Source: Harriotta raleighana (lineage: Eukaryota). Taken from it: 64,000 nucleotides of DNA. A program made the translations under genes and the position numbers. Below the pieces are notes generated by a model, which was not told where the DNA came from, searched no databases, and saw only the letters and a list, made by a program, of their open reading frames with translations. Shown here piece after piece: positions 1 through 64,000 of this stretch. Numbering within the stretch: position 1 is the first letter of the stretch; each line of letters starts with the position of its first letter. The stretch lies in the NCBI GenBank assembly GCA_050575255.1, contig JBNZDD010013610.1, positions 1,162,366-1,226,365 on the forward strand. The letters are read 5' to 3'.

Positions 1-300
1 AGGAGGGGAGTGGAAGGCATGGTCGAAGAGGAAGGTCTTGAAACTGGCCTTGAAGGAGGAATGGGAGGACGTGAGGTGAAGGGATTGCTGGATGGAGTTC
101 CAGAGTGTGGGGTCAGAGAGGCTGAAAGCCTGGCCACCGATGGTTGAGCGGTTAGGGTGGTGGACGCGGAGCAGGCCAGAATCTGCTGAGCAGAGAGGGT
201 GGGCAGGCAGATAGGGAGACAGCAGTTCAGAGAGATAGCAGTTCAGAGAGATAGGAGGGGGCAAGGCCGTGAATGGCCTTGAAAATGAAAGGTAGAGTGC
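1..300 (-). mobile_element. L2-type LINE 3' ORF2 fragment (truncated by window edge)
   Basis: Reverse strand resembles the L2 ORF2 C-terminus (..GQAFSLSDPTLWNSI..SFKASFKTFLFD..); same family as fragments at 26255, 39165 and 53310. Boundaries approximate. Confidence 0.65.
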
Positions 301-560
301 TATGGTGTGGGTGAGGGGGGTGCAGAGAGGGGAGTTTAAACAGGCTTTATGTCACCACTTTATGTTACCACAGAGTTGAGTTACACAAAGTTAAATAAAG
401 GTTGATTCAAAACTGTTTAAGCACTTGCAGTGGTGCTCTAACCATGTGCCCCAGATCAGATCAAAAAGCTGCAGTTAATGAGTGGAGCTAGAATAACACT
501 GAGCAGCAATGACAACACATACACACACCTCCTGGGTTGTCAGAGTAAAGACAGCAGCTG

Positions 561-568
561 TATAAATA
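561..568 (+). promoter_or_regulatory. TATA box of BCO1-like gene
   Basis: TATAAATA about 100 bp upstream of the ATG at 660. Confidence 0.65.
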
Positions 569-659
569 GTGTAAAGATTGCGGAAGAGCATACACTGAGG
601 ACCGAACTGTACTCTCTCTCTCCCTCCCTCCAGGGCAGCTCACTTGATAATCGGTCACT

Positions 660-3600
660 ATGCAAACGCTCTTTGGAGACAATAAGAAAGAGAGCCCGAA
701 TCCTGTCAAAGCACAAATTCGAGGTGAGGATTACTTCTTTATTGCTTTTCTTTTAATATACAAAGGCTGTTAACGGCACAGAGCAGGAAATTCCCAGGGT
801 CAGAAAAAGCAAAGCACTTTATACTATAATGTCTGTGTGGGGTGAATGGGGAACAGAGTTAAAGGGACTTTTAAAATACGAGAAGCGAAAAGGATTACAT
901 TATTTTCCAAACAGAAGTCACATTTAACGATTGATCAATGTTGAACCATAAGGTTATCAACAATTATCAGTAATGAAATGCGATTTATATCATATTTAAT
1001 TAATGGTATTCCTTGTCCGATTGTATAAGGAATGGAGCTTTCTGCTTCCCTGAATTGTTAAGAGAGAAATCTCTGAACAAATACAACAGACACTGTAGTA
1101 TTGTTATATTATCATGAATCACACGTCACAACAATTAGGAGAAATAACACAATTGCAGACATATAATGTATATCAGAGCAGCAGTTTGAACCTGAAGTGA
1201 TGTGATGCTGAGCCTTGTTGTTTATACAAAGGACTATCGAATAACATGTAATTTATAGGGCTGTAGGGTAACAGCGGGATTGGGACTAGTTGGTAGCTCT
1301 TTCAAAGAGCCAGCACTGGCATGATGGACCGAATGGCCTTCTTCTGTGCTGTAAGATTCTATAATTCAATATCCCAGGGACTACCTGAGTTGTACAATGG
1401 GCTTCACAATGGAACCTGTCCTGTCTTGTCCTGTCCGCTTGTTCAGTTGAACATTTAAAGATCCCATGGCACAAATAAATGAAAAAGGGGATACAGTTTC
1501 TCTCTCCAATAATTTTCCAGATAAAACTAGTTCCACACAGCATGGCAATGTGTGGGCACATCGCTGTGTGCAGATTGGCTGCTACGTTTGCCTAGAGTAA
1601 ACAATACTTGATAGTAAATCCTTTGGAATGCTTTAGATGCTGTAAGATTGTATGATTCTACAATTCTATAAACACAGGAAGTACCAGAGTTTTCACAATG
1701 GATTTCTCATGTGAAAGGCACTTTCTCAAATGCAATTATTATTGTTTCTATTATTATTTATTTCAAAATTGGAAGCAAAAATTTGTGAATTTCATTTGTT
1801 GCTTGGTTGGGGTGGGGGGTGGACGGAGATATGCAAATTGATATATATATGTAGTATTATTTTTGCATTAACTTCTAATACTATGAGCAGTGTATAGTAA
1901 TGTCATCTTACATTGCAATTTTATTTGTTTTAAATAGGTGAAATTCCAGAATGGTTACAAGGAACACTTATTCGGAATGGACCCGGTATGCACAGAATCG
2001 GAGACACTGCGTACAACCACTGGTTTGATGGGATGGCATTACTGCATTCTTTCACTTTCAAAGCTGGTACGTTGATGTTGAGCTCAAATGACCAATTCTT
2101 ATACGTGAGATTTAACAATATCAGCTAATGAAACAAATCGATTTTTAATACTATTATCCATAAATTGATGCAATCAGCAATAGGAATAAACCTGAACTGT
2201 TACCAATCATAGGATCGTAGAACCCTATAACACAGAAGGAGGCCATTGGTCCTAACCCCCTTTCTTTTTTCCCTTGCATTGGTGTAGATCGCTTGCTTGG
2301 ATTGGTTGGAGCGAGTGCCTGTTTCAGTGCTGTACATTCATTGTAATTTTTGAAATTAATTAAGGGTGGTAGAAATTCTCACCCCCAAAAGATTGTGGAT
2401 GCTTGATCTATCCACACCTTCAAGATCAAGGTTGATAGAGTTTGGTACGTCAGGGTATTAAAGGATAAGCAGGAAATTGGAATTGAAAGTATTCGTTGCT
2501 AATTAAATGGCAGAACAGGTTTGAAGGGCTAAATGGCCGACTCTTTTCTATGTTCCCAATTGTCTCCTACCCTGTTTCCTTTTAGATTAAAATAAAACAT
2601 GGGCCAGTTGAGGCTGATCAACACATGTGTCCATGCAACCAAGATGCTAAAAGTCTAGAAAATTGGTAAAGAGAATAATAATAATCCTTGCATTTGATAT
2701 AGCGCTTTTCAGTCTTCTAGACATCCCAGATTGTAAAATGAATTGACTTTATTTGTGGGTAAAACTCGATAGCCAATTGCACACAGCAGTGTCCCACAAA
2801 CAGTTGTAGATTAAAATAATAATGAATAATAATAATAATAATAATCCTTGCATTTGATATAGCGCTTTTCATATCTTATCAATGTCTCAATATACTGTAA
2901 AGTGAATTGACTGTATACAATTGTGGGCGAAACGCTGCAGCCAATTGTGCACAGCATTAAAGTAACCAATTTATTATTGTTTTTTTTTGAGGGATTAGTA
3001 TTAGGTGTGTGGAGTAAGGAAACTTGCCCAAGGTTTCGCCATGACCTGCCTGGAATCGAACCCAGGTCTCTTGGTTGCAAGACAAGTGCTCTAACCACTG
3101 CACTACAGCAATCCAAGACTGAAATTGTGAATCGAAACATAACTCTTGTGCATGAATTATGATTTTCTTTTTTGAATTTTTAAACATAGGTGAGATATTC
3201 TACAGGAGTAGGTACCTGCGTAGCGATACTTACAGGAGTAACATGGAAGCCAACAGGATTGTAGTGTCTGAGTTTGGAACAATGGCTTATCCAGATCCGT
3301 GCAAGAATATTTTTGCCAAGTAAGCATTCCGAGCATTGAGATTTCCAAAGTTATTTTACAGTAAAAAAAAGTTAAATTTTTGATTAAGATTGAAAAATGT
3401 ATTGTTGTCAATTTTATTTTAAAGTAAGTTTTTTTGTTATTAAATTTTACAGGGCGTTTTCCTATCTGTCGCACGTTATTCCAGATTTCACTGATAATTG
3501 TTTAATTAATATAATAAGATGCGGTGAGGATCTCTATGCATCCACAGAGACCAACTATATCAGAAAGATAGACCTGGAGTCTCTCGAAACGATCGAAAAG

Positions 3601-6600
3601 GTGAGGTTGCTTGCAAGAAACTGTCCCGGTTTCTAATTCAGGTCTCCATCATTAATATATAAACCTGAACAAACGTAAATGATTAATTTGTTCAATCGAA
3701 TACATTCCGCGGAATTGATGACATGTTTTTCAGATAAATTTATATTGGAAAGATTCAATATATTCATTCTTGATTTGAGGCTATGGTAAATATACAATGA
3801 CAACAAATTTACATTTACAGCCTGCCTTTTTTCACATTGGAGTATGTTCGAAAGTGGTGGTTAAAAAAAAACCTTGATTTATTTAACTAATAAATTTCAA
3901 ATGGATGGAAGATGTCATTCAATGCAAAATCCAATTTACAGTGGTTGGCTGCATGGATGAAAGACAGGTGAGATGGACATGAACTGGGATAGATCCAGTA
4001 AGGATAGAGATGCCACTAATTGTATTACAGATAAAGCATTTTGTATCAAGAATGAATAATTCAATACAATTGATGGAAAGCATTGTATATTGAGACCATT
4101 TTAGCACCCCCAACAGCCCCCAAATTTCTGTGATACTCTTTAACAGATTTCATCACTTCATGCATTTTTCAAAACTTAGCGTTGTAACCCTTCGGAAAAT
4201 CATTGCTGTCAATTTATAAATCACATTGAGCACAAAAATAAAAATGACCATTCTAAGAACCTTTCTGCACTTGAATAGGTTGACTATAGAAAATACGTAG
4301 CATTGAACTTGGCCACGTCCCATCCCCATTATGATTCAAATGGAAACACTTACAACATGGGCACCTCCATAGGAGAAAAGGGGAAGACAAAGTACCTGAT
4401 TGTAAAGATACCACCAAATAAACCAGGTAACTCACAGCTTGCTTACAGGTTAGTTATACCTGAAGTTTTAGGTGCACGTTTAGTTGCTATGACTTAAGGG
4501 GCTCCACTGAGTTCAGAATACAGCAACTCAACTGAAAAGCCAAAACTTTCACAGGAAACTTTCCGTAATATCTTTCAATTGGATAGCACAGTTGTTCACT
4601 TCCAGTCGCCTTTAAAACTTTTACCTTTAAGCACTCTGTTTCTCTGTTTCCAAACAGGTGACAAGAAGCACGCATGCTTTAAAAATTGTGAAGTGATATG
4701 TTCCATCCCTTCTCGTACGCTCCTCAGCCCCAGTTACTTCCACAGTTTTGGAATGACTGAGAACTACATCATCTTCATCGAACAGCCATTTAAACTGGAT
4801 ATTCTTAAACTGGCGACTGCCTACTTCAGAGGAGTGAACTGGGCCAGCTGTCTGGGGTGGTTTCCGGATGACAAGGTATTCTCTCCTGTACCAGTAACCT
4901 GTTTGATGAACTCTGCTTTAACGCACTTTGTTTTCGCACTGGTTTGCTTATTCGGGTGTGGTACCCAACATTTGCCTTCCATTCAATCTAAGATACACAC
5001 AAAATGCCTGCTGCACATGTGCAACACACAGCAGCTGGAATAAAAGAACTGCTATGTGCACTCAATAACCAGTCACTACACATTACAGCTAATCATGTGA
5101 AGCATTTTGAGATATTTCAATGATGTGACAAGTGCTGCATCAAATGCAAGGATTATTTATCTTTTTTTTTCCAGACGTATATTCACCTTATCGACAGAGA
5201 GACAAATAAGGTTTTATCTACAAAGTTCTACACAGATGCCCTGGTAGTTTACCATCACGTCAATGCCTATGAGGAAGATGGCCATGTAGTCTTTGATGTT
5301 ATTGCGTACAACGATAACAGTTTGTATGAAATGTTTTACTTGAAAAACTTAAGGCTGGATGATGCTGAATTCGAAAAACAAGGCAAGAATTTTTCTTCTC
5401 CATCTTGCAGAAGATTTGTTATCCCATTACTACAGGACAAGGTAAAGCATCATCATGTCTGCATTCCTTCAATAAACTATTACTGTTGGGCAGGACAGTA
5501 TATTCTATATAAGCAGGTGAAACTGATGGACTGGTTATAGCATTGATCAATTGAGATGGCACCATAAGACCATTTCACCAACAATATATGTGCTGGTGTA
5601 AAATCCCCTACTAAAATTATCGGATCCATTCCCCTAACCCTAATCTTTGATATTATTTTCCCAAAGTATTTAAATATACAGTATATTGTATATGTATATA
5701 ATTTGTATAAGTAATAAGTAATTTTATATATTGTGTATTTCATCCACACATATAATCAATTCACTTTACAGTATATTCTGTGAAGTACTTTGGGACAAGC
5801 ACTGCATCAAAAGAAAGGATTATTATTATTATTTATCTAATTCTGGGTTAAATACTACCATTGATTCAGCTTCAAGTGCCATTTGGGATAAGGCATTCAT
5901 TATTGCATGAACTCTCTGTGAAAACCTCCCCCTTTTATTCTAGTGGCTATAATCCTAAAATTTGAATAAGGTAATGATTTGGTGCCATTGGAAATCTGCA
6001 ATTAAATCCATGCCAGCAGAATAGGATGCTTTCCTTGTGAAAAGTTACACAATCTTGCAAGAGTAAATTTGTTAAATTGATGGGTTAAATATAAAGAACG
6101 AACATTACTCATTCACAAACAAAAACAGAAGTTGCTGGGAAAACTCAGCAGGTCAGGCAGCATCCATGGAGAAAGGAAAGTGACAAATTGACGAAGGGTC
6201 ATGGACCCGAAATGTTGACTCACTTTCCTTTCTCCATGGATGCTGCCTGACCTGCTGAGTTTTCCCAGCAACTTCAGTTTTTGTTTCAGATTTCCAGCAT
6301 TTTGTGTTTTGTTTATTATTCATTCACAGTCAATTCATAGTCCCAAAAGCCTATCAAGGCCTATTAAGGAAAAATGTTGGATGACACTTTGACCAGTCAG
6401 TCATCAGTACTTGTGCCCCTTTAGTGAAGGGAGCTCCTGTGGCTCAGTGGTTAGAGCACTCGCCTTATATGCCTTACAAGCATGAGACCTGTGTTCGAAT
6501 CCAGGCAGATCAGGGCGAAACCTTGGGCAAGTTTCCTTATTCCACATGCCTAATAATAATCCCTCCAAAAAAAACTAAAATAATAAAAAAATTGGTCATT

Positions 6601-9600
6601 TCAATCCATGACTGTTTGTGGGACACTGCTGTGCGCAATTGGCTGCCGCATTCCGCCCACAAATATACAGTATATTCTGTGAAGTGCTTTGGGACGTTGA
6701 TAAGATGTGAAAAGCGCTATAACAAATGCAAGGATTATTATTATTATTATTAGTGTGACTACAGCTCTCAGGAGAGAGGTATGTCAAGAAATAATAATAA
6801 TAATCCTTGCATTTGATATAGCACATTTCACATCTTCAAGACGTCACAAAGTCAGAATATACAGTAAAGTGAGTTGACTGCATATGTGTGGGAGAAACAC
6901 GGCAGCTAATTGCAAACATCAGTGGTGTTTTATTAATGCTGTCACTTTTATAGAATGCAGAATTAGGCACAAATGTTGTCAAACTTGGAAGCACAACAGC
7001 AAGGGCACTGAAGGAGAAAGATGGATTCACATACTGCAAGCCTGAAATATTATTTGAAGGTAATTCAAGCAAAGGTTGTTGATTGATACTGATGGATTAT
7101 AAATGAGTATGGTCTTAAATAGACCTTTATTAATTGTTGGAAAAATATATATAATTAAGTGCTAAACTTCTTTATCAATTTTTTTTTACTAACTAACAGG
7201 CCTGATGTTACAGCCAAATACTGTTTTAATAACTTTTAATTATTTACAAAAATGAAGAGGGAACAGTATACTTTAAATCCATTTACTTTCACAGTACATT
7301 TGTTTATCCTATGGTGGCTCTTTACTTCAACAGCAATAATTGGGTTAACAGGAATTGATTCAGGAAATCAGCCAGAAGCAAATTAAGGAACATAAGAATT
7401 AGGAGCAGGAGTAGGCCATTCAGCCCTTCGAGCCTGCCCCGCCATTCAATAAGATCATGGCTGATCTTCTGACCTAACTCTAATTACCTGCCCTATCCCC
7501 ACATCCCCTAATCCCTCTATTTTTTAAAAATCTATCGCTCTCAGCCTTGAAAATGTTCAAGGACTGAGCATCTACAGCCTTCTGGAGTAATGAATTCCAT
7601 AAATTCACTACCCTCTGAGTGAAGAAATGTTTCCTCAACTCTGTTCTAAAAGACTGATCCTTAATTTTAAGACTGTGATCCCTGGTTATAAATTCTCCAA
7701 CAGGAGAAACAGTCCCTCAGTATCTACTTTATCCAGCCCTTTAAGAATCTTATATGTTTCAATAAGATTCCCCCTAATTCTTCTGTATTCTAGAGAATAC
7801 AGCCCTAGTTTATTCATCCTATCCTTATAGGTCAGTCCCCTCATCCCAGAAACTAACCTAGTGAATCTACGCTGCACCCCATCTAAGCCATGTATGTCCT
7901 TTTTTAAATAAGGAGACCAAAACTGCACACAATACTCTAGGTGCGGTCTCACCAAAGCCCTATATAGTTGCAGCAAGACTTCCCTATTCTTGTACTCTAA
8001 ACCTTTTGAAATGAACGCTAGCATGTCGCTCGTCTTAGTTGCTTGCTGCACCTGCAAACTAACTTTTTGAGGTGTACAAGGACACCCAAATCCCTTTGAA
8101 TACTAACACCATTTAACCTCTCCCCCTCCAGAAAATAATCTATTCTTTTATTTTTGCTACCTAGGTGAATAATTTCATACTTGCCAACATTAAATTCCAT
8201 CTGCCACCTATTTGCCCACTCCCCTAGCCTATCTATATCTTGTTGCAATCTTTTTGCATCATCCTCAGAGATCACTCTCCTACCTAGTTTAGAGTCATCC
8301 GCGAATTTAGACATATTACATTCAATGTCCTCGTCTAGATCAGTGATGCAAATAGTAAATAGCTGAGGCCCAAGCACTGACCCTTGTGGCACTCCACTAG
8401 TTATATCCTGCCAATTTGAGAAAGTATGCCTTTCTCAGTTCACTCTCTGCTGAGTGTGAACTTAAGACATTCTGTTGATTATAAAGATCACATTGCCAAT
8501 GAAAGCCTTTCCTGCTTTTGAAAGTTAATACAGATGAGAAATTGCAAACTTCAGTTTATCAATAGTAAATTATCTTAATTGGAATCATATCCTACTTTAT
8601 AGAAGTGAATTACACAAAGCGTATTCTACGCTTCACGAAAAGTGCCCAGATATGCAAACAAATTCCACTTTCATTCAATCATTAAATTCAATTGCTTTCC
8701 AGGAATAGAACTGCCGCGGATAAACTATGACTACAATGGCAAAAAGTACCGATACATCTATGCATCCAAGGTTGAGTGGCGTCCACTACCAACAAAGGTA
8801 CAGTGTGTGATTGTAGAGGAGTGAGAAGAGAAAGAAGTAGAACATTTATTATTTATTTGTATATTATTCATTTTTGACGATTTGGATTGGTTTTGTATTT
8901 AAAGAAAGGCACAGTTGTCACGTCACAATTTCTCTGTAAATTCATTGAAAAGTGGTAAATGATAAGTTATAGCTTTGAATGAAAACTAATTTTCACTTAC
9001 CTAAGTCCCTTTTGAATGCAAATGTGGATAAGATGTGGAATACAAGGAAAGTGTGGGAACTATTACTTTTGTTTATATAGGACTCATTGAGGCGGTAGTA
9101 CTGCTGAGCATTTATTCAGCGAAATTCTTGAAAGAGCCCTTCAAATTAGACTTCACAGGTGCTCCAACCTGGGAACTTCAAAACAGAAAAATATGGATTG
9201 CTCTTTGCAATAATAATAATCCTTGTATTTTGATATAGCGCTTTTCATGTCTTCTAGAATATACTGTAAAGAGAATTAACTATATGTATATATATATATA
9301 TGTGGGCAAAACGTGGCAGCCAATTACACACAGCAGTGTCCCACAAACAGTCATAAATTGAAATAATCAAATTTATTATTGTTATATAACAATTGTATAA
9401 GGCATAGTTTGCAAACTTAAATCATTTTAAGCCACACCTATTTTCCAGTTCATTAAAACCAATGAAACAATTATTTTCCAGATCATAAAATGTGATATTC
9501 TAACTAGAACCTGCTATGAATGGAGAGAGGACCAATGCTGGCCAGCAGAGCCAGTCTTTGTCAGAGCACCAGAGGCCAAAGAGGAAGATGATGGTGACTA

Positions 9601-10351
9601 GCATCTGTTTCATTCCAAATGTATCTGAGAACTGGTATCAGAGACTCAAAGCAGATCATTAAAATCAATGTCATTAAGTCAATGTCAATAAAATAAGTTT
9701 GTCAAAATAATTCACTTTTTTTTTAAAAATTGTCATTTTCTTAAATAATTGCTCTCTACATTATAACGTATCTCTATATATAAACAACAACAACAACAAA
9801 ATGACACTTGTACAGCGCCTTTCACATCAGGAGGATGTCCCAAGGTGCTGGACAATCATTGTTTCAGACCTGAGCTGTACAAATAGATTATAGATTTATT
9901 AGAGTAAACTTCATATAAGTCATATCAGTTGGGACTGTATGCAAAATTGTATACATTTGTATATTATATTTTAATAAATCTTTTATTTATAATGTATAAT
10001 GTATAAAATAAATGACAAGTGTCATCCACCAATTCCACCCACTCATAAATTGGTAGTATTTAGAAAACTTCCTGATTAGATATTTTAAAATTTGCCTGCT
10101 GTTAATGTGATAAACATCGGTTGCAACAATAACCTACACTGAAATGCACGTTCAAAAGAAACTATAATATGCTAGACTTGTTTTTGAATTGTTTTCCAGG
10201 TGTCCTGCTTTCTTCCATTGTGTCTTCTGATCCCGAGACACCCTCGTTTTTGCTTGTACTTGATGCAAAGACTTTCAAAGAACTGGGTCGTGCATCAGTT
10301 ACAGCAGATGTACATCTTGACCTGCATGGTCTCTTCATTCCTGAAAAGTAG
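660..10351 (+). CDS. BCO1: Beta-carotene 15,15'-oxygenase (BCO1 or its paralogue BCO1-like), 11 coding exons, 522 aa
   Basis: Exons 660-723, 1938-2066, 3190-3319, 3453-3600, 4279-4426, 4658-4875, 5175-5441, 6954-7059, 8703-8797, 9482-9593, 10200-10351; all GT-AG; sum 1569 nt in frame. Protein MQTLFGDNKKESPNPVKAQIRGEIPEWLQGTLIRNGPG..HWFDG..EFGTMAYPDPCKNIF..EPVFV..EEDDG..LDLHGLFIPEK*. Four iron-binding His of carotenoid oxygenases present (SHPH, YFHS, YHHV, LHG). Confidence 0.95.
2817..3114 (-). mobile_element. tRNA-headed Deu-core SINE, near full length (BCO1 intron 2)
   Basis: Minus strand: A box ..AGTGGTTAGAGC, B box GGTTCGATTCC, core GCTGTGCACAATTGGCTGC, tail GAAAAGCGCTATATCAAATGCAAGG(ATT)n. 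A second partial copy lies at about 2674-2810. Confidence 0.85.
6104..6328. mobile_element. Hairpin (fold-back) element, probably Penelope-like-derived, with 14-bp TSD and hammerhead-like loop (BCO1 intron 7)
   Basis: 67-bp inverted arms 6117-6183 / 6220-6286 (1 mismatch); flanking direct repeats ATTACTCATTCACA (6104-6117) and ATTATTCATTCACA (6315-6328); loop contains TTGACGAAGGGTCATGGACCCGAAATGTTGAC. Confidence 0.8.
6430..6751 (+). mobile_element. tRNA-headed Deu-core SINE, full length (BCO1 intron 7)
   Basis: Head GGAGCTCCTGTGGCTCAGTGGTTAGAGCACTCGCCTTA.., B box GTTCGAATCC, core TGTGGGACACTGCTGTGCGCAATTGGCTGCCGC, (ATT)n tail; an oppositely oriented partial copy follows at about 6790-6925. 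Confidence 0.88.
7388..8420 (-). mobile_element. CR1-type LINE, 5'-truncated, frameshifted RT C-terminus plus 3' UTR (BCO1 intron 8)
   Basis: ORFs 8018-8392 (PQGSVLGP..SKFADD..) and 7686-8057 (LYRALVRPHLEYCVQFWSP..) are CR1 ORF2 motifs; 3' end GGCTGAATGGCCTACTCCTGCTCCTAATTCTTATGTTC. Confidence 0.93.
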
Positions 10352-11712
10352 TTGAGTAAAACTACAATGAAACTAAATGACTTTTGGAGAAGTACATCAT
10401 CTGAGCGCAATTGGTTGCAGCGTTTCGCCCACAAATATTCTTCAATTCACTTTATAATACATTCTGTGAAGCACTTTGAGATGTCGATAAGATGTGAAAA
10501 ACACTATATCAAAATGCAAGGATTATTATTATCAGCAAGTTAGTGATATCCAAATGGGATACGGACATATGACTCAACAACATGCTCAGAGCTGGCTTAT
10601 ACTGAATTTACAAACTCTGTAGCACTGATTCAAATTCCGAACCCTCTAATTAAAATTATTTAAATTGCTGTGTACATTTAGAAATAATGAAGGCAACTTC
10701 TTATTTACCCATTTGCAGAATAAAACATCACCTGGAGTTAAATGTTCATCAGATAGTTCTTATTTAAAAACAGTGATGATGATCTGAGAAATATGACATT
10801 AATACAATCTACTGATGAGAATGTATCAATATTAATTTTACGTTGATGAATGTAACATTTCTATGCTATTACATGAAGGTTTATGCAGAACTATAGTATT
10901 TGTGGGTGTTCTTAATGTACGTTTTCTGTGCAACCACTAATATAATGAACTATTTTTATATATTGTAATTAATTTTGGTTTCTCGATCAGGGAAAGTTAC
11001 AGAGTTAGATTTGTTCTGATAATTTTTATTGCTGATAATTTTTGGTACATTGTGACAAATATTCAGTTGTCTGTGTGTTAAAATACAAATTTGTGTTGAA
11101 AGCCCTGAACAATTAAAACATAGTTGTTCAGAACGAATTCAATCCATGGATCATGGGGAGGGAATAAATATGTTAATCACTAGGTCACTAAAAAAGTAAA
11201 ATAGTATTACAGTATAAAAAATATTAACAGCGTGCCAAAATGTCATATTACCAAACAATAAGTTTTATTTATCTGAAATGTGATGTTGAGAGTCCTATGC
11301 AACTACACAGCCTTTTAATCCAATTTAGATTTGTTTGAGTGTCATTTAATTAGCATTGCTAAATCCTTATTAAGACATTATTTAATAAATTACTGTGATC
11401 TTAATCTTACCCTAATACAAATAGTTCCCTGAAACAAATAAAGATTTTAAGCTTAAACTATTAAATGCTTCACAGAGTGCGTGACTGTTGGTACATTTGA
11501 TTTTGTATTTTTGTGCGATTATTGGTGCTCCCCATTCTGAAGTGTGGTCAAAAAAGTCAATGCAACAAACAACCGAGTGACCTTGGCAGTTATTCAACCA
11601 CTGGCCTAAAAACAAGTCCAATCAATAAACTAAATTGTGAAGTACTTTACCCCCCTCAAATGTCTCCTTCTGTCCTATGTTCCTAGACAAACCTCTCTTA
11701 CGCCATCCCCCA

Positions 11713-12696
11713 CAGGCCAGTCAATCTAATGTCGGTAGTGAGCAAACTTCTGGAGTCTATAATCAGGGACAAGATAGATCTTCACTTAGAAAGGTATAGG
11801 CTAATAAAGGACAGCCAGCATGGATTTGTTAACGGGAAATCTTGCCTTACAAATCTGATAGAATTTTTTGTTGAGGCAACGGAATGGGTGGACAAAGGCA
11901 GCGCAGTTGAATTAATTTACATGGACTTTCAAAAGACATTTGACAAAGTGCCGCATGAGAGGCTTATTAGGAAAATAGAGGCCCACGGCGTTAAAGGGAC
12001 AGTGGCAGCATGGATCCACAACTGGGTGTGAGACAGAAAGCAGAAAGTTGTGGTGAGTGGCTGTTTTTCAGACTGGAGGGAAGTGTGCAGTGGCGTTCCC
12101 CAGGGATCGATTTTGGGACCACTGCTCTTTTTAATATACATTAATGATCTGGACTTGGGTGTAGGGAGCACAGTTTCCAAATTTACAGATGATACTAAGT
12201 TATGGAGAAGAGTAAATAGTGAGGAGGATAATAACCATCTGCAAGAAGATATAGATAAAATGGTAAAGTGGGCAGACACATGGCAGATCAAGTTTAATGC
12301 AGAGAAGTGTGAGATGATACATTTTGGGAGAAGAAATGAGGGGAGGCAATATAGGCTAGATAGTACAATTTTAAGGGATGTGAGGAAACAGAGAGACCTG
12401 GGGATGTGACTCGTGGTCACAGATTTAAAATAGTTTCCAAACGAAGCAGAGGAGAGTTGAGGAGAAATTTTTCACTTAGCGGGTTGTTTGAATCTAGAAA
12501 GCATTGCCTGAAAAGGTGGTGGAGGCCAATTCGATAACAGCTTTTTAAAGAGAATTAGATTTTTATTGAGGGAGAACAGGTCTGTTAGGTAATGGGGAGA
12601 AAGCTGGGCAGTGGGATTGAGTTGCTCTTTTCAAAGAGGCGGCACAGATTAGATGGGCCGAATGGGCTCCTTTTGTGCCGTAAAATTCTATGATTC
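11713..12696 (+). mobile_element. CR1-type LINE fragment, degenerate RT plus 3' end
   Basis: ORFs 11729-12031 (QHGF..KSCLTNLIEFF..YMDFQKTFDKVPH) and 12050-12409 (GVPQGSILGPLLFLIYINDLD..KFTDDTK) with stops and an internal deletion; 3' end GATGGGCCGAATGGGCTCCT..TTCTATGATTC. Confidence 0.93.
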
Positions 12697-13731
12697 ACTT
12701 TCAGCAAATCATTTTAACACAAAATGAGTGCAGATTGGGTGTAACTACATGACAGGTTGAGGAATGTAAAAGCAAACTCCCACACTGAAATGCCCATTTG
12801 CATTTGTTTCAGTCAAATGAAAAAGACCTAACATTCTCAGTCAGCGCAATAAATAAATTGGTCATTTCAATACAATGTTTGCGGGGACACTGCTGTGCGC
12901 AGTTGGCATCCGCATTTCGCCCACATATATACAGTAGTCAATTCATTTTACACTATTCACTATTCCCTGAAGAGCTTTGAGACATCTAGAAGATGTGAAA
13001 CGTCCTATATAATAGGATTATTTTTTGTATTATTATCAGCTAACAATCCACAGGGAGAATTATTAGCTGTGAAACAGGGAGGAAACACCATTCTCTTTGA
13101 ATAATAGGAAATAGGATATTGGTTTAACTTCACCTGAAAGACAGCACAGCAGACAACAGAACCACTACTTAGGTGAATGAATCCATATTCCTCTATGCGG
13201 ACACCAATGGAAGAAATCGTTGCACTTGAGGCAATTTGTTTCTCTCCCCACTCCACCTCCCCGCTTAATTCTCATTGGCTAATCTCACACCTGGCACACA
13301 AGGTCATTGGCTTCAGATAACATACTGGAACAGAAAGGACAATATTACACATTAGTACAACCACCAAATCAATGATTGTTCTACTAACAGAAATAAATTG
13401 AGTCAAGACAGCCACTTTAAATGAAAGTTCAGCATTTTATTCTGCAAGATGCCTACAACCTATGATCATTGGTTACTTTGATCAATTATGTTTCACCCCA
13501 CCCAAAAAATCCTGCAGTTTCATCACTTTACGGTGAAGCACTTTGAGATGTCTCAATGGTGTGATAAAACAGATCAACTACAAGGATTATTAATTATATG
13601 GTGTACACATTCAGGTTGTGGCTTCCTATCAATGTTACACAAGTGCACTCTAGTGGTAGGATTAAGTCTTGACATCTATTCCTCCCACGCCCTTCTGAAA
13701 ACAAACTCAAAACCAGTTATGATTTAAATTC

Positions 13732-13737
13732 TTTATT
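13732..13737 (-). terminator. Candidate CHMP1A polyadenylation signal
   Basis: AATAAA on minus strand at the end of a ~3.2-kb repeat-poor stretch after the CHMP1A stop; another candidate at 13436-13441. Confidence 0.4.
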
Positions 13738-16700
13738 TCAAAATATAAACATATTAAGCAAAACTTTGAACAGTCAACATCCACATTATTTTGCACGTGG
13801 AGTTAAATCAACCCACCCAAAACATTAATAAGAGTCCAAAAGAAGCAACACATCCTAATTTATTCAAATTGACCAATTACTGTACCAGATTTTTATTTCA
13901 ATTGAGAACGCTCTTTAATGAAGTACCAAGTTTATACTTCAAATAGAATGAGCAAAATTACAATTACAATACTTATTATAGTCACAGGACTGAAATAGAA
14001 GTTCTAAATATTCATTTGTTAAAAAAAACATTTTCCCACACCTTTGCAGCGTATTCAGATCTTCAGTGGTGCATTTCCTGGGATGGCTATTATCCCAAAG
14101 TAGCACAGCAAAAATCATTCAGCCACCATTAGACAAACCATTTGCAAGGCATTATTTGCACGACAGGATGTTTTGTGTTTAAGGCTTCTCATATCGGTCT
14201 GTTCTTCAGTTTTAAAGCAGCGCAAAGGCATCCAGAATTATTACGTGATTCATTTCCGCCTTAAAGGTTGTGAAACATCAATTATATTTTTGTTAAGAAT
14301 GTTTTGCTGATGGCAGCGATAACATTCTGGGATATTTGAGAAACCTGGCCTTTCTGCTTTCAAAATCTAAAACAGCTGTACATTTTGTGCTAAATTAGCC
14401 AAGGTTGAAAATCAATCTGCCGATAAGCACTCCATTGTGTATTATATTACCAGCGGTAATTAAATGATAAAATGAGCAGATCCACATTTTGGCGCTCAAG
14501 AATCCCAGACCTTGGTGTTGACAAGAGACAAAACCAAGTACAGTACTGATAATCTGAGCACTACAGCTTTTTGGGAGTGGGGCAGTTCAGCCAGGTATCT
14601 GAAACCTATCACCGTGCTTAAACATATCCAAATAGTTTCATGTATTTCCACCTAAAGAATGATGTTCCAGTGTTTGGAATAGAATGCTCACTCTTTCCTC
14701 CTAGGAGGACCTTATCCCTCCAGAGATTTGGTCTCAATTTGATCTCAAATATTATTTTAGTAGGCACAATGGGATGAATGTGTTTGTGTAGTGTGTGGTG
14801 GAGGCGGGGGGGGGGGTCGGATTGAAAGAGAGAGAACAGGTGGGGAGGCGCGCATTGTTCATTTGATTCTGAAGTATAAATTATTTTAAAAACGAAGATA
14901 CTTCTTTTACCAGATTCAGTTGCAGACATCATTTTGATTTTCTATTTGCGAGCAAAGTACTGTAAAGCACCTCATTTAACAATGTGACCAGCTGTGATGC
15001 ACAGAAATGATATGTTCACACATTACTATCACTTCAACCCATCAGGGAACCACATTCGATCTTTCCAATCCCAAAGATTGCACAGAATTGCAAGACACAA
15101 AGGAAAGTCCATTTAAAAAAAAAAGACTGCATCTCCATATATTAAAAACTAGAATGATACAAATACCAATAGTTGGGGTGAAGAAGCATTTTCAACATGA
15201 CAGGGACACCCTATTTATAAATTCTGAATTTATAATTCATAATCATTTCTAAAGTATTTCAAAAGAACTATTGCAAAACCTGAGGTGACTCCATGAATGC
15301 TGTTACATTGGGCACTCCCAGAGAAATAATGTGGAGATTCACAAACAAAAAAAAACAAGACCTACAGCCCCTTTAAGACCAAACTGCACATATTTCAGAA
15401 ATCAGAATACAACACAACAAATAGTTTACAAGCAAATAAATTGTCTAATGTAAATACTGGCATGTTCCAAGGTGAACACTGCCCCAGTCACCACAAAATA
15501 AAGTCAACTGCAATTCAGAGGGAGCTGCAAAGTGATCAATTTTATCACCGAAACACTGTCCTCTAGCACACAATCAGAATTAAGAAATGCAGGGCAGAAT
15601 TAGGAAAGTTCTTGTATATACAGTACTTCATATCTTAAGTCACTGTACAAATGTAGCTCATCAATTCCATGGCACTTACTGTGCTAAACATACAGCATTC
15701 CCGTTTGTGAAGCAGAACAAAGGTCAGTGGGAAAGCTGACTCATAAAAATAATAGTGCAGAAGCTTCATGTCAACTCGTGGGTGTTGTCAAACTCTGTTT
15801 CAATTGCAAGATACAAAGTATAGGAATAAATAATAGGAATCCAAACACTCTTGAAATCAATGGTGTTCAATTCAAACCATTTCTGGATGAAAAGTGCACC
15901 TGGATTTCTGCAGGATAAGATTAGTACTGAGATACATGTATTTACACAAAAGGCATTCAGAATCTTTTCCATCAATAAAGCTGCTAATTGTAGTCATTGC
16001 GACAAGAAGCCTGCACTGAAACTTCTCATCAAGAGTTGGAAAGGCAAAATCCTTAAAATATCGTGTTTTTTCAAGAGGGAAGCGGCACTTATAATTTGTT
16101 CCTCTCTTCTCTCCTTAAGGCGCCAACGTCAGTCAGGCTTGGCTAGAGTTGCACAGGCATTGACTTTGGCTATTTTGATAAATCGCAGAACCCGGATTCT
16201 ATCTTCACTTGATATCCCAATAAACTTCAAAAGTCAATTGATAGTGATCAACAGCAGAAACTCTGATCATTTCTATTCTTCCCTCCATTGACCAGAAGTG
16301 CTAAGGCGAATTCTAGAACCTCTACCACTTTTACAGCTGAGATCACCTTTTCAGAGCCCAGACCTAACCCCATCTACATTGGTGTACATTCATTCCAAAT
16401 ATTGTCTTAACCAACTGAACCATCTGATCCTACAATTTCACAAGCGAAAATAAAATGCAAACTGAAACTTTAAGTCATAACTGATCTTGTGCATTCTGAC
16501 AATGTCCAAGTCTAAGATATTCAACTCTTGTTGGTGGTCTCACTGTGGGGTTAAGGCTACAAGTTTGCAATTTGTATAGTACTTTCACTACAGACTAAGC
16601 TGAATTAAAAAACAAATATACATCAGGAGATCACATTAATTAAAAGATAGGGATCTGCCTGCTACAAAACAATCATTTTATTTACAACCCTATTACAACA

Positions 16701-16932
16701 GCTGGGATTTTAACACCTGCACATTCCTTAATAATGCTCCCTTTACAAAGAGCTTTCTGGTTGATACCAACTAATAAGGATAAAAAAATTGAAGCTGCTA
16801 ATCTAACTAACAGGTCAAAGTAAGTGTTTCTGATTGTATGCATTAAGTGTTGTGAGACCATTGTACAAGATATAGTACAGCGTGATGAAGTATTTTAGGA
16901 TGAGAATTGTAACCCTTCCTTCGAATGCATCT

Positions 16933-19900
16933 TCAGTTCCTCAGGGCAGCCAACCTGGAAAAGAACATTAAAGAGTCACCGTGGAGCAAGACAGGCTGAA
17001 AACTGGAAATTCATATTGGATGTTTTCGATTTTAAAATAAAGCTCCATCTACATTCAGATGATTGTGTCTTCTATTTACAAAACAATGGCGAGTTGTGCA
17101 TATTTGCCTATCAGTTTTTCTCTCCTCGCTTGAAACTCTTTGCTTTCCTTCTATAGGAAGTTCAGTTCTACAGTTGACAGGTTTGGTAGCTCACACAGGT
17201 AGCTATTTCGGAGTGAGTGTTGACAATAGCATCTGCAAGCTGATTTTCTCTCTATCTAAGGCTACTGAGACTTATCGCAACTCCCATAGTGCTGATCCAG
17301 ATATGACTAGCAAACTTGTACACAAGTTATTAAATGTGTGTACATTAGGGAAAAAGGCAAGCAATATCATGTCAATCCTGTTTTGCCTTGTCACAAATCA
17401 TGGATTTGATAGCTTTCTTCTCTGAGTTCACAAAACTAATACTTCCTGTGATCAATCAGCAAAGATGTTTTGCAGGAAATTATTGTTCGTGATTTTTAAT
17501 ACATCCCATTGATTCAACAGCTTCAGAATTGACTCTAGCAGTCAATTAGTTTTGATGGCTTTTGCAGCATCTTCTGAATTATTTTCCAGAATTTGAAGCA
17601 ACAGAAACATTTGAAAACAAATGTATTATACAGTAATTCCAAAAGGATGCTAGTGCCTTCACGCAGAAATATTCTGCCCCGATCTGTACAGCAATAACAT
17701 CATCATGAAAAACATGTACAAGTAAGTATTTCAGTTAATAGTCCCACCTCCGTGAAAGCTGGTCCTCCTTGTTCTGGGTACCAACAGAAGATTCTCCAAG
17801 AGAGGTCGCTCCAGCTGGCAGTTGGTTGAGCTGGTCCATGACCTCCAAACCATTTTCCTCAGCAATCTGCACAATTAGATTATCTACTTGCTCCTGAGGA
17901 GTGGTCAACGTTGTTGCTGAGCTCATCGAATCTTCCATTACCTGCAAAGGTGAAAGACAATTAATGTTGGCAGTGTAAACAGTACCATACAAAGAAAGAC
18001 AGGGAAAAACAATTGAGATAGTGGATCAAACATGATGGGATCTGAGATACACAAATACATATCCATTAACTAGGTAAAAAGGTGCATTCAATAAAGTACT
18101 TACCGAAGTGTGCACATCAAGGTTCTGAACCTGCTGCTCAAATTTGTCCATGACTGCAGATACCATCTGTAGGTCCATAGACTTCATCGCCCTTTCCAGT
18201 CCTTTTGTAACATGTCCCATTTGCTTTGTAACCTAAAAGTTTAAAAAAAATCCTTCATTCCACTTAAAAAGTAGTTCAGTGCTAGAAGCAACCAAGTAAT
18301 ATTGATTCAATGATAATCTCAAGCTCAACTAATTTCTACCCAATTAAAAGTGCGCATGGTTATGTTTGACATTTGCAGCCCTCGTCAATCAGAGGGTCAA
18401 CGCAACACATTGTGTAACACATCTAGAAAATGAACAAAGAGCCACACAGCCGTTCCATACCCCTTTCATTGTTGCTGCTGTCTGCACTTTCGAAGCAACT
18501 GCATCAATTCGAGAAGCCATCCGTAGCCAGTTCAAACCTTCATTTTTCTTTCTAATGGCATTCTCTGCATAAATCTTTGCTCCTTCAATGTTTTTCTGTT
18601 GAAGTGCCTGGAAACAAAAAAAAACAAGATGGTCACAATCTTGACAGAAAACCTGACCATCAGCTTTTCATAAGAAATTGCTCAAATAAAATCTATTACT
18701 GGCAACAAAATACACACAAAGAAAATAAGAAGTCAAACTCTGGCTCATGAAACCTGGACACATAATAGTGGAGTAAAACCAAAGTGAAAATAAAATTTGT
18801 CTGGACAGCATTAGATGCCAGTAATTATAACTAGATGTACACTTGTTAATTTGGATTTAAGAGCCACACTGCATTTGAATGTGTTCCAGCAAAAAAAAGC
18901 TTTATTCTGTTCATCACATCAAGCCTATTCCTTGCTGATCATTAGAGAAGAATTGAAATAGCTGCAAATTTGAAATGACAGAAAGCATTTACTAACCTTC
19001 TTCACTTTGGCTTGTTCACTTTTTGAGTCCTTTTCTGCCTTCTTGGACAGCTTCTCCAGCTGTTTTGATGTAAACTGTAGAAGATTGTGTTTCAAAATTA
19101 CAATGAATTAACTGCTCACAATCAATACAAAACCAAAAAGAAAAAATGAACTATTATCTTTTTCCACCAAATACTTTGTGGTTTGCTCTGAATTTTCTGC
19201 CTTAACACACCACTAAAGTGACACCTTCACCCAGTAAACTTCTGTAGCGAGTTAGTCATGTTAAAATACACACTACAACAAAATTACATTTGTAAAGCTC
19301 CTTTCACATCAGGAGGTCGCCCCAAGGCACTGAAGAGTAATGAAAGGGAAATACAGCCAACCCAAGGCTATGGTACAAACTGTCAAGATAGATATTAAAT
19401 TAAATAGATGACCCAACAGTTATGAATTGCAGACAGTCTCCCAAACAGAAAAACCACATCAAATTGATCAATTTCCCATAAACATAATGTATATTGACAA
19501 CATGTAAACCCATGCTTCTTCAAAAGAGTGTAAAGTGTATTTAATGTCTTTTCTATAGCATATTCCAGTGATACATAAATTTCCTGCATTAAATATATAA
19601 ATGTGGACAAATTTAGTTTTCAAAATTACAGCACAAAAAGTATAACATTTTGTACTTACCCGTAACTGAAACAAAGTATCTGTAAGAAAAATATAAACAG
19701 ATAGTTAGAAATATAAATGGGATGGAATTAAATGGATATAGGTTTGGTTTAGATAAGCTTCAACAACTTGAATTTATAGTGCACCCTTCACATAGCTTCA
19801 GTATGGAGCGCTTCAGTATGGAAGAGGGAGAAAGCTAAAGAGTGTTGGTGAGAGAAAAGGAGGTCAATTTGAGATAGTGAGAGTAAAAGTGATCTGAAAT

Positions 19901-21711
19901 ATAGGAGTGTCAAACTATAATAATAATAATCCTTGCATTTGATATGGTGTTGTTTCATTGCAATGTTTCAAAGTGGATTCCCTGTGTATTTTGCAGATGC
20001 AAGATACAGAATACTTACACAGAATATATATGGTTGAAATAGTGAAAATAGCTCACTTTATTGCTCTGTCTGGGACAGGTAACTGCTCATGCATAATAAA
20101 TGGCACTTCCTGCCCAATATACCCACATTGAAGTATCTAATGGACAAGACTGGTATAGGCGGTATACATAGGTCTAATCTTGTCATAATAACAATAATAT
20201 CCTTGTATCTGGCACAGCGCCTTTCATGTCTGGAAGACAAGGCAGCATTAACTGTAAAGTGGGAGTTACTGTGGCAAACATGTAAGTCAAACTCAGGCAC
20301 ATAAGCAACAGGATGGATGCCATGTCAAGCTCTCGTTACGACTCCAGCAGTTACCCCAACCCAGAATCCCCAAGCCTTGGATCTTGCCAACTTAAGCCTA
20401 ATACTCTCCGGAATTAGGTCAGCAGGATGCGTTCCTCCAGGGAGACTGCGCGTTCCATTCCAACAACCTATGGAGTCCTGCAGCTCAGTGGTTAGAGCAC
20501 TTGCCTTACAAGCGAGAGACCCGGGTTCAGTTCCAGGCAGGGCGAACACTTGAGCAAGTTTCTTTACTCCACACGCATAATAATAATTCCTCAAAAAATA
20601 ATAATTGGTCACTTAAATCCATGACTGTTTGTGGAACACTGGTGTGTGCAACTTGCTGCCGTATTTCTCCCGTATTTCTTCGAGACGTCTCACAGAATAT
20701 ACTGTAAAGTGAATTGACTGTGTTTTGTGGACGAGACATGTACAACAACCAAAATTTGCATTTATATAACGACTTTCAGGTATGGTAGGTGGGATACACG
20801 TAAATCCTGGTTTGCTTCAGATACCACTGACAGACACTGACAGATACGTCTTCTAGACGTCTCAAAGCGCTTCACAGAATATACTGCATAAGTGAATTGA
20901 CTGTATATTTGTGGGCAAAACGCGGTAGCCATTTGCACATAGCAGTGTCTCCACAAACAGTGGTGGATTGAAATGACCAATTTTATTTTTGCTTGAGAGA
21001 TTATTATTATGAGGCGCGTGTGTGAGTGTGTGGGGGGAGTAATGGACCTGCCGGGAATCGAACCCAGATCTCTCGCTTGTAAGATGAGTGCTCGAACCAC
21101 TGAGCTACAGGATTCCAATAACAATAACAATCCCTCCAAAAAATATGTTTGTTCAATCCATGACTGTTCATGGGGACACTGCTGCACGCAATTGGCAATC
21201 GCATTCCACCTGCAAAATATACAGTAGTCAATTCACTTTACAGTATATTCTGTTAAGCACTCTGACACGTCAATAGATGAAAGCGCTCTATTAAATGGAA
21301 GGATTATTATTTACAGTAATAGTTATGAAAAATTATGAACTGGGAGGGAATGAGGGGGGGATCTATAGCTGGTTTCTGCAGATGGGTTTCTGTATGTGTC
21401 AAGACATCTGGTTAACCCCAAAATATATATATATACATACATACATACATACTTATATATATATATATATATATGGGAGAGGCTGGGCCTGTGACCTGTG
21501 GCTGAGGTATGTGATGAGGGGCAGGGCAGGCCGGGAGGGGCCGGGGCCTGTGGCTGATGGATGAGGAAACAATCACAGGCGCCTCATACACACAAACACA
21601 CACACACACACACACACAGTGCAGGAACCTGACCCTCTAAACCTCTCCCTCCGCCCGCGGGGTGTCGCTGTGTATGTGTGTGAGAGAGAGACCCGGTCCC
21701 GTACCATCCAT
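16933..21711 (-). CDS. CHMP1A: Charged multivesicular body protein 1A (ESCRT-III), 7 coding exons, 198 aa
   Basis: Exons (minus) 21705-21711, 19660-19679, 18997-19074, 18461-18607, 18104-18232, 17748-17941, 16933-16954; all GT-AG; 597 nt. [97 protein letters not shown] (C-terminal MIM1 motif). The 7-nt and 20-nt first exons are typical of CHMP1A. Confidence 0.97.
20472..21312. mobile_element. Cluster of three Deu-core SINE copies in alternating orientation (CHMP1A intron 1)
   Basis: About 20472-20660 (+, head and core), 20845-21116 (-, head at 21116), 21117-21312 (+, body and tail). Confidence 0.8.
21588..21617. repeat. (CA)n microsatellite
   Basis: Near-perfect CA run; (TA)n/(TACA)n run also at about 21424-21473. 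Confidence 0.85.
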
Positions 21712-22052
21712 GGTCTCAGCGGGTCCCAGGTAATTCCCCAGCGTCGTCGCCGCTTTCGCCTGTCTGTACCTCAATTTCTTCCTGCAACAAGGAGTGAACA
21801 CTGCCTCCGGTACCGTCACTGTCACTCTCGCGATACCGCGCAGGGAGTCACATGACGAGGGTGGGTATATGTGTGTGAGGGAAGAGGCCGGCGTATAACC
21901 CCATCACGTGATACTCCCCTTTTTGTCAGTCACACCACCCTCTCCAACCCCCGCCCTGCCGATGACGTCGCCCACCGCGCAACAAATGCTCCTCCCACTC
22001 CCTGGCACAAGTGCCACAGGTCCAGCTGGTGACTGACTGACAGACAGACAGC
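21712..22052. promoter_or_regulatory. CpG-rich bidirectional promoter between CHMP1A and SPATA33-like gene
   Basis: Divergent ATGs 341 bp apart; motifs TCTCGCGATA (21826-21835), GTCACATGAC (21847-21856), ATCACGTGAT (21903-21912), TGACGTCG (21963-21970). Confidence 0.75.
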
Positions 22053-22656
22053 ATGGGAGCCTCCAACAGCAATCACCACAAACAGCCCAAAGGTAATGTT
22101 CTCTTAATACCAGTAGAGATAATAAGGTGCTTCTGTGTTATATATATATATGTTCTTTGTTAATATATATTTTTTTTAAATTCCACCTCCTCCCTGCACA
22201 CACCCACATCCTTTGTTGCATTCACTTTGAAATCTCTTTGAATTAATTCATCCCTTTTTACTTGATAACCACCATAATAATAATCATTATCCTTGGGTTT
22301 GCCTTATCGTAATCAAATGCCTTATTGTATTGTCATTCGAGACGTCTCAAAAGCGCTACACTATGAAGAAGATTGATTGTAATTTTCCAGCCAAAAATTT
22401 CAAATACATGTGTGAAGATTCGATTGCGGCCTGTTTTGTCGTCTGTAGGGTTTGCAATAAAAATGTTTTTTTTTAAATCTTTTCAGATCGCCACGCCTCG
22501 GTTGGAAAGGCATCAAAGAAAAATAAACTAGCAGTTCCTTCGATTGTGGTCACGTCTGCATCTGCTACTTCCAACGAGCAAATGGGTGCACGCCAAGATA
22601 AAAGCAATGAAGAATCAGCCCATGAAAAAACAAATCAGTCAAGAAGAGCCAACTAA
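22053..22656 (+). CDS. SPATA33: SPATA33-like microprotein, 2 exons, 69 aa
   Basis: Exons 22053-22092 (donor AG|gtaatg) and 22487-22656 (acceptor ttttcag); MGASNSNHHKQPKDRHASVGKASKKNKLAVPSIVVTSASATSNEQMGARQDKSNEESAHEKTNQSRRAN*. Basic patch + VPSIVVTSAS resembles mammalian SPATA33 VPQIIITRAS; position between CHMP1A and CDK10 is the SPATA33 locus. Confidence 0.8.
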
Positions 22657-23434
22657 ATGTTAATCCAAAATAACATTGTCAGTTTGTTCAGAAGACACGC
22701 TGAAATTATAAAGAAAGATTTTTTTTTCGCAGGCTGCAGAAGCAAATTATATCATCTAAAAATGTAGTTATACAAAAAGCAGCAGCAAGTTTCTTCAATT
22801 TGCCTTTCTGTGACTGAAAACCCATATGGTTGAATGTAATAAGTCCCTCACAGATCAATATTGAATTGGAAATGATTTTGTAATGTTGCTGATTCAATTG
22901 AGGTTGGGTGCAAAGAACCAGATTTTATTCTCAAGTTTATCAACCTCTGTTACATTACACAAAAGTGTTACTTGGACTTTATAACAAATTGCATTTAGAT
23001 AGCTTTCACCTTGGGAGAACATGAATAATGGGGTAGCCAGGGCAGGGGACACAAAGCCAGTGCCTGCTGAGAAGGGGTAGAGATGTGTGCTCGGGTTTTA
23101 GAAGGTCACAGTGGGGAAATATGGAGATTTCAAAATTTGTATGAGGATGTTGAACTCTATTCTCTGGGGATGGAGAACCAGGGGAGCTGGGAAAAATGAG
23201 TGACAATAACTTCATGTTTTCCTCACTGGGCTGTAAACGTTTTTACAGACTTCAGAATAAGATTTTCAGTGTTTTATGTAATAGGTCAATACAGTACCTA
23301 AAACTCTGTGGTAGATTTAAAACTGTGACATACTTGATGAACTGTCCTTTATACAAATGTTGTAATATATTCTAAAACATTAACTTAAGTAAAATTCAAC
23401 ACTACTAGGTTGATTTTTTTGTATATTATTTTAT

Positions 23435-23746
23435 GGAGTCCTGTAGCTCAGTGGTTAGAGCACTCGCCTTACAAGTGTGAGACCTGTGTTTCAAATCCAT
23501 GCAGGTCAGGGGGAAACCTTGGGTAAAGTTTCCTCACTCTGCATGCCTCATTACAATTGGTCCCAAAAAAACCTATAATAAATTGGTCCTTTCAATCCAC
23601 AACTGTGGGACACTGCTGTGCGTAACTCGCTGTAATGTTTTGCCCACATATACATACATATACAGTTAATTCTACCATATATTCTGTGAAGTGCTTTGAG
23701 ATGTCTAGAAGTCATGAAAAGTGCTATATCAAATGCAAGGATTATA
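23435..23746 (+). mobile_element. tRNA-headed Deu-core SINE, full length
   Basis: GGAGTCCTGTAGCTCAGTGGTTAGAGCACTCGCCTTACAAG head, core and GCTATATCAAATGCAAGGATT tail. Confidence 0.88.
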
Positions 23747-24167
23747 TATATATATATTTACATACAAAAATAACACAAAAAGATATATAGAAATAACCCA
23801 AGATAAATATTGCACACGCATATAACACGCATTGTTTCAAATCATTGTTTATTGAGGAAAATTATTGTGTGAAATGAACAAATTCATAAGCATTTGTAGA
23901 TGTTTTCCTTCAGTTAGGCTAACTACCCTTTTGTAACTTACAATTCCATAAAAACTGCATTATTGGAAAAACTACCTTTCTTAAATGAACCTACACATTG
24001 CAATCATCCACAGGCTAAGCACCAAAGCCACACACTCCCATCGAGGAAGTCAGTTGGTAGCAAACATGAACTTTGCTGCTTTCTCCCTTCCCCCTTGTTA
24101 ACACAGTAATGCAGGTAAACCAAATGCACACCATATAATACTAAGTTATATAGTACAGCATACTTGT

Positions 24168-24468
24168 GGAGTCTTGTAGCTCAGTGGTTAGAGCACTTGC
24201 CTTACAAAGAGTTCGATTCCAAGCAGGGCAAATCCTTGGCCCACTTCCTTACTCCACAAGCCTGATAATAATCCCTCAAGAAATAAACCAATAATAAATT
24301 GGTCATTTCAATCCACAGCTGATCATGGGACAATTCTGTGTGCAATTGGCTGCTGCAATGCACCCACAAAATATACAGTCAATTCACTTTACAGTAATAT
24401 TCTATGAAGCGCTTTGAGATGTTCAGAAGATGTGAAAAACGCTGCATCAAATGCAAAGGATTATTATT
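24168..24468 (+). mobile_element. tRNA-headed Deu-core SINE
   Basis: Same head/core/tail with a small deletion in the head. Confidence 0.85.
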
Positions 24469-24479
24469 GTTGTTGATCT

Positions 24480-24830
24480 TTTTGTTTGTTGCTGTTGTTG
24501 GTGCCCCCCCTGCCCCTTCCCCCCCCCTTTTCTTCTTCCCTCCCTCTCCCCCCTTCCCTCCGTCTTCCCCCTTTCTCCCTATTTCTACCTGGTTTTGCCC
24601 CCACCCACCTTTCCCTCCCTCTTCCCCCTTGCCCCACTTTCTCTCCCCTTTTTCCTGACTGTTTGTTGGGATACTGCTGTGCGCAATTTGGCTGCCGCGT
24701 CAATTTTTTCCTACTTTCTTTTCCCTGACCCCTCTCCCACTGCTCTGATCCCTACTTGACTGTACAGAGCCTTGGGACGTCCTCCTGACGTGAAAGGTCG
24801 TCACGTAAAATAAATGTAATTTTGATTGAT
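24480..24830 (+). mobile_element. Variant repeat: C-rich pyrimidine tract + Deu core + L2-type tail
   Basis: Related copy at about 36470-36760; tail CCTTGGGACGTCCTCCTGACGTGAAAGG matches L2 3' ends elsewhere in the window. Confidence 0.6.
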
Positions 24831-25025
24831 TGATTATTTCACACTGGAAAGATATCCCAAGGCGCTGGACAGTCAGGGGCTTTGGAAACCTTTGAAAAAA
24901 ACCTTATTTCATTTCAAAATCACAGAACCTATAGTTGGCCACTCTGCTACCCACAGTGTGTAACTGGTAATATACTGAGCTACCTTGGAGGGGGTGGGAG
25001 GCTATAACGTGTAATTCCTGTCCAC

Positions 25026-25039
25026 CCACCAGAGGGCGA
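25026..25039 (+). promoter_or_regulatory. CTCF-like motif upstream of CDK10 ATG
   Basis: CCACCAGAGGGCGA fits the CTCF core consensus CCASYAGRKGGCR. Confidence 0.55.
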
Positions 25040-25086
25040 CCATTAAGGCAACTTCGGGAGAGCGGCTGGTTGGCCACGGCGGCATC

Positions 25087-31560
<6,474 letters not shown>

Positions 31561-32643
31561 CACAGTGATTCAGAAATACTAACATTACAGCAGGTATGAG
31601 ATACTTTTTTAAGTGTCATAGGTCTGTTCTGTCATTTATCACAGACAAGGAATATAATAATAATAATCCTTGCATTTGATCTAGCACTTTTCACATCTTC
31701 CAGACGTCTTCACAAAATACACTGCAATGCGAATTGACTGCAAATATGTGGGCAAAATGCGGCATCCAACTACACACAGCAGTGTCCCACAAAAAGTCGT
31801 GGATCGAAATGACCAATTTATTATAACTTCCTTGCGGAATATCATTTTAGTTAAAATGCCAGCAAAATGCTTCAAGACAATTTGACAATGTGATAAGAAG
31901 CAATGCAAATATTTTCCTCTCCAACTGGTATCCCAATAAAAGATCGCACTGTGGGCACAGAGCAACATATGGATCCAGAGCAACACGATTTTGTTCTGTT
32001 ATTCCCTTTTAAATACAAATACGATCTGTCAGAATTGCTTTAAGCTTTTAAATTCAGGTTTAATTCCTGCTGTTCCGACCATTAGGTCTAATTTCATGTG
32101 AAGCTGAATTAAAATGTAAAAAGATTACTGCATTGATTTTACTGTTCAAAAGAGAACAAGAAGATTGGGACAAATTGGGCACGTTTCTCAAGTGTTGCAT
32201 TCTATACCTGTATGGGGTGAGGGTGATCAAAGTCTAACAGGATTGTCTTCCAATTGCCCCTCAGCTACAACCATGCCCAGGAGTGGGAATATTGTGGATA
32301 TAACATGGATTGAATACTTCGAAGTGGTATGAATATACCTAGCTACAATAAATCTTCATGTTTATATGGGACTGAAGTGGGAAAAAGGCAAGGTTTCCAC
32401 TTCTGGAAATACATTATCACCATCCCATAAAACTACTTCACTTAGTACTTTGCTCTCCCTAACTTCCTGGCAAATAAAACCAGAAGAGAAGCCACCTGCA
32501 AAATTTGCCTTGGATCAATCAGTTTTAAATGTTACTTGCCGTTTGTCTTGTGTCCCCAGTAAATACTGTTTTAACTATAAGTTTGTCCCACAATGAATGT
32601 TCTTTCTTATTAGTTCTCCCGAATAGTCTCTTTACTATTTATT

Positions 32644-32649
32644 AATAAA
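32644..32649 (+). terminator. Candidate CDK10 poly(A) signal
   Basis: AATAAA about 1.1 kb after the stop; an earlier AATAAA lies at 31935-31940. Confidence 0.55.
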
Positions 32650-32689
32650 AGTCACATTGTTGGACACACAACTCCCCATGCTGAATTTC

Positions 32690-32695
32690 TTTATT
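32690..32695 (-). terminator. Candidate SPATA2L poly(A) signal
   Basis: AATAAA on minus strand about 370 bp after the SPATA2L stop. Confidence 0.55.
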
Positions 32696-33066
32696 TTAAA
32701 GCAAACATCTGCAAGTTAACAAAAATAACCAGTCACCTAGAAAAAGCTCTCACTCAGGAGGAAAATTGCAGCATTTATACAGAAAATATAATCAGATAAT
32801 ACTACAACTGCTTTAGTGGAAAGTGAATTATTGAATAGAATATTCAATCTTACTAGTCTCCTTCAAAAACAGAGCTGGGCTTTAAATGCAATCTGAATTT
32901 GATCAGTTAGTTTGAATGTTACCTACCATTTTACCCCCTGTTGATTCTTAATAAATTTTCTAACAGCTACAAATCATATTTGTACATCAAAAATTCTCCT
33001 CCCCATACTCCATCCGGCATAGTTCCAAATTCGGTAAATTGGGCAAAAATTTTAATGGATGTGGAA

Positions 33067-35146
33067 TTACTGTAATGTGACTTCATGGCTGTTCTGCAGT
33101 TTCTTAAGACTCTGGTCACAGATCGTACACTCCATTCTATTTTTATAACCACAATAGTTACATGCAAATACACTGCATTCACATTGAAAATACACTGACG
33201 GATTTCCGCAGCTCTCACATTTATCTACTTTAGAGGTATGGATTGCCAAAGGCTGCCTCGAGTCATGAGCAGGAGCCTCAAGCCTTCGTGAATAGCTTGA
33301 CTCTTCGGGACTAGACCTGAAGGAATGATCTTGGCTTGACCTAGTCACAGGGTCATATGGAGCACCTTGAATTGTACCATACATTTCATGACTGTACTGA
33401 GCATAATTAATGTTACTGGGGTGATCGTGCTCTTGGTTTGTTTCGTTACCCAAATACCGTGATCTACTCAGAACATCCTCGGCATTCACATTTGCGAGAG
33501 TACTTTGATTACTGTGAACTGAATCAAAATGGAGTCTGTCCTTAAAAGATGCTTCTGGGGATTCATAACCCAGGTGGTTTCTTCCAGCAGACCCTGTAAA
33601 ATGGATTTCATTGCCCTGTTTCGCAAACAATGCATTATAAATGATACTGCCACTAGGCTTTGGCGATGTTGCGTTTTGTCTGTTGGTATTTCTGCTATCC
33701 TCTCTGTGTGATGGAGGCATAGTCTCATTGCCATTCAACTTTATATCAGTGTATAGATTTTCAAATTCTTCAGTCGATTCTCCTCTTCCGAGTCGAGTTT
33801 CTCTCTGGCTATTAGCCCTTGTGTACTTCCTTACTCTCAGCTCATTGACACATTTATCAATGCTTTCCATCAATCTCCTCTCCTGAATCAACTCATGGAC
33901 TGAAGAGACGCAATGCTCTACCTTTTCTACAATCTCCAACAAGATCTCACATTCCAGTCTTGCAGAGAAGAACTCAAATGCTCGCTTGACAGATTCCCGA
34001 GGCTCTGAGTCTCCCAATTCCAGATAGAAACTATCTTTCAGTCTGTAGCCCATTCTCTTGAAAATACTCGCCAGGTCGTCACTGCAAAGTGCAGGCTTCA
34101 GATAATGCACGTAAGCACCTGAAAATGTCTAACAATAGAGGAAAAAAAAGTGTGAGGTCAGGCTGCTTTTCTGAACTCACAGATGGAGGCAGATGTATAT
34201 CCACTTAAGATGTTCTGTCACCTGTTATTCTCCACCTTCACTGTACAATCCTGTTTGTAATAATAATACTTGCATTTAATATAGTGTTTTTCACATCTTC
34301 TTGACGTCTCAAAGAGCTTCAACAGAATATACTGTTTACGTGTTGTTAAGCTTCAAATCGAATCTCTTGACATTGCACAACCCATAGTGACTCATTCCCT
34401 AGGATAACAGCAAATATGTTCCCTTTATTGAGGTGAGGAAGAGGATACGTGGAGTGAAATATGACTCTGCTGTGTACCTTTCATGCTCACACATCAAAAC
34501 GCTCAAAGTCTTCTTCAGTTAACTAATGTACCAGATTTTGCAATGGATGTAACTTGCTGTATGATGCTCACTCGTAAGTATGAGGTCTGCCCATCGATTA
34601 GAGAGAAACTTAGACATTAGAACTATTAATTTGAATTAAAAACTATTAAGTGGGAAGTGTGAGGCCTGGTCAACTATGGAAGAGATAAATTAGTCACTAA
34701 GACCTTAAAGGTTGGATTAATCAGCTTTGTTGTAGCCACAGCAACACAGCACAGTAATGAACAAAGAAATAAAGTTCCTCAATTCTCATTGACTTCCCCC
34801 CTCCTCCCTTTGTGAATATTTATCATAAAGAAACTACCTTTATCGTGTTAAACTCCTTTCTCCATGGAAACACCGCCAGGTTGACGGCTGCCAACTCCAA
34901 TAATTCGAAGGCCCTGATCAGCAACTTCAGAGCGCTGGCCAGGTCCCATTTTCCTTGCAAAGAATTGGCCACAATCTCAAAGACGCCGTCGCGTAGGACG
35001 CTGTGCCACTCTTCACCATTCTGGGTCAGATGGAGCCTAGTCAGCCGCTTGACTTCACTATCGTGGCAAATGCCATCGGGTCCTGGAAGGCAGTCTTCGT
35101 ACATTTGCCTGAGTTGCTCACAGGTATTCCACAGACTGATACTCAT
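33067..35146 (-). CDS. SPATA2L: SPATA2-like protein (PUB-domain CYLD adaptor family), 2 coding exons, 456 aa
   Basis: Exons (minus) 34838-35146 and 33067-34128, GT-AG. N-terminal domain ..AFELLELAAVNLAVFPWRKEFNTIK|TFSGAYVHYLK.. is the SPATA2/SPATA2L signature; convergent with CDK10 as in human. An acceptor AG directly before the ATG implies a non-coding first exon (possible donor near 36024). Confidence 0.9.
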
Positions 35147-37404
35147 TCTAAGAGCGGGAGGAAAAAAAAACACAATATGCTTCCTCTTTATATTTGGATC
35201 ACGTGGGAGACGTGGGAACCACTGAAATTGCAATTCCTCTTTTTTTTGAAAAAAACAGCGAGGCGGGCGTCAGACAAACATGGATATCCAGCATAATGTT
35301 CATCCAAGCCAGACGGAGGGTTCCACATATATATGCCACTGAACTGATAAGATATCGCCCTGCATTTGGAAATGTAGTTTATCCTGTTCACCTGGAGTGA
35401 CACCACCGTTTACCTATACCCGGACCACCCCGACATTGTCTAAGGAGCTATACAAATGTAATATTGTTGTTGTACGGGGTTAACAGGAGCTCCTAAGAGT
35501 GACGCTGATTAATGGGTCAACAGCAGCACCTGGCAATACAGAACTAGTCTAAGCAAGGCCACCAGAGGCCTGCCACGCAGTGGAGCCAACTCAGCTCTGA
35601 AGAGAAAGAAAAACAGAAATCGCTGAGAAAACTCAGCAGCTCAGGCAGCAGCCATGGATCTCCAGCAACCGGAGTATTTTAAAACCCTTTGCCCCAAAGA
35701 GACCCAGCTTCCCTCTCCCCAGGGTGATCAGCACAGGAGCAGAAAGAGAAATTTAAAGCAGTGGCATTGCAGCTAATCTCTCTCTCTTCAATAAGGAAGC
35801 TGGTGAAACTGACCAGCTTCCATCTATATATATATATATATACACACACACACATATAATATACTGTATGTATTTCTATATTCTCATGCAATGTATATAT
35901 ATTTGTATCAAGCATTTGCTTAATTCTAGCCCCCACAGACTTGTTTATTATACGCTGGCTGTTGTTGAATGCAGAGTGTTTGGCAGAAGTCTGTCTTCCT
36001 TGTTGACCTGCTCTTTAACCTCACCTGCCAGAGGAACCCGACCACAGAGAACTTGGACTCCAAGAGGCGAACCTTGCCCCACTCCCCTCCACTCTACTAC
36101 AACAAGCTTCAGAAACACAGCAAAGAGAGAAAGACAGAGTTCAATAACACTTGAGTAGCCTGGACTTCCTGCAAGTGAACATGAGGAAGCCAAGAAACAA
36201 AGGTCCTGCCTCTAAACACACACCATTCGTTGAAACGATAATTGGCAAGTTGTTCTGATTCCACCTTCCTGTTTGCTTGGGTTGGTTTACTGATTTCCAC
36301 ACTGCTCGCTTTTGACTTGTTGACTGACTTGGTTGGATCAGAATTGAACCAACCAAATGAGTTCTTTACTAACTCGTGTTGCTATCTTCTCTGTGACGAC
36401 TGAGTAGATATATATAAAATTTAGATGCCAAACCCTGTATCATATAAAGAATTAGTTTCAAGAGCATTCATTTGTGTTGTGCACACAATTTGGCTGCTGT
36501 GTTTTGACCACAAATATAGTTGTTTTTTTCCTGCTCGCCTGCCCCCTACTCCGACCCTTTCCCTTGCCACCTTTCCCCCCTTTCTCTCCTAACCCCACTT
36601 CCATGACTGTTTGTGGGACACTGCTATGCGCAATTTGGCTGCCGCGTTTGCCCAGAAATAGACAGTCAATTTTTTCCTACTTTCCTTCCCCTGACCCCTA
36701 GCCCCCTACCATCCCCGCTCTGATCCCTACTTGACTGTACAGCGCCTTGGGACTAGGTAGCTCAGGGAAAAATCTTGGTCAAGTTTCCTTTATCCACATA
36801 CCCAATAATAATCCCTCCAAAAAAAAAACACTGTTTATGGGGACACTGCTGTGTGCAATTGGCTGCCATGTTTCGCCCACAAATATACAGTCAGTTCAAT
36901 TTACAGTACATTCTGTGAAGCGCTTTGAGATGTCTAGAAGACATGAAAAGCTCTATATCAAAAATGCAAGGATTATTATTATTATAACATCAGCTGTTAA
37001 TAATTCTCAAGTTTTCGGTGGATTTTAACCATTACTGAATCAACCAGGATGTAGGAAATATTGCAGGGGCTGTAGGTGCCAATTTAAGCATAAAGTGCTG
37101 TGAAAGAATTACAGGAAAACACTGTAACTTTATCTGTCAGAAATGATAGTTTTATCTGGCAGAAATGATCCAATCGACAAAAACAGAGGAGACCATGTAG
37201 ATTTATGTTTGGGGAATGTTTCAATTCATTCACTAACTGGCCGCTATTGAGATGTTTTAAAACAACATAATTTCTTTTGCATAATATTGTGATATATTGT
37301 GATTCTATAAAGATCTGTAATATGATTCAGAAATAAGCAATTTTTAAAAAAGAATTTCACAAGTTTTAATACAAAACCTTATACAAAAATATTCACATGG
37401 AATA

Positions 37405-37418
37405 CAGCAGATGGCGCT
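37405..37418 (+). promoter_or_regulatory. CTCF-like motif between SPATA2L and the SDR gene
   Basis: CAGCAGATGGCGCT, a close match to CTCF consensus, isolated in AT-rich DNA. Confidence 0.6.
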
Positions 37419-38304
37419 CTCTTAATACTATTCAGGACTGGTTTATTATTGCTGTATCCACTTATGTGATGATAGCAATTAATAAAGGACCAATTTCTAC
37501 CAAGAAACTTCAATCTGAAGCATTCCTATAATGAATGATTAATATTAATTACACAGTATGTTCACCTACAAAAGACACTGTCTCTACGCTTCACGGTACT
37601 GTACTGTATATCCTGTGAAATGTTTTGACATGTCCTCCTGAAATGAAAACTCCATATCAAATGCAAGCATTATTTTTACATTCTTTCTGTAAATCTGTGA
37701 AGCTCCTGTGAAGTGCTTTGGGACATCCTCCTGACACACGCAGAGATCCGTATCCGAGTTTGTACCTGTGCTGTTTTGCCAGTCTCCAGTGTAAAACCCT
37801 AATTAACATAATAGAGAACTTCTCACTGATGCCAAGCACACAAACCAAAGAATTTTGTAGCAATGCAACTTCAGTCACCTCCAAAATGTCTAATGTCAGG
37901 AATTCTCACGGAAGAATATATCTTACCAACAGACCCATAAAGAACTAGATTAATATCTAAAAAGGAATCAACTAGACTGGCATGGGAAAAGAACAGATAA
38001 ATTAGACTGAAAGGAATGCTCTTTACAAGACCCAGCATGGACACAATGGGCCAAATGGTCATATTCTCTGCTGTGAATTTCTATGGTTCCATACACTTGT
38101 AATGCTGTCAAATATTGTGGGAGCCAGTTCATGAAGCGAGCTGGATAGAACAGGAAGTCTGGTTGACAGTTCACACCAGTCCTTATTAGTGAGATATAAA
38201 ATAAACTTGGATTTAGTGTGGCACATATTTTGTTTTTATGTTTCTTAGAGACTATTGTAATAAAATATTTGTTAAAACTCTTGATTGTTCCCAGGTGGTT
38301 CAGT

Positions 38305-38621
38305 ATAATAATAATCCTTGTATATGATATAGCGCTTTTCACATCTTCTAGACATCTCAAAGCGCTTCATAGAATATACTGTAAAGTGAATTGCCTGTAT
38401 ATATGTAGAGGAAACGCGGCAGACAATTGTACACAATATTGTCCCACAAACAATCGTGGATTGAAACAACCAATTTTATTATTGTGTTTTTTTTGACTGA
38501 TTAATATTAGACATGTGAAATAAGGAAATTTGCCCAAGGTTTCGCCCTGACCTGCCTGGATTCAAAACACAGGTCTCACGCTTGTAAAGCAAGTGCTCTA
38601 ACCACTGAACTACAGGACTCC
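38305..38621 (-). mobile_element. tRNA-headed Deu-core SINE, full length
   Basis: Complete head/core/tail on minus strand. Confidence 0.88.
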
Positions 38622-38845
38622 ACATATACTGCCTAAAGAGCATTCAACAGACTGAGGAGGAAAAGGTCCAATAATGATTCAAATTCACCCATTTTATAGT
38701 GCAACAGAGGACAAATCACACAACTCCTTTACAAGCTGTACCTCGTGGTGTTCAGAATCCAGCAAGATTTATGGTGATTCAAAATACACAGGTCACACTA
38801 CTTTACGCTTTGAGACATTTCACCCACCCCATTTGATCACAAAGT

Positions 38846-39160
38846 GGAGTCATGTAGCTCAGTGGTTACAGCACTCGCCTTACAAGCATGAGACCTGGGT
38901 TTTGATTCCATGCAGGGCGAAAGCTCGGCCGAGTTTCCTTACTCCACATGCCTCATAATAATCAGTAAAAAAATAAATAAATTGGTCACATTAATCCACG
39001 ACTGTTTGTGGGACACTGCTGTGCGCAATTGACTGCCACACTTCACCCACTAATATACAATCAATTCATTTGATAGTATACTGTGAAGCGATTTTAGATT
39101 GTCCAGAAGATGTGAAAGGTGCTATATCAAATGCAAGGATTATTATTATTTTATTATTAT
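38846..39160 (+). mobile_element. tRNA-headed Deu-core SINE, full length (followed by L2 3' fragment at about 39165-39525)
   Basis: Complete head/core/tail; head-to-head with the copy at 38305-38621. Confidence 0.88.
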
Positions 39161-41253
39161 AACAAGCTGCCCGCCCCCTCCATTCAGCCGATTCCGGTCT
39201 GCACCATGTCTCCCCCCCTCAACGCACCCCACCATCGATGGCCGGGTTTTCAGCCTCTCTGTCCCCACACTCTAGAACTCCCATCCCACAGTCCCTTTGC
39301 TTCACTTCCTCTCTTGCCTCATTTAAGGCCGGTCTTGAGACCCTCCTCTTCGATCATGCTTTCTGCTGCCCTCCCAACTCTCTCTCTCCCCTTCTAATTC
39401 TCTTACTTACTTGCCTCTCTCCTACATTGCCCCCCTCTCTTGCTTGGGTTCCCCCACCCACACTGCTCAGTGCTTGGGATGTCCTCCCGACGTGAAAGGT
39501 GCTCTACAAGTAATTTTATTGTTGTTCTTGTACAAGGCTAAGTAGAATTATCTGTCAAAAGTAAAAGATACAGTATTTGTAACACATGGGATGTCTCACG
39601 CATCAATAAGAACCTGTGTCTTTTCATAAGCAGATGCAACAGGCACATTGACGTGATAGTAGGTATAATTAATATTGCTGTTCCATCAATAACACAGTTG
39701 ATTACCATGCTAACCATAAATCACTGCAGTATTTAATATCTCGCAATGGGCTTTTCCATAAACTCAAGCTGCAAAATCTATTATTTCCTAAAGCTATCTG
39801 GAGCTAATCCAAAATACACTGACAACTTCAAAATCATGGGTAAACACACGCCTACAGTTTTATGTAGGTTTAGTAATGACGGCCTAATTCTAATGCAGCT
39901 AAAATAAAAATTATTCCTTTGCCTGTAACTTGTGGAATTTGCTCTAATAATTTAATTACAATTATAGAGTGAAATTCTACTTTTATTTGTTCTGGACTTG
40001 TTCATTAGCCCAATGAAAATGGTAATTTAGCAGCACTATTATGTTAATTATGTAGAATCAATATATTTTATGTATATTCCACGGCTGTTTGTGGGACACT
40101 GCTGTGCGCAACTGGCTGCAGCATTTCGCTCACAAATATACAGTCAATTCACTTTACACTTTACACTTACTATGAAGTGCTTTGATACATCTAGAAGACG
40201 TGAAAAGTGTTATGTCAAATGCAAGGATTATTAGATTATTTATTATATCAAAGCAGTTTAAAAAACAGTACAAGGGAGAATTTGATCTCTTCTTAATTGT
40301 GATGTTGCCTTGGACAACTGACCTTTCTCAAATCTGTTCTGTAAGCACCAGGACTGAATATCAAAATATTTTTCAAAAGCAAAGTTATGATCAAATCACC
40401 CACTTTGCTTCCATGGTTCAAACAGTAAATTGGTTTGAGTCAGACATCCACTGAAACAGGACAGCAAATTAACTGGGTGATATTGCTGATGTGTAATTAT
40501 GATGAAATTTTCCTGTTTCTAGCTATCATCATTATATTCCCTGCATGTTATGTCACTGGTGTCAAGATTGTATTGGATCTTTTGAGATTGATCAGTCTAT
40601 TGCTGTCAGAACAAATACTTAACAACCAAAATAAAACACAAACACATTGCGAAGAGTCAGCAAAGACACTGTTAAGAAACTGTTAAGAAACAATGCAGTC
40701 ATTGTAAGTGGATCATGAAACTCTTGCATTGTGAAACCCTTGCTATTCCAGTCTGTCTAAAAGTACATCAACCCCCAGACCCTCAACTTTCCTTCTCCCT
40801 TAAATTAGGCAAATTCTCTCTCCCCCCACCATCACCTATAAAATGTGAAGGGATGGTTTTCCACATGTCTGAAAAGTGATGTGACAGAAAGTCTTTTACT
40901 TTATTTAGGAAGATAATAATAATACTGATAAATAATATCCCCAAATAATTCAAGCAAAGTCGCCAATTCGGAACAAATCTGGGGAATCACCTGCCGCTGT
41001 CAGTCAGTGTAAATTGCCAACAAATATACACAGTCAAATCATCTTGCAGTATATTCTTTGAAGCACTTTGAGATGTCTAGAAGAAGTGAAAAGCGCTATA
41101 TGAATATAACAAAATAATTGTTATATTATTATTGTAAGTGCTGCGGTTGTAATAAACGTGTCAGTGTAATTGCATTGTGTTAAATGTCAGTGTGACAGAC
41201 AGGCAGGCAGTGAGGGAGGGCCGAGTTAGCATGTTGTTATGTTACTGCCTATA

Positions 41254-41285
41254 GGGCGGAGCAGTCCAGCTGTTTGACTATAATA
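41254..41285 (+). promoter_or_regulatory. GC box and TATA-like element of the SDR gene
   Basis: GGGCGGAG (41254-41261) and TATAATA (41279-41285) about 95-125 bp before ATG 41379. Confidence 0.5.
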
Positions 41286-41378
41286 GCAGGGGCTCCCCTT
41301 TCTCGAAGCAGTGCTAATTTCAGTCCACTTCACTCCATAGTGAACTCCCTGGACTCTCTCTCTTTCTCAGCTATCAGG

Positions 41379-44300
41379 ATGTCTGCTGCTGACAGGACGG
41401 TACTTGTGCTTGGAGGAGCAGGCGTTGTGGGATCAGGGATAGTCAAAGCTCTACTGGAGAAAGGTAGGTGACAGGTGATATTTGCACAGCCAACACCTGG
41501 CTTCTCTTCTCTGTTACACAGAGTTGTATTGAGGCGTGTGCTGTTTGATGGACATTTCAGTTCCAGGCAGAGACTCTATCCTTCTGCTGACATCTACCAA
41601 CCGATTGCTTTTCCAGGAATTCTGAAAACCCACTTTCCACATGATTTGCATGATGATCTCATTGTGTTCTGTTTGCACAAAACAGTGTATTTCTAAAGGC
41701 AACCTGTTGCACAATTAGATTTTCATTACAATGTACAGTATTTATAAGTGATTTCTTCAGAGAATCCATACCTTACACATATTTCATTTTACCTGTACTA
41801 TTAACCTGTAGTAGTTATGAGTTGAAAACGCACTATTATTAAATGCCTGGATTACTATTATTATTTTTTTTCCCTCTGGAGAACTTCACCTCTAAGGCAC
41901 ACGCTTAACATTCCCGTTAAGTCTATCAGCATTTTATGGCATGAAGGATTCCAAATTAACAAAAAAATTACATTGATAAGAGTGTTTACATTACAAATAA
42001 ACATGTATATTTATTATATTTTCTGTATATAGAAATTAAAGTCAAAACCTCACTTTAAAATTCTGTAAGTAAATACAGCAAGTTGATTATTTTGACATCT
42101 ACTCACCTGAAAATTTGGTTTGATTTTTCTGCATTTGACCCACTACAATGCAATGGGTTGCCTGCTGTACTGTTGTGAATCAATCCTGAAAATAATTGAT
42201 GTTGATACTGACACTAAGCATTGCTTCGGGTTGCCTTGCTCACACAGCTGAATGTTTTCAACACATTTAATTTTTTTTCATAATGATGGCCATTTGTGTC
42301 TTAATCCATCTTAAAAAATAATAATTTGTGTGACATGTTTGTGCCCAATTGGCTGCTACATTTCACCTATAAAATATACAATCAATTCACATTACAATAC
42401 AGTACTATGAAGGGCTTTGAGACGTCTCAATTACATGATAAAACCCTATATCAAATGTAAGGATTATTATTATCTTTGAATCCCTCCTTGATCTCTAAAT
42501 CTTTGACCGTGCCTATGGTCACCTCCTGTTTCTCTCTTGTCCAACCCTGGCACTATGCAGCGCTATATACTGTAAATGCAAGTTGTTGCTGTTGTTATTG
42601 AACTGCCTCAGTGCATTTTCTGAGGGTACCATTCATGAATGGTAAAAACTGCATGATGTGGGGATGTTTGGAAATTTCCATTTGATTTCCAGACCTGTTT
42701 GAGATGTACTTATAGTCTTGTTTAGCTGTTGTACACCTACAATCTAAAATCACCTGGCAGCTTGTGAAGTCCTGAAGATCAGTGTTTAGAACACTCGCCT
42801 GACAACGCGAGACCTGTGTTCGAATCCAGGCAGGTCAGGGCGAAACCTTGGGCAAGTTTCCCCTCTCCGCACGCCTAATAATAATTCCTCCAAAAAAAAA
42901 CAATAATAAAATTGGTCATTTCAATCCACGACTGTTTGTGGGGCATTGCGGTGTGCAATTGGCTGCCGCGTTTTGCCTACAAATATACAGTCAATTCACT
43001 TTACAGTATATTCTATGAAGCTCTTTGAGACATCTAGAAGACGTGAAAAGGATTATTATAATATTATTATTAGCTATGAGCGTCATGCTACATTATGTTA
43101 ATGCTACAGTTTATCAATCCCGATGAACTCTTACACTGCCAGCAGGTCTAGCTATTCTTTCTTTTGACAGTAAAATATTTTCATTAAAAAAGTTTACAAA
43201 AGCAATTTAATAAATATCCCTATTGTTGTCCTCTGCCCCCTTTATCACCCTTTCCATAGACCTGCGATACACAATGTCCTTCATTTGTTAATTGAATTGC
43301 ATTCATCCCCCTTTCCCTTTACACAATCCTCAGATGTGTTTGAGACATGTCAATATCAGATATATCAATGGATAATAGCATCATGTAAATAAAGTTCAAT
43401 AGTCTCAGATTTTGTCTTTAGCATTGAACAGGTGAATGTTGAAGCAAATTAATCAAATTTTAAATGAAATACAAATAGAAAGATCACCTGATGTATTATA
43501 GATCCTTTTGAAGTAGTACTTGCATCACTAAAGTGTTAATAGACGGCCTTGTTGGCTTTACAACATTGGAAGATTACCATATTGTATGTTGTATCACTAA
43601 GCAGTAAGTCAACAAATACTTTCATTGAAAGCAGTGCTAACAATCAGCTATAACAGAATAAAACTGGTACAAAGGTGCTGTACACGTCGGGAAGGCTTTA
43701 GTGCAGAATATGAACTGTGTATAATTAGATTGGAAACCTAGAGGAAACTTCTCAACTAAAATTGTAGCTCAGAGTATTATTTAAATTGAGCTTTGATCTT
43801 GATAACATGATAAGGTGCTTTATCAAATGTAAGGATCATCATCGTTATCAAAAATGCTTAGAATATATGGGAACTGTTTGAATATAATTTCTGCATAAAA
43901 ATTAAGTTTTTTTAAAATCCCTTCTTTAGGTCCCGCCTAATTGTTTACTATTTGCATGAATATTAAAATTAAATTCTCCTCCCAGTGCACTGTGATGATT
44001 GATAATTGGTCTCGCTTTCTTAGGCTGTCGTGTAGCGGTTATATCCAGAGATGCAGCCCGGCTGGATAAACTGAAAAGCTTTGTCCCGGCCTCCACCCGA
44101 GAAAGGCTTGTCACTTTGGTTGGAGATGTGGGTAAGATGTCTTTTTCCATGCACAATTTGATGCGAATAAAATTCTCTCCAGCACCCAGTTCCTATTTCG
44201 TCAAGGAATTGCATTTGTCTTTGAATACTCTGAGACGCTAACCTGTGTAAAGGGCGCTTTATAAACATAAGTTATTGTTGGATTACATTTTTTTAATGAA

Positions 44301-47300
44301 AAGAATAATTGTAAAGTAACACCTATTACAGATAGTTAACTTCCTTTAGCATCTGAATTACCATATTCAGAGGTGTTAAGAGGCCAAGGCATTCTGCTCC
44401 TGCCTATTTCTTTTGAACAAATTTCCACATCAATTTATTCTGAGTAAACAAAGGTGCAAACCAATTCCTTTTTATGCAAAAGGACCAATCACAACAATAT
44501 AAACAAGTTCAAAATATATGCTCTCTACCCAAATAGATGTTTAATGTGGATCTGGGCTAAAATCCCCAAAATATTTATTGAAGGAATGATGAATGTTTGA
44601 AAATATCTACCGAGAAAGGTAAAAGTGACCAAAACAGTCAGGGTTATTCAAAGTACAATTTGGACCTAAGATTTGAGGCTTAATGAACCAAAGGGATGAG
44701 TTTTGGTGAGTGTACTAATTGGCAATCTCATCTCAATGTTTCTTGAAGAATGATTTCTGATAATAAAAGTTTAAGTTTAATGAATAATACATTCTGATCC
44801 AATCGTTTAATAAAGCATCAATGCTTAGTAATGTCACGTTGGATTTGATTGGACTTTTGAATAACTTTTCCAGGGACTGAGGCGGGTGCCGAGGCAGCTA
44901 AGAACAATGTGATGAAGGAACTGGGGAAAGTGACTGATATTGTATCATCCTTGGGGTTCAGCTGGTGGCAAGGGGGCCCTCCCCACACTCAGTCAGTAGA
45001 GGAGCTGCACAAGGTAAGAGCCAGAACCCAAACCTTCAACCTTGAGATATCGAACTTTGTTGTACATTAGTTGATTTCACCACTTTCCAATCCCGTATCG
45101 TTGTTCTGTTTGTGACATTATGAGCTTTGTTAAGGCTCCTTCCAAAGAAGCCAGAGTGGCACAAGGTATAATAGAGATATATAATAGAGGTATAATAGGT
45201 TTAAATATTGTTCTAGCTCGTATTAGTGAAGATGAGTCACAGCGCATTAACTTTTATTACAATGCTTGACATCAGAAGTTCTTTAAAGGACCAATTTGGC
45301 AGCATGCGCTTTGATTACAAGCCAGCTGAAAACCATTTCCCTGTTGATGCCAGGTCAGAGAGCTAAGCCTTTGTTGTTGAGCCACTTTTCTGGTGATTGC
45401 AACAGCAAAGTTTGTGTCAATTGTCCCCTTGTTAATAACCTCATTAAATGAAATCATTTTTTATGATTTGTTCTAAAATGTTCAAATGCCTTTGTTGCAA
45501 TCACACAAGGTTTGAGAGTCTAATGGTGATTTGGCTGCTTAATTTAGTTTGACTGATTTCATTAGCTATCTTGTTTAAATAAGCAATATTGGTTTGCATG
45601 GTTGCTTTCCTCCTGTGCGAAATACCAGCTCAGATTTCTGTTTTTAACTCGTATGTCTTTCCCAGATTAAATGAAGCAATCATTGTCATTTACACATTTT
45701 GTTGGTAAGATCACACTAAATCTATTAGGTGTGTCTGACAGCTCTTTTCATTGAATTATAGTTTTTAATATCATTTAATGATCCCCTCCCAACCAAAGAA
45801 CATTATTTTAGTTAGAACACGTACAGGAGCCTACCCGGGAGTCTGTAAACTCAACACGTTGTCATGGTGCTAACATAACACATTATCCTGCAGGTGCTGA
45901 ACACCCTATTGCTAAGCACTTTTACATCCTGGAAGGCATTCTTTCCTCTGGTTAAGGATGACCCTAATGCATCGTACACATTTGTAACTGGTGAGTAGAC
46001 AGCTTCTGTTTTCTCCTGACATGAAAAGCGCTATCTATACAAGTGTAATTTTGTTATTGTTGTTTTACGTAATCACCTGACCACCGGGTATAGACAACTT
46101 TAACATTAACCTCACCAATTGATTGATATTTCCACAAGAAGTTTAACAATAATAATAATCCTTGCATTTGATCTAGTGCTTTTTCACATCTTCTAGACAT
46201 CTCAAAGCGCTTCACAGAATATTCCGTAAAGTGAATTGATTGTATATTTGTGGGAGAAACGCAGAAGCCAATTGCACACAACAATGTCCCACAAACAGAT
46301 ATGGATTGAAATAAACAATTTATTATAGATTTTTTGGGACGTATTATTATTAGGCATATGGAGTAAGGATTATTAGGGAGTAAGGAAACTCGCCCAAGGT
46401 TTTGCCCCGACCTGCCTGGATTCGAAATGCAGGTCTCACGCTTGTAAGACGAGTGTTCTAACCAGTAAGCTACAGGACTTTACTTGTGTTTACACCTCTG
46501 GAGCAGAATCCCATGATATTTACTGAAGGCAAGTTCCCATACAGCGTTAACCTGTAATAAACAAGCAGAGTGATGGGCTGCCTTGCCAAATCAGTTGAGT
46601 TCAGATCCACTGGAATCATATTCTAGTTATTAATTATTCTCAAAGCACTTCACAGGATATACTACCGAGAATTTTAGCTGGCTTTCACCTACCGTGACCA
46701 ACTATTTACCTAGTGATTTGGGTGTTTTGCATATTTTTTGTGGCGATTTGCTTTGTGGCATTTCATAGTCAAATCAGCTTGCCGATCAACAACCCTGCAA
46801 TACAAGTGAAGCAGCTATGCTCCTGGCAGTTGGCAGTGCTCTCACCTCTTTCTGCTCTGCACAGAACAAAAAACATTGCAACCAGTGTAACAAGGTGAAA
46901 TTGGGTAGAGTACCTCAACAGAGCTAAAGAGTGCTAGTTTGCGGTGTTGCATCTGGTTGTAACATGTAGCCAAGTACCAGGCACACGCTGAGAGAGAATC
47001 CAGTAATGTACAGACTGGATACTATAATGGGCCTGACCATTGCTACTGTCAAGAAATAAATTCATGCACACCATTGAAGTAACCATTTTGCTGAAAAGTG
47101 CTCACAGTGCCAGTTTCAAATCATCAACCTCAACAAAGGTTATTGCAATATGGATATGTAATAATAATAATGCTTGCATTTGATACAGCACTTTTCATGT
47201 CTTCTGGACGTCTCAAAGAGCTTCACAGAGTATACTGTAAAGTGAATTGACTATATATTTGTGGGCAAAAATGCGGCAGCCAATTGCACATAGTAGTGTC

Positions 47301-50300
47301 CCACAAACAGTCGTGATAGAACTGACCAATTTTGTTATTTTTTTCGGAGGGATTAATATTATTATGTGCAGGAAACATACCCAGTTTATAGAAGTGACCC
47401 AACTTCTAGACACTGATATATTCACCTCCAAAATGCACAGTGGCAGTCTATTCTGTGAAGTGCTTTGAGATGACCTCCAAATGTGAAAGGTGAAAGGTGC
47501 TGTATCAAATTATATTCTATTGTTGACCTCTTGGATATGAGACGTCATTTAGATGACTGATATAGCCTTCGTTGTTTACAAGATATAATTCACTTGTTGT
47601 CTTCTCAGCCATGATTAGGAGTAAAATCGTAGCAGCTGAAACAATTATTTATGAAATTCATGACTTCAAGTTGAGGCTCAGTGCCCATAGCATTCCATTA
47701 ATTTTGCTTTGAACTCACCAGTGACTCATACACAGTGTGCTCTAACAATATGGTCTCTTTTATCACTTTACTAAGTTTTGCACACGATGATCTGAATCTC
47801 TTATTTGCATTATTAACCATTAGTGACATCAGACACTTCACAGGCTGAAAAACAGCTGAATGTTTCTACACCCAATTATTCCTTATCATGTGAAGGACCG
47901 GAATAATTAAAAAGGTTAGGTTAAAATGAATCATAAATCAAAATACTATTTGTCACAGCTGAAGGGTAACTCCCACATTGCTTAGGGCAGAATGACGGTA
48001 AGGCTCATTGTGCTATGTGACAGTGGCATGCAGGTCTGGGCTGGCAGTCCTCTGTACAGTAGTATGTTTTGATCCCAATCTAAGCAGCGACAGGTCTTTT
48101 ATAACATTAAAAATGCGCCTTGAGCTCACTCTATACCACTCCAATAAACTGCTCATTTGTTAGCTAGAGTTGAGTTTTGACAAGGCACTAGTAAAAAGGA
48201 AAGTGTGAATATTGCACATACATATGTTTGAGGTTTTGGGGGGAGGGGTCTCATTAACTTGTTCAATCAACCCGTTACCCTCTATTCCTTGGGGCAGTGT
48301 ACAGTACATAGAAATATTTACTGCTAGTGGCACAAACAGCTCAAAGTACATGACTTCCCAGCACCGCAGAACATTTTTGCTGATGATGGAACGTTGTCGA
48401 GGCTGATATGTTGATACTGGAACACATGTTGACAGTCTTCTTAATCAGATTGAACATATAATAGTTATCCAATTCGAAACCTTCCAATACATTCAGTACT
48501 CTTGCAGTGCATCTGCCTTCTATTACTAAAGCAATTTCTTTAATCAAAGAGTGAAATGCTACAAGTCATCATAATTTAATAATTAAGGTGTGATTGAATC
48601 TGTTGCTTCGTTTTACAGTTTGGTAAATTAGACTGCAAAAACTTCTGTAATTGTGTATATTTCAAATCCTTTTATTATGGCAACTAGTATTTTCATTATA
48701 ACCAATCTGCTTTATCCTGAAGTTCAGATTGCAGAGTACGGCTTTGAAGATTTCCACCATTGCATGATGTCCGTGACTTTAATAACTCTGGATTGTTGCC
48801 AATGATTCAATCTTACGCTGTAGTGGTGCACATCTCAGGAAATCAGCCAAAAGATGTACGATACGGAAAACGATTACTCAGACACGTAATATCAAGAGCT
48901 GGCATATTTTTGTGTGGTTCAAAGAGTATGTACTTTTAACTTAAATTAGCAGTTTAACCAAAGAAGGAAACTACTTCGTTATTGGATGAATGAATACATG
49001 ACTTGATAATTGCAACCTAAAGGCGCAAGTGGAAATCAGTTATTGGGTCATATTTACCAACTGCCCAATGATTTTGTAAAGTATTGTTTGGGTTCTTCTA
49101 CATGAGGAAGAATGTGATAAAATGCTGAATTTATCATTAAGCCTGAAATTTGATCCTACCCTGATTAAAATGTCTACTTCTTTTATGCCAGTTGTTCTGA
49201 TCCTTTCATCATGCGAGGAGATGAATTGGCATTTACATTTCTCTCGCTCTCTCTGTTTCTGTCTCTGTGTGTCTTAGCCAAATGTCACATTTTATGTTGA
49301 AAGCATATAAACCTGGGAGGTGGATTTGAGGTTATACATTTGAGGAAATAAATGGCAAGAAAAATATCTGTTCGGTATTTCTTAAAAGATGTGCCATCTC
49401 CATCCCTACCGATTGAGCAGAGTTTGTTGGAAACTTTCCAGATATTTACACTTTTACCACGATTTAGCCAAGAACAGGTTTCACTTGAATAAATGTGCAG
49501 CATGGTGTGAGATGGAGGCATGTTTCCCAGGGAATCAACTGTTCTCCACCTATACACGCAATTTCATTTCTCAACATCTCAGACAAACTGAAGGGCAATG
49601 TATTCAGCTGAGGAGTTTGACTCCTGTAGGACTCTGTGTTTGACCCACATTCTTCTCGTTCCGCAGGAGGTGCAGGAGAAAGACTGCTCATGCCAGGCAC
49701 TGGTTTCCTGACTGTGGGGGCGGCGGGGGCTGTGGCGTTCTGTCAGATTATTAGAGAAGAGTATCCTGATGTACCCTGCAAAGTGAACGAGGTAGTGATC
49801 CCTATGAGAACTTCTTAATGTAGAACGGGCGCAACATAAATGCAAGTTGTCGTCGTTGTAGCTCTTGTACTCCACCTGATCAACGAAGGGTAATTGGCCA
49901 TTTAGACTTTGTACACAAATGATTTCAAGCTTAAAGATGAAATAAATTGGCAAAATTCAATTCGCATTCATGCAAGGTTCATACCCACCAACTGCTGGTG
50001 AGTTAGATACCTAATACGTACATATTTGTTACATTTAACTGTTTCCATCTGGCAAGGAGGCAACCAAGAAGATGCTACATCTTTCTTCATCAGAGTCGTT
50101 CAGTGATAATTATAACCCTTCTGGCACGTGTGGCTTGTGCATTTGTGTGCGGCAGGGTTGGGGAATGGGAGTACAATAAAGAAGTAAAGCATTTTTATCA
50201 AGAATAATATTGACAAGAATGTATAAACATAAGGTAGAGAACTCCCGAATGTAAAGGCTGAATTATTTCACTGTATTAGTATTGTGTTACTAAGCACAGG

Positions 50301-50594
50301 TACACAGCCACACTTCTTTAAATCATAACATCCCTTTTTGACATTTGATGTACTTAAGGTGAGAACTTGATATGCTGCCTCGTTAATTTAATAGCTTCCT
50401 TGGTTTCTTTCCGACAGGTGAAGCTTAACTTGGGTGTTGCGACCCCAGACCGGATTGCTCCTGGTTTCGTGAATCACTTGGATGTGGGTGAAGCCATGGC
50501 CACTATATTGGAGAAGAAGTGTGTTTCACATCATGTGATGTGTGTAAACACACCAGCCGACCTCAAAACCCTGATTGTCGAAGGCAAAGTCTAA
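41379..50594 (+). CDS. Uncharacterised atypical short-chain dehydrogenase/reductase (NAD(P)-binding Rossmann fold), 6 exons, 243 aa
   Basis: Exons 41379-41463, 44024-44131, 44874-45013, 45894-45990, 49667-49791, 50418-50594; all GT-AG; 732 nt in frame. MSAADRTVLVLGGAGVVGSGIVKALLEKGCRVAVISRD..LVGDVG..DIVSSLGFSWWQGGP..SYTFVTGGAGERLLMPGTGFLTVGAAGA..KVNEVKL..LIVEGKV*. Poly(A) signal AATAAA at 51361-51366. Confidence 0.9.
42766..43071 (+). mobile_element. tRNA-headed Deu-core SINE (SDR intron 1)
   Basis: Head (diverged), B box GTTCGAATCC, core and (ATT)n tail. Confidence 0.85.
46147..46480 (-). mobile_element. tRNA-headed Deu-core SINE (SDR intron 4)
   Basis: Complete element on minus strand; another partial minus copy at about 47160-47360. 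Confidence 0.85.
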
Positions 50595-52879
50595 CCTTCC
50601 AAACAATGACCGTTGGAATCACTCTCCAAGGGCATGCCAAGGCAACGGTCCATACCACTTGTTTAGCTCAAAGTCTTGTAACAGTATAGTACAGTAGTGT
50701 GCACCTTATTGTAGAGTCAATTATGCGCCTGATCACAACCCAACAAAGAGAGCCCAAGTTTCACATTTAATTACCTGATTGCTCCTTATTAAATGAAAGG
50801 GCAAGCAAGGCAAACTTTAAGTTAATATCTGGCAGTAACTTCGCATGATTTGTTAATAAGTTCTCACCTTTACTCTCAGGAAATTCAAGTTACAAACTAT
50901 TTTATGGACATTTGAGTAAAGTAAATTTGCCTCTATTGATTCTGCTCTTAAGGGAAATTTGCTTTCATCCAGATCAGAAAAATACAATTCTGTATACTAC
51001 TGGTATTTGCTTCAGTGCTGAAATGCATGGATCCACAGTTATTGGGGCTGGTCAGAATTGTTCTGTGCAAATTGACATTGACGATCTAAAACATAAATCA
51101 TCCCTTCACTATTACCTAGCTCCATTACTGAAGCAAATTGCCCACTACTTTAGTCAACCTGTAGGGTATTTGCTGATGACAGTTCTTGAGGTGACTTTTG
51201 TTTAACCAACATTGCATGCACAATGTAGCCAATGAATAATAGGTCTAATTATTGTACTGGTACTCTTTTTGACATTTTCTCTGTAAAATGTAGTTAACAT
51301 TCTCCATTACTTGATGTAAATTGATGTTTTGTTGCAGTTTTAATCAATGTCATTTGTAAAAATAAATATGTTTGTTATTCTAAAATTAAATCAGCCCAGT
51401 CATTCCTAATACAACGTATAACTGGATTAATGATGACGAACAAAGATATGAACCATAAATAAGGTATCTGGGTGTTCCAAAATCATTCCACTTTATATTG
51501 GCAACCACGGGATTCAAATAAGGAAAACCAAATCCCTATTCTGTCCATGTCCTGGCTATTTTCATGGAAAGGAAAATGCTGGAGAAAATTAAAGAGGAAG
51601 GCAGCATGCTCATGACAACATCATTGAGTATGGTTTCACGGTAAAACCACGACTGTGCTTGGCTCTAGGTATATAGGAGTGAAAAGATTTGTTGGATGTT
51701 GATATAATAGTTGACAGATGTAGTCAATTATTAAACATGAAAGATTGATTTGATTGCCCAAACAAGCTGGATGTCAAAATTCCTGACAATAAAACGCAGG
51801 GTCTCAGTCTCGCTCAGCTAGCAGTACTTTTTGCTTCTGATGTTAGAAGTTTGTGTTTGAAGGACCACACCAGGCTTAGGGTCTATATAGTGATTTTCCA
51901 CACTGATTTTCAGGTGGAATACTGAGGGAGCTGGTTGGGCAGAATTACAGGTGAGAAAGTCTCAGAGAGAAAGCAAAATTCTGCCCACAAAGGGGGAAGC
52001 AATGGCATGGGTGTTCCAGCAATGGAAAATCACTGCAAAATTCCAATCAACCGTGGTTTGCAAGGAACAACTGAGGACATCATAAACATATAACGTAACA
52101 TCTTCAGCTGTTTGAAAATCTGCTTTCAATAGTTGTGTTCTGTGACTGAGCCGGAAAGTGAGCCATTTCTTATGAAGATCTGCCAGGCCACACCATTTTT
52201 TTTTCAAATTGTGGGTTTCCGATTTAAATATGTATTTGGACAAATTTCTTTAGTTTGTCTAATTTATATTTTGGCGCTCGCCTTCCGTGACGGTGTGACC
52301 CTGACGTCAGTGTTGCATAAAAAGATTGGGTTCTATTCAGCAAAGGCAGTAATGAATTAACCCTAATAATAATAATCCTTGCATTTGATATGGCACCTTA
52401 TCATGTTATTGAGATATCTCAAAGTGCATCACAGAATATAAACTAAAGTGGATTGACTAAGTATTTTGCAGATGAAATGCAGCAGCCAATTGCGCACAGC
52501 AGTGTGTCACAAACAGTCGTGGATGGAATGAACAAATAATTATTTTTCTTTTCTACCTATATCTATTTATGAGATAACCACAAACAATATTAATGAATCT
52601 GCTGCTCCTTAATAAATACATTGCTCACTTCAAATAATTCCGATTAATTTGCTACTAAGCAAGATGAAGAGTTAGAAATGTGATGTGCGAACAAAACTAA
52701 ACACACTAAAAATCAAAGGGAAATACAGAGGAATGAAATCAGAAAAGAAAGGTAATGTGATAAAATTCTACAGCCTGTGGGGATGTTCCTCCTATTGCTC
52801 TGCAACAAAAAGGCAAAATATTCTGCAGCAAAATATAAGCATCACATCACCAAAACCTGTCCTTATGTTAGCAATGTCA

Positions 52880-53680
52880 ACAGCAACAACAACTTCAATT
52901 TATATAGAGCCTTCCACGCCGGACGGCTCCTCAGAGCGCTTCACAATGGCAGATCCCGGGACCGAGCCAGGGGCAAGGGTAGAAAGGTGGAACTCCTGTG
53001 GCTCAGTGGTTAGAGCACTCGCCTTACAAGCGTGAGACCTGTGATCGAATCCAGGCAGATCAGGGCGAAACCTTGGGCAAGTTTTCTTACTCCACATGCC
53101 TAATAATCCCTCCAAAAAAACCACAATAATAAAACAGTCAACAATCCATGACTGTTTGTGAGACACTGCTTTGCGCAATTGGCTGCCGCATTCCGCCCAC
53201 AAATATACAGTCAATTCACTTTACAGTATATTCTGTGAAGCGCTTTGCGACGTCAATAAGATGTGAAAAGCGCTATATCAAATGCAAGGATTATTATTAT
53301 TATTATTATAAAGGCGCGGTCAAAGAGAAAGGTCTTTAGCTGGGACCTGAAACTGGGAAGGGATGGGGTGAGGCGAAGGGAATGAAGAAGGGAGTTCTGG
53401 AGCCTTAGGGCATAGTGGCTGAAGGCACAGCCACTGAGGGTGGAGCACGGGAACACAGAGGACGCCAGACAGTGGAGCGAAAGCAACGGGTGCTGGTTTG
53501 AGGAGAGAGGACATCAGAGAGGTAGGGGGTGCAGAGGAGTGGAGGGATTTGAAGACAAGGGTGAGGATCTTGAAATCGATCTTCCCAGGGAGAGGGAGCC
53601 AGTGAAGTCTGGCAAGGGCTGGGGTAATGGGGGAGCAAAGTTTGTTGCAGATGAGAATGTGGGTGGCAGATGTCAAGTTC
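52880..53680 (-). mobile_element. L2-type LINE 3' fragment interrupted by a + strand SINE
   Basis: Minus-strand ORFs (ITPALARLHWLP..IDFKILTLVFKSLH; AFSHYALRLQNSL..FRSQLKTFLFD) at 53253-53682; L2 tail resumes at 52880-52988 on the other side of the SINE. Confidence 0.75.
52989..53308 (+). mobile_element. tRNA-headed Deu-core SINE, full length and little diverged
   Basis: GGAACTCCTGTGGCTCAGTGGTTAGAGCACTCGCCTTACAAGCGTGAGACC head, core, GAAAAGCGCTATATCAAATGCAAGG(ATT)6 tail. Confidence 0.9.
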
Positions 53681-56552
53681 AAAATCGATACCAGAAGCCA
53701 TCAAAAGCTATGCCGTGCTGATCGGCTAAGTTTTACTTTGAGTCCATTTGCACAGTAGCGCTTGTTGTTACAAGCAACATGATTTTTTAAACTATATAAT
53801 GAAAACAGTTTCAAGTTCAATCCTTATAGAATTCACCCCATTTGCTATTGCATTGTAAACTTTGGAAAGGTGTTTGCCAGATGCTAGGGTGATTTTTGAA
53901 AATGGTGTCAGTTCTTTAGTCAACTCACGCAAGCTTCTTAACCCTTTCAGTCATTGTAAGTCCAAAAAGCTCACGGTTGAAAATTACTTTCATCTGCCTG
54001 CAACTTACAAGTAATTTAAGATCCATACCCAATCGTGAACATACAACCATTGAAGCTACAATGTTATTATCACAGGATAGTGTGGGCTAATTGAAAATCA
54101 ACCTAATAAAAAATTAAGTTAGACAGTTGCAGTGCTGAATAACACATGTGTTAATAATGAGGACTAGTCTAATATTTTGGAATGCTACAGATTTCAAAAT
54201 ACACTTTAACAATGCCAGGACTTCAGCAAACCACCGGGAAAGGGGAGACTTTCAGCTTGAATTCATTTCCGGAACCTGAGAATATTCTCTCTCTGCCAAT
54301 TTTCGTTCCTCCTCTCCTATCCCGAGGGCATCACACACCTTTTACTTTCTATTGCAAAGGGGTTCCACTGGTCCAGTTCGCCATCCAGTACCATTGCCTC
54401 AGAGGAAATAGTTTCTCCCTATTCACCGAGTCAAAACCCTCATGATCTTGCACACCTCCATCAGATCCTGTCTTAATCTTCCCAGAAACCTGCCACAGTG
54501 ACATTTCGAACCAAAGGAAAGTTATACATTTAAACTGTCTTCTGACAGTGATCAAGCAGAACTGGATTTGCAAATTTGACTGAAGGAGAAGCAGAATAAA
54601 TTATGCAAAAGAATAAGAACTGAAAGCATATTGAATTACCGACTGTATTGTGTGGTTTGTACTCTTAGTAAAAGCTACTGCACTACATCTCAATCGCTTA
54701 AGGTAACAGATTAAAAAAAATCTTGTAACTAATGATGGATGACTTTGGAGTTCTTGCTTCAGCTACAATGTTAGGTTAGCTTTGAATTAATATGGTTTAT
54801 TTTTGTAGGTGCTGTTGTTAACTCTTGCATCAATACATCAAATTGCAAAGATTGTGCCAAAATCATAAATATTTTTCTCTACTACCATCAATGAATCAAA
54901 TAAAAATAAGGATCAAACATTTGTCTTCTGAGTCAGTTCGGAGCTTTACTCAGCGATGGCATGAAATAAATAAGTTAAAGAATGCTGTCCTCCACTATTG
55001 GCTTGACAAATGAGCTGAGTTGAGACTAACATAAGAATGCTTTCATGGATTAAACCACTACCACAACAGCACCAACAAAATTACACTTGCGCCTCTCACA
55101 TCAGGAGGCAGTCCCTTCAACAGTAGTATGACAAGGAGGAGAGAGGGGAAAGATTCCTAAAAATAGTATTTGGTAATAAAGCTTACAAAAAAAAGGAATT
55201 TGAAATCTAAAAGATAATAATGATAAATAACAATAATTATTGCATTTGATATAGCTGTAGATATCCCATTGAGACATCTGAAAGCACTTAGAATCATAGA
55301 AGGTTTCGGCACAGAAGGAGGCCATTCGGCCCATCGAGTCGGTGCTGGCTCTTTGACAGTCACTTTTATTAACCCCAATCACCAGCTTTCTCCCCATAAC
55401 CCTAGAAGCCCGTCTTCCCCAGATACCTATCTAGTTCTCTCAGAATATCCTGTAAAGTGAATTGACTACATACTTTACTGGGCAAAAGATGCCTTTTGAC
55501 AGTGAAGCTCTGATACAGGTAAGCACTATGAGATTCTTTCCCATGAGCATTAACAAATGCAAGTTGTTAATGTAGCAGCAGCAATAAGCATTATCATATC
55601 AATGGCAAACAGGTTGATGGTGGAACAAATTTAGATTTGCCGTTCAGCCATTTATCTCATCTCATCAACTAGCAGGATAGTGCACATGTTGCATCCATTA
55701 CTTTGCGTGTGTTACACAAACTCACAATGTGCTGCTGTAAAAAAAATTCTATTATCATGCCAATTAGCTTTCATCTCCTTCATAACATTTAGCTTTTTTA
55801 TCTTTTAATAATAATAATCCTTGCATTTGATATGGAGCTTTTTACAGCTTCCAGACGTCTGAATTGATGAATTATTTACAAGGGGTTTGAAGTTCAGTGT
55901 CAGTGGATGTTAAAAAGCAATAACAAAAAAACCGTTCAAAGCAATTGGCGATATTTTGACGATATCACTTTAATGATACCGTATTTCAGTCCAAAGGATA
56001 TGCACCCCAAGCACTATGCCACGTAATGCTACAATGAGATGTAAATGTTAACTGTTAACTGAACGCTCTGTTCCAAAGCTTTGCCAGCATGGACATCATT
56101 TATTTTGTTAGAAACATCAATAATTAAGTCTCTCAGAGATAACGCTGGGCATGCCTTAAGAATCAATTAATCAACAGTCTACAGCACATTTCACTTGCCT
56201 GTTAATTCCTTCCACTTTTATTTAAGACTGAGCACAACTCATTCCTTCTGGGAAAATAAATTTAATATCAGCAAATTAAAGTTACAGGCATTTATAACAG
56301 TCCAAACCCCCTTTTTTCTCTAGATATAATTAATATACAGTAGATTCCAGCTTGATTAAAAGATAATAATAATCCATGCATTTGATATGGGCCTTATCAT
56401 GTCTTTAAAATGCTTTGTACATCTACTGTATAGTATACTGTAAAATGAATTGGCTGTAGAGATTTAAAAACACGACTATGATCACTGTACAGTTTTTATA
56501 GTAGTTAAGGCTTATCGAAGACATTTTAGAACCAATGTGCACTCTAAAAAAG

Positions 56553-56863
56553 TAATAATAATAATTCTTGCATTTGATATAGTGCTTTGCACATCTTCTA
56601 GATGTCTCAAAGCGTTTCACAGAATATACTGTAAAGTGAATTGACTATATTTGTGGATGAAATGCAGCAGCCAATTGCAGACAGCAGTGTCCAACAAACA
56701 GCCGTGGATTGAATTGACTAATTTTGTTATTGTTTTTTTCTTGAGGGATTATTACCAGATGTGTGGAGCAAGGAAACTTGCCTAAGGTTTGGCTCTGGCC
56801 GGGAATCAAACCCAAGTTTCTTGCTTGCAAGGTGAATGCTCTATCCACTGAGCTACAGGACTC
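56553..56863 (-). mobile_element. tRNA-headed Deu-core SINE, full length
   Basis: Complete head/core/tail on minus strand. Confidence 0.86.
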
Positions 56864-59800
56864 AAGAATAATAAAGAAATGATCAATAGTTTACATGGTG
56901 ACAAGATCTAATGCGTGTGCTCCACTGAGTATTTTCTTTCATCCTTATTACTTTAAAAAAAAGTTGATAACCTTGCTGATATAAGCTGAATAAGCAAGCA
57001 ATTTCTATCATTGAGTGCATTCCACTTTCCCTGAGCTAAAAATAATAATCTATTGAACCAAAACAGTTTGAAGGAAGTACAAAAACTTGCCTCCTTCCTT
57101 GCTCACAGTATCATTAAGCTATTAATAATAAGCCTATAGTAATAATAAGCCCTCAATTTGGTATATCTGGAGGATATCACTTCAAAGGATAAGTTGTAAA
57201 ATTCAGTGATTATGTGCTCGATGGACAAATTAATTTGCAGACACAAAACCTGTGATTTAAAAAAAAATGAACACAGCACCAAACAACTTTTTCTGGAAGG
57301 CAGAGTATTTTATTTAAAGAAATGATCTTTTCTTTTCATTTTCTATTTACTGACGGGGGCTTGACATCCTGTGAGTAAATTGTCCTAATGGCCTGGTCCA
57401 ACAGAGTTTTAATTTCCGTCAATGTCTTCTTGCAATCCAGAATGATTTGGAAGCTAAAGCTGAGAAAAGGAGTCACAGAAAAGCAAACAGACTATGGGAA
57501 AGTAAGCACCAACCAACAGCAGCGGGTCAGGGAGATTTTTGATCGTTATAGGTTCTAAATTGATCTGGTGATTTGGATGGGAAAAGGCACGAGTGGTCCT
57601 GTGGTGATGGTCTGCGCTGGAAGGAGATTTTAGACACTGTGTGCACTCAACCTACTCATGTTTCACTCCTCGCTGTTTAAAATGACAAGCTGACCATTTT
57701 TAACATTAGTTGGAGGATCCTGTCTGGAAACAGGGCCATTCTTCACAAGAAAAAAAGGAAAAGCTAGAAAAACAAACATGCGCTGTAATAACAATGACAG
57801 GAAAGCTCTATGCCCCTGAAATAGCCAATATAACTATGCACACAAATCTCGTAAACATGCTTGATTGTGCACATGAAATTGCAACTTATTTTGCAATTTT
57901 TAAAACAAAAATCAAAGGCTTTCTATTTATTTGTTGATGTCATTGTGACTCAAAGCTTGGTACAACAATGTCCCATAATGTTGGTGGCCTTTTTTTTTTG
58001 GAGACATTTATCTGCTTGCCAGAGGTCCTTAGCCACTCCGTGAATATCTATCAACTTGCGCAGACAACTCTTGCCTTTTAATCCCCAAGTACTAACATTA
58101 CTAATCAGCGTAATGGTCACCATAATCTTATGTTAATGTTTTCAGTTAATCGTTTAGCACAGTTTAGCCAATGATTATCTGAACTGTGACTTCATTAAGA
58201 GCGGATTTAGACTCAGAACTATCTATCAATAGTCCCACAGTCTTGGTTCCAAACAGAAAATCAATCTACAACAACAACATCGATTTATATAGCGCCCTCC
58301 ACGGACGGCATCTCAGAGCGTTTAAATCTAGAATTTATTCACCAAAGGTGCGAATTATCTTAACTAGCAAACATGATTTTTTCCTATTATTCTGAGTTGT
58401 ATCTAAATTATTTAGAGTTACAGTACATAGATAATGTTCAGCCTGCTCAGCGCACAAGTGATAGGACCTGGCGGGCGAATCCTTAGCCAAGTTTCCTGAC
58501 TCTACACGTCTCTATTCACCTTGCAGTAAGTAGGAACCCAGTTCTGGTCGTTTGGTGGATTACTTTTTCTTATTTAATAATCTTCCAAATGAAAAATTTG
58601 GTCACTCAATCCATGACAGTTTGTGGGACTTTATTGTACACATGTTGATGCTGTGTGTCACCCACATATTCACTGTCAACCACAATATGCGGTGAATCAC
58701 TGAAGCGCTATATCAAAATGCAAGGATTATAATTACCATTATTATTATCCAAATGATGACTATTAGAAGCAAAGTAATAATGCCTGAAGTATAGACAAAA
58801 AACGTAATTGTTCCAAGTGCGGCGCTATGGTGATCAGTTCATTTCTTTGCCCAGATGATCAGCCAAACAGAAAGTATTCACAAGAGCCGGACAGAAGTGG
58901 ACATCTGTGATAATCAGATCTTAAGGCCACCTCAGGCAGAAGTCATCTGTGCACATCAATGCAAAAAGTCACAGCATCATTCACCATATCTCTCTTCTCC
59001 AGTCCATTTCACTTGCCTGTGAAACGACACTTCTGTCAGCAGCCAGACACACACATTGGGGGATTGTCTTCTGCTCAGTTTGTCTAAATATCATTTTCAT
59101 TCAGTTCTGATGATGAAAATTCCAATATTTCATAATTCAAATAGGATAGTTTTATTCAGACTCCATTGCCGCTCGCAAAAGGGTTAAGGACTAAAGACTT
59201 CTTAACTGCAGTCAAATCTGATCTGATCTAAAACAAAATATGGTCCAAAGACTGTACGATGCTGGTAGTCAAATCATCAAACTTAACAGCACAACATTAC
59301 TCAGAACAACAATGATTTATTGGTTTATATAGTTCACTTCACATAGGATAATGTCTTGGAACGTTTCACAATGACAGGATTGGACACCGAGCAAGGAGAA
59401 AAGGAGAGGAGGACAAGGTCAAAAGTGTGTTGAGCAGATAGGTTTTAAGATGGGATTTAAAGATAGCGAGGGGGCAAGATGGAGGAATAGAAGCAGAGTA
59501 ACACAATTTTAACCCAACATTTTCTGGATGTTCTCTAGGTGATGTTTTCTCACTTAAAAGTAGATTAAAAGTTCCTCGAGAGTAAATTGAATCCACTTAT
59601 GGATTTTCCGTTTCACTTCAATGCCAATAAAACTGTAAGAGATTTCATTTATGAACGTCAGTCTTCTGATAGCCAGCATGCACTCCAGGGCTCTAATGTG
59701 ACCTTTCACCACTGTATCCTGCAGTACACAACAATAACCATTCCTCCCTAGCCCACAGTCATGGAACCAAATACTTCAGCAGCTGTCACTATCCAACACA

Positions 59801-60619
59801 TTGAGTATAAATTGATGTGTCAGTTTACTTCTGCAGTACAGATTCTGTTGTCTCTCATTTTCTCATGTGAAGTCTTTTGGTCATCACACAATGGACTCTT
59901 GCTGTTTACTAATTTAACGCACCGATATGTTTCCCTCTTGATATTGTTCATCATCTCCTTGCATGAGCTACTTACAGTACATAATAAATTTTATAAAATT
60001 TACACACTGGTGCATAATGTAACTTTCAAATATTTTATTTTAAAAAAGTTCAATTGCGATAGTCATTTAATCATTTAATATTGCTTATGCCAATACCTCC
60101 TTACAATAACATCTAAAATGATTTTAAAACATTGTCCCTCTTCACACGCGGGAAGGGTATGAGAGATTTGGGAATGAATGGCTCAGGTAATTTCAATAGG
60201 CCAAACTAGCACTGTACATTCCTATGATGCTTTGTAATAATAATCCTAGAATTTGATCTAGTGCCTTATCACGCCTTCGAAATGTCTTAAAGCGATTTGT
60301 AGAATATACTGTGGTGTGAATTGACTGCATACTTTGTGATTGACATACAAATACTTTGTGGTGACACACAGAATTAATGTCATGTTTGATATTACGGTGT
60401 AATGAAATGGATGGAGTCTTTGTACATATTTATTTATAGCGAACAACTGGGAGTCTGAAACCTTCCTGCTTAGTTCCTTTTTAATCTCTAAATGTGAGGT
60501 AGTTTCCAGCATTTGCCAAACAAACTCAACACATTTCATGGTCCATGGCATTCTCTTTACATGTGTTTCCACTTAGAGGGGTGATCTGCTGAGATCTGTG
60601 GGTCAAGCTTGCCACACTT

Positions 60620-63156
60620 GGGTAGACCTCTTCCTGGTGCAGAAAACAATGCAATCTTGTTGCAGAACGGCTGATAGAAGTCCACATCAGACTATAAATT
60701 TAGCGAATACAGATGTGCAGCAATAACAAGAGGAATCATGTTTCAGCATTATTCGTCATTGTGATCGACACATTTTCATTCCTCTCATCATCACCCAAAG
60801 TGATTGTAACCACCAACAAACAAAAAAAGCCTCAGAGTTTTCTGTGCTCAAAATACACGTTTGTGTTGTGAGAGCAAAGAGAAGAGTTCTTCTGCAGTGT
60901 AGACCCCAATGCACAAACACAGGCCATTAACGCCTAACACTGTCATTCGAAGATCCTACTATAGATTTTTAAAGGTGCATATGTTTGCCCTTTTGATTTC
61001 ATTTTGCTCTAATGCATTCTCTTGAAGCAATGAATCGTGTGGATGGATAATTTGCCCCGAAACTCTAGAACATTCTTCCTCTATCCCTCCGCATTGCCCC
61101 TTCCTTTCCCATCGACTGTGTTCCAGCACCTTGGGACATTCTCCTGACGTGAAAGGAGCTCTGTAAATGTAATTTTGTTGGTGTTACAGCCACCTCCCCA
61201 TCTCACTGGCTCGGATTTGTGCTCCACCGCTGTTAAGCCCTACCCTGCATGAGAGGTGCTGTATAAATGCAATCTGTTGTTGTTGTTGATTCCTCAAGGC
61301 TCCGGTAAATCACTTGCATTTGCCACACGTGGACACATATGTTACTGGACACAAGTGTCAAAAACGTTCACTATCTGACCAGCCATTCTCCTCAACTTTT
61401 ATTCACCAATGTACACTCCTAGGCATTGTTAGATCATGGATTTCTACTCCACTCAGTCTCTCAGTTGTAGCGTAGATAATATGACTGACATCAGCAAACA
61501 ACTCATTTGACAGTGATTGAACCTGGGACCTTTCCCATCCAGAGGGCTTGGTGCCAAAGCACGCAATGCAACTCATCCGTGAGTCATCACAGGGGAAATA
61601 CAGTACGGAATTTAGCTTTAAAAAGTTGCAGAATTTAGCTTAGCCGAATAAAATGTTACAGAAGCTGCCTTTGTCGGATAAAATTAATTGCAGATTTGGC
61701 ACATATTTTCAAATGAAGACTTTGACAGATCTGCCGAGTCAGTATCCTCTATTATCATTTGGCAAAGGCTGTTCGCCTCAGAATGATCTGCTAGCCACAG
61801 GTATAGACCTGTTCCAATGGATTTGTTCAGTTACCATCCCATTTCACTTGGCCAACTCAAATAAACTTGTTTCAACAAAACCCAATTNGGGTAGACCTCT
61901 TCCTGGTGCAGAAAACAATGCAATCTTGTTGCAGAACGGCTGATAGAAGTCCACATCAGACTATAAATTTAGCGAATACAGATGTGCAGCAATAACAAGA
62001 GGAATCATGTTTCAGCATTATTCGTCATTGTGATCGACACATTTTCATTCCTCTCATCATCACCCAAAGTGATTGTAACCACCAACAAACAAAAAAAGCC
62101 TCAGAGTTTTCTGTGCTCAAAATACACGTTTGTGTTGTGAGAGCAAAGAGAAGAGTTCTTCTGCAGTGTAGACCCCAATGCACAAACACAGGCCATTAAC
62201 GCCTAACACTGTCATTCGAAGATCCTACTATAGATTTTTAAAGGTGCATATGTTTGCCCTTTTGATTTCATTTTGCTCTAATGCATTCTCTTGAAGCAAT
62301 GAATCGTGTGGATGGATAATTTGCCCCGAAACTCTAGAACATTCTTCCTCTATCCCTCCGCATTGCCCCTTCCTTTCCCATCGACTGTGTTCCAGCACCT
62401 TGGGACATTCTCCTGACGTGAAAGGAGCTCTGTAAATGTAATTTTGTTGGTGTTACAGCCACCTCCCCATCTCACTGGCTCGGATTTGTGCTCCACCGCT
62501 GTTAAGCCCTACCCTGCATGAGAGGTGCTGTATAAATGCAATCTGTTGTTGTTGTTGATTCCTCAAGGCTCCGGTAAATCACTTGCATTTGCCACACGTG
62601 GACACATATGTTACTGGACACAAGTGTCAAAAACGTTCACTATCTGACCAGCCATTCTCCTCAACTTTTATTCACCAATGTACACTCCTAGGCATTGTTA
62701 GATCATGGATTTCTACTCCACTCAGTCTCTCAGTTGTAGCGTAGATAATATGACTGACATCAGCAAACAACTCATTTGACAGTGATTGAACCTGGGACCT
62801 TTCCCATCCAGAGGGCTTGGTGCCAAAGCACGCAATGCAACTCATCCGTGAGTCATCACAGGGGAAATACAGTACGGAATTTAGCTTTAAAAAGTTGCAG
62901 AATTTAGCTTAGCCGAATAAAATGTTACAGAAGCTGCCTTTGTCGGATAAAATTAATTGCAGATTTGGCACATATTTTCAAATGAAGACTTTGACAGATC
63001 TGCCGAGTCAGTATCCTCTATTATCATTTGGCAAAGGCTGTTCGCCTCAGAATGATCTGCTAGCCACAGGTATAGACCTGTTCCAATGGATTTGTTCAGT
63101 TACCATCCCATTTCACTTGGCCAACTCAAATAAACTTGTTTCAACAAAACCCAATT
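60620..63156. repeat. Apparently identical 1268-bp direct tandem duplication separated by a single N (likely assembly artefact)
   Basis: 60620-61887 repeated at 61889-63156 (offset 1269; identical ORFs at 61653 and 62922); N at 61888. Confidence 0.92.
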
Positions 63157-63250
63157 CATAAGAACATAAGAAATAGGAGCAGGAGTAGGTCATTCGGCCC
63201 ATCGAGCCTGTCCCGCCATTCAATCATGGCTGATATTCTACTCTAACTTC
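63157..63250 (-). mobile_element. CR1-type LINE 3' end fragment
   Basis: CATAAGAACATAAGAAATAGGAGCAGGAGTAGG..GCCATTCAATCATGGCTGAT, homologous to the CR1 end at 7388. Confidence 0.75.
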
Positions 63251-64000
63251 AGCTACCAATTCAATTAAATTCAAACATGTGGTAGTCAGGTTCTGTGGAT
63301 TGAGCAAGAATAATGGAAAAACTTTAGTGGACTTCAATCCTACTGAGAAAAGGTTAATTAATGTGAATTCCTGTTTAATTCTTTTTCACAAGAAAAAGTG
63401 GTATAAGCACTTGTGCCCCTTGCATCAATTAAAGGGAGAAATTAGGAACATATGGATGATCTATCCTCTTCAGAATCTTATGGATCAATCCAGTACTTGT
63501 ATTTAAAATTGTTCCTCACTCTGACTCTGCCAAAATACAATACAATTGACTTTGATGACTCAAAGTCCTTGGCGCTACTGCGCAATTTGAAAAGAAATTT
63601 GGAAGAAAAAAAATCCACTTTTGAAAGTAATCAAAATTCCATTCTAATTATGACATGTATTTATTGGGGGGGGGAAGAATACAAAGTACAGAATTATTAA
63701 TCACTGATCCCTGCTGTATCACCAAATCAGTACTTTTTTTTTTAGTTTATTGACATTGACCTTTGATGCCACTCATTACAAAGCACCACAAGAATAGACC
63801 ATTGAAATGATCTGGGCTATTCTCAAAGTTCAAAAAATGCAATGAAATACTCTCTCTCTCTCTTTTTCAAATACTGTACCCTTTGTTCACTTATTTAGCC
63901 AGACCTTTGATACTGATCTCTGCCTGCTATCTATCCTGTGACAGGTTAAGACGACAGGCTATGGATCGACCCTCCAACTGACTAAAGGCCTCTACAATGT

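Follow-up and report, generated by a model that had tools for sequence, protein, structure and literature searches.

In human, the slot between CHMP1A and CDK10 is occupied by the sperm-motility gene SPATA33 (also called C16orf55; gene order DPEP1, CHMP1A, SPATA33, CDK10, as tabulated in PMC5779959), which lies upstream of CHMP1A exon 1 (PMC10544971). Spata33 was published as conserved in mammals only (PMC3699523), which raises the question of what fills the corresponding slot in the 64,000-nt stretch of genomic DNA analysed here (the window). The source genome of the window is holocephalan, as judged by the SPATA2L gene (33067-35146, minus strand; two coding exons). The large exon of this gene shares 73% identity with that of Callorhinchus milii and 34-39% with those of eight sharks (9 matches among 514 candidates), and the first exon is 84% identical to C. 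milii compared to 43-54% for the sharks. No match was identical, so this genome's own proteins apparently lie outside the protein collection.

The two genes that define the slot are intact. The left neighbour, CHMP1A (16933-21711, minus strand; 7 exons, 198 aa), has its ATG at 21711 and no internal stops, and a PDB sequence search with one of its exons returned CHMP1A as the top match. The right neighbour (25087-31560, plus strand; 13 exons, 360 aa) has its ATG at 25087 and, again, no internal stops. We named it CDK10 based on its PMSSLRE motif, length and position, taking PISSLRE to be the signature motif of CDK10; the nearest solved structure to the model is CDK11B. SPATA2L comes next, as it does after human CDK10. 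Between CHMP1A and CDK10, head-to-head with the former and upstream of both CDK10 and SPATA2L, the slot is occupied by a 69-codon frame, likely a short chimaera orthologue of SPATA33.

A preliminary description of this DNA had proposed that two small exons splice in frame to encode a protein beginning with MGASNS and carrying the hexamer PSIVVT, and our re-reading confirmed each of these points in the joined frame. Coding exon 1 (22053-22092, plus strand; 40 nt) contributes the ATG, Gly2 and Ser6 in 13 codons plus 1 nt (phase 1). It is followed by a predicted GT-AG intron of 394 nt (22093-22486, GC 0.32) and by the coding part of exon 2 (22487-22656), which contains PSIVVT at 22537-22554 and closes the 69 codons with a TAA ending at 22656. 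Both exons lie outside repeat-covered sequence. The ATG at 22053 has A at -3 and G at +4, and an in-frame stop is found at 22038, 15 nt upstream.

We scored the splice sites with matrices derived from the neighbouring CDK10 and CHMP1A models (18 donors, 18 acceptors). The exon 2 acceptor, a pyrimidine tract closing in TTTTCAG, scored 11.2, the highest of 169 AG dinucleotides in 21740-25086 (leave-one-out range of real acceptors, -4.5 to 13.1). The exon 1 donor (AAG/GTAATG) is only average, ranking joint seventh of 183 GT dinucleotides with a score of 6.2 (real range, 3.0 to 11.0). Past the stop, strong acceptor-like sites are present on the plus strand at 22733 and 23914 (scores 9.2 and 10.3). 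Spliced to these, exon 1 yields just 24 and 20 codons, and the two sites may represent 3′ UTR splicing or chance.

The start codons of CHMP1A and the 69-codon frame are 342 nt apart, and the CpG-rich interval between them (21712-22052, no strand assigned) is a likely bidirectional promoter. The CpG observed/expected ratio is 0.5-0.96 over 20500-22750 compared to 0.11-0.3 over 22750-24750. Within 21849-21968, the interval carries CACATG at 21849, CACGTG at 21905 and TGACGT at 21963. The first two are E-box/CLEAR-like and the last is CRE-like, a combination that could fit an ESCRT gene in one direction and a testis gene driven by CREM in the other.

The coding signal of exon 2 is consistent with that of its neighbours. 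Its GC content is 0.44 against 0.32 and 0.29 in the flanks, and its codon score of 0.108 falls within the values spanned by exons of the neighbours (-0.035 to 0.159); of 118 stop-free control stretches, 4 scored as high. Taken alone, a PxIxIT-like hexamer carries little weight: Px[IV]x[IV]T has five matches in the six frames of the window, two of which are one duplicated copy, and it appeared in 13% of 2000 simulated intervals. The longer pattern L.VP.[IV].[IV]T has a single match in the window and was obtained in 1 of 2000 simulations, and the complete two-exon pattern was obtained in 0 of 1000, with the simulation criteria fixed after the candidate had been seen.

Compared against 24736 Pfam families, exon 2 has as its top family DUF4609 (PF15382; E 0.0093, 16.3 bits), the domain of SPATA33 (PMC3699523). 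The first 33 codons of exon 2 alone match at E 0.0056 and 17.0 bits, and both scores lie below the Pfam cut-off of 27 bits. An E value near 0.01 to some family is chance level: when 56 forward frames of at least 20 aa in 22093-25200 were scanned, five matched any family, among them an intronic frame whose match to an unrelated family had an E value of 0.01. The DUF4609 match nevertheless counts because synteny predicts that one family and because the register is exact, with exon 2 codon i falling on profile position i (5-26 on 5-26) in a match that places codons 5-33 on positions 5-30 of 68. Synteny and this independent match together support the SPATA33 identity put forward in the preliminary description, and by position and partial profile the frame is best treated as a SPATA33 orthologue. 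Since it scores below the cut-off, lacks the tail and does not have three exons, we do not class it with the typical members. In the ESM Atlas, the look-alikes of the predicted protein were confined to DUF4597 and DUF4609 clusters (0.76-0.82). The top three were C16orf74/DUF4597 clusters at 0.81-0.82, followed by a SPATA33 cluster at 0.78, and skipping DUF4597 left SPATA33 only, at 0.76; scores below 0.9 are leads only, and a third of shuffled proteins reach 0.8.

Searches for homologous proteins came back blank. With exon 2, a word-index search gave no candidate among proteins of 30-97 aa and 12 candidates, none at E up to 10, among those of 98-2000 aa. A phmmer search against 1.84 billion representatives produced 0 matches at E up to 0.001, and a PDB sequence search produced 0 matches for the candidate protein. 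We calibrated these searches with 55-aa SPATA2L windows of this genome, which found the C. milii protein in 20 of 20 cases and each shark protein in 4-6 of 20, and with simulated copies of exon 2, recovered in 85 of 100 cases at 60% identity and 49 of 100 at 50%. Because the sensitivity at shark distance is low, the blank searches say little about sharks or mammals. They suggest that in C. milii the orthologue either lacks an annotation or has diverged strongly, in line with the earlier expectation that the gene is probably missing from annotation. We note that models of SPATA33 from outside mammals may already exist in public gene databases beyond the reach of these searches; among the matches listed in a literature search for SPATA33 in fish, none was on a fish gene by title.

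The frame shares with mammalian SPATA33 its slot between CHMP1A and CDK10 and head-to-head orientation, a Met-Gly start with predicted myristoylation, a PxIxIT-type motif and DUF4609 positions 5-30, whereas positions 31-68 are unmatched here. Mouse SPATA33 has 132 aa encoded in three exons (PMC3699523), with residue 44 in exon 2 (PMC8536318), compared to 69 aa in two coding exons in the chimaera. The chimaera frame has 14 residues before profile position 1 and 55 after. Assuming that the mouse C-terminus lies close to the end of the 68-position domain, we infer that about 50 of the 63 missing residues precede the domain and motif and about 13 follow them. The frame looks like mammalian exon 1 fused to exon 3, as though the middle exon were missing. 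The preliminary description saw a reduced form, but a single lineage does not give the direction of change, and the frame may be either reduced or ancestral.

The preliminary description had placed the missing part at the C-terminus, where mammalian SPATA33 has a tail of the WGP/HR type. That tail is absent, as a regular-expression scan of all six frames of 21700-30100 found neither WGP nor H[RK].PS; most of the missing length, however, would lie before the motif. A downstream exon restoring the full-length C-terminus, a possibility that the description had raised, was not found. The three GT sites that follow the motif have scores of 0.1, 0.9 and -1.2, lower than any of the 18 real donors; no GC donor occurs past the motif; and among the 56 forward frames scanned in 22093-25200 the exon 2 frame itself was the one match to DUF4609, with none supplying the remainder of the profile. 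We also rejected a hidden middle exon: the donors of the four stop-free internal cassettes found are weak (at most 3.4), and the best cassette would be left with an intron of 42 nt. The N-terminal 60 residues of mouse SPATA33 bind ATG16L1 and the C-terminal 73 bind VDAC2 (PMC7937689). As most of the stretch matching mouse residues 1-60 is missing, the ATG16L1 link is probably absent in the chimaera protein.

At the N-terminus, Gly2 and Ser6 conform to a PROSITE-type N-myristoylation pattern, as the preliminary description had claimed, although the feature is not new, since mouse Spata33 has a Met-Gly start (read from a primer) and a predicted N-myristoylation site (PMC3699523). Residues 1-29 of the chimaera protein contain 7 Lys/Arg and 1 acidic residue, and the basic cluster KASKKNK (residues 21-27; 22507-22527, plus strand) may act as a second membrane signal. 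Myristate together with a basic cluster is an established way of membrane binding, which the charge pattern of residues 1-29 and the lack of Cys would fit.

The same description had identified PSIVVT as a PxIxIT-type calcineurin docking site. This is plausible, given that PVIVVT is a strong binder and Val is hence tolerated at position 5 (PMC6728138), but it is incomplete. The full motif is LAVPSIVVT with Ser at +3, a composite LxVP/PxIxIT site of the LxVPxIxIT form seen in calcimembrin, for which the pattern L.VP.[FILV].[FILV] has been described (bioRxiv 10.1101/632547). Its LxVP half, LAVP (residues 28-31; 22528-22539, plus strand), shares a proline with PSIVVT (residues 31-36), and Ser39 (22561-22563) stands three residues after the motif, without a following Pro. 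In mammals, SPATA33 binds calcineurin via PQIIIT, somatic isoforms included (PMC8536318). AKAP5/AKAP79 and CABIN1 likewise dock calcineurin by a short linear motif, and the PEITVT of CABIN1 has Val at position 5 as PSIVVT does; these are large multi-partner proteins, and homology is not implied. In contrast to the mammalian SPATA33 motif, which presumably has no Leu of LxVP, the LxVP overlap is complete in the chimaera.

Calcimembrin (C16orf74, MICT1; DUF4597, PF15366) is also a disordered microprotein of about 70 aa with Gly2 and a Ser/Thr at +3, and its composite LxVPxIxIT begins about 30 residues from the N-terminus (position 33, compared to 28 here). Ser39 corresponds to its phospho-Thr44. 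Calcimembrin occupies the PxIxIT groove of calcineurin with an affinity of 14 nM with and 291 nM without phosphorylation of the Thr at +3, its LxV flank gives an about fivefold gain in affinity, and its dephosphorylation requires a second molecule bound via LxVP (PMC12612047). In PVIVIT, a phospho-Ser/Thr at +3 raised affinity about 50-fold, with little effect in other scaffolds (PMC6728138). We did not find SPATA33 and C16orf74 named together in one paper, most subscription papers being outside the reach of the search, and among the matches listed no paper pairs SPATA33 with calcimembrin, MICT1 or LxVP; the bioRxiv list of composite motifs might include SPATA33.

Based on this information, we put at roughly 60% the reading that the frame is the chimaera SPATA33 orthologue and encodes a predicted myristoylated adaptor that would concentrate calcineurin on a membrane, with male germ cells as the probable setting. 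Gly2 would be myristoylated and the basic cluster would help to hold the protein on the membrane, while LAVPSIVVT would dock in the PxIxIT groove of calcineurin A. By analogy to calcimembrin, the LAV flank and phosphorylation of Ser39 may tune the affinity, and a second copy may present LAVP to activated calcineurin. Testis-biased expression from the promoter shared with CHMP1A and a role in sperm are suggested by mouse. As human SPATA33 binds somatic calcineurin too, a sperm-specific isoform would be unnecessary. Because most of the ATG16L1-binding stretch is missing and the tail is non-homologous, simple tethering to a membrane is more probable than the part that the mammalian protein plays in mitophagy.

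We considered four other readings of the locus. A premature TAA could have removed the tail of a decaying or recently truncated SPATA33, leaving a pseudogene or hypomorph. DUF4609 positions 31-68 are unmatched, and the unique sequence past the stop lacks AATAAA and ATTAAA, offering variant hexamers only, with the first AATAAA in a SINE at 23577. Ten codons past the stop, the same frame reads FRRH (22687-22698, plus strand), which resembles part of the mammalian SPATA33 tail. A run of aromatic-basic-basic-His residues arose in 0.11% of 20000 simulated 36-codon stretches, the pattern having been picked afterwards; FRRH is a possible decayed remnant of the family tail to which the profile gives no support. 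Reading through the stop (X at TAA) did not extend the DUF4609 match but lowered it to 15.6 bits, and the tail alone gave no DUF4609 match. The frame past the stop looks non-coding (GC 0.29, codon score -0.27), and the start, splice sites and motif are intact, leaving truncation improbable in our judgement. A frame open by chance in intergenic DNA would account for the small size, the low complexity (Ser, Ala, Lys and Asn make up 35 of 69 residues, with no aromatic residue and no Cys) and the blank searches. It would not account for the synteny-expected family being the family found, for the joint null of 0/1000 or for the best acceptor of the interval, and we regard it as the least probable of the four.

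The remaining two readings accept a real gene. One is a different main N-terminus: an alternative donor at 22029-22034 (plus strand) scores 6.9, compared to 6.2 for that of exon 1, and would connect ATG 21962 or 21986 to exon 2 in frame. The resulting proteins of 78 or 70 aa would lack Gly2, and the main product would be a soluble calcineurin-binding peptide that carries no myristate. Mouse C16orf74 has a longer, cytosolic variant of this kind (PMC12170882). Both upstream ATGs, however, have C at -3 and one overlaps TGACGT, whereas ATG 22053 has A at -3 and G at +4, and mouse Spata33 starts with Met-Gly; we consider this reading unlikely, about on a par with truncation. The other reading, a relocated C16orf74 orthologue instead of SPATA33, draws on the similar length (69 versus 76 aa), Gly2, the position of the composite motif and the three top Atlas matches, all DUF4597 clusters. 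Against it, Pfam gives DUF4609 and not DUF4597, which had no match at E up to 10 (HMMER filters on, exon 2 scanned without exon 1). Cys7 and Cys14 are S-acylated in calcimembrin, whereas the chimaera protein has no Cys and a basic cluster instead, and the Pro-directed TPPT is replaced by TSAS, with Ser at +3 and no prolines. The locus is that of SPATA33, while human C16orf74 lies elsewhere, at 16q24.1, and such a relocation seems to us very unlikely.

A link between the two families can be drawn in another way. We speculate that SPATA33 and C16orf74 arose as paralogues from a single myristoylated LxVPxIxIT microprotein present in early jawed vertebrates, that the chimaera keeps the ancestral form at the SPATA33 locus, and that the middle exon and tail, with their connections to ATG16L1, VDAC2 and the sperm midpiece, were gained subsequently in the lineage leading to mammals. 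Their common size and motif spacing hint at this, as do the location of both on human 16q24 and one Atlas cluster that mixes DUF4597 (85%) and DUF4609 (15%) members, but we hold the scenario to be doubtful. If the likeness to calcimembrin does reflect kinship, two calcineurin-anchoring proteins studied in separate fields would form one family.

For SPATA33 itself, published as mammal-only, a copy at the syntenic position in a chimaera would place the origin of the gene in the jawed-vertebrate ancestor and would suggest that its conserved core consists of the Gly2 anchor and the docking motif. SPATA33 is a candidate contraceptive target (PMC8536318), and the chimaera form would provide a natural deletion variant for asking which of its parts target mitochondria. 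The gene also exemplifies a class of small genes with two exons that may escape annotation in cartilaginous fishes.

We made several further observations in the window. On the plus strand at about 3400-5540, carotenoid oxygenase exons (Pfam RPE65 family) lie to the left of CHMP1A, in the place taken by DPEP1 in human. Beyond SPATA2L, a gene with an initial Rossmann-type GxxGxxG motif begins at about 41385 on the plus strand and is weakly like NAD-dependent epimerase/SDR proteins. A tRNA-headed SINE is present in about 30 copies (21003-21319, 23425-23765, 24163-24485 and elsewhere), and two copies between the candidate gene and CDK10 bear the first AATAAA hexamers downstream of the stop. An Rfam scan detected only 8 tRNA-like SINE heads, none of them in the two exons of the candidate gene. 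Broken LINE reverse-transcriptase frames, with RVT_1 matches in 3 frames, are found at 7686-8434 (minus strand) and 11687-12409 (plus strand). Finally, a 1268-nt exact repeat (60620-61887 and 61889-63156) flanks the only N of the window, at 61888, and is most likely an assembly artefact.

Follow-up and report, generated by a model that had tools for sequence, protein, structure and literature searches.

SDR chemistry is usually tied to a Tyr-Lys pair, and the gene described here raises the question of what a protein of that fold can do once the pair is gone. The gene lies in a 64,000-nucleotide stretch of Harriotta raleighana DNA, which in its full length we call the window. A first-pass annotation of this stretch had read the gene as a clean spliced ORF of six exons and 243 amino acids. 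Our analysis bore this out: six coding exons, separated by five introns that are all of the GT-AG type, give 732 nt including the stop and without an internal stop codon (Table 1). Every motif quoted in that annotation is present in the joined frame, and the product aligns end to end with orthologues of 243 aa.

Table 1. Coding exons of the SDR gene and candidate signals at its flanks (window positions)
Feature	Position	Strand	Remark
Coding exon 1: ATG, beta1, glycine-rich dinucleotide loop (Gly12, Gly15, Gly18)	41379..41463	+	Three glycines in 121/121 vertebrate rows
Coding exon 2: beta2 and Ser36-Arg37, the putative site for the 2'-phosphate of NADP(H); beta3 and Asp63	44024..44131	+	
Coding exon 3: beta4 and aromatic loop Ser89-Gln97 in place of the NNAG motif	44874..45013	+	
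Coding exon 4: long helix carrying Leu116 at the Asn slot and Thr120, where non-chordate relatives have His; beta5 and Thr143	45894..45990	+	
Coding exon 5: Gly144 at the Ser slot, its codon split; Glu148; Leu158/Ala162 at the Tyr/Lys slots; beta6	49667..49791	+	
Coding exon 6: region of the substrate-binding loop, final helices and stop	50418..50594	+	
Acceptor-like pyrimidine tract with CAG, end 8 bases 5' of ATG	41352..41370	+	
GC-box GGGCGG (41254) and TATAAT (41279) words, putative promoter	41254..41284	+	
Candidate poly(A) hexamers at 50788 and 51361	50788..51366	+	

The gene had also been credited with a promoter of its own. The GC-box and TATAAT words are indeed there, but the CpG observed/expected ratio around them is 0.25–0.45, with no CpG island, and a stronger acceptor-like site stands at 41370. 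The pyrimidine fraction at that site is 0.875, compared with 0.56–0.81 in the five real acceptors, and 18 of the 1867 YAG sites on the + strand are as pyrimidine-rich. Given this strong acceptor-like site, a non-coding exon upstream of the ATG is possible. Seven GC boxes were counted against 3.9 expected, and 8 of 100 shuffles held at least seven. Light regulation was considered and rejected, as the D-box-like word at 41236 is no commoner than chance (31 found, 32 expected).

Sequence comparison identifies the gene as the orthologue of zebrafish si:dkey-238o13.4 (Xenopus tropicalis LOC100489732). A 243-aa protein of the elephant shark Callorhinchus milii (P0001) is 93% identical to the window protein from end to end, five shark and ray proteins are 79–85% identical, and a shark protein that bears the name si:dkey-238o13.4 (P0011) is 83% identical. 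When exon 3 alone served as the query, 105 proteins were obtained from 108 candidates, with Callorhinchus milii the best. The orthogroup is one clade of uniform length, with 65–85% identity over jawed vertebrates outside the holocephalans, and nothing substantive distinguishes the window protein from it. Wrong automatic names are widespread for the vertebrate gene, its orthologues being called PECR, HSD17B14, L-fucose dehydrogenase or RhlG, with many others left as si:dkey-238o13.4. Searching the literature by gene names and locus ids, with most subscription journals outside the search, we obtained three expression tables and one gene-loss table but no dedicated study. The orthogroup is annotated in databases, yet unstudied. 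The likeness to unnamed fish genes and to bacterial SDRs with a WWQG motif, which the first-pass annotation had pointed to, was matched on both counts by sequence search.

We then located the catalytic slots by alignment to two classical SDRs of solved structure, gluconate 5-dehydrogenase (1vl8) and an archaeal SDR (3l77). Alignment to 1vl8 places Leu116, Gly144, Leu158 and Ala162 in the slots of Asn, Ser, Tyr and Lys, respectively; alignment to 3l77 gives the same Asn, Ser and Tyr slots and puts Ala162 within one residue of the Lys. Neither sequence alignment puts a Tyr/Lys pair in the active site, in agreement with the earlier claim that Ser, Tyr and Lys are replaced. All four replacements are invariant in our vertebrate set (121/121 rows, of 237–246 residues), indicating that they are not the product of decay, and no vertebrate row has a Tyr in 152–163 (0/121) or a Lys/Arg in 159–165 (0/121). 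Our distant set consisted of 102 non-vertebrate-like rows of 218–300 residues, taken from 150 matches listed of 2641. Here a Tyr occurs in 152–163 in 3/102 rows, Lys/Arg in 159–165 in 10/102 and YxxxK in 1/102, and none of 45 bacterial loci, which were chosen by their WWQ motif, has any of the three. Across the sequences compared, the family is without the Tyr/Lys pair throughout, from bacteria to marsupials.

The protein likely still binds NADPH, to judge from the residues of its cofactor site. Ser36 and the three loop glycines occur in all 121 vertebrate rows; the classical TGxxxGxG cofactor motif is absent, and GxxGxxG spacing is found instead (121/121). The Arg after beta2 had been put forward as an NADP(H) signature, and Arg37 is indeed near-invariant across the family (121/121 vertebrate, 98/102 distant and 45/45 bacterial rows); a basic residue at this place is described as a mark of NADP(H) use (PMC2792337). 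The beta3 Asp, which had also been noted, is present in the window protein (Asp63) but is Asn in 74 of the 121 vertebrate rows.

A different residue attracted our attention on the helix that precedes the Tyr/Lys slots. Slot 120 is His in 92/102 distant rows and 43/45 bacterial loci and is kept from bacteria to molluscs, whereas vertebrates have Thr there (119/121) and the tunicate-side rows have Pro or Ala. In classical SDRs, the helix bearing this slot packs against the Tyr/Lys helix, and the His may therefore, from its place in the alignment, fill the space left by Lys. A literature search on the slot-120 His and on a tetrad-less active site returned nothing relevant, most subscription journals lying outside it, and none of the solved structures searched showed such a catalytic layout.

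The wider family was explored with a profile search of 1.84 billion representatives, which gave 2641 matches at E 0.001. Thirty look-ups named a minority of the rows kept: Styela, Ciona, two snails, a mussel, a sponge, an amoebozoan, two green algae and a bacterium. Look-alike clusters from fungi, haptophytes and bacteria in the Atlas are leads only; one Atlas cluster is auto-named "aklaviketone reductase". In a quick tree built from 15 vertebrate rows, 71 distant rows and 19 bacterial loci (105 in all), midpoint-drawn and without an outgroup, the vertebrates join Styela and one unnamed protein with a support of 96, and the named eukaryote rows all fall on one side (93, not starred). Since tunicates are the nearest relatives of the vertebrate proteins, this argues for inheritance and loss, not for transfer into vertebrates. 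The sequences fit an old family, inherited through chordates with later loss; in a tree without an outgroup, an old transfer at the base is possible. The first-pass annotation had proposed a patchy distribution through loss or ancient transfer, to be checked by homology search and phylogeny. Loss fits, whereas transfer into vertebrates does not; and the searches returned the fish, invertebrate and bacterial members it foresaw, but mammals were not empty, as platypus and marsupials have the gene.

Vertebrate patterns run against bacterial genomes found relatives in 0 of 41 stretches, whereas a 12-sequence bacterial alignment used as the query found family members in 48 of 75. These 48 loci come from Acidobacteriota, Chloroflexota, Bacteroidota and others. 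From their flanking ORFs we picked 179 and scanned 105. The bacterial members are mostly solitary among mixed metabolic genes, with no common operon; their neighbours include several MarR/HxlR regulators, amidohydrolases, isochorismatases and NADP oxidoreductases, and this context names no pathway. HxlR/MarR regulators divergent from the SDR unit adjoin it directly in five loci and stand two genes off in a sixth. The three divergent HxlR cases represent one Chloroflexota clade and have no Cys in the first 70 residues. Regulators of the HxlR type often govern quinone and electrophile reductases (PMC3351151), and the bacterial context offers a weak lead toward a role in quinone stress.

To place the protein structurally, we used an AlphaFold2 model of the Callorhinchus orthologue (pLDDT 87.4, with residues 147–151 uncertain). 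Foldseek returned human PECR (1yxm) at the top, with a TM of 0.77 and 20% identity, and fold comparison gave Z values of 23–24.5 to many SDRs, with ties, the match at Z 24.5 having an rmsd of 2.9 over 227 residues. Of the Pfam models, adh_short passed its cut-off (54.4 bits versus 26.6). NmrA stayed below (23.9 versus 27, residues 6–89 only), as did NAD_binding_10 (18.6 versus 27.2), which we take to be the family of the BLVRB-type flavin/biliverdin reductase. Among the matches listed, there was no NCBIfam model at its cut-off, no family member among solved structures (SDRvv being outside the comparison) and no NmrA-type fold. The protein is an SDR by fold, is not a classical SDR by motif and is not PECR. 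It shares with classical SDRs (1vl8, 3l77/3tn7 and HSD17B14) the one-domain Rossmann fold of ~250 residues and may share their two-long-helix dimer; unlike them, the window family has GxxGxxG and lacks both NNAG and the Asn-Ser-Tyr-Lys set, with 12–23% identity in fold alignments.

The most conserved segments are the loops round the would-be substrate site. In loops 89–104 and 143–163, 28 of 37 columns are conserved at 97% or more, whereas the whole protein has 82 such columns among 243; a test by 242 circular shifts never gave as many as 28. Gly92, Ser94, Trp95 and Trp96 are present in 121/121 vertebrate rows, and position 148 is acidic in 120/121.

A two-copy prediction for the Callorhinchus orthologue with NADP included scored 0.94 at a pLDDT of 95, compared with a score of 0.00 for the best control, and three dimer runs agreed in 100% of contacts. 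These models predict a homodimer through the two long helices. In calibration, the dimer mark was reached by 21/30 microbial pairs and 0/23 microbial single chains, and by 17/29 eukaryote pairs (7/16 for animals) and 0/30 eukaryote single chains. Because just 1/7 eukaryote pairs without an older solved relative reached it, likeness to solved SDR dimers may explain the score of 0.94. The predicted interface covers 15 of the 37 loop columns, and 22 of its 40 columns are conserved. Self-pairing would explain the conserved outer helix face without a foreign partner. Loop columns outside the interface are conserved in 17/22 cases versus 43/181 elsewhere, although the columns are not independent of each other and a Fisher test on these counts exaggerates the certainty. 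The conserved residues among them include Phe93, Ser94, Trp95, Trp96, Gln97, Thr143, Thr155 and Phe157.

On the strength of the sequences, the models and the analogies below, we give roughly an even chance to the following reading: the protein would be a homodimeric reductase that uses NADPH and acts on a small substrate activated beforehand, similar to biliverdin reductase B (BLVRB), with protonation by solvent or a small polar residue. NADPH would sit at the glycine loop and Arg37, and a flat conjugated substrate of the quinone, flavin, bilin or enone type would be stacked by Phe93, Trp95, Trp96 and Phe157 where the missing Tyr and Lys leave room; the pocket-facing residues are taken here from SDR topology and the interface list. 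Hydride would be transferred directly, and the proton could come from solvent or from Thr143, Ser94 or Glu148. In the non-chordate relatives, the slot-120 His likely takes part of the Tyr/Lys role, whereas the chordates would do without it.

The working model for such a reductase is provided by BLVRB and PECR, NADPH-preferring enzymes of the SDR fold that work without the canonical Tyr or tetrad. Human PECR functions with Phe for Tyr, and BLVRB without Asn, Ser and Lys (PMC2792337); bilins, flavins and quinones are all reduced by BLVRB, for which solvent is the likely proton source (PMC10215512). Neither is orthologous to the window protein. BLVRB is described as relying on a pocket Ser, whereas the window family has Gly there with an adjacent Thr, and PECR and the window protein are 20% identical. 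The sequences favour catalysis in that the polar residue at slot 120 is kept from bacteria to molluscs, as expected if chemistry demanded it. The ligand-binding pocket of a sensor would, however, show equal conservation, and the loss of the slot-120 His in vertebrates fits a loss of catalysis.

The possibility that comes next, and to which we give distinctly less weight, is a non-catalytic binder of NADP(H) or a small molecule, a redox sensor or carrier resembling NmrA/NMRAL1 and perhaps derived in chordates from a His-using enzyme. It keeps this weight because several tetrad-less SDRs are regulators and because chordates lost the His: vertebrates have replacements in all four tetrad slots, the His of the family is gone in both vertebrates and tunicates, and, once the predicted interface is set aside, the two pocket loops contain no conserved Tyr, Lys or His. 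Several Tyr-less SDRs are reported to be non-enzymatic, namely NmrA, HCF244 and CSP41 (PMC8659612). NmrA/NMRAL1, CSP41, SDRvv (likened by description only) and Q9HYA2 are all SDR folds with altered or missing catalytic residues, and Q9HYA2 (3lf1) is among the tied top fold matches. As described, however, NmrA keeps a Lys (MxxxK) and Q9HYA2 has TxxxR, whereas the window family has neither Lys nor Arg there and its non-chordate members have His on the preceding helix. A binder is opposed by the strongest conservation lying in inward loops, by a conserved outer helix face that coincides with the predicted self-interface, by the partial NmrA match below the Pfam cut-off and by best fold matches that are classical SDRs. 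The first-pass annotation had left the choice between a sensor and an enzyme of different mechanism open, and rightly so, as both readings stand.

A role as inactive subunit in a hetero-oligomeric SDR, of the kind seen in BbsCD or petunia benzaldehyde synthase, is improbable, although pseudo-enzyme subunits that have lost their tetrad residues are known (PMC13418739) and the helix interface is conserved. Just 3 of the 48 bacterial loci have another, separate SDR-like ORF within 5 kb (a fourth match overlaps the gene itself), which argues against a co-encoded catalytic partner, and self-pairing is predicted for the Callorhinchus orthologue. Moreover, Arg37 is fully retained, as is the glycine loop; the inactive petunia subunit, in contrast, is described as having lost the cofactor Arg.

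Still less probable is a true peroxisomal trans-2-enoyl-CoA reductase (PECR), the name given in many automatic annotations. Human PECR (1yxm) is the top match in both sequence and Foldseek searches and itself lacks the Tyr, but its 20% identity is tied with many SDRs, the sequence match covers residues 5–129 only and the names of the orthologues conflict between sources. The C-terminus of the window protein is not of the SKL type, which is the peroxisomal signal.

The window also contains exons of the RPE65/carotenoid-oxygenase family at 4.6–5.4 kb, typed to family level. Between them and the SDR gene lie CHMP1A, an exon of a CDK11-like kinase, which from gene order we take to be CDK10, and a SPATA2-like gene. 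This order presumably matches that of human 16q24.3, where we know of no SDR after SPATA2L. The first-pass annotation had allowed that the proximity of the oxygenase might be coincidental, and at ~36 kb and three genes apart, nothing links the two. A retinal or apocarotenal reductase partnering the oxygenase is the least credible reading, for although an RPE65-family gene lies within the window and the pocket is hydrophobic, that gene stands far off behind three others, no RPE65-family match at E 1e-8 occurs among the 105 scanned bacterial neighbours, and simple carbonyl reduction by SDRs is described as depending on the Ser-Tyr-Lys set (PMC8659612, PMC2792337).

Finally, we assessed which vertebrates have kept the gene, using the best 120 of 222 matches and, for a profile built from ten amniote sequences, the best 120 of 223. 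The matches listed cover cartilaginous and bony fish, coelacanth, lungfish, amphibians, turtles, lizards, tuatara and alligator. They also include platypus and four marsupial clusters (69–70% identity where measured), whereas the first-pass annotation had recognised no mammalian orthologue. No named row is from a bird, snake or placental mammal among the best 120 of 223 with the amniote profile (15 rows are unnamed), a search in which an intact placental or bird copy would be expected to outrank teleosts. Table S1 of PMC10416458 places frog LOC100489732 among the genes lost in placentals; its row is filled for opossum, platypus, Tasmanian devil, two lizards and six fish but empty for four birds. 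The same table is blank for turtles and crocodile, where orthologues were found here, and its blanks are therefore not proof of absence. SDR domains are also among the eutherian-lost genes of PMC3296468, a study that starts from chicken genes. Placental mammals appear to have lost the gene, a loss already in print as that row of PMC10416458, and birds probably lost it too.

Four points are new here: the tetrad is lost across the family, a His stands on the preceding helix, chordates have lost this His, and birds are a probable second case of gene loss. The surprise is limited because the gene already has database entries and other SDRs without the tetrad have been described. These elements can be joined into one history, which as a whole we consider rather unlikely, in which the family replaced Ser-Tyr-Lys by a His on the post-beta4 helix, chordates dropped the His, which left either a sensor that is a pseudo-enzyme or a reductase protonated by solvent, and placentals and birds lost the gene independently. 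If the losses were independent, a metabolic or redox function would have been kept by fish, amphibians, reptiles, monotremes and marsupials. The substrate would point to a pathway abandoned by placentals and probably by birds. The His-present and His-absent subfamilies constitute a natural test of whether an SDR pocket has changed its mechanism or become a pseudo-enzyme.

Orthologous complete frames of 237–244 residues occur on assembled contigs of 917–1046 bases, which are most simply read as spliced transcripts and would mean that the orthologues are transcribed. The gene appears in expression tables of zebrafish brain after injury (PMC5752677) and tilapia gonad (PMC5877550), and in that of trout liver the orthologue is down 4.5-fold on oestradiol (PMC4556936).

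The SDR gene is preceded in the window (4498-35269) by the RPE65-family gene, CHMP1A, a CDK11-like kinase and a SPATA2-like gene, and CpG-rich patches lie at ~21.5-22.2 kb and ~24.8-25.7 kb. A strong splice-acceptor-like site ends 8 bases 5' of the SDR gene start codon, and its sequence suggests that there may be a non-coding exon upstream of that codon.

The repeats within the SDR gene introns gave 16-30 overlapping matches within the window and resemble a tRNA-derived SINE. Three ORF fragments were also found, which we take to resemble LINE reverse transcriptase.

Sequence features in and around the SDR gene
Feature	Window position	Strand	Location or likeness
Strong splice-acceptor-like site	41352-41370	+	5' of start codon
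Interspersed repeat	42325-42476		SDR gene intron
Interspersed repeat	42762-43056		SDR gene intron
Interspersed repeat	46144-46480		SDR gene intron
Interspersed repeat	47157-47362		SDR gene intron
ORF fragment	7686-8434		LINE reverse transcriptase (presumed)
ORF fragment	11687-12471		LINE reverse transcriptase (presumed)
ORF fragment	53320-53721		LINE reverse transcriptase (presumed)

An exact duplicate of 1268 bases (60620-61887 and 61889-63156) flanks position 61888, the only N in the window, and most likely reflects an assembly overlap at a gap.

At five of the bacterial loci (L001, L015, L017, L033, and L045), the SDR gene adjoins amidohydrolase, isochorismatase, DoxX, DUF1275, or alginate-export-family genes, making a common, as yet unnamed pathway possible. 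At another locus, the bacterial SDR appears to be divided between two frames (L034:4867-5639).

Among eukaryotes, several copies of the si:dkey-238o13.4-family gene were found in the mussel Dreissena (relatives P0191, P0310, and P0311) and two in the bonefish Albula (P0016 and P0017). A 541-residue member in the Chlorella sorokiniana cluster (P0226/P0323), to which a protein labelled omega-amidase also belongs, is possibly a fusion or a merged gene model.
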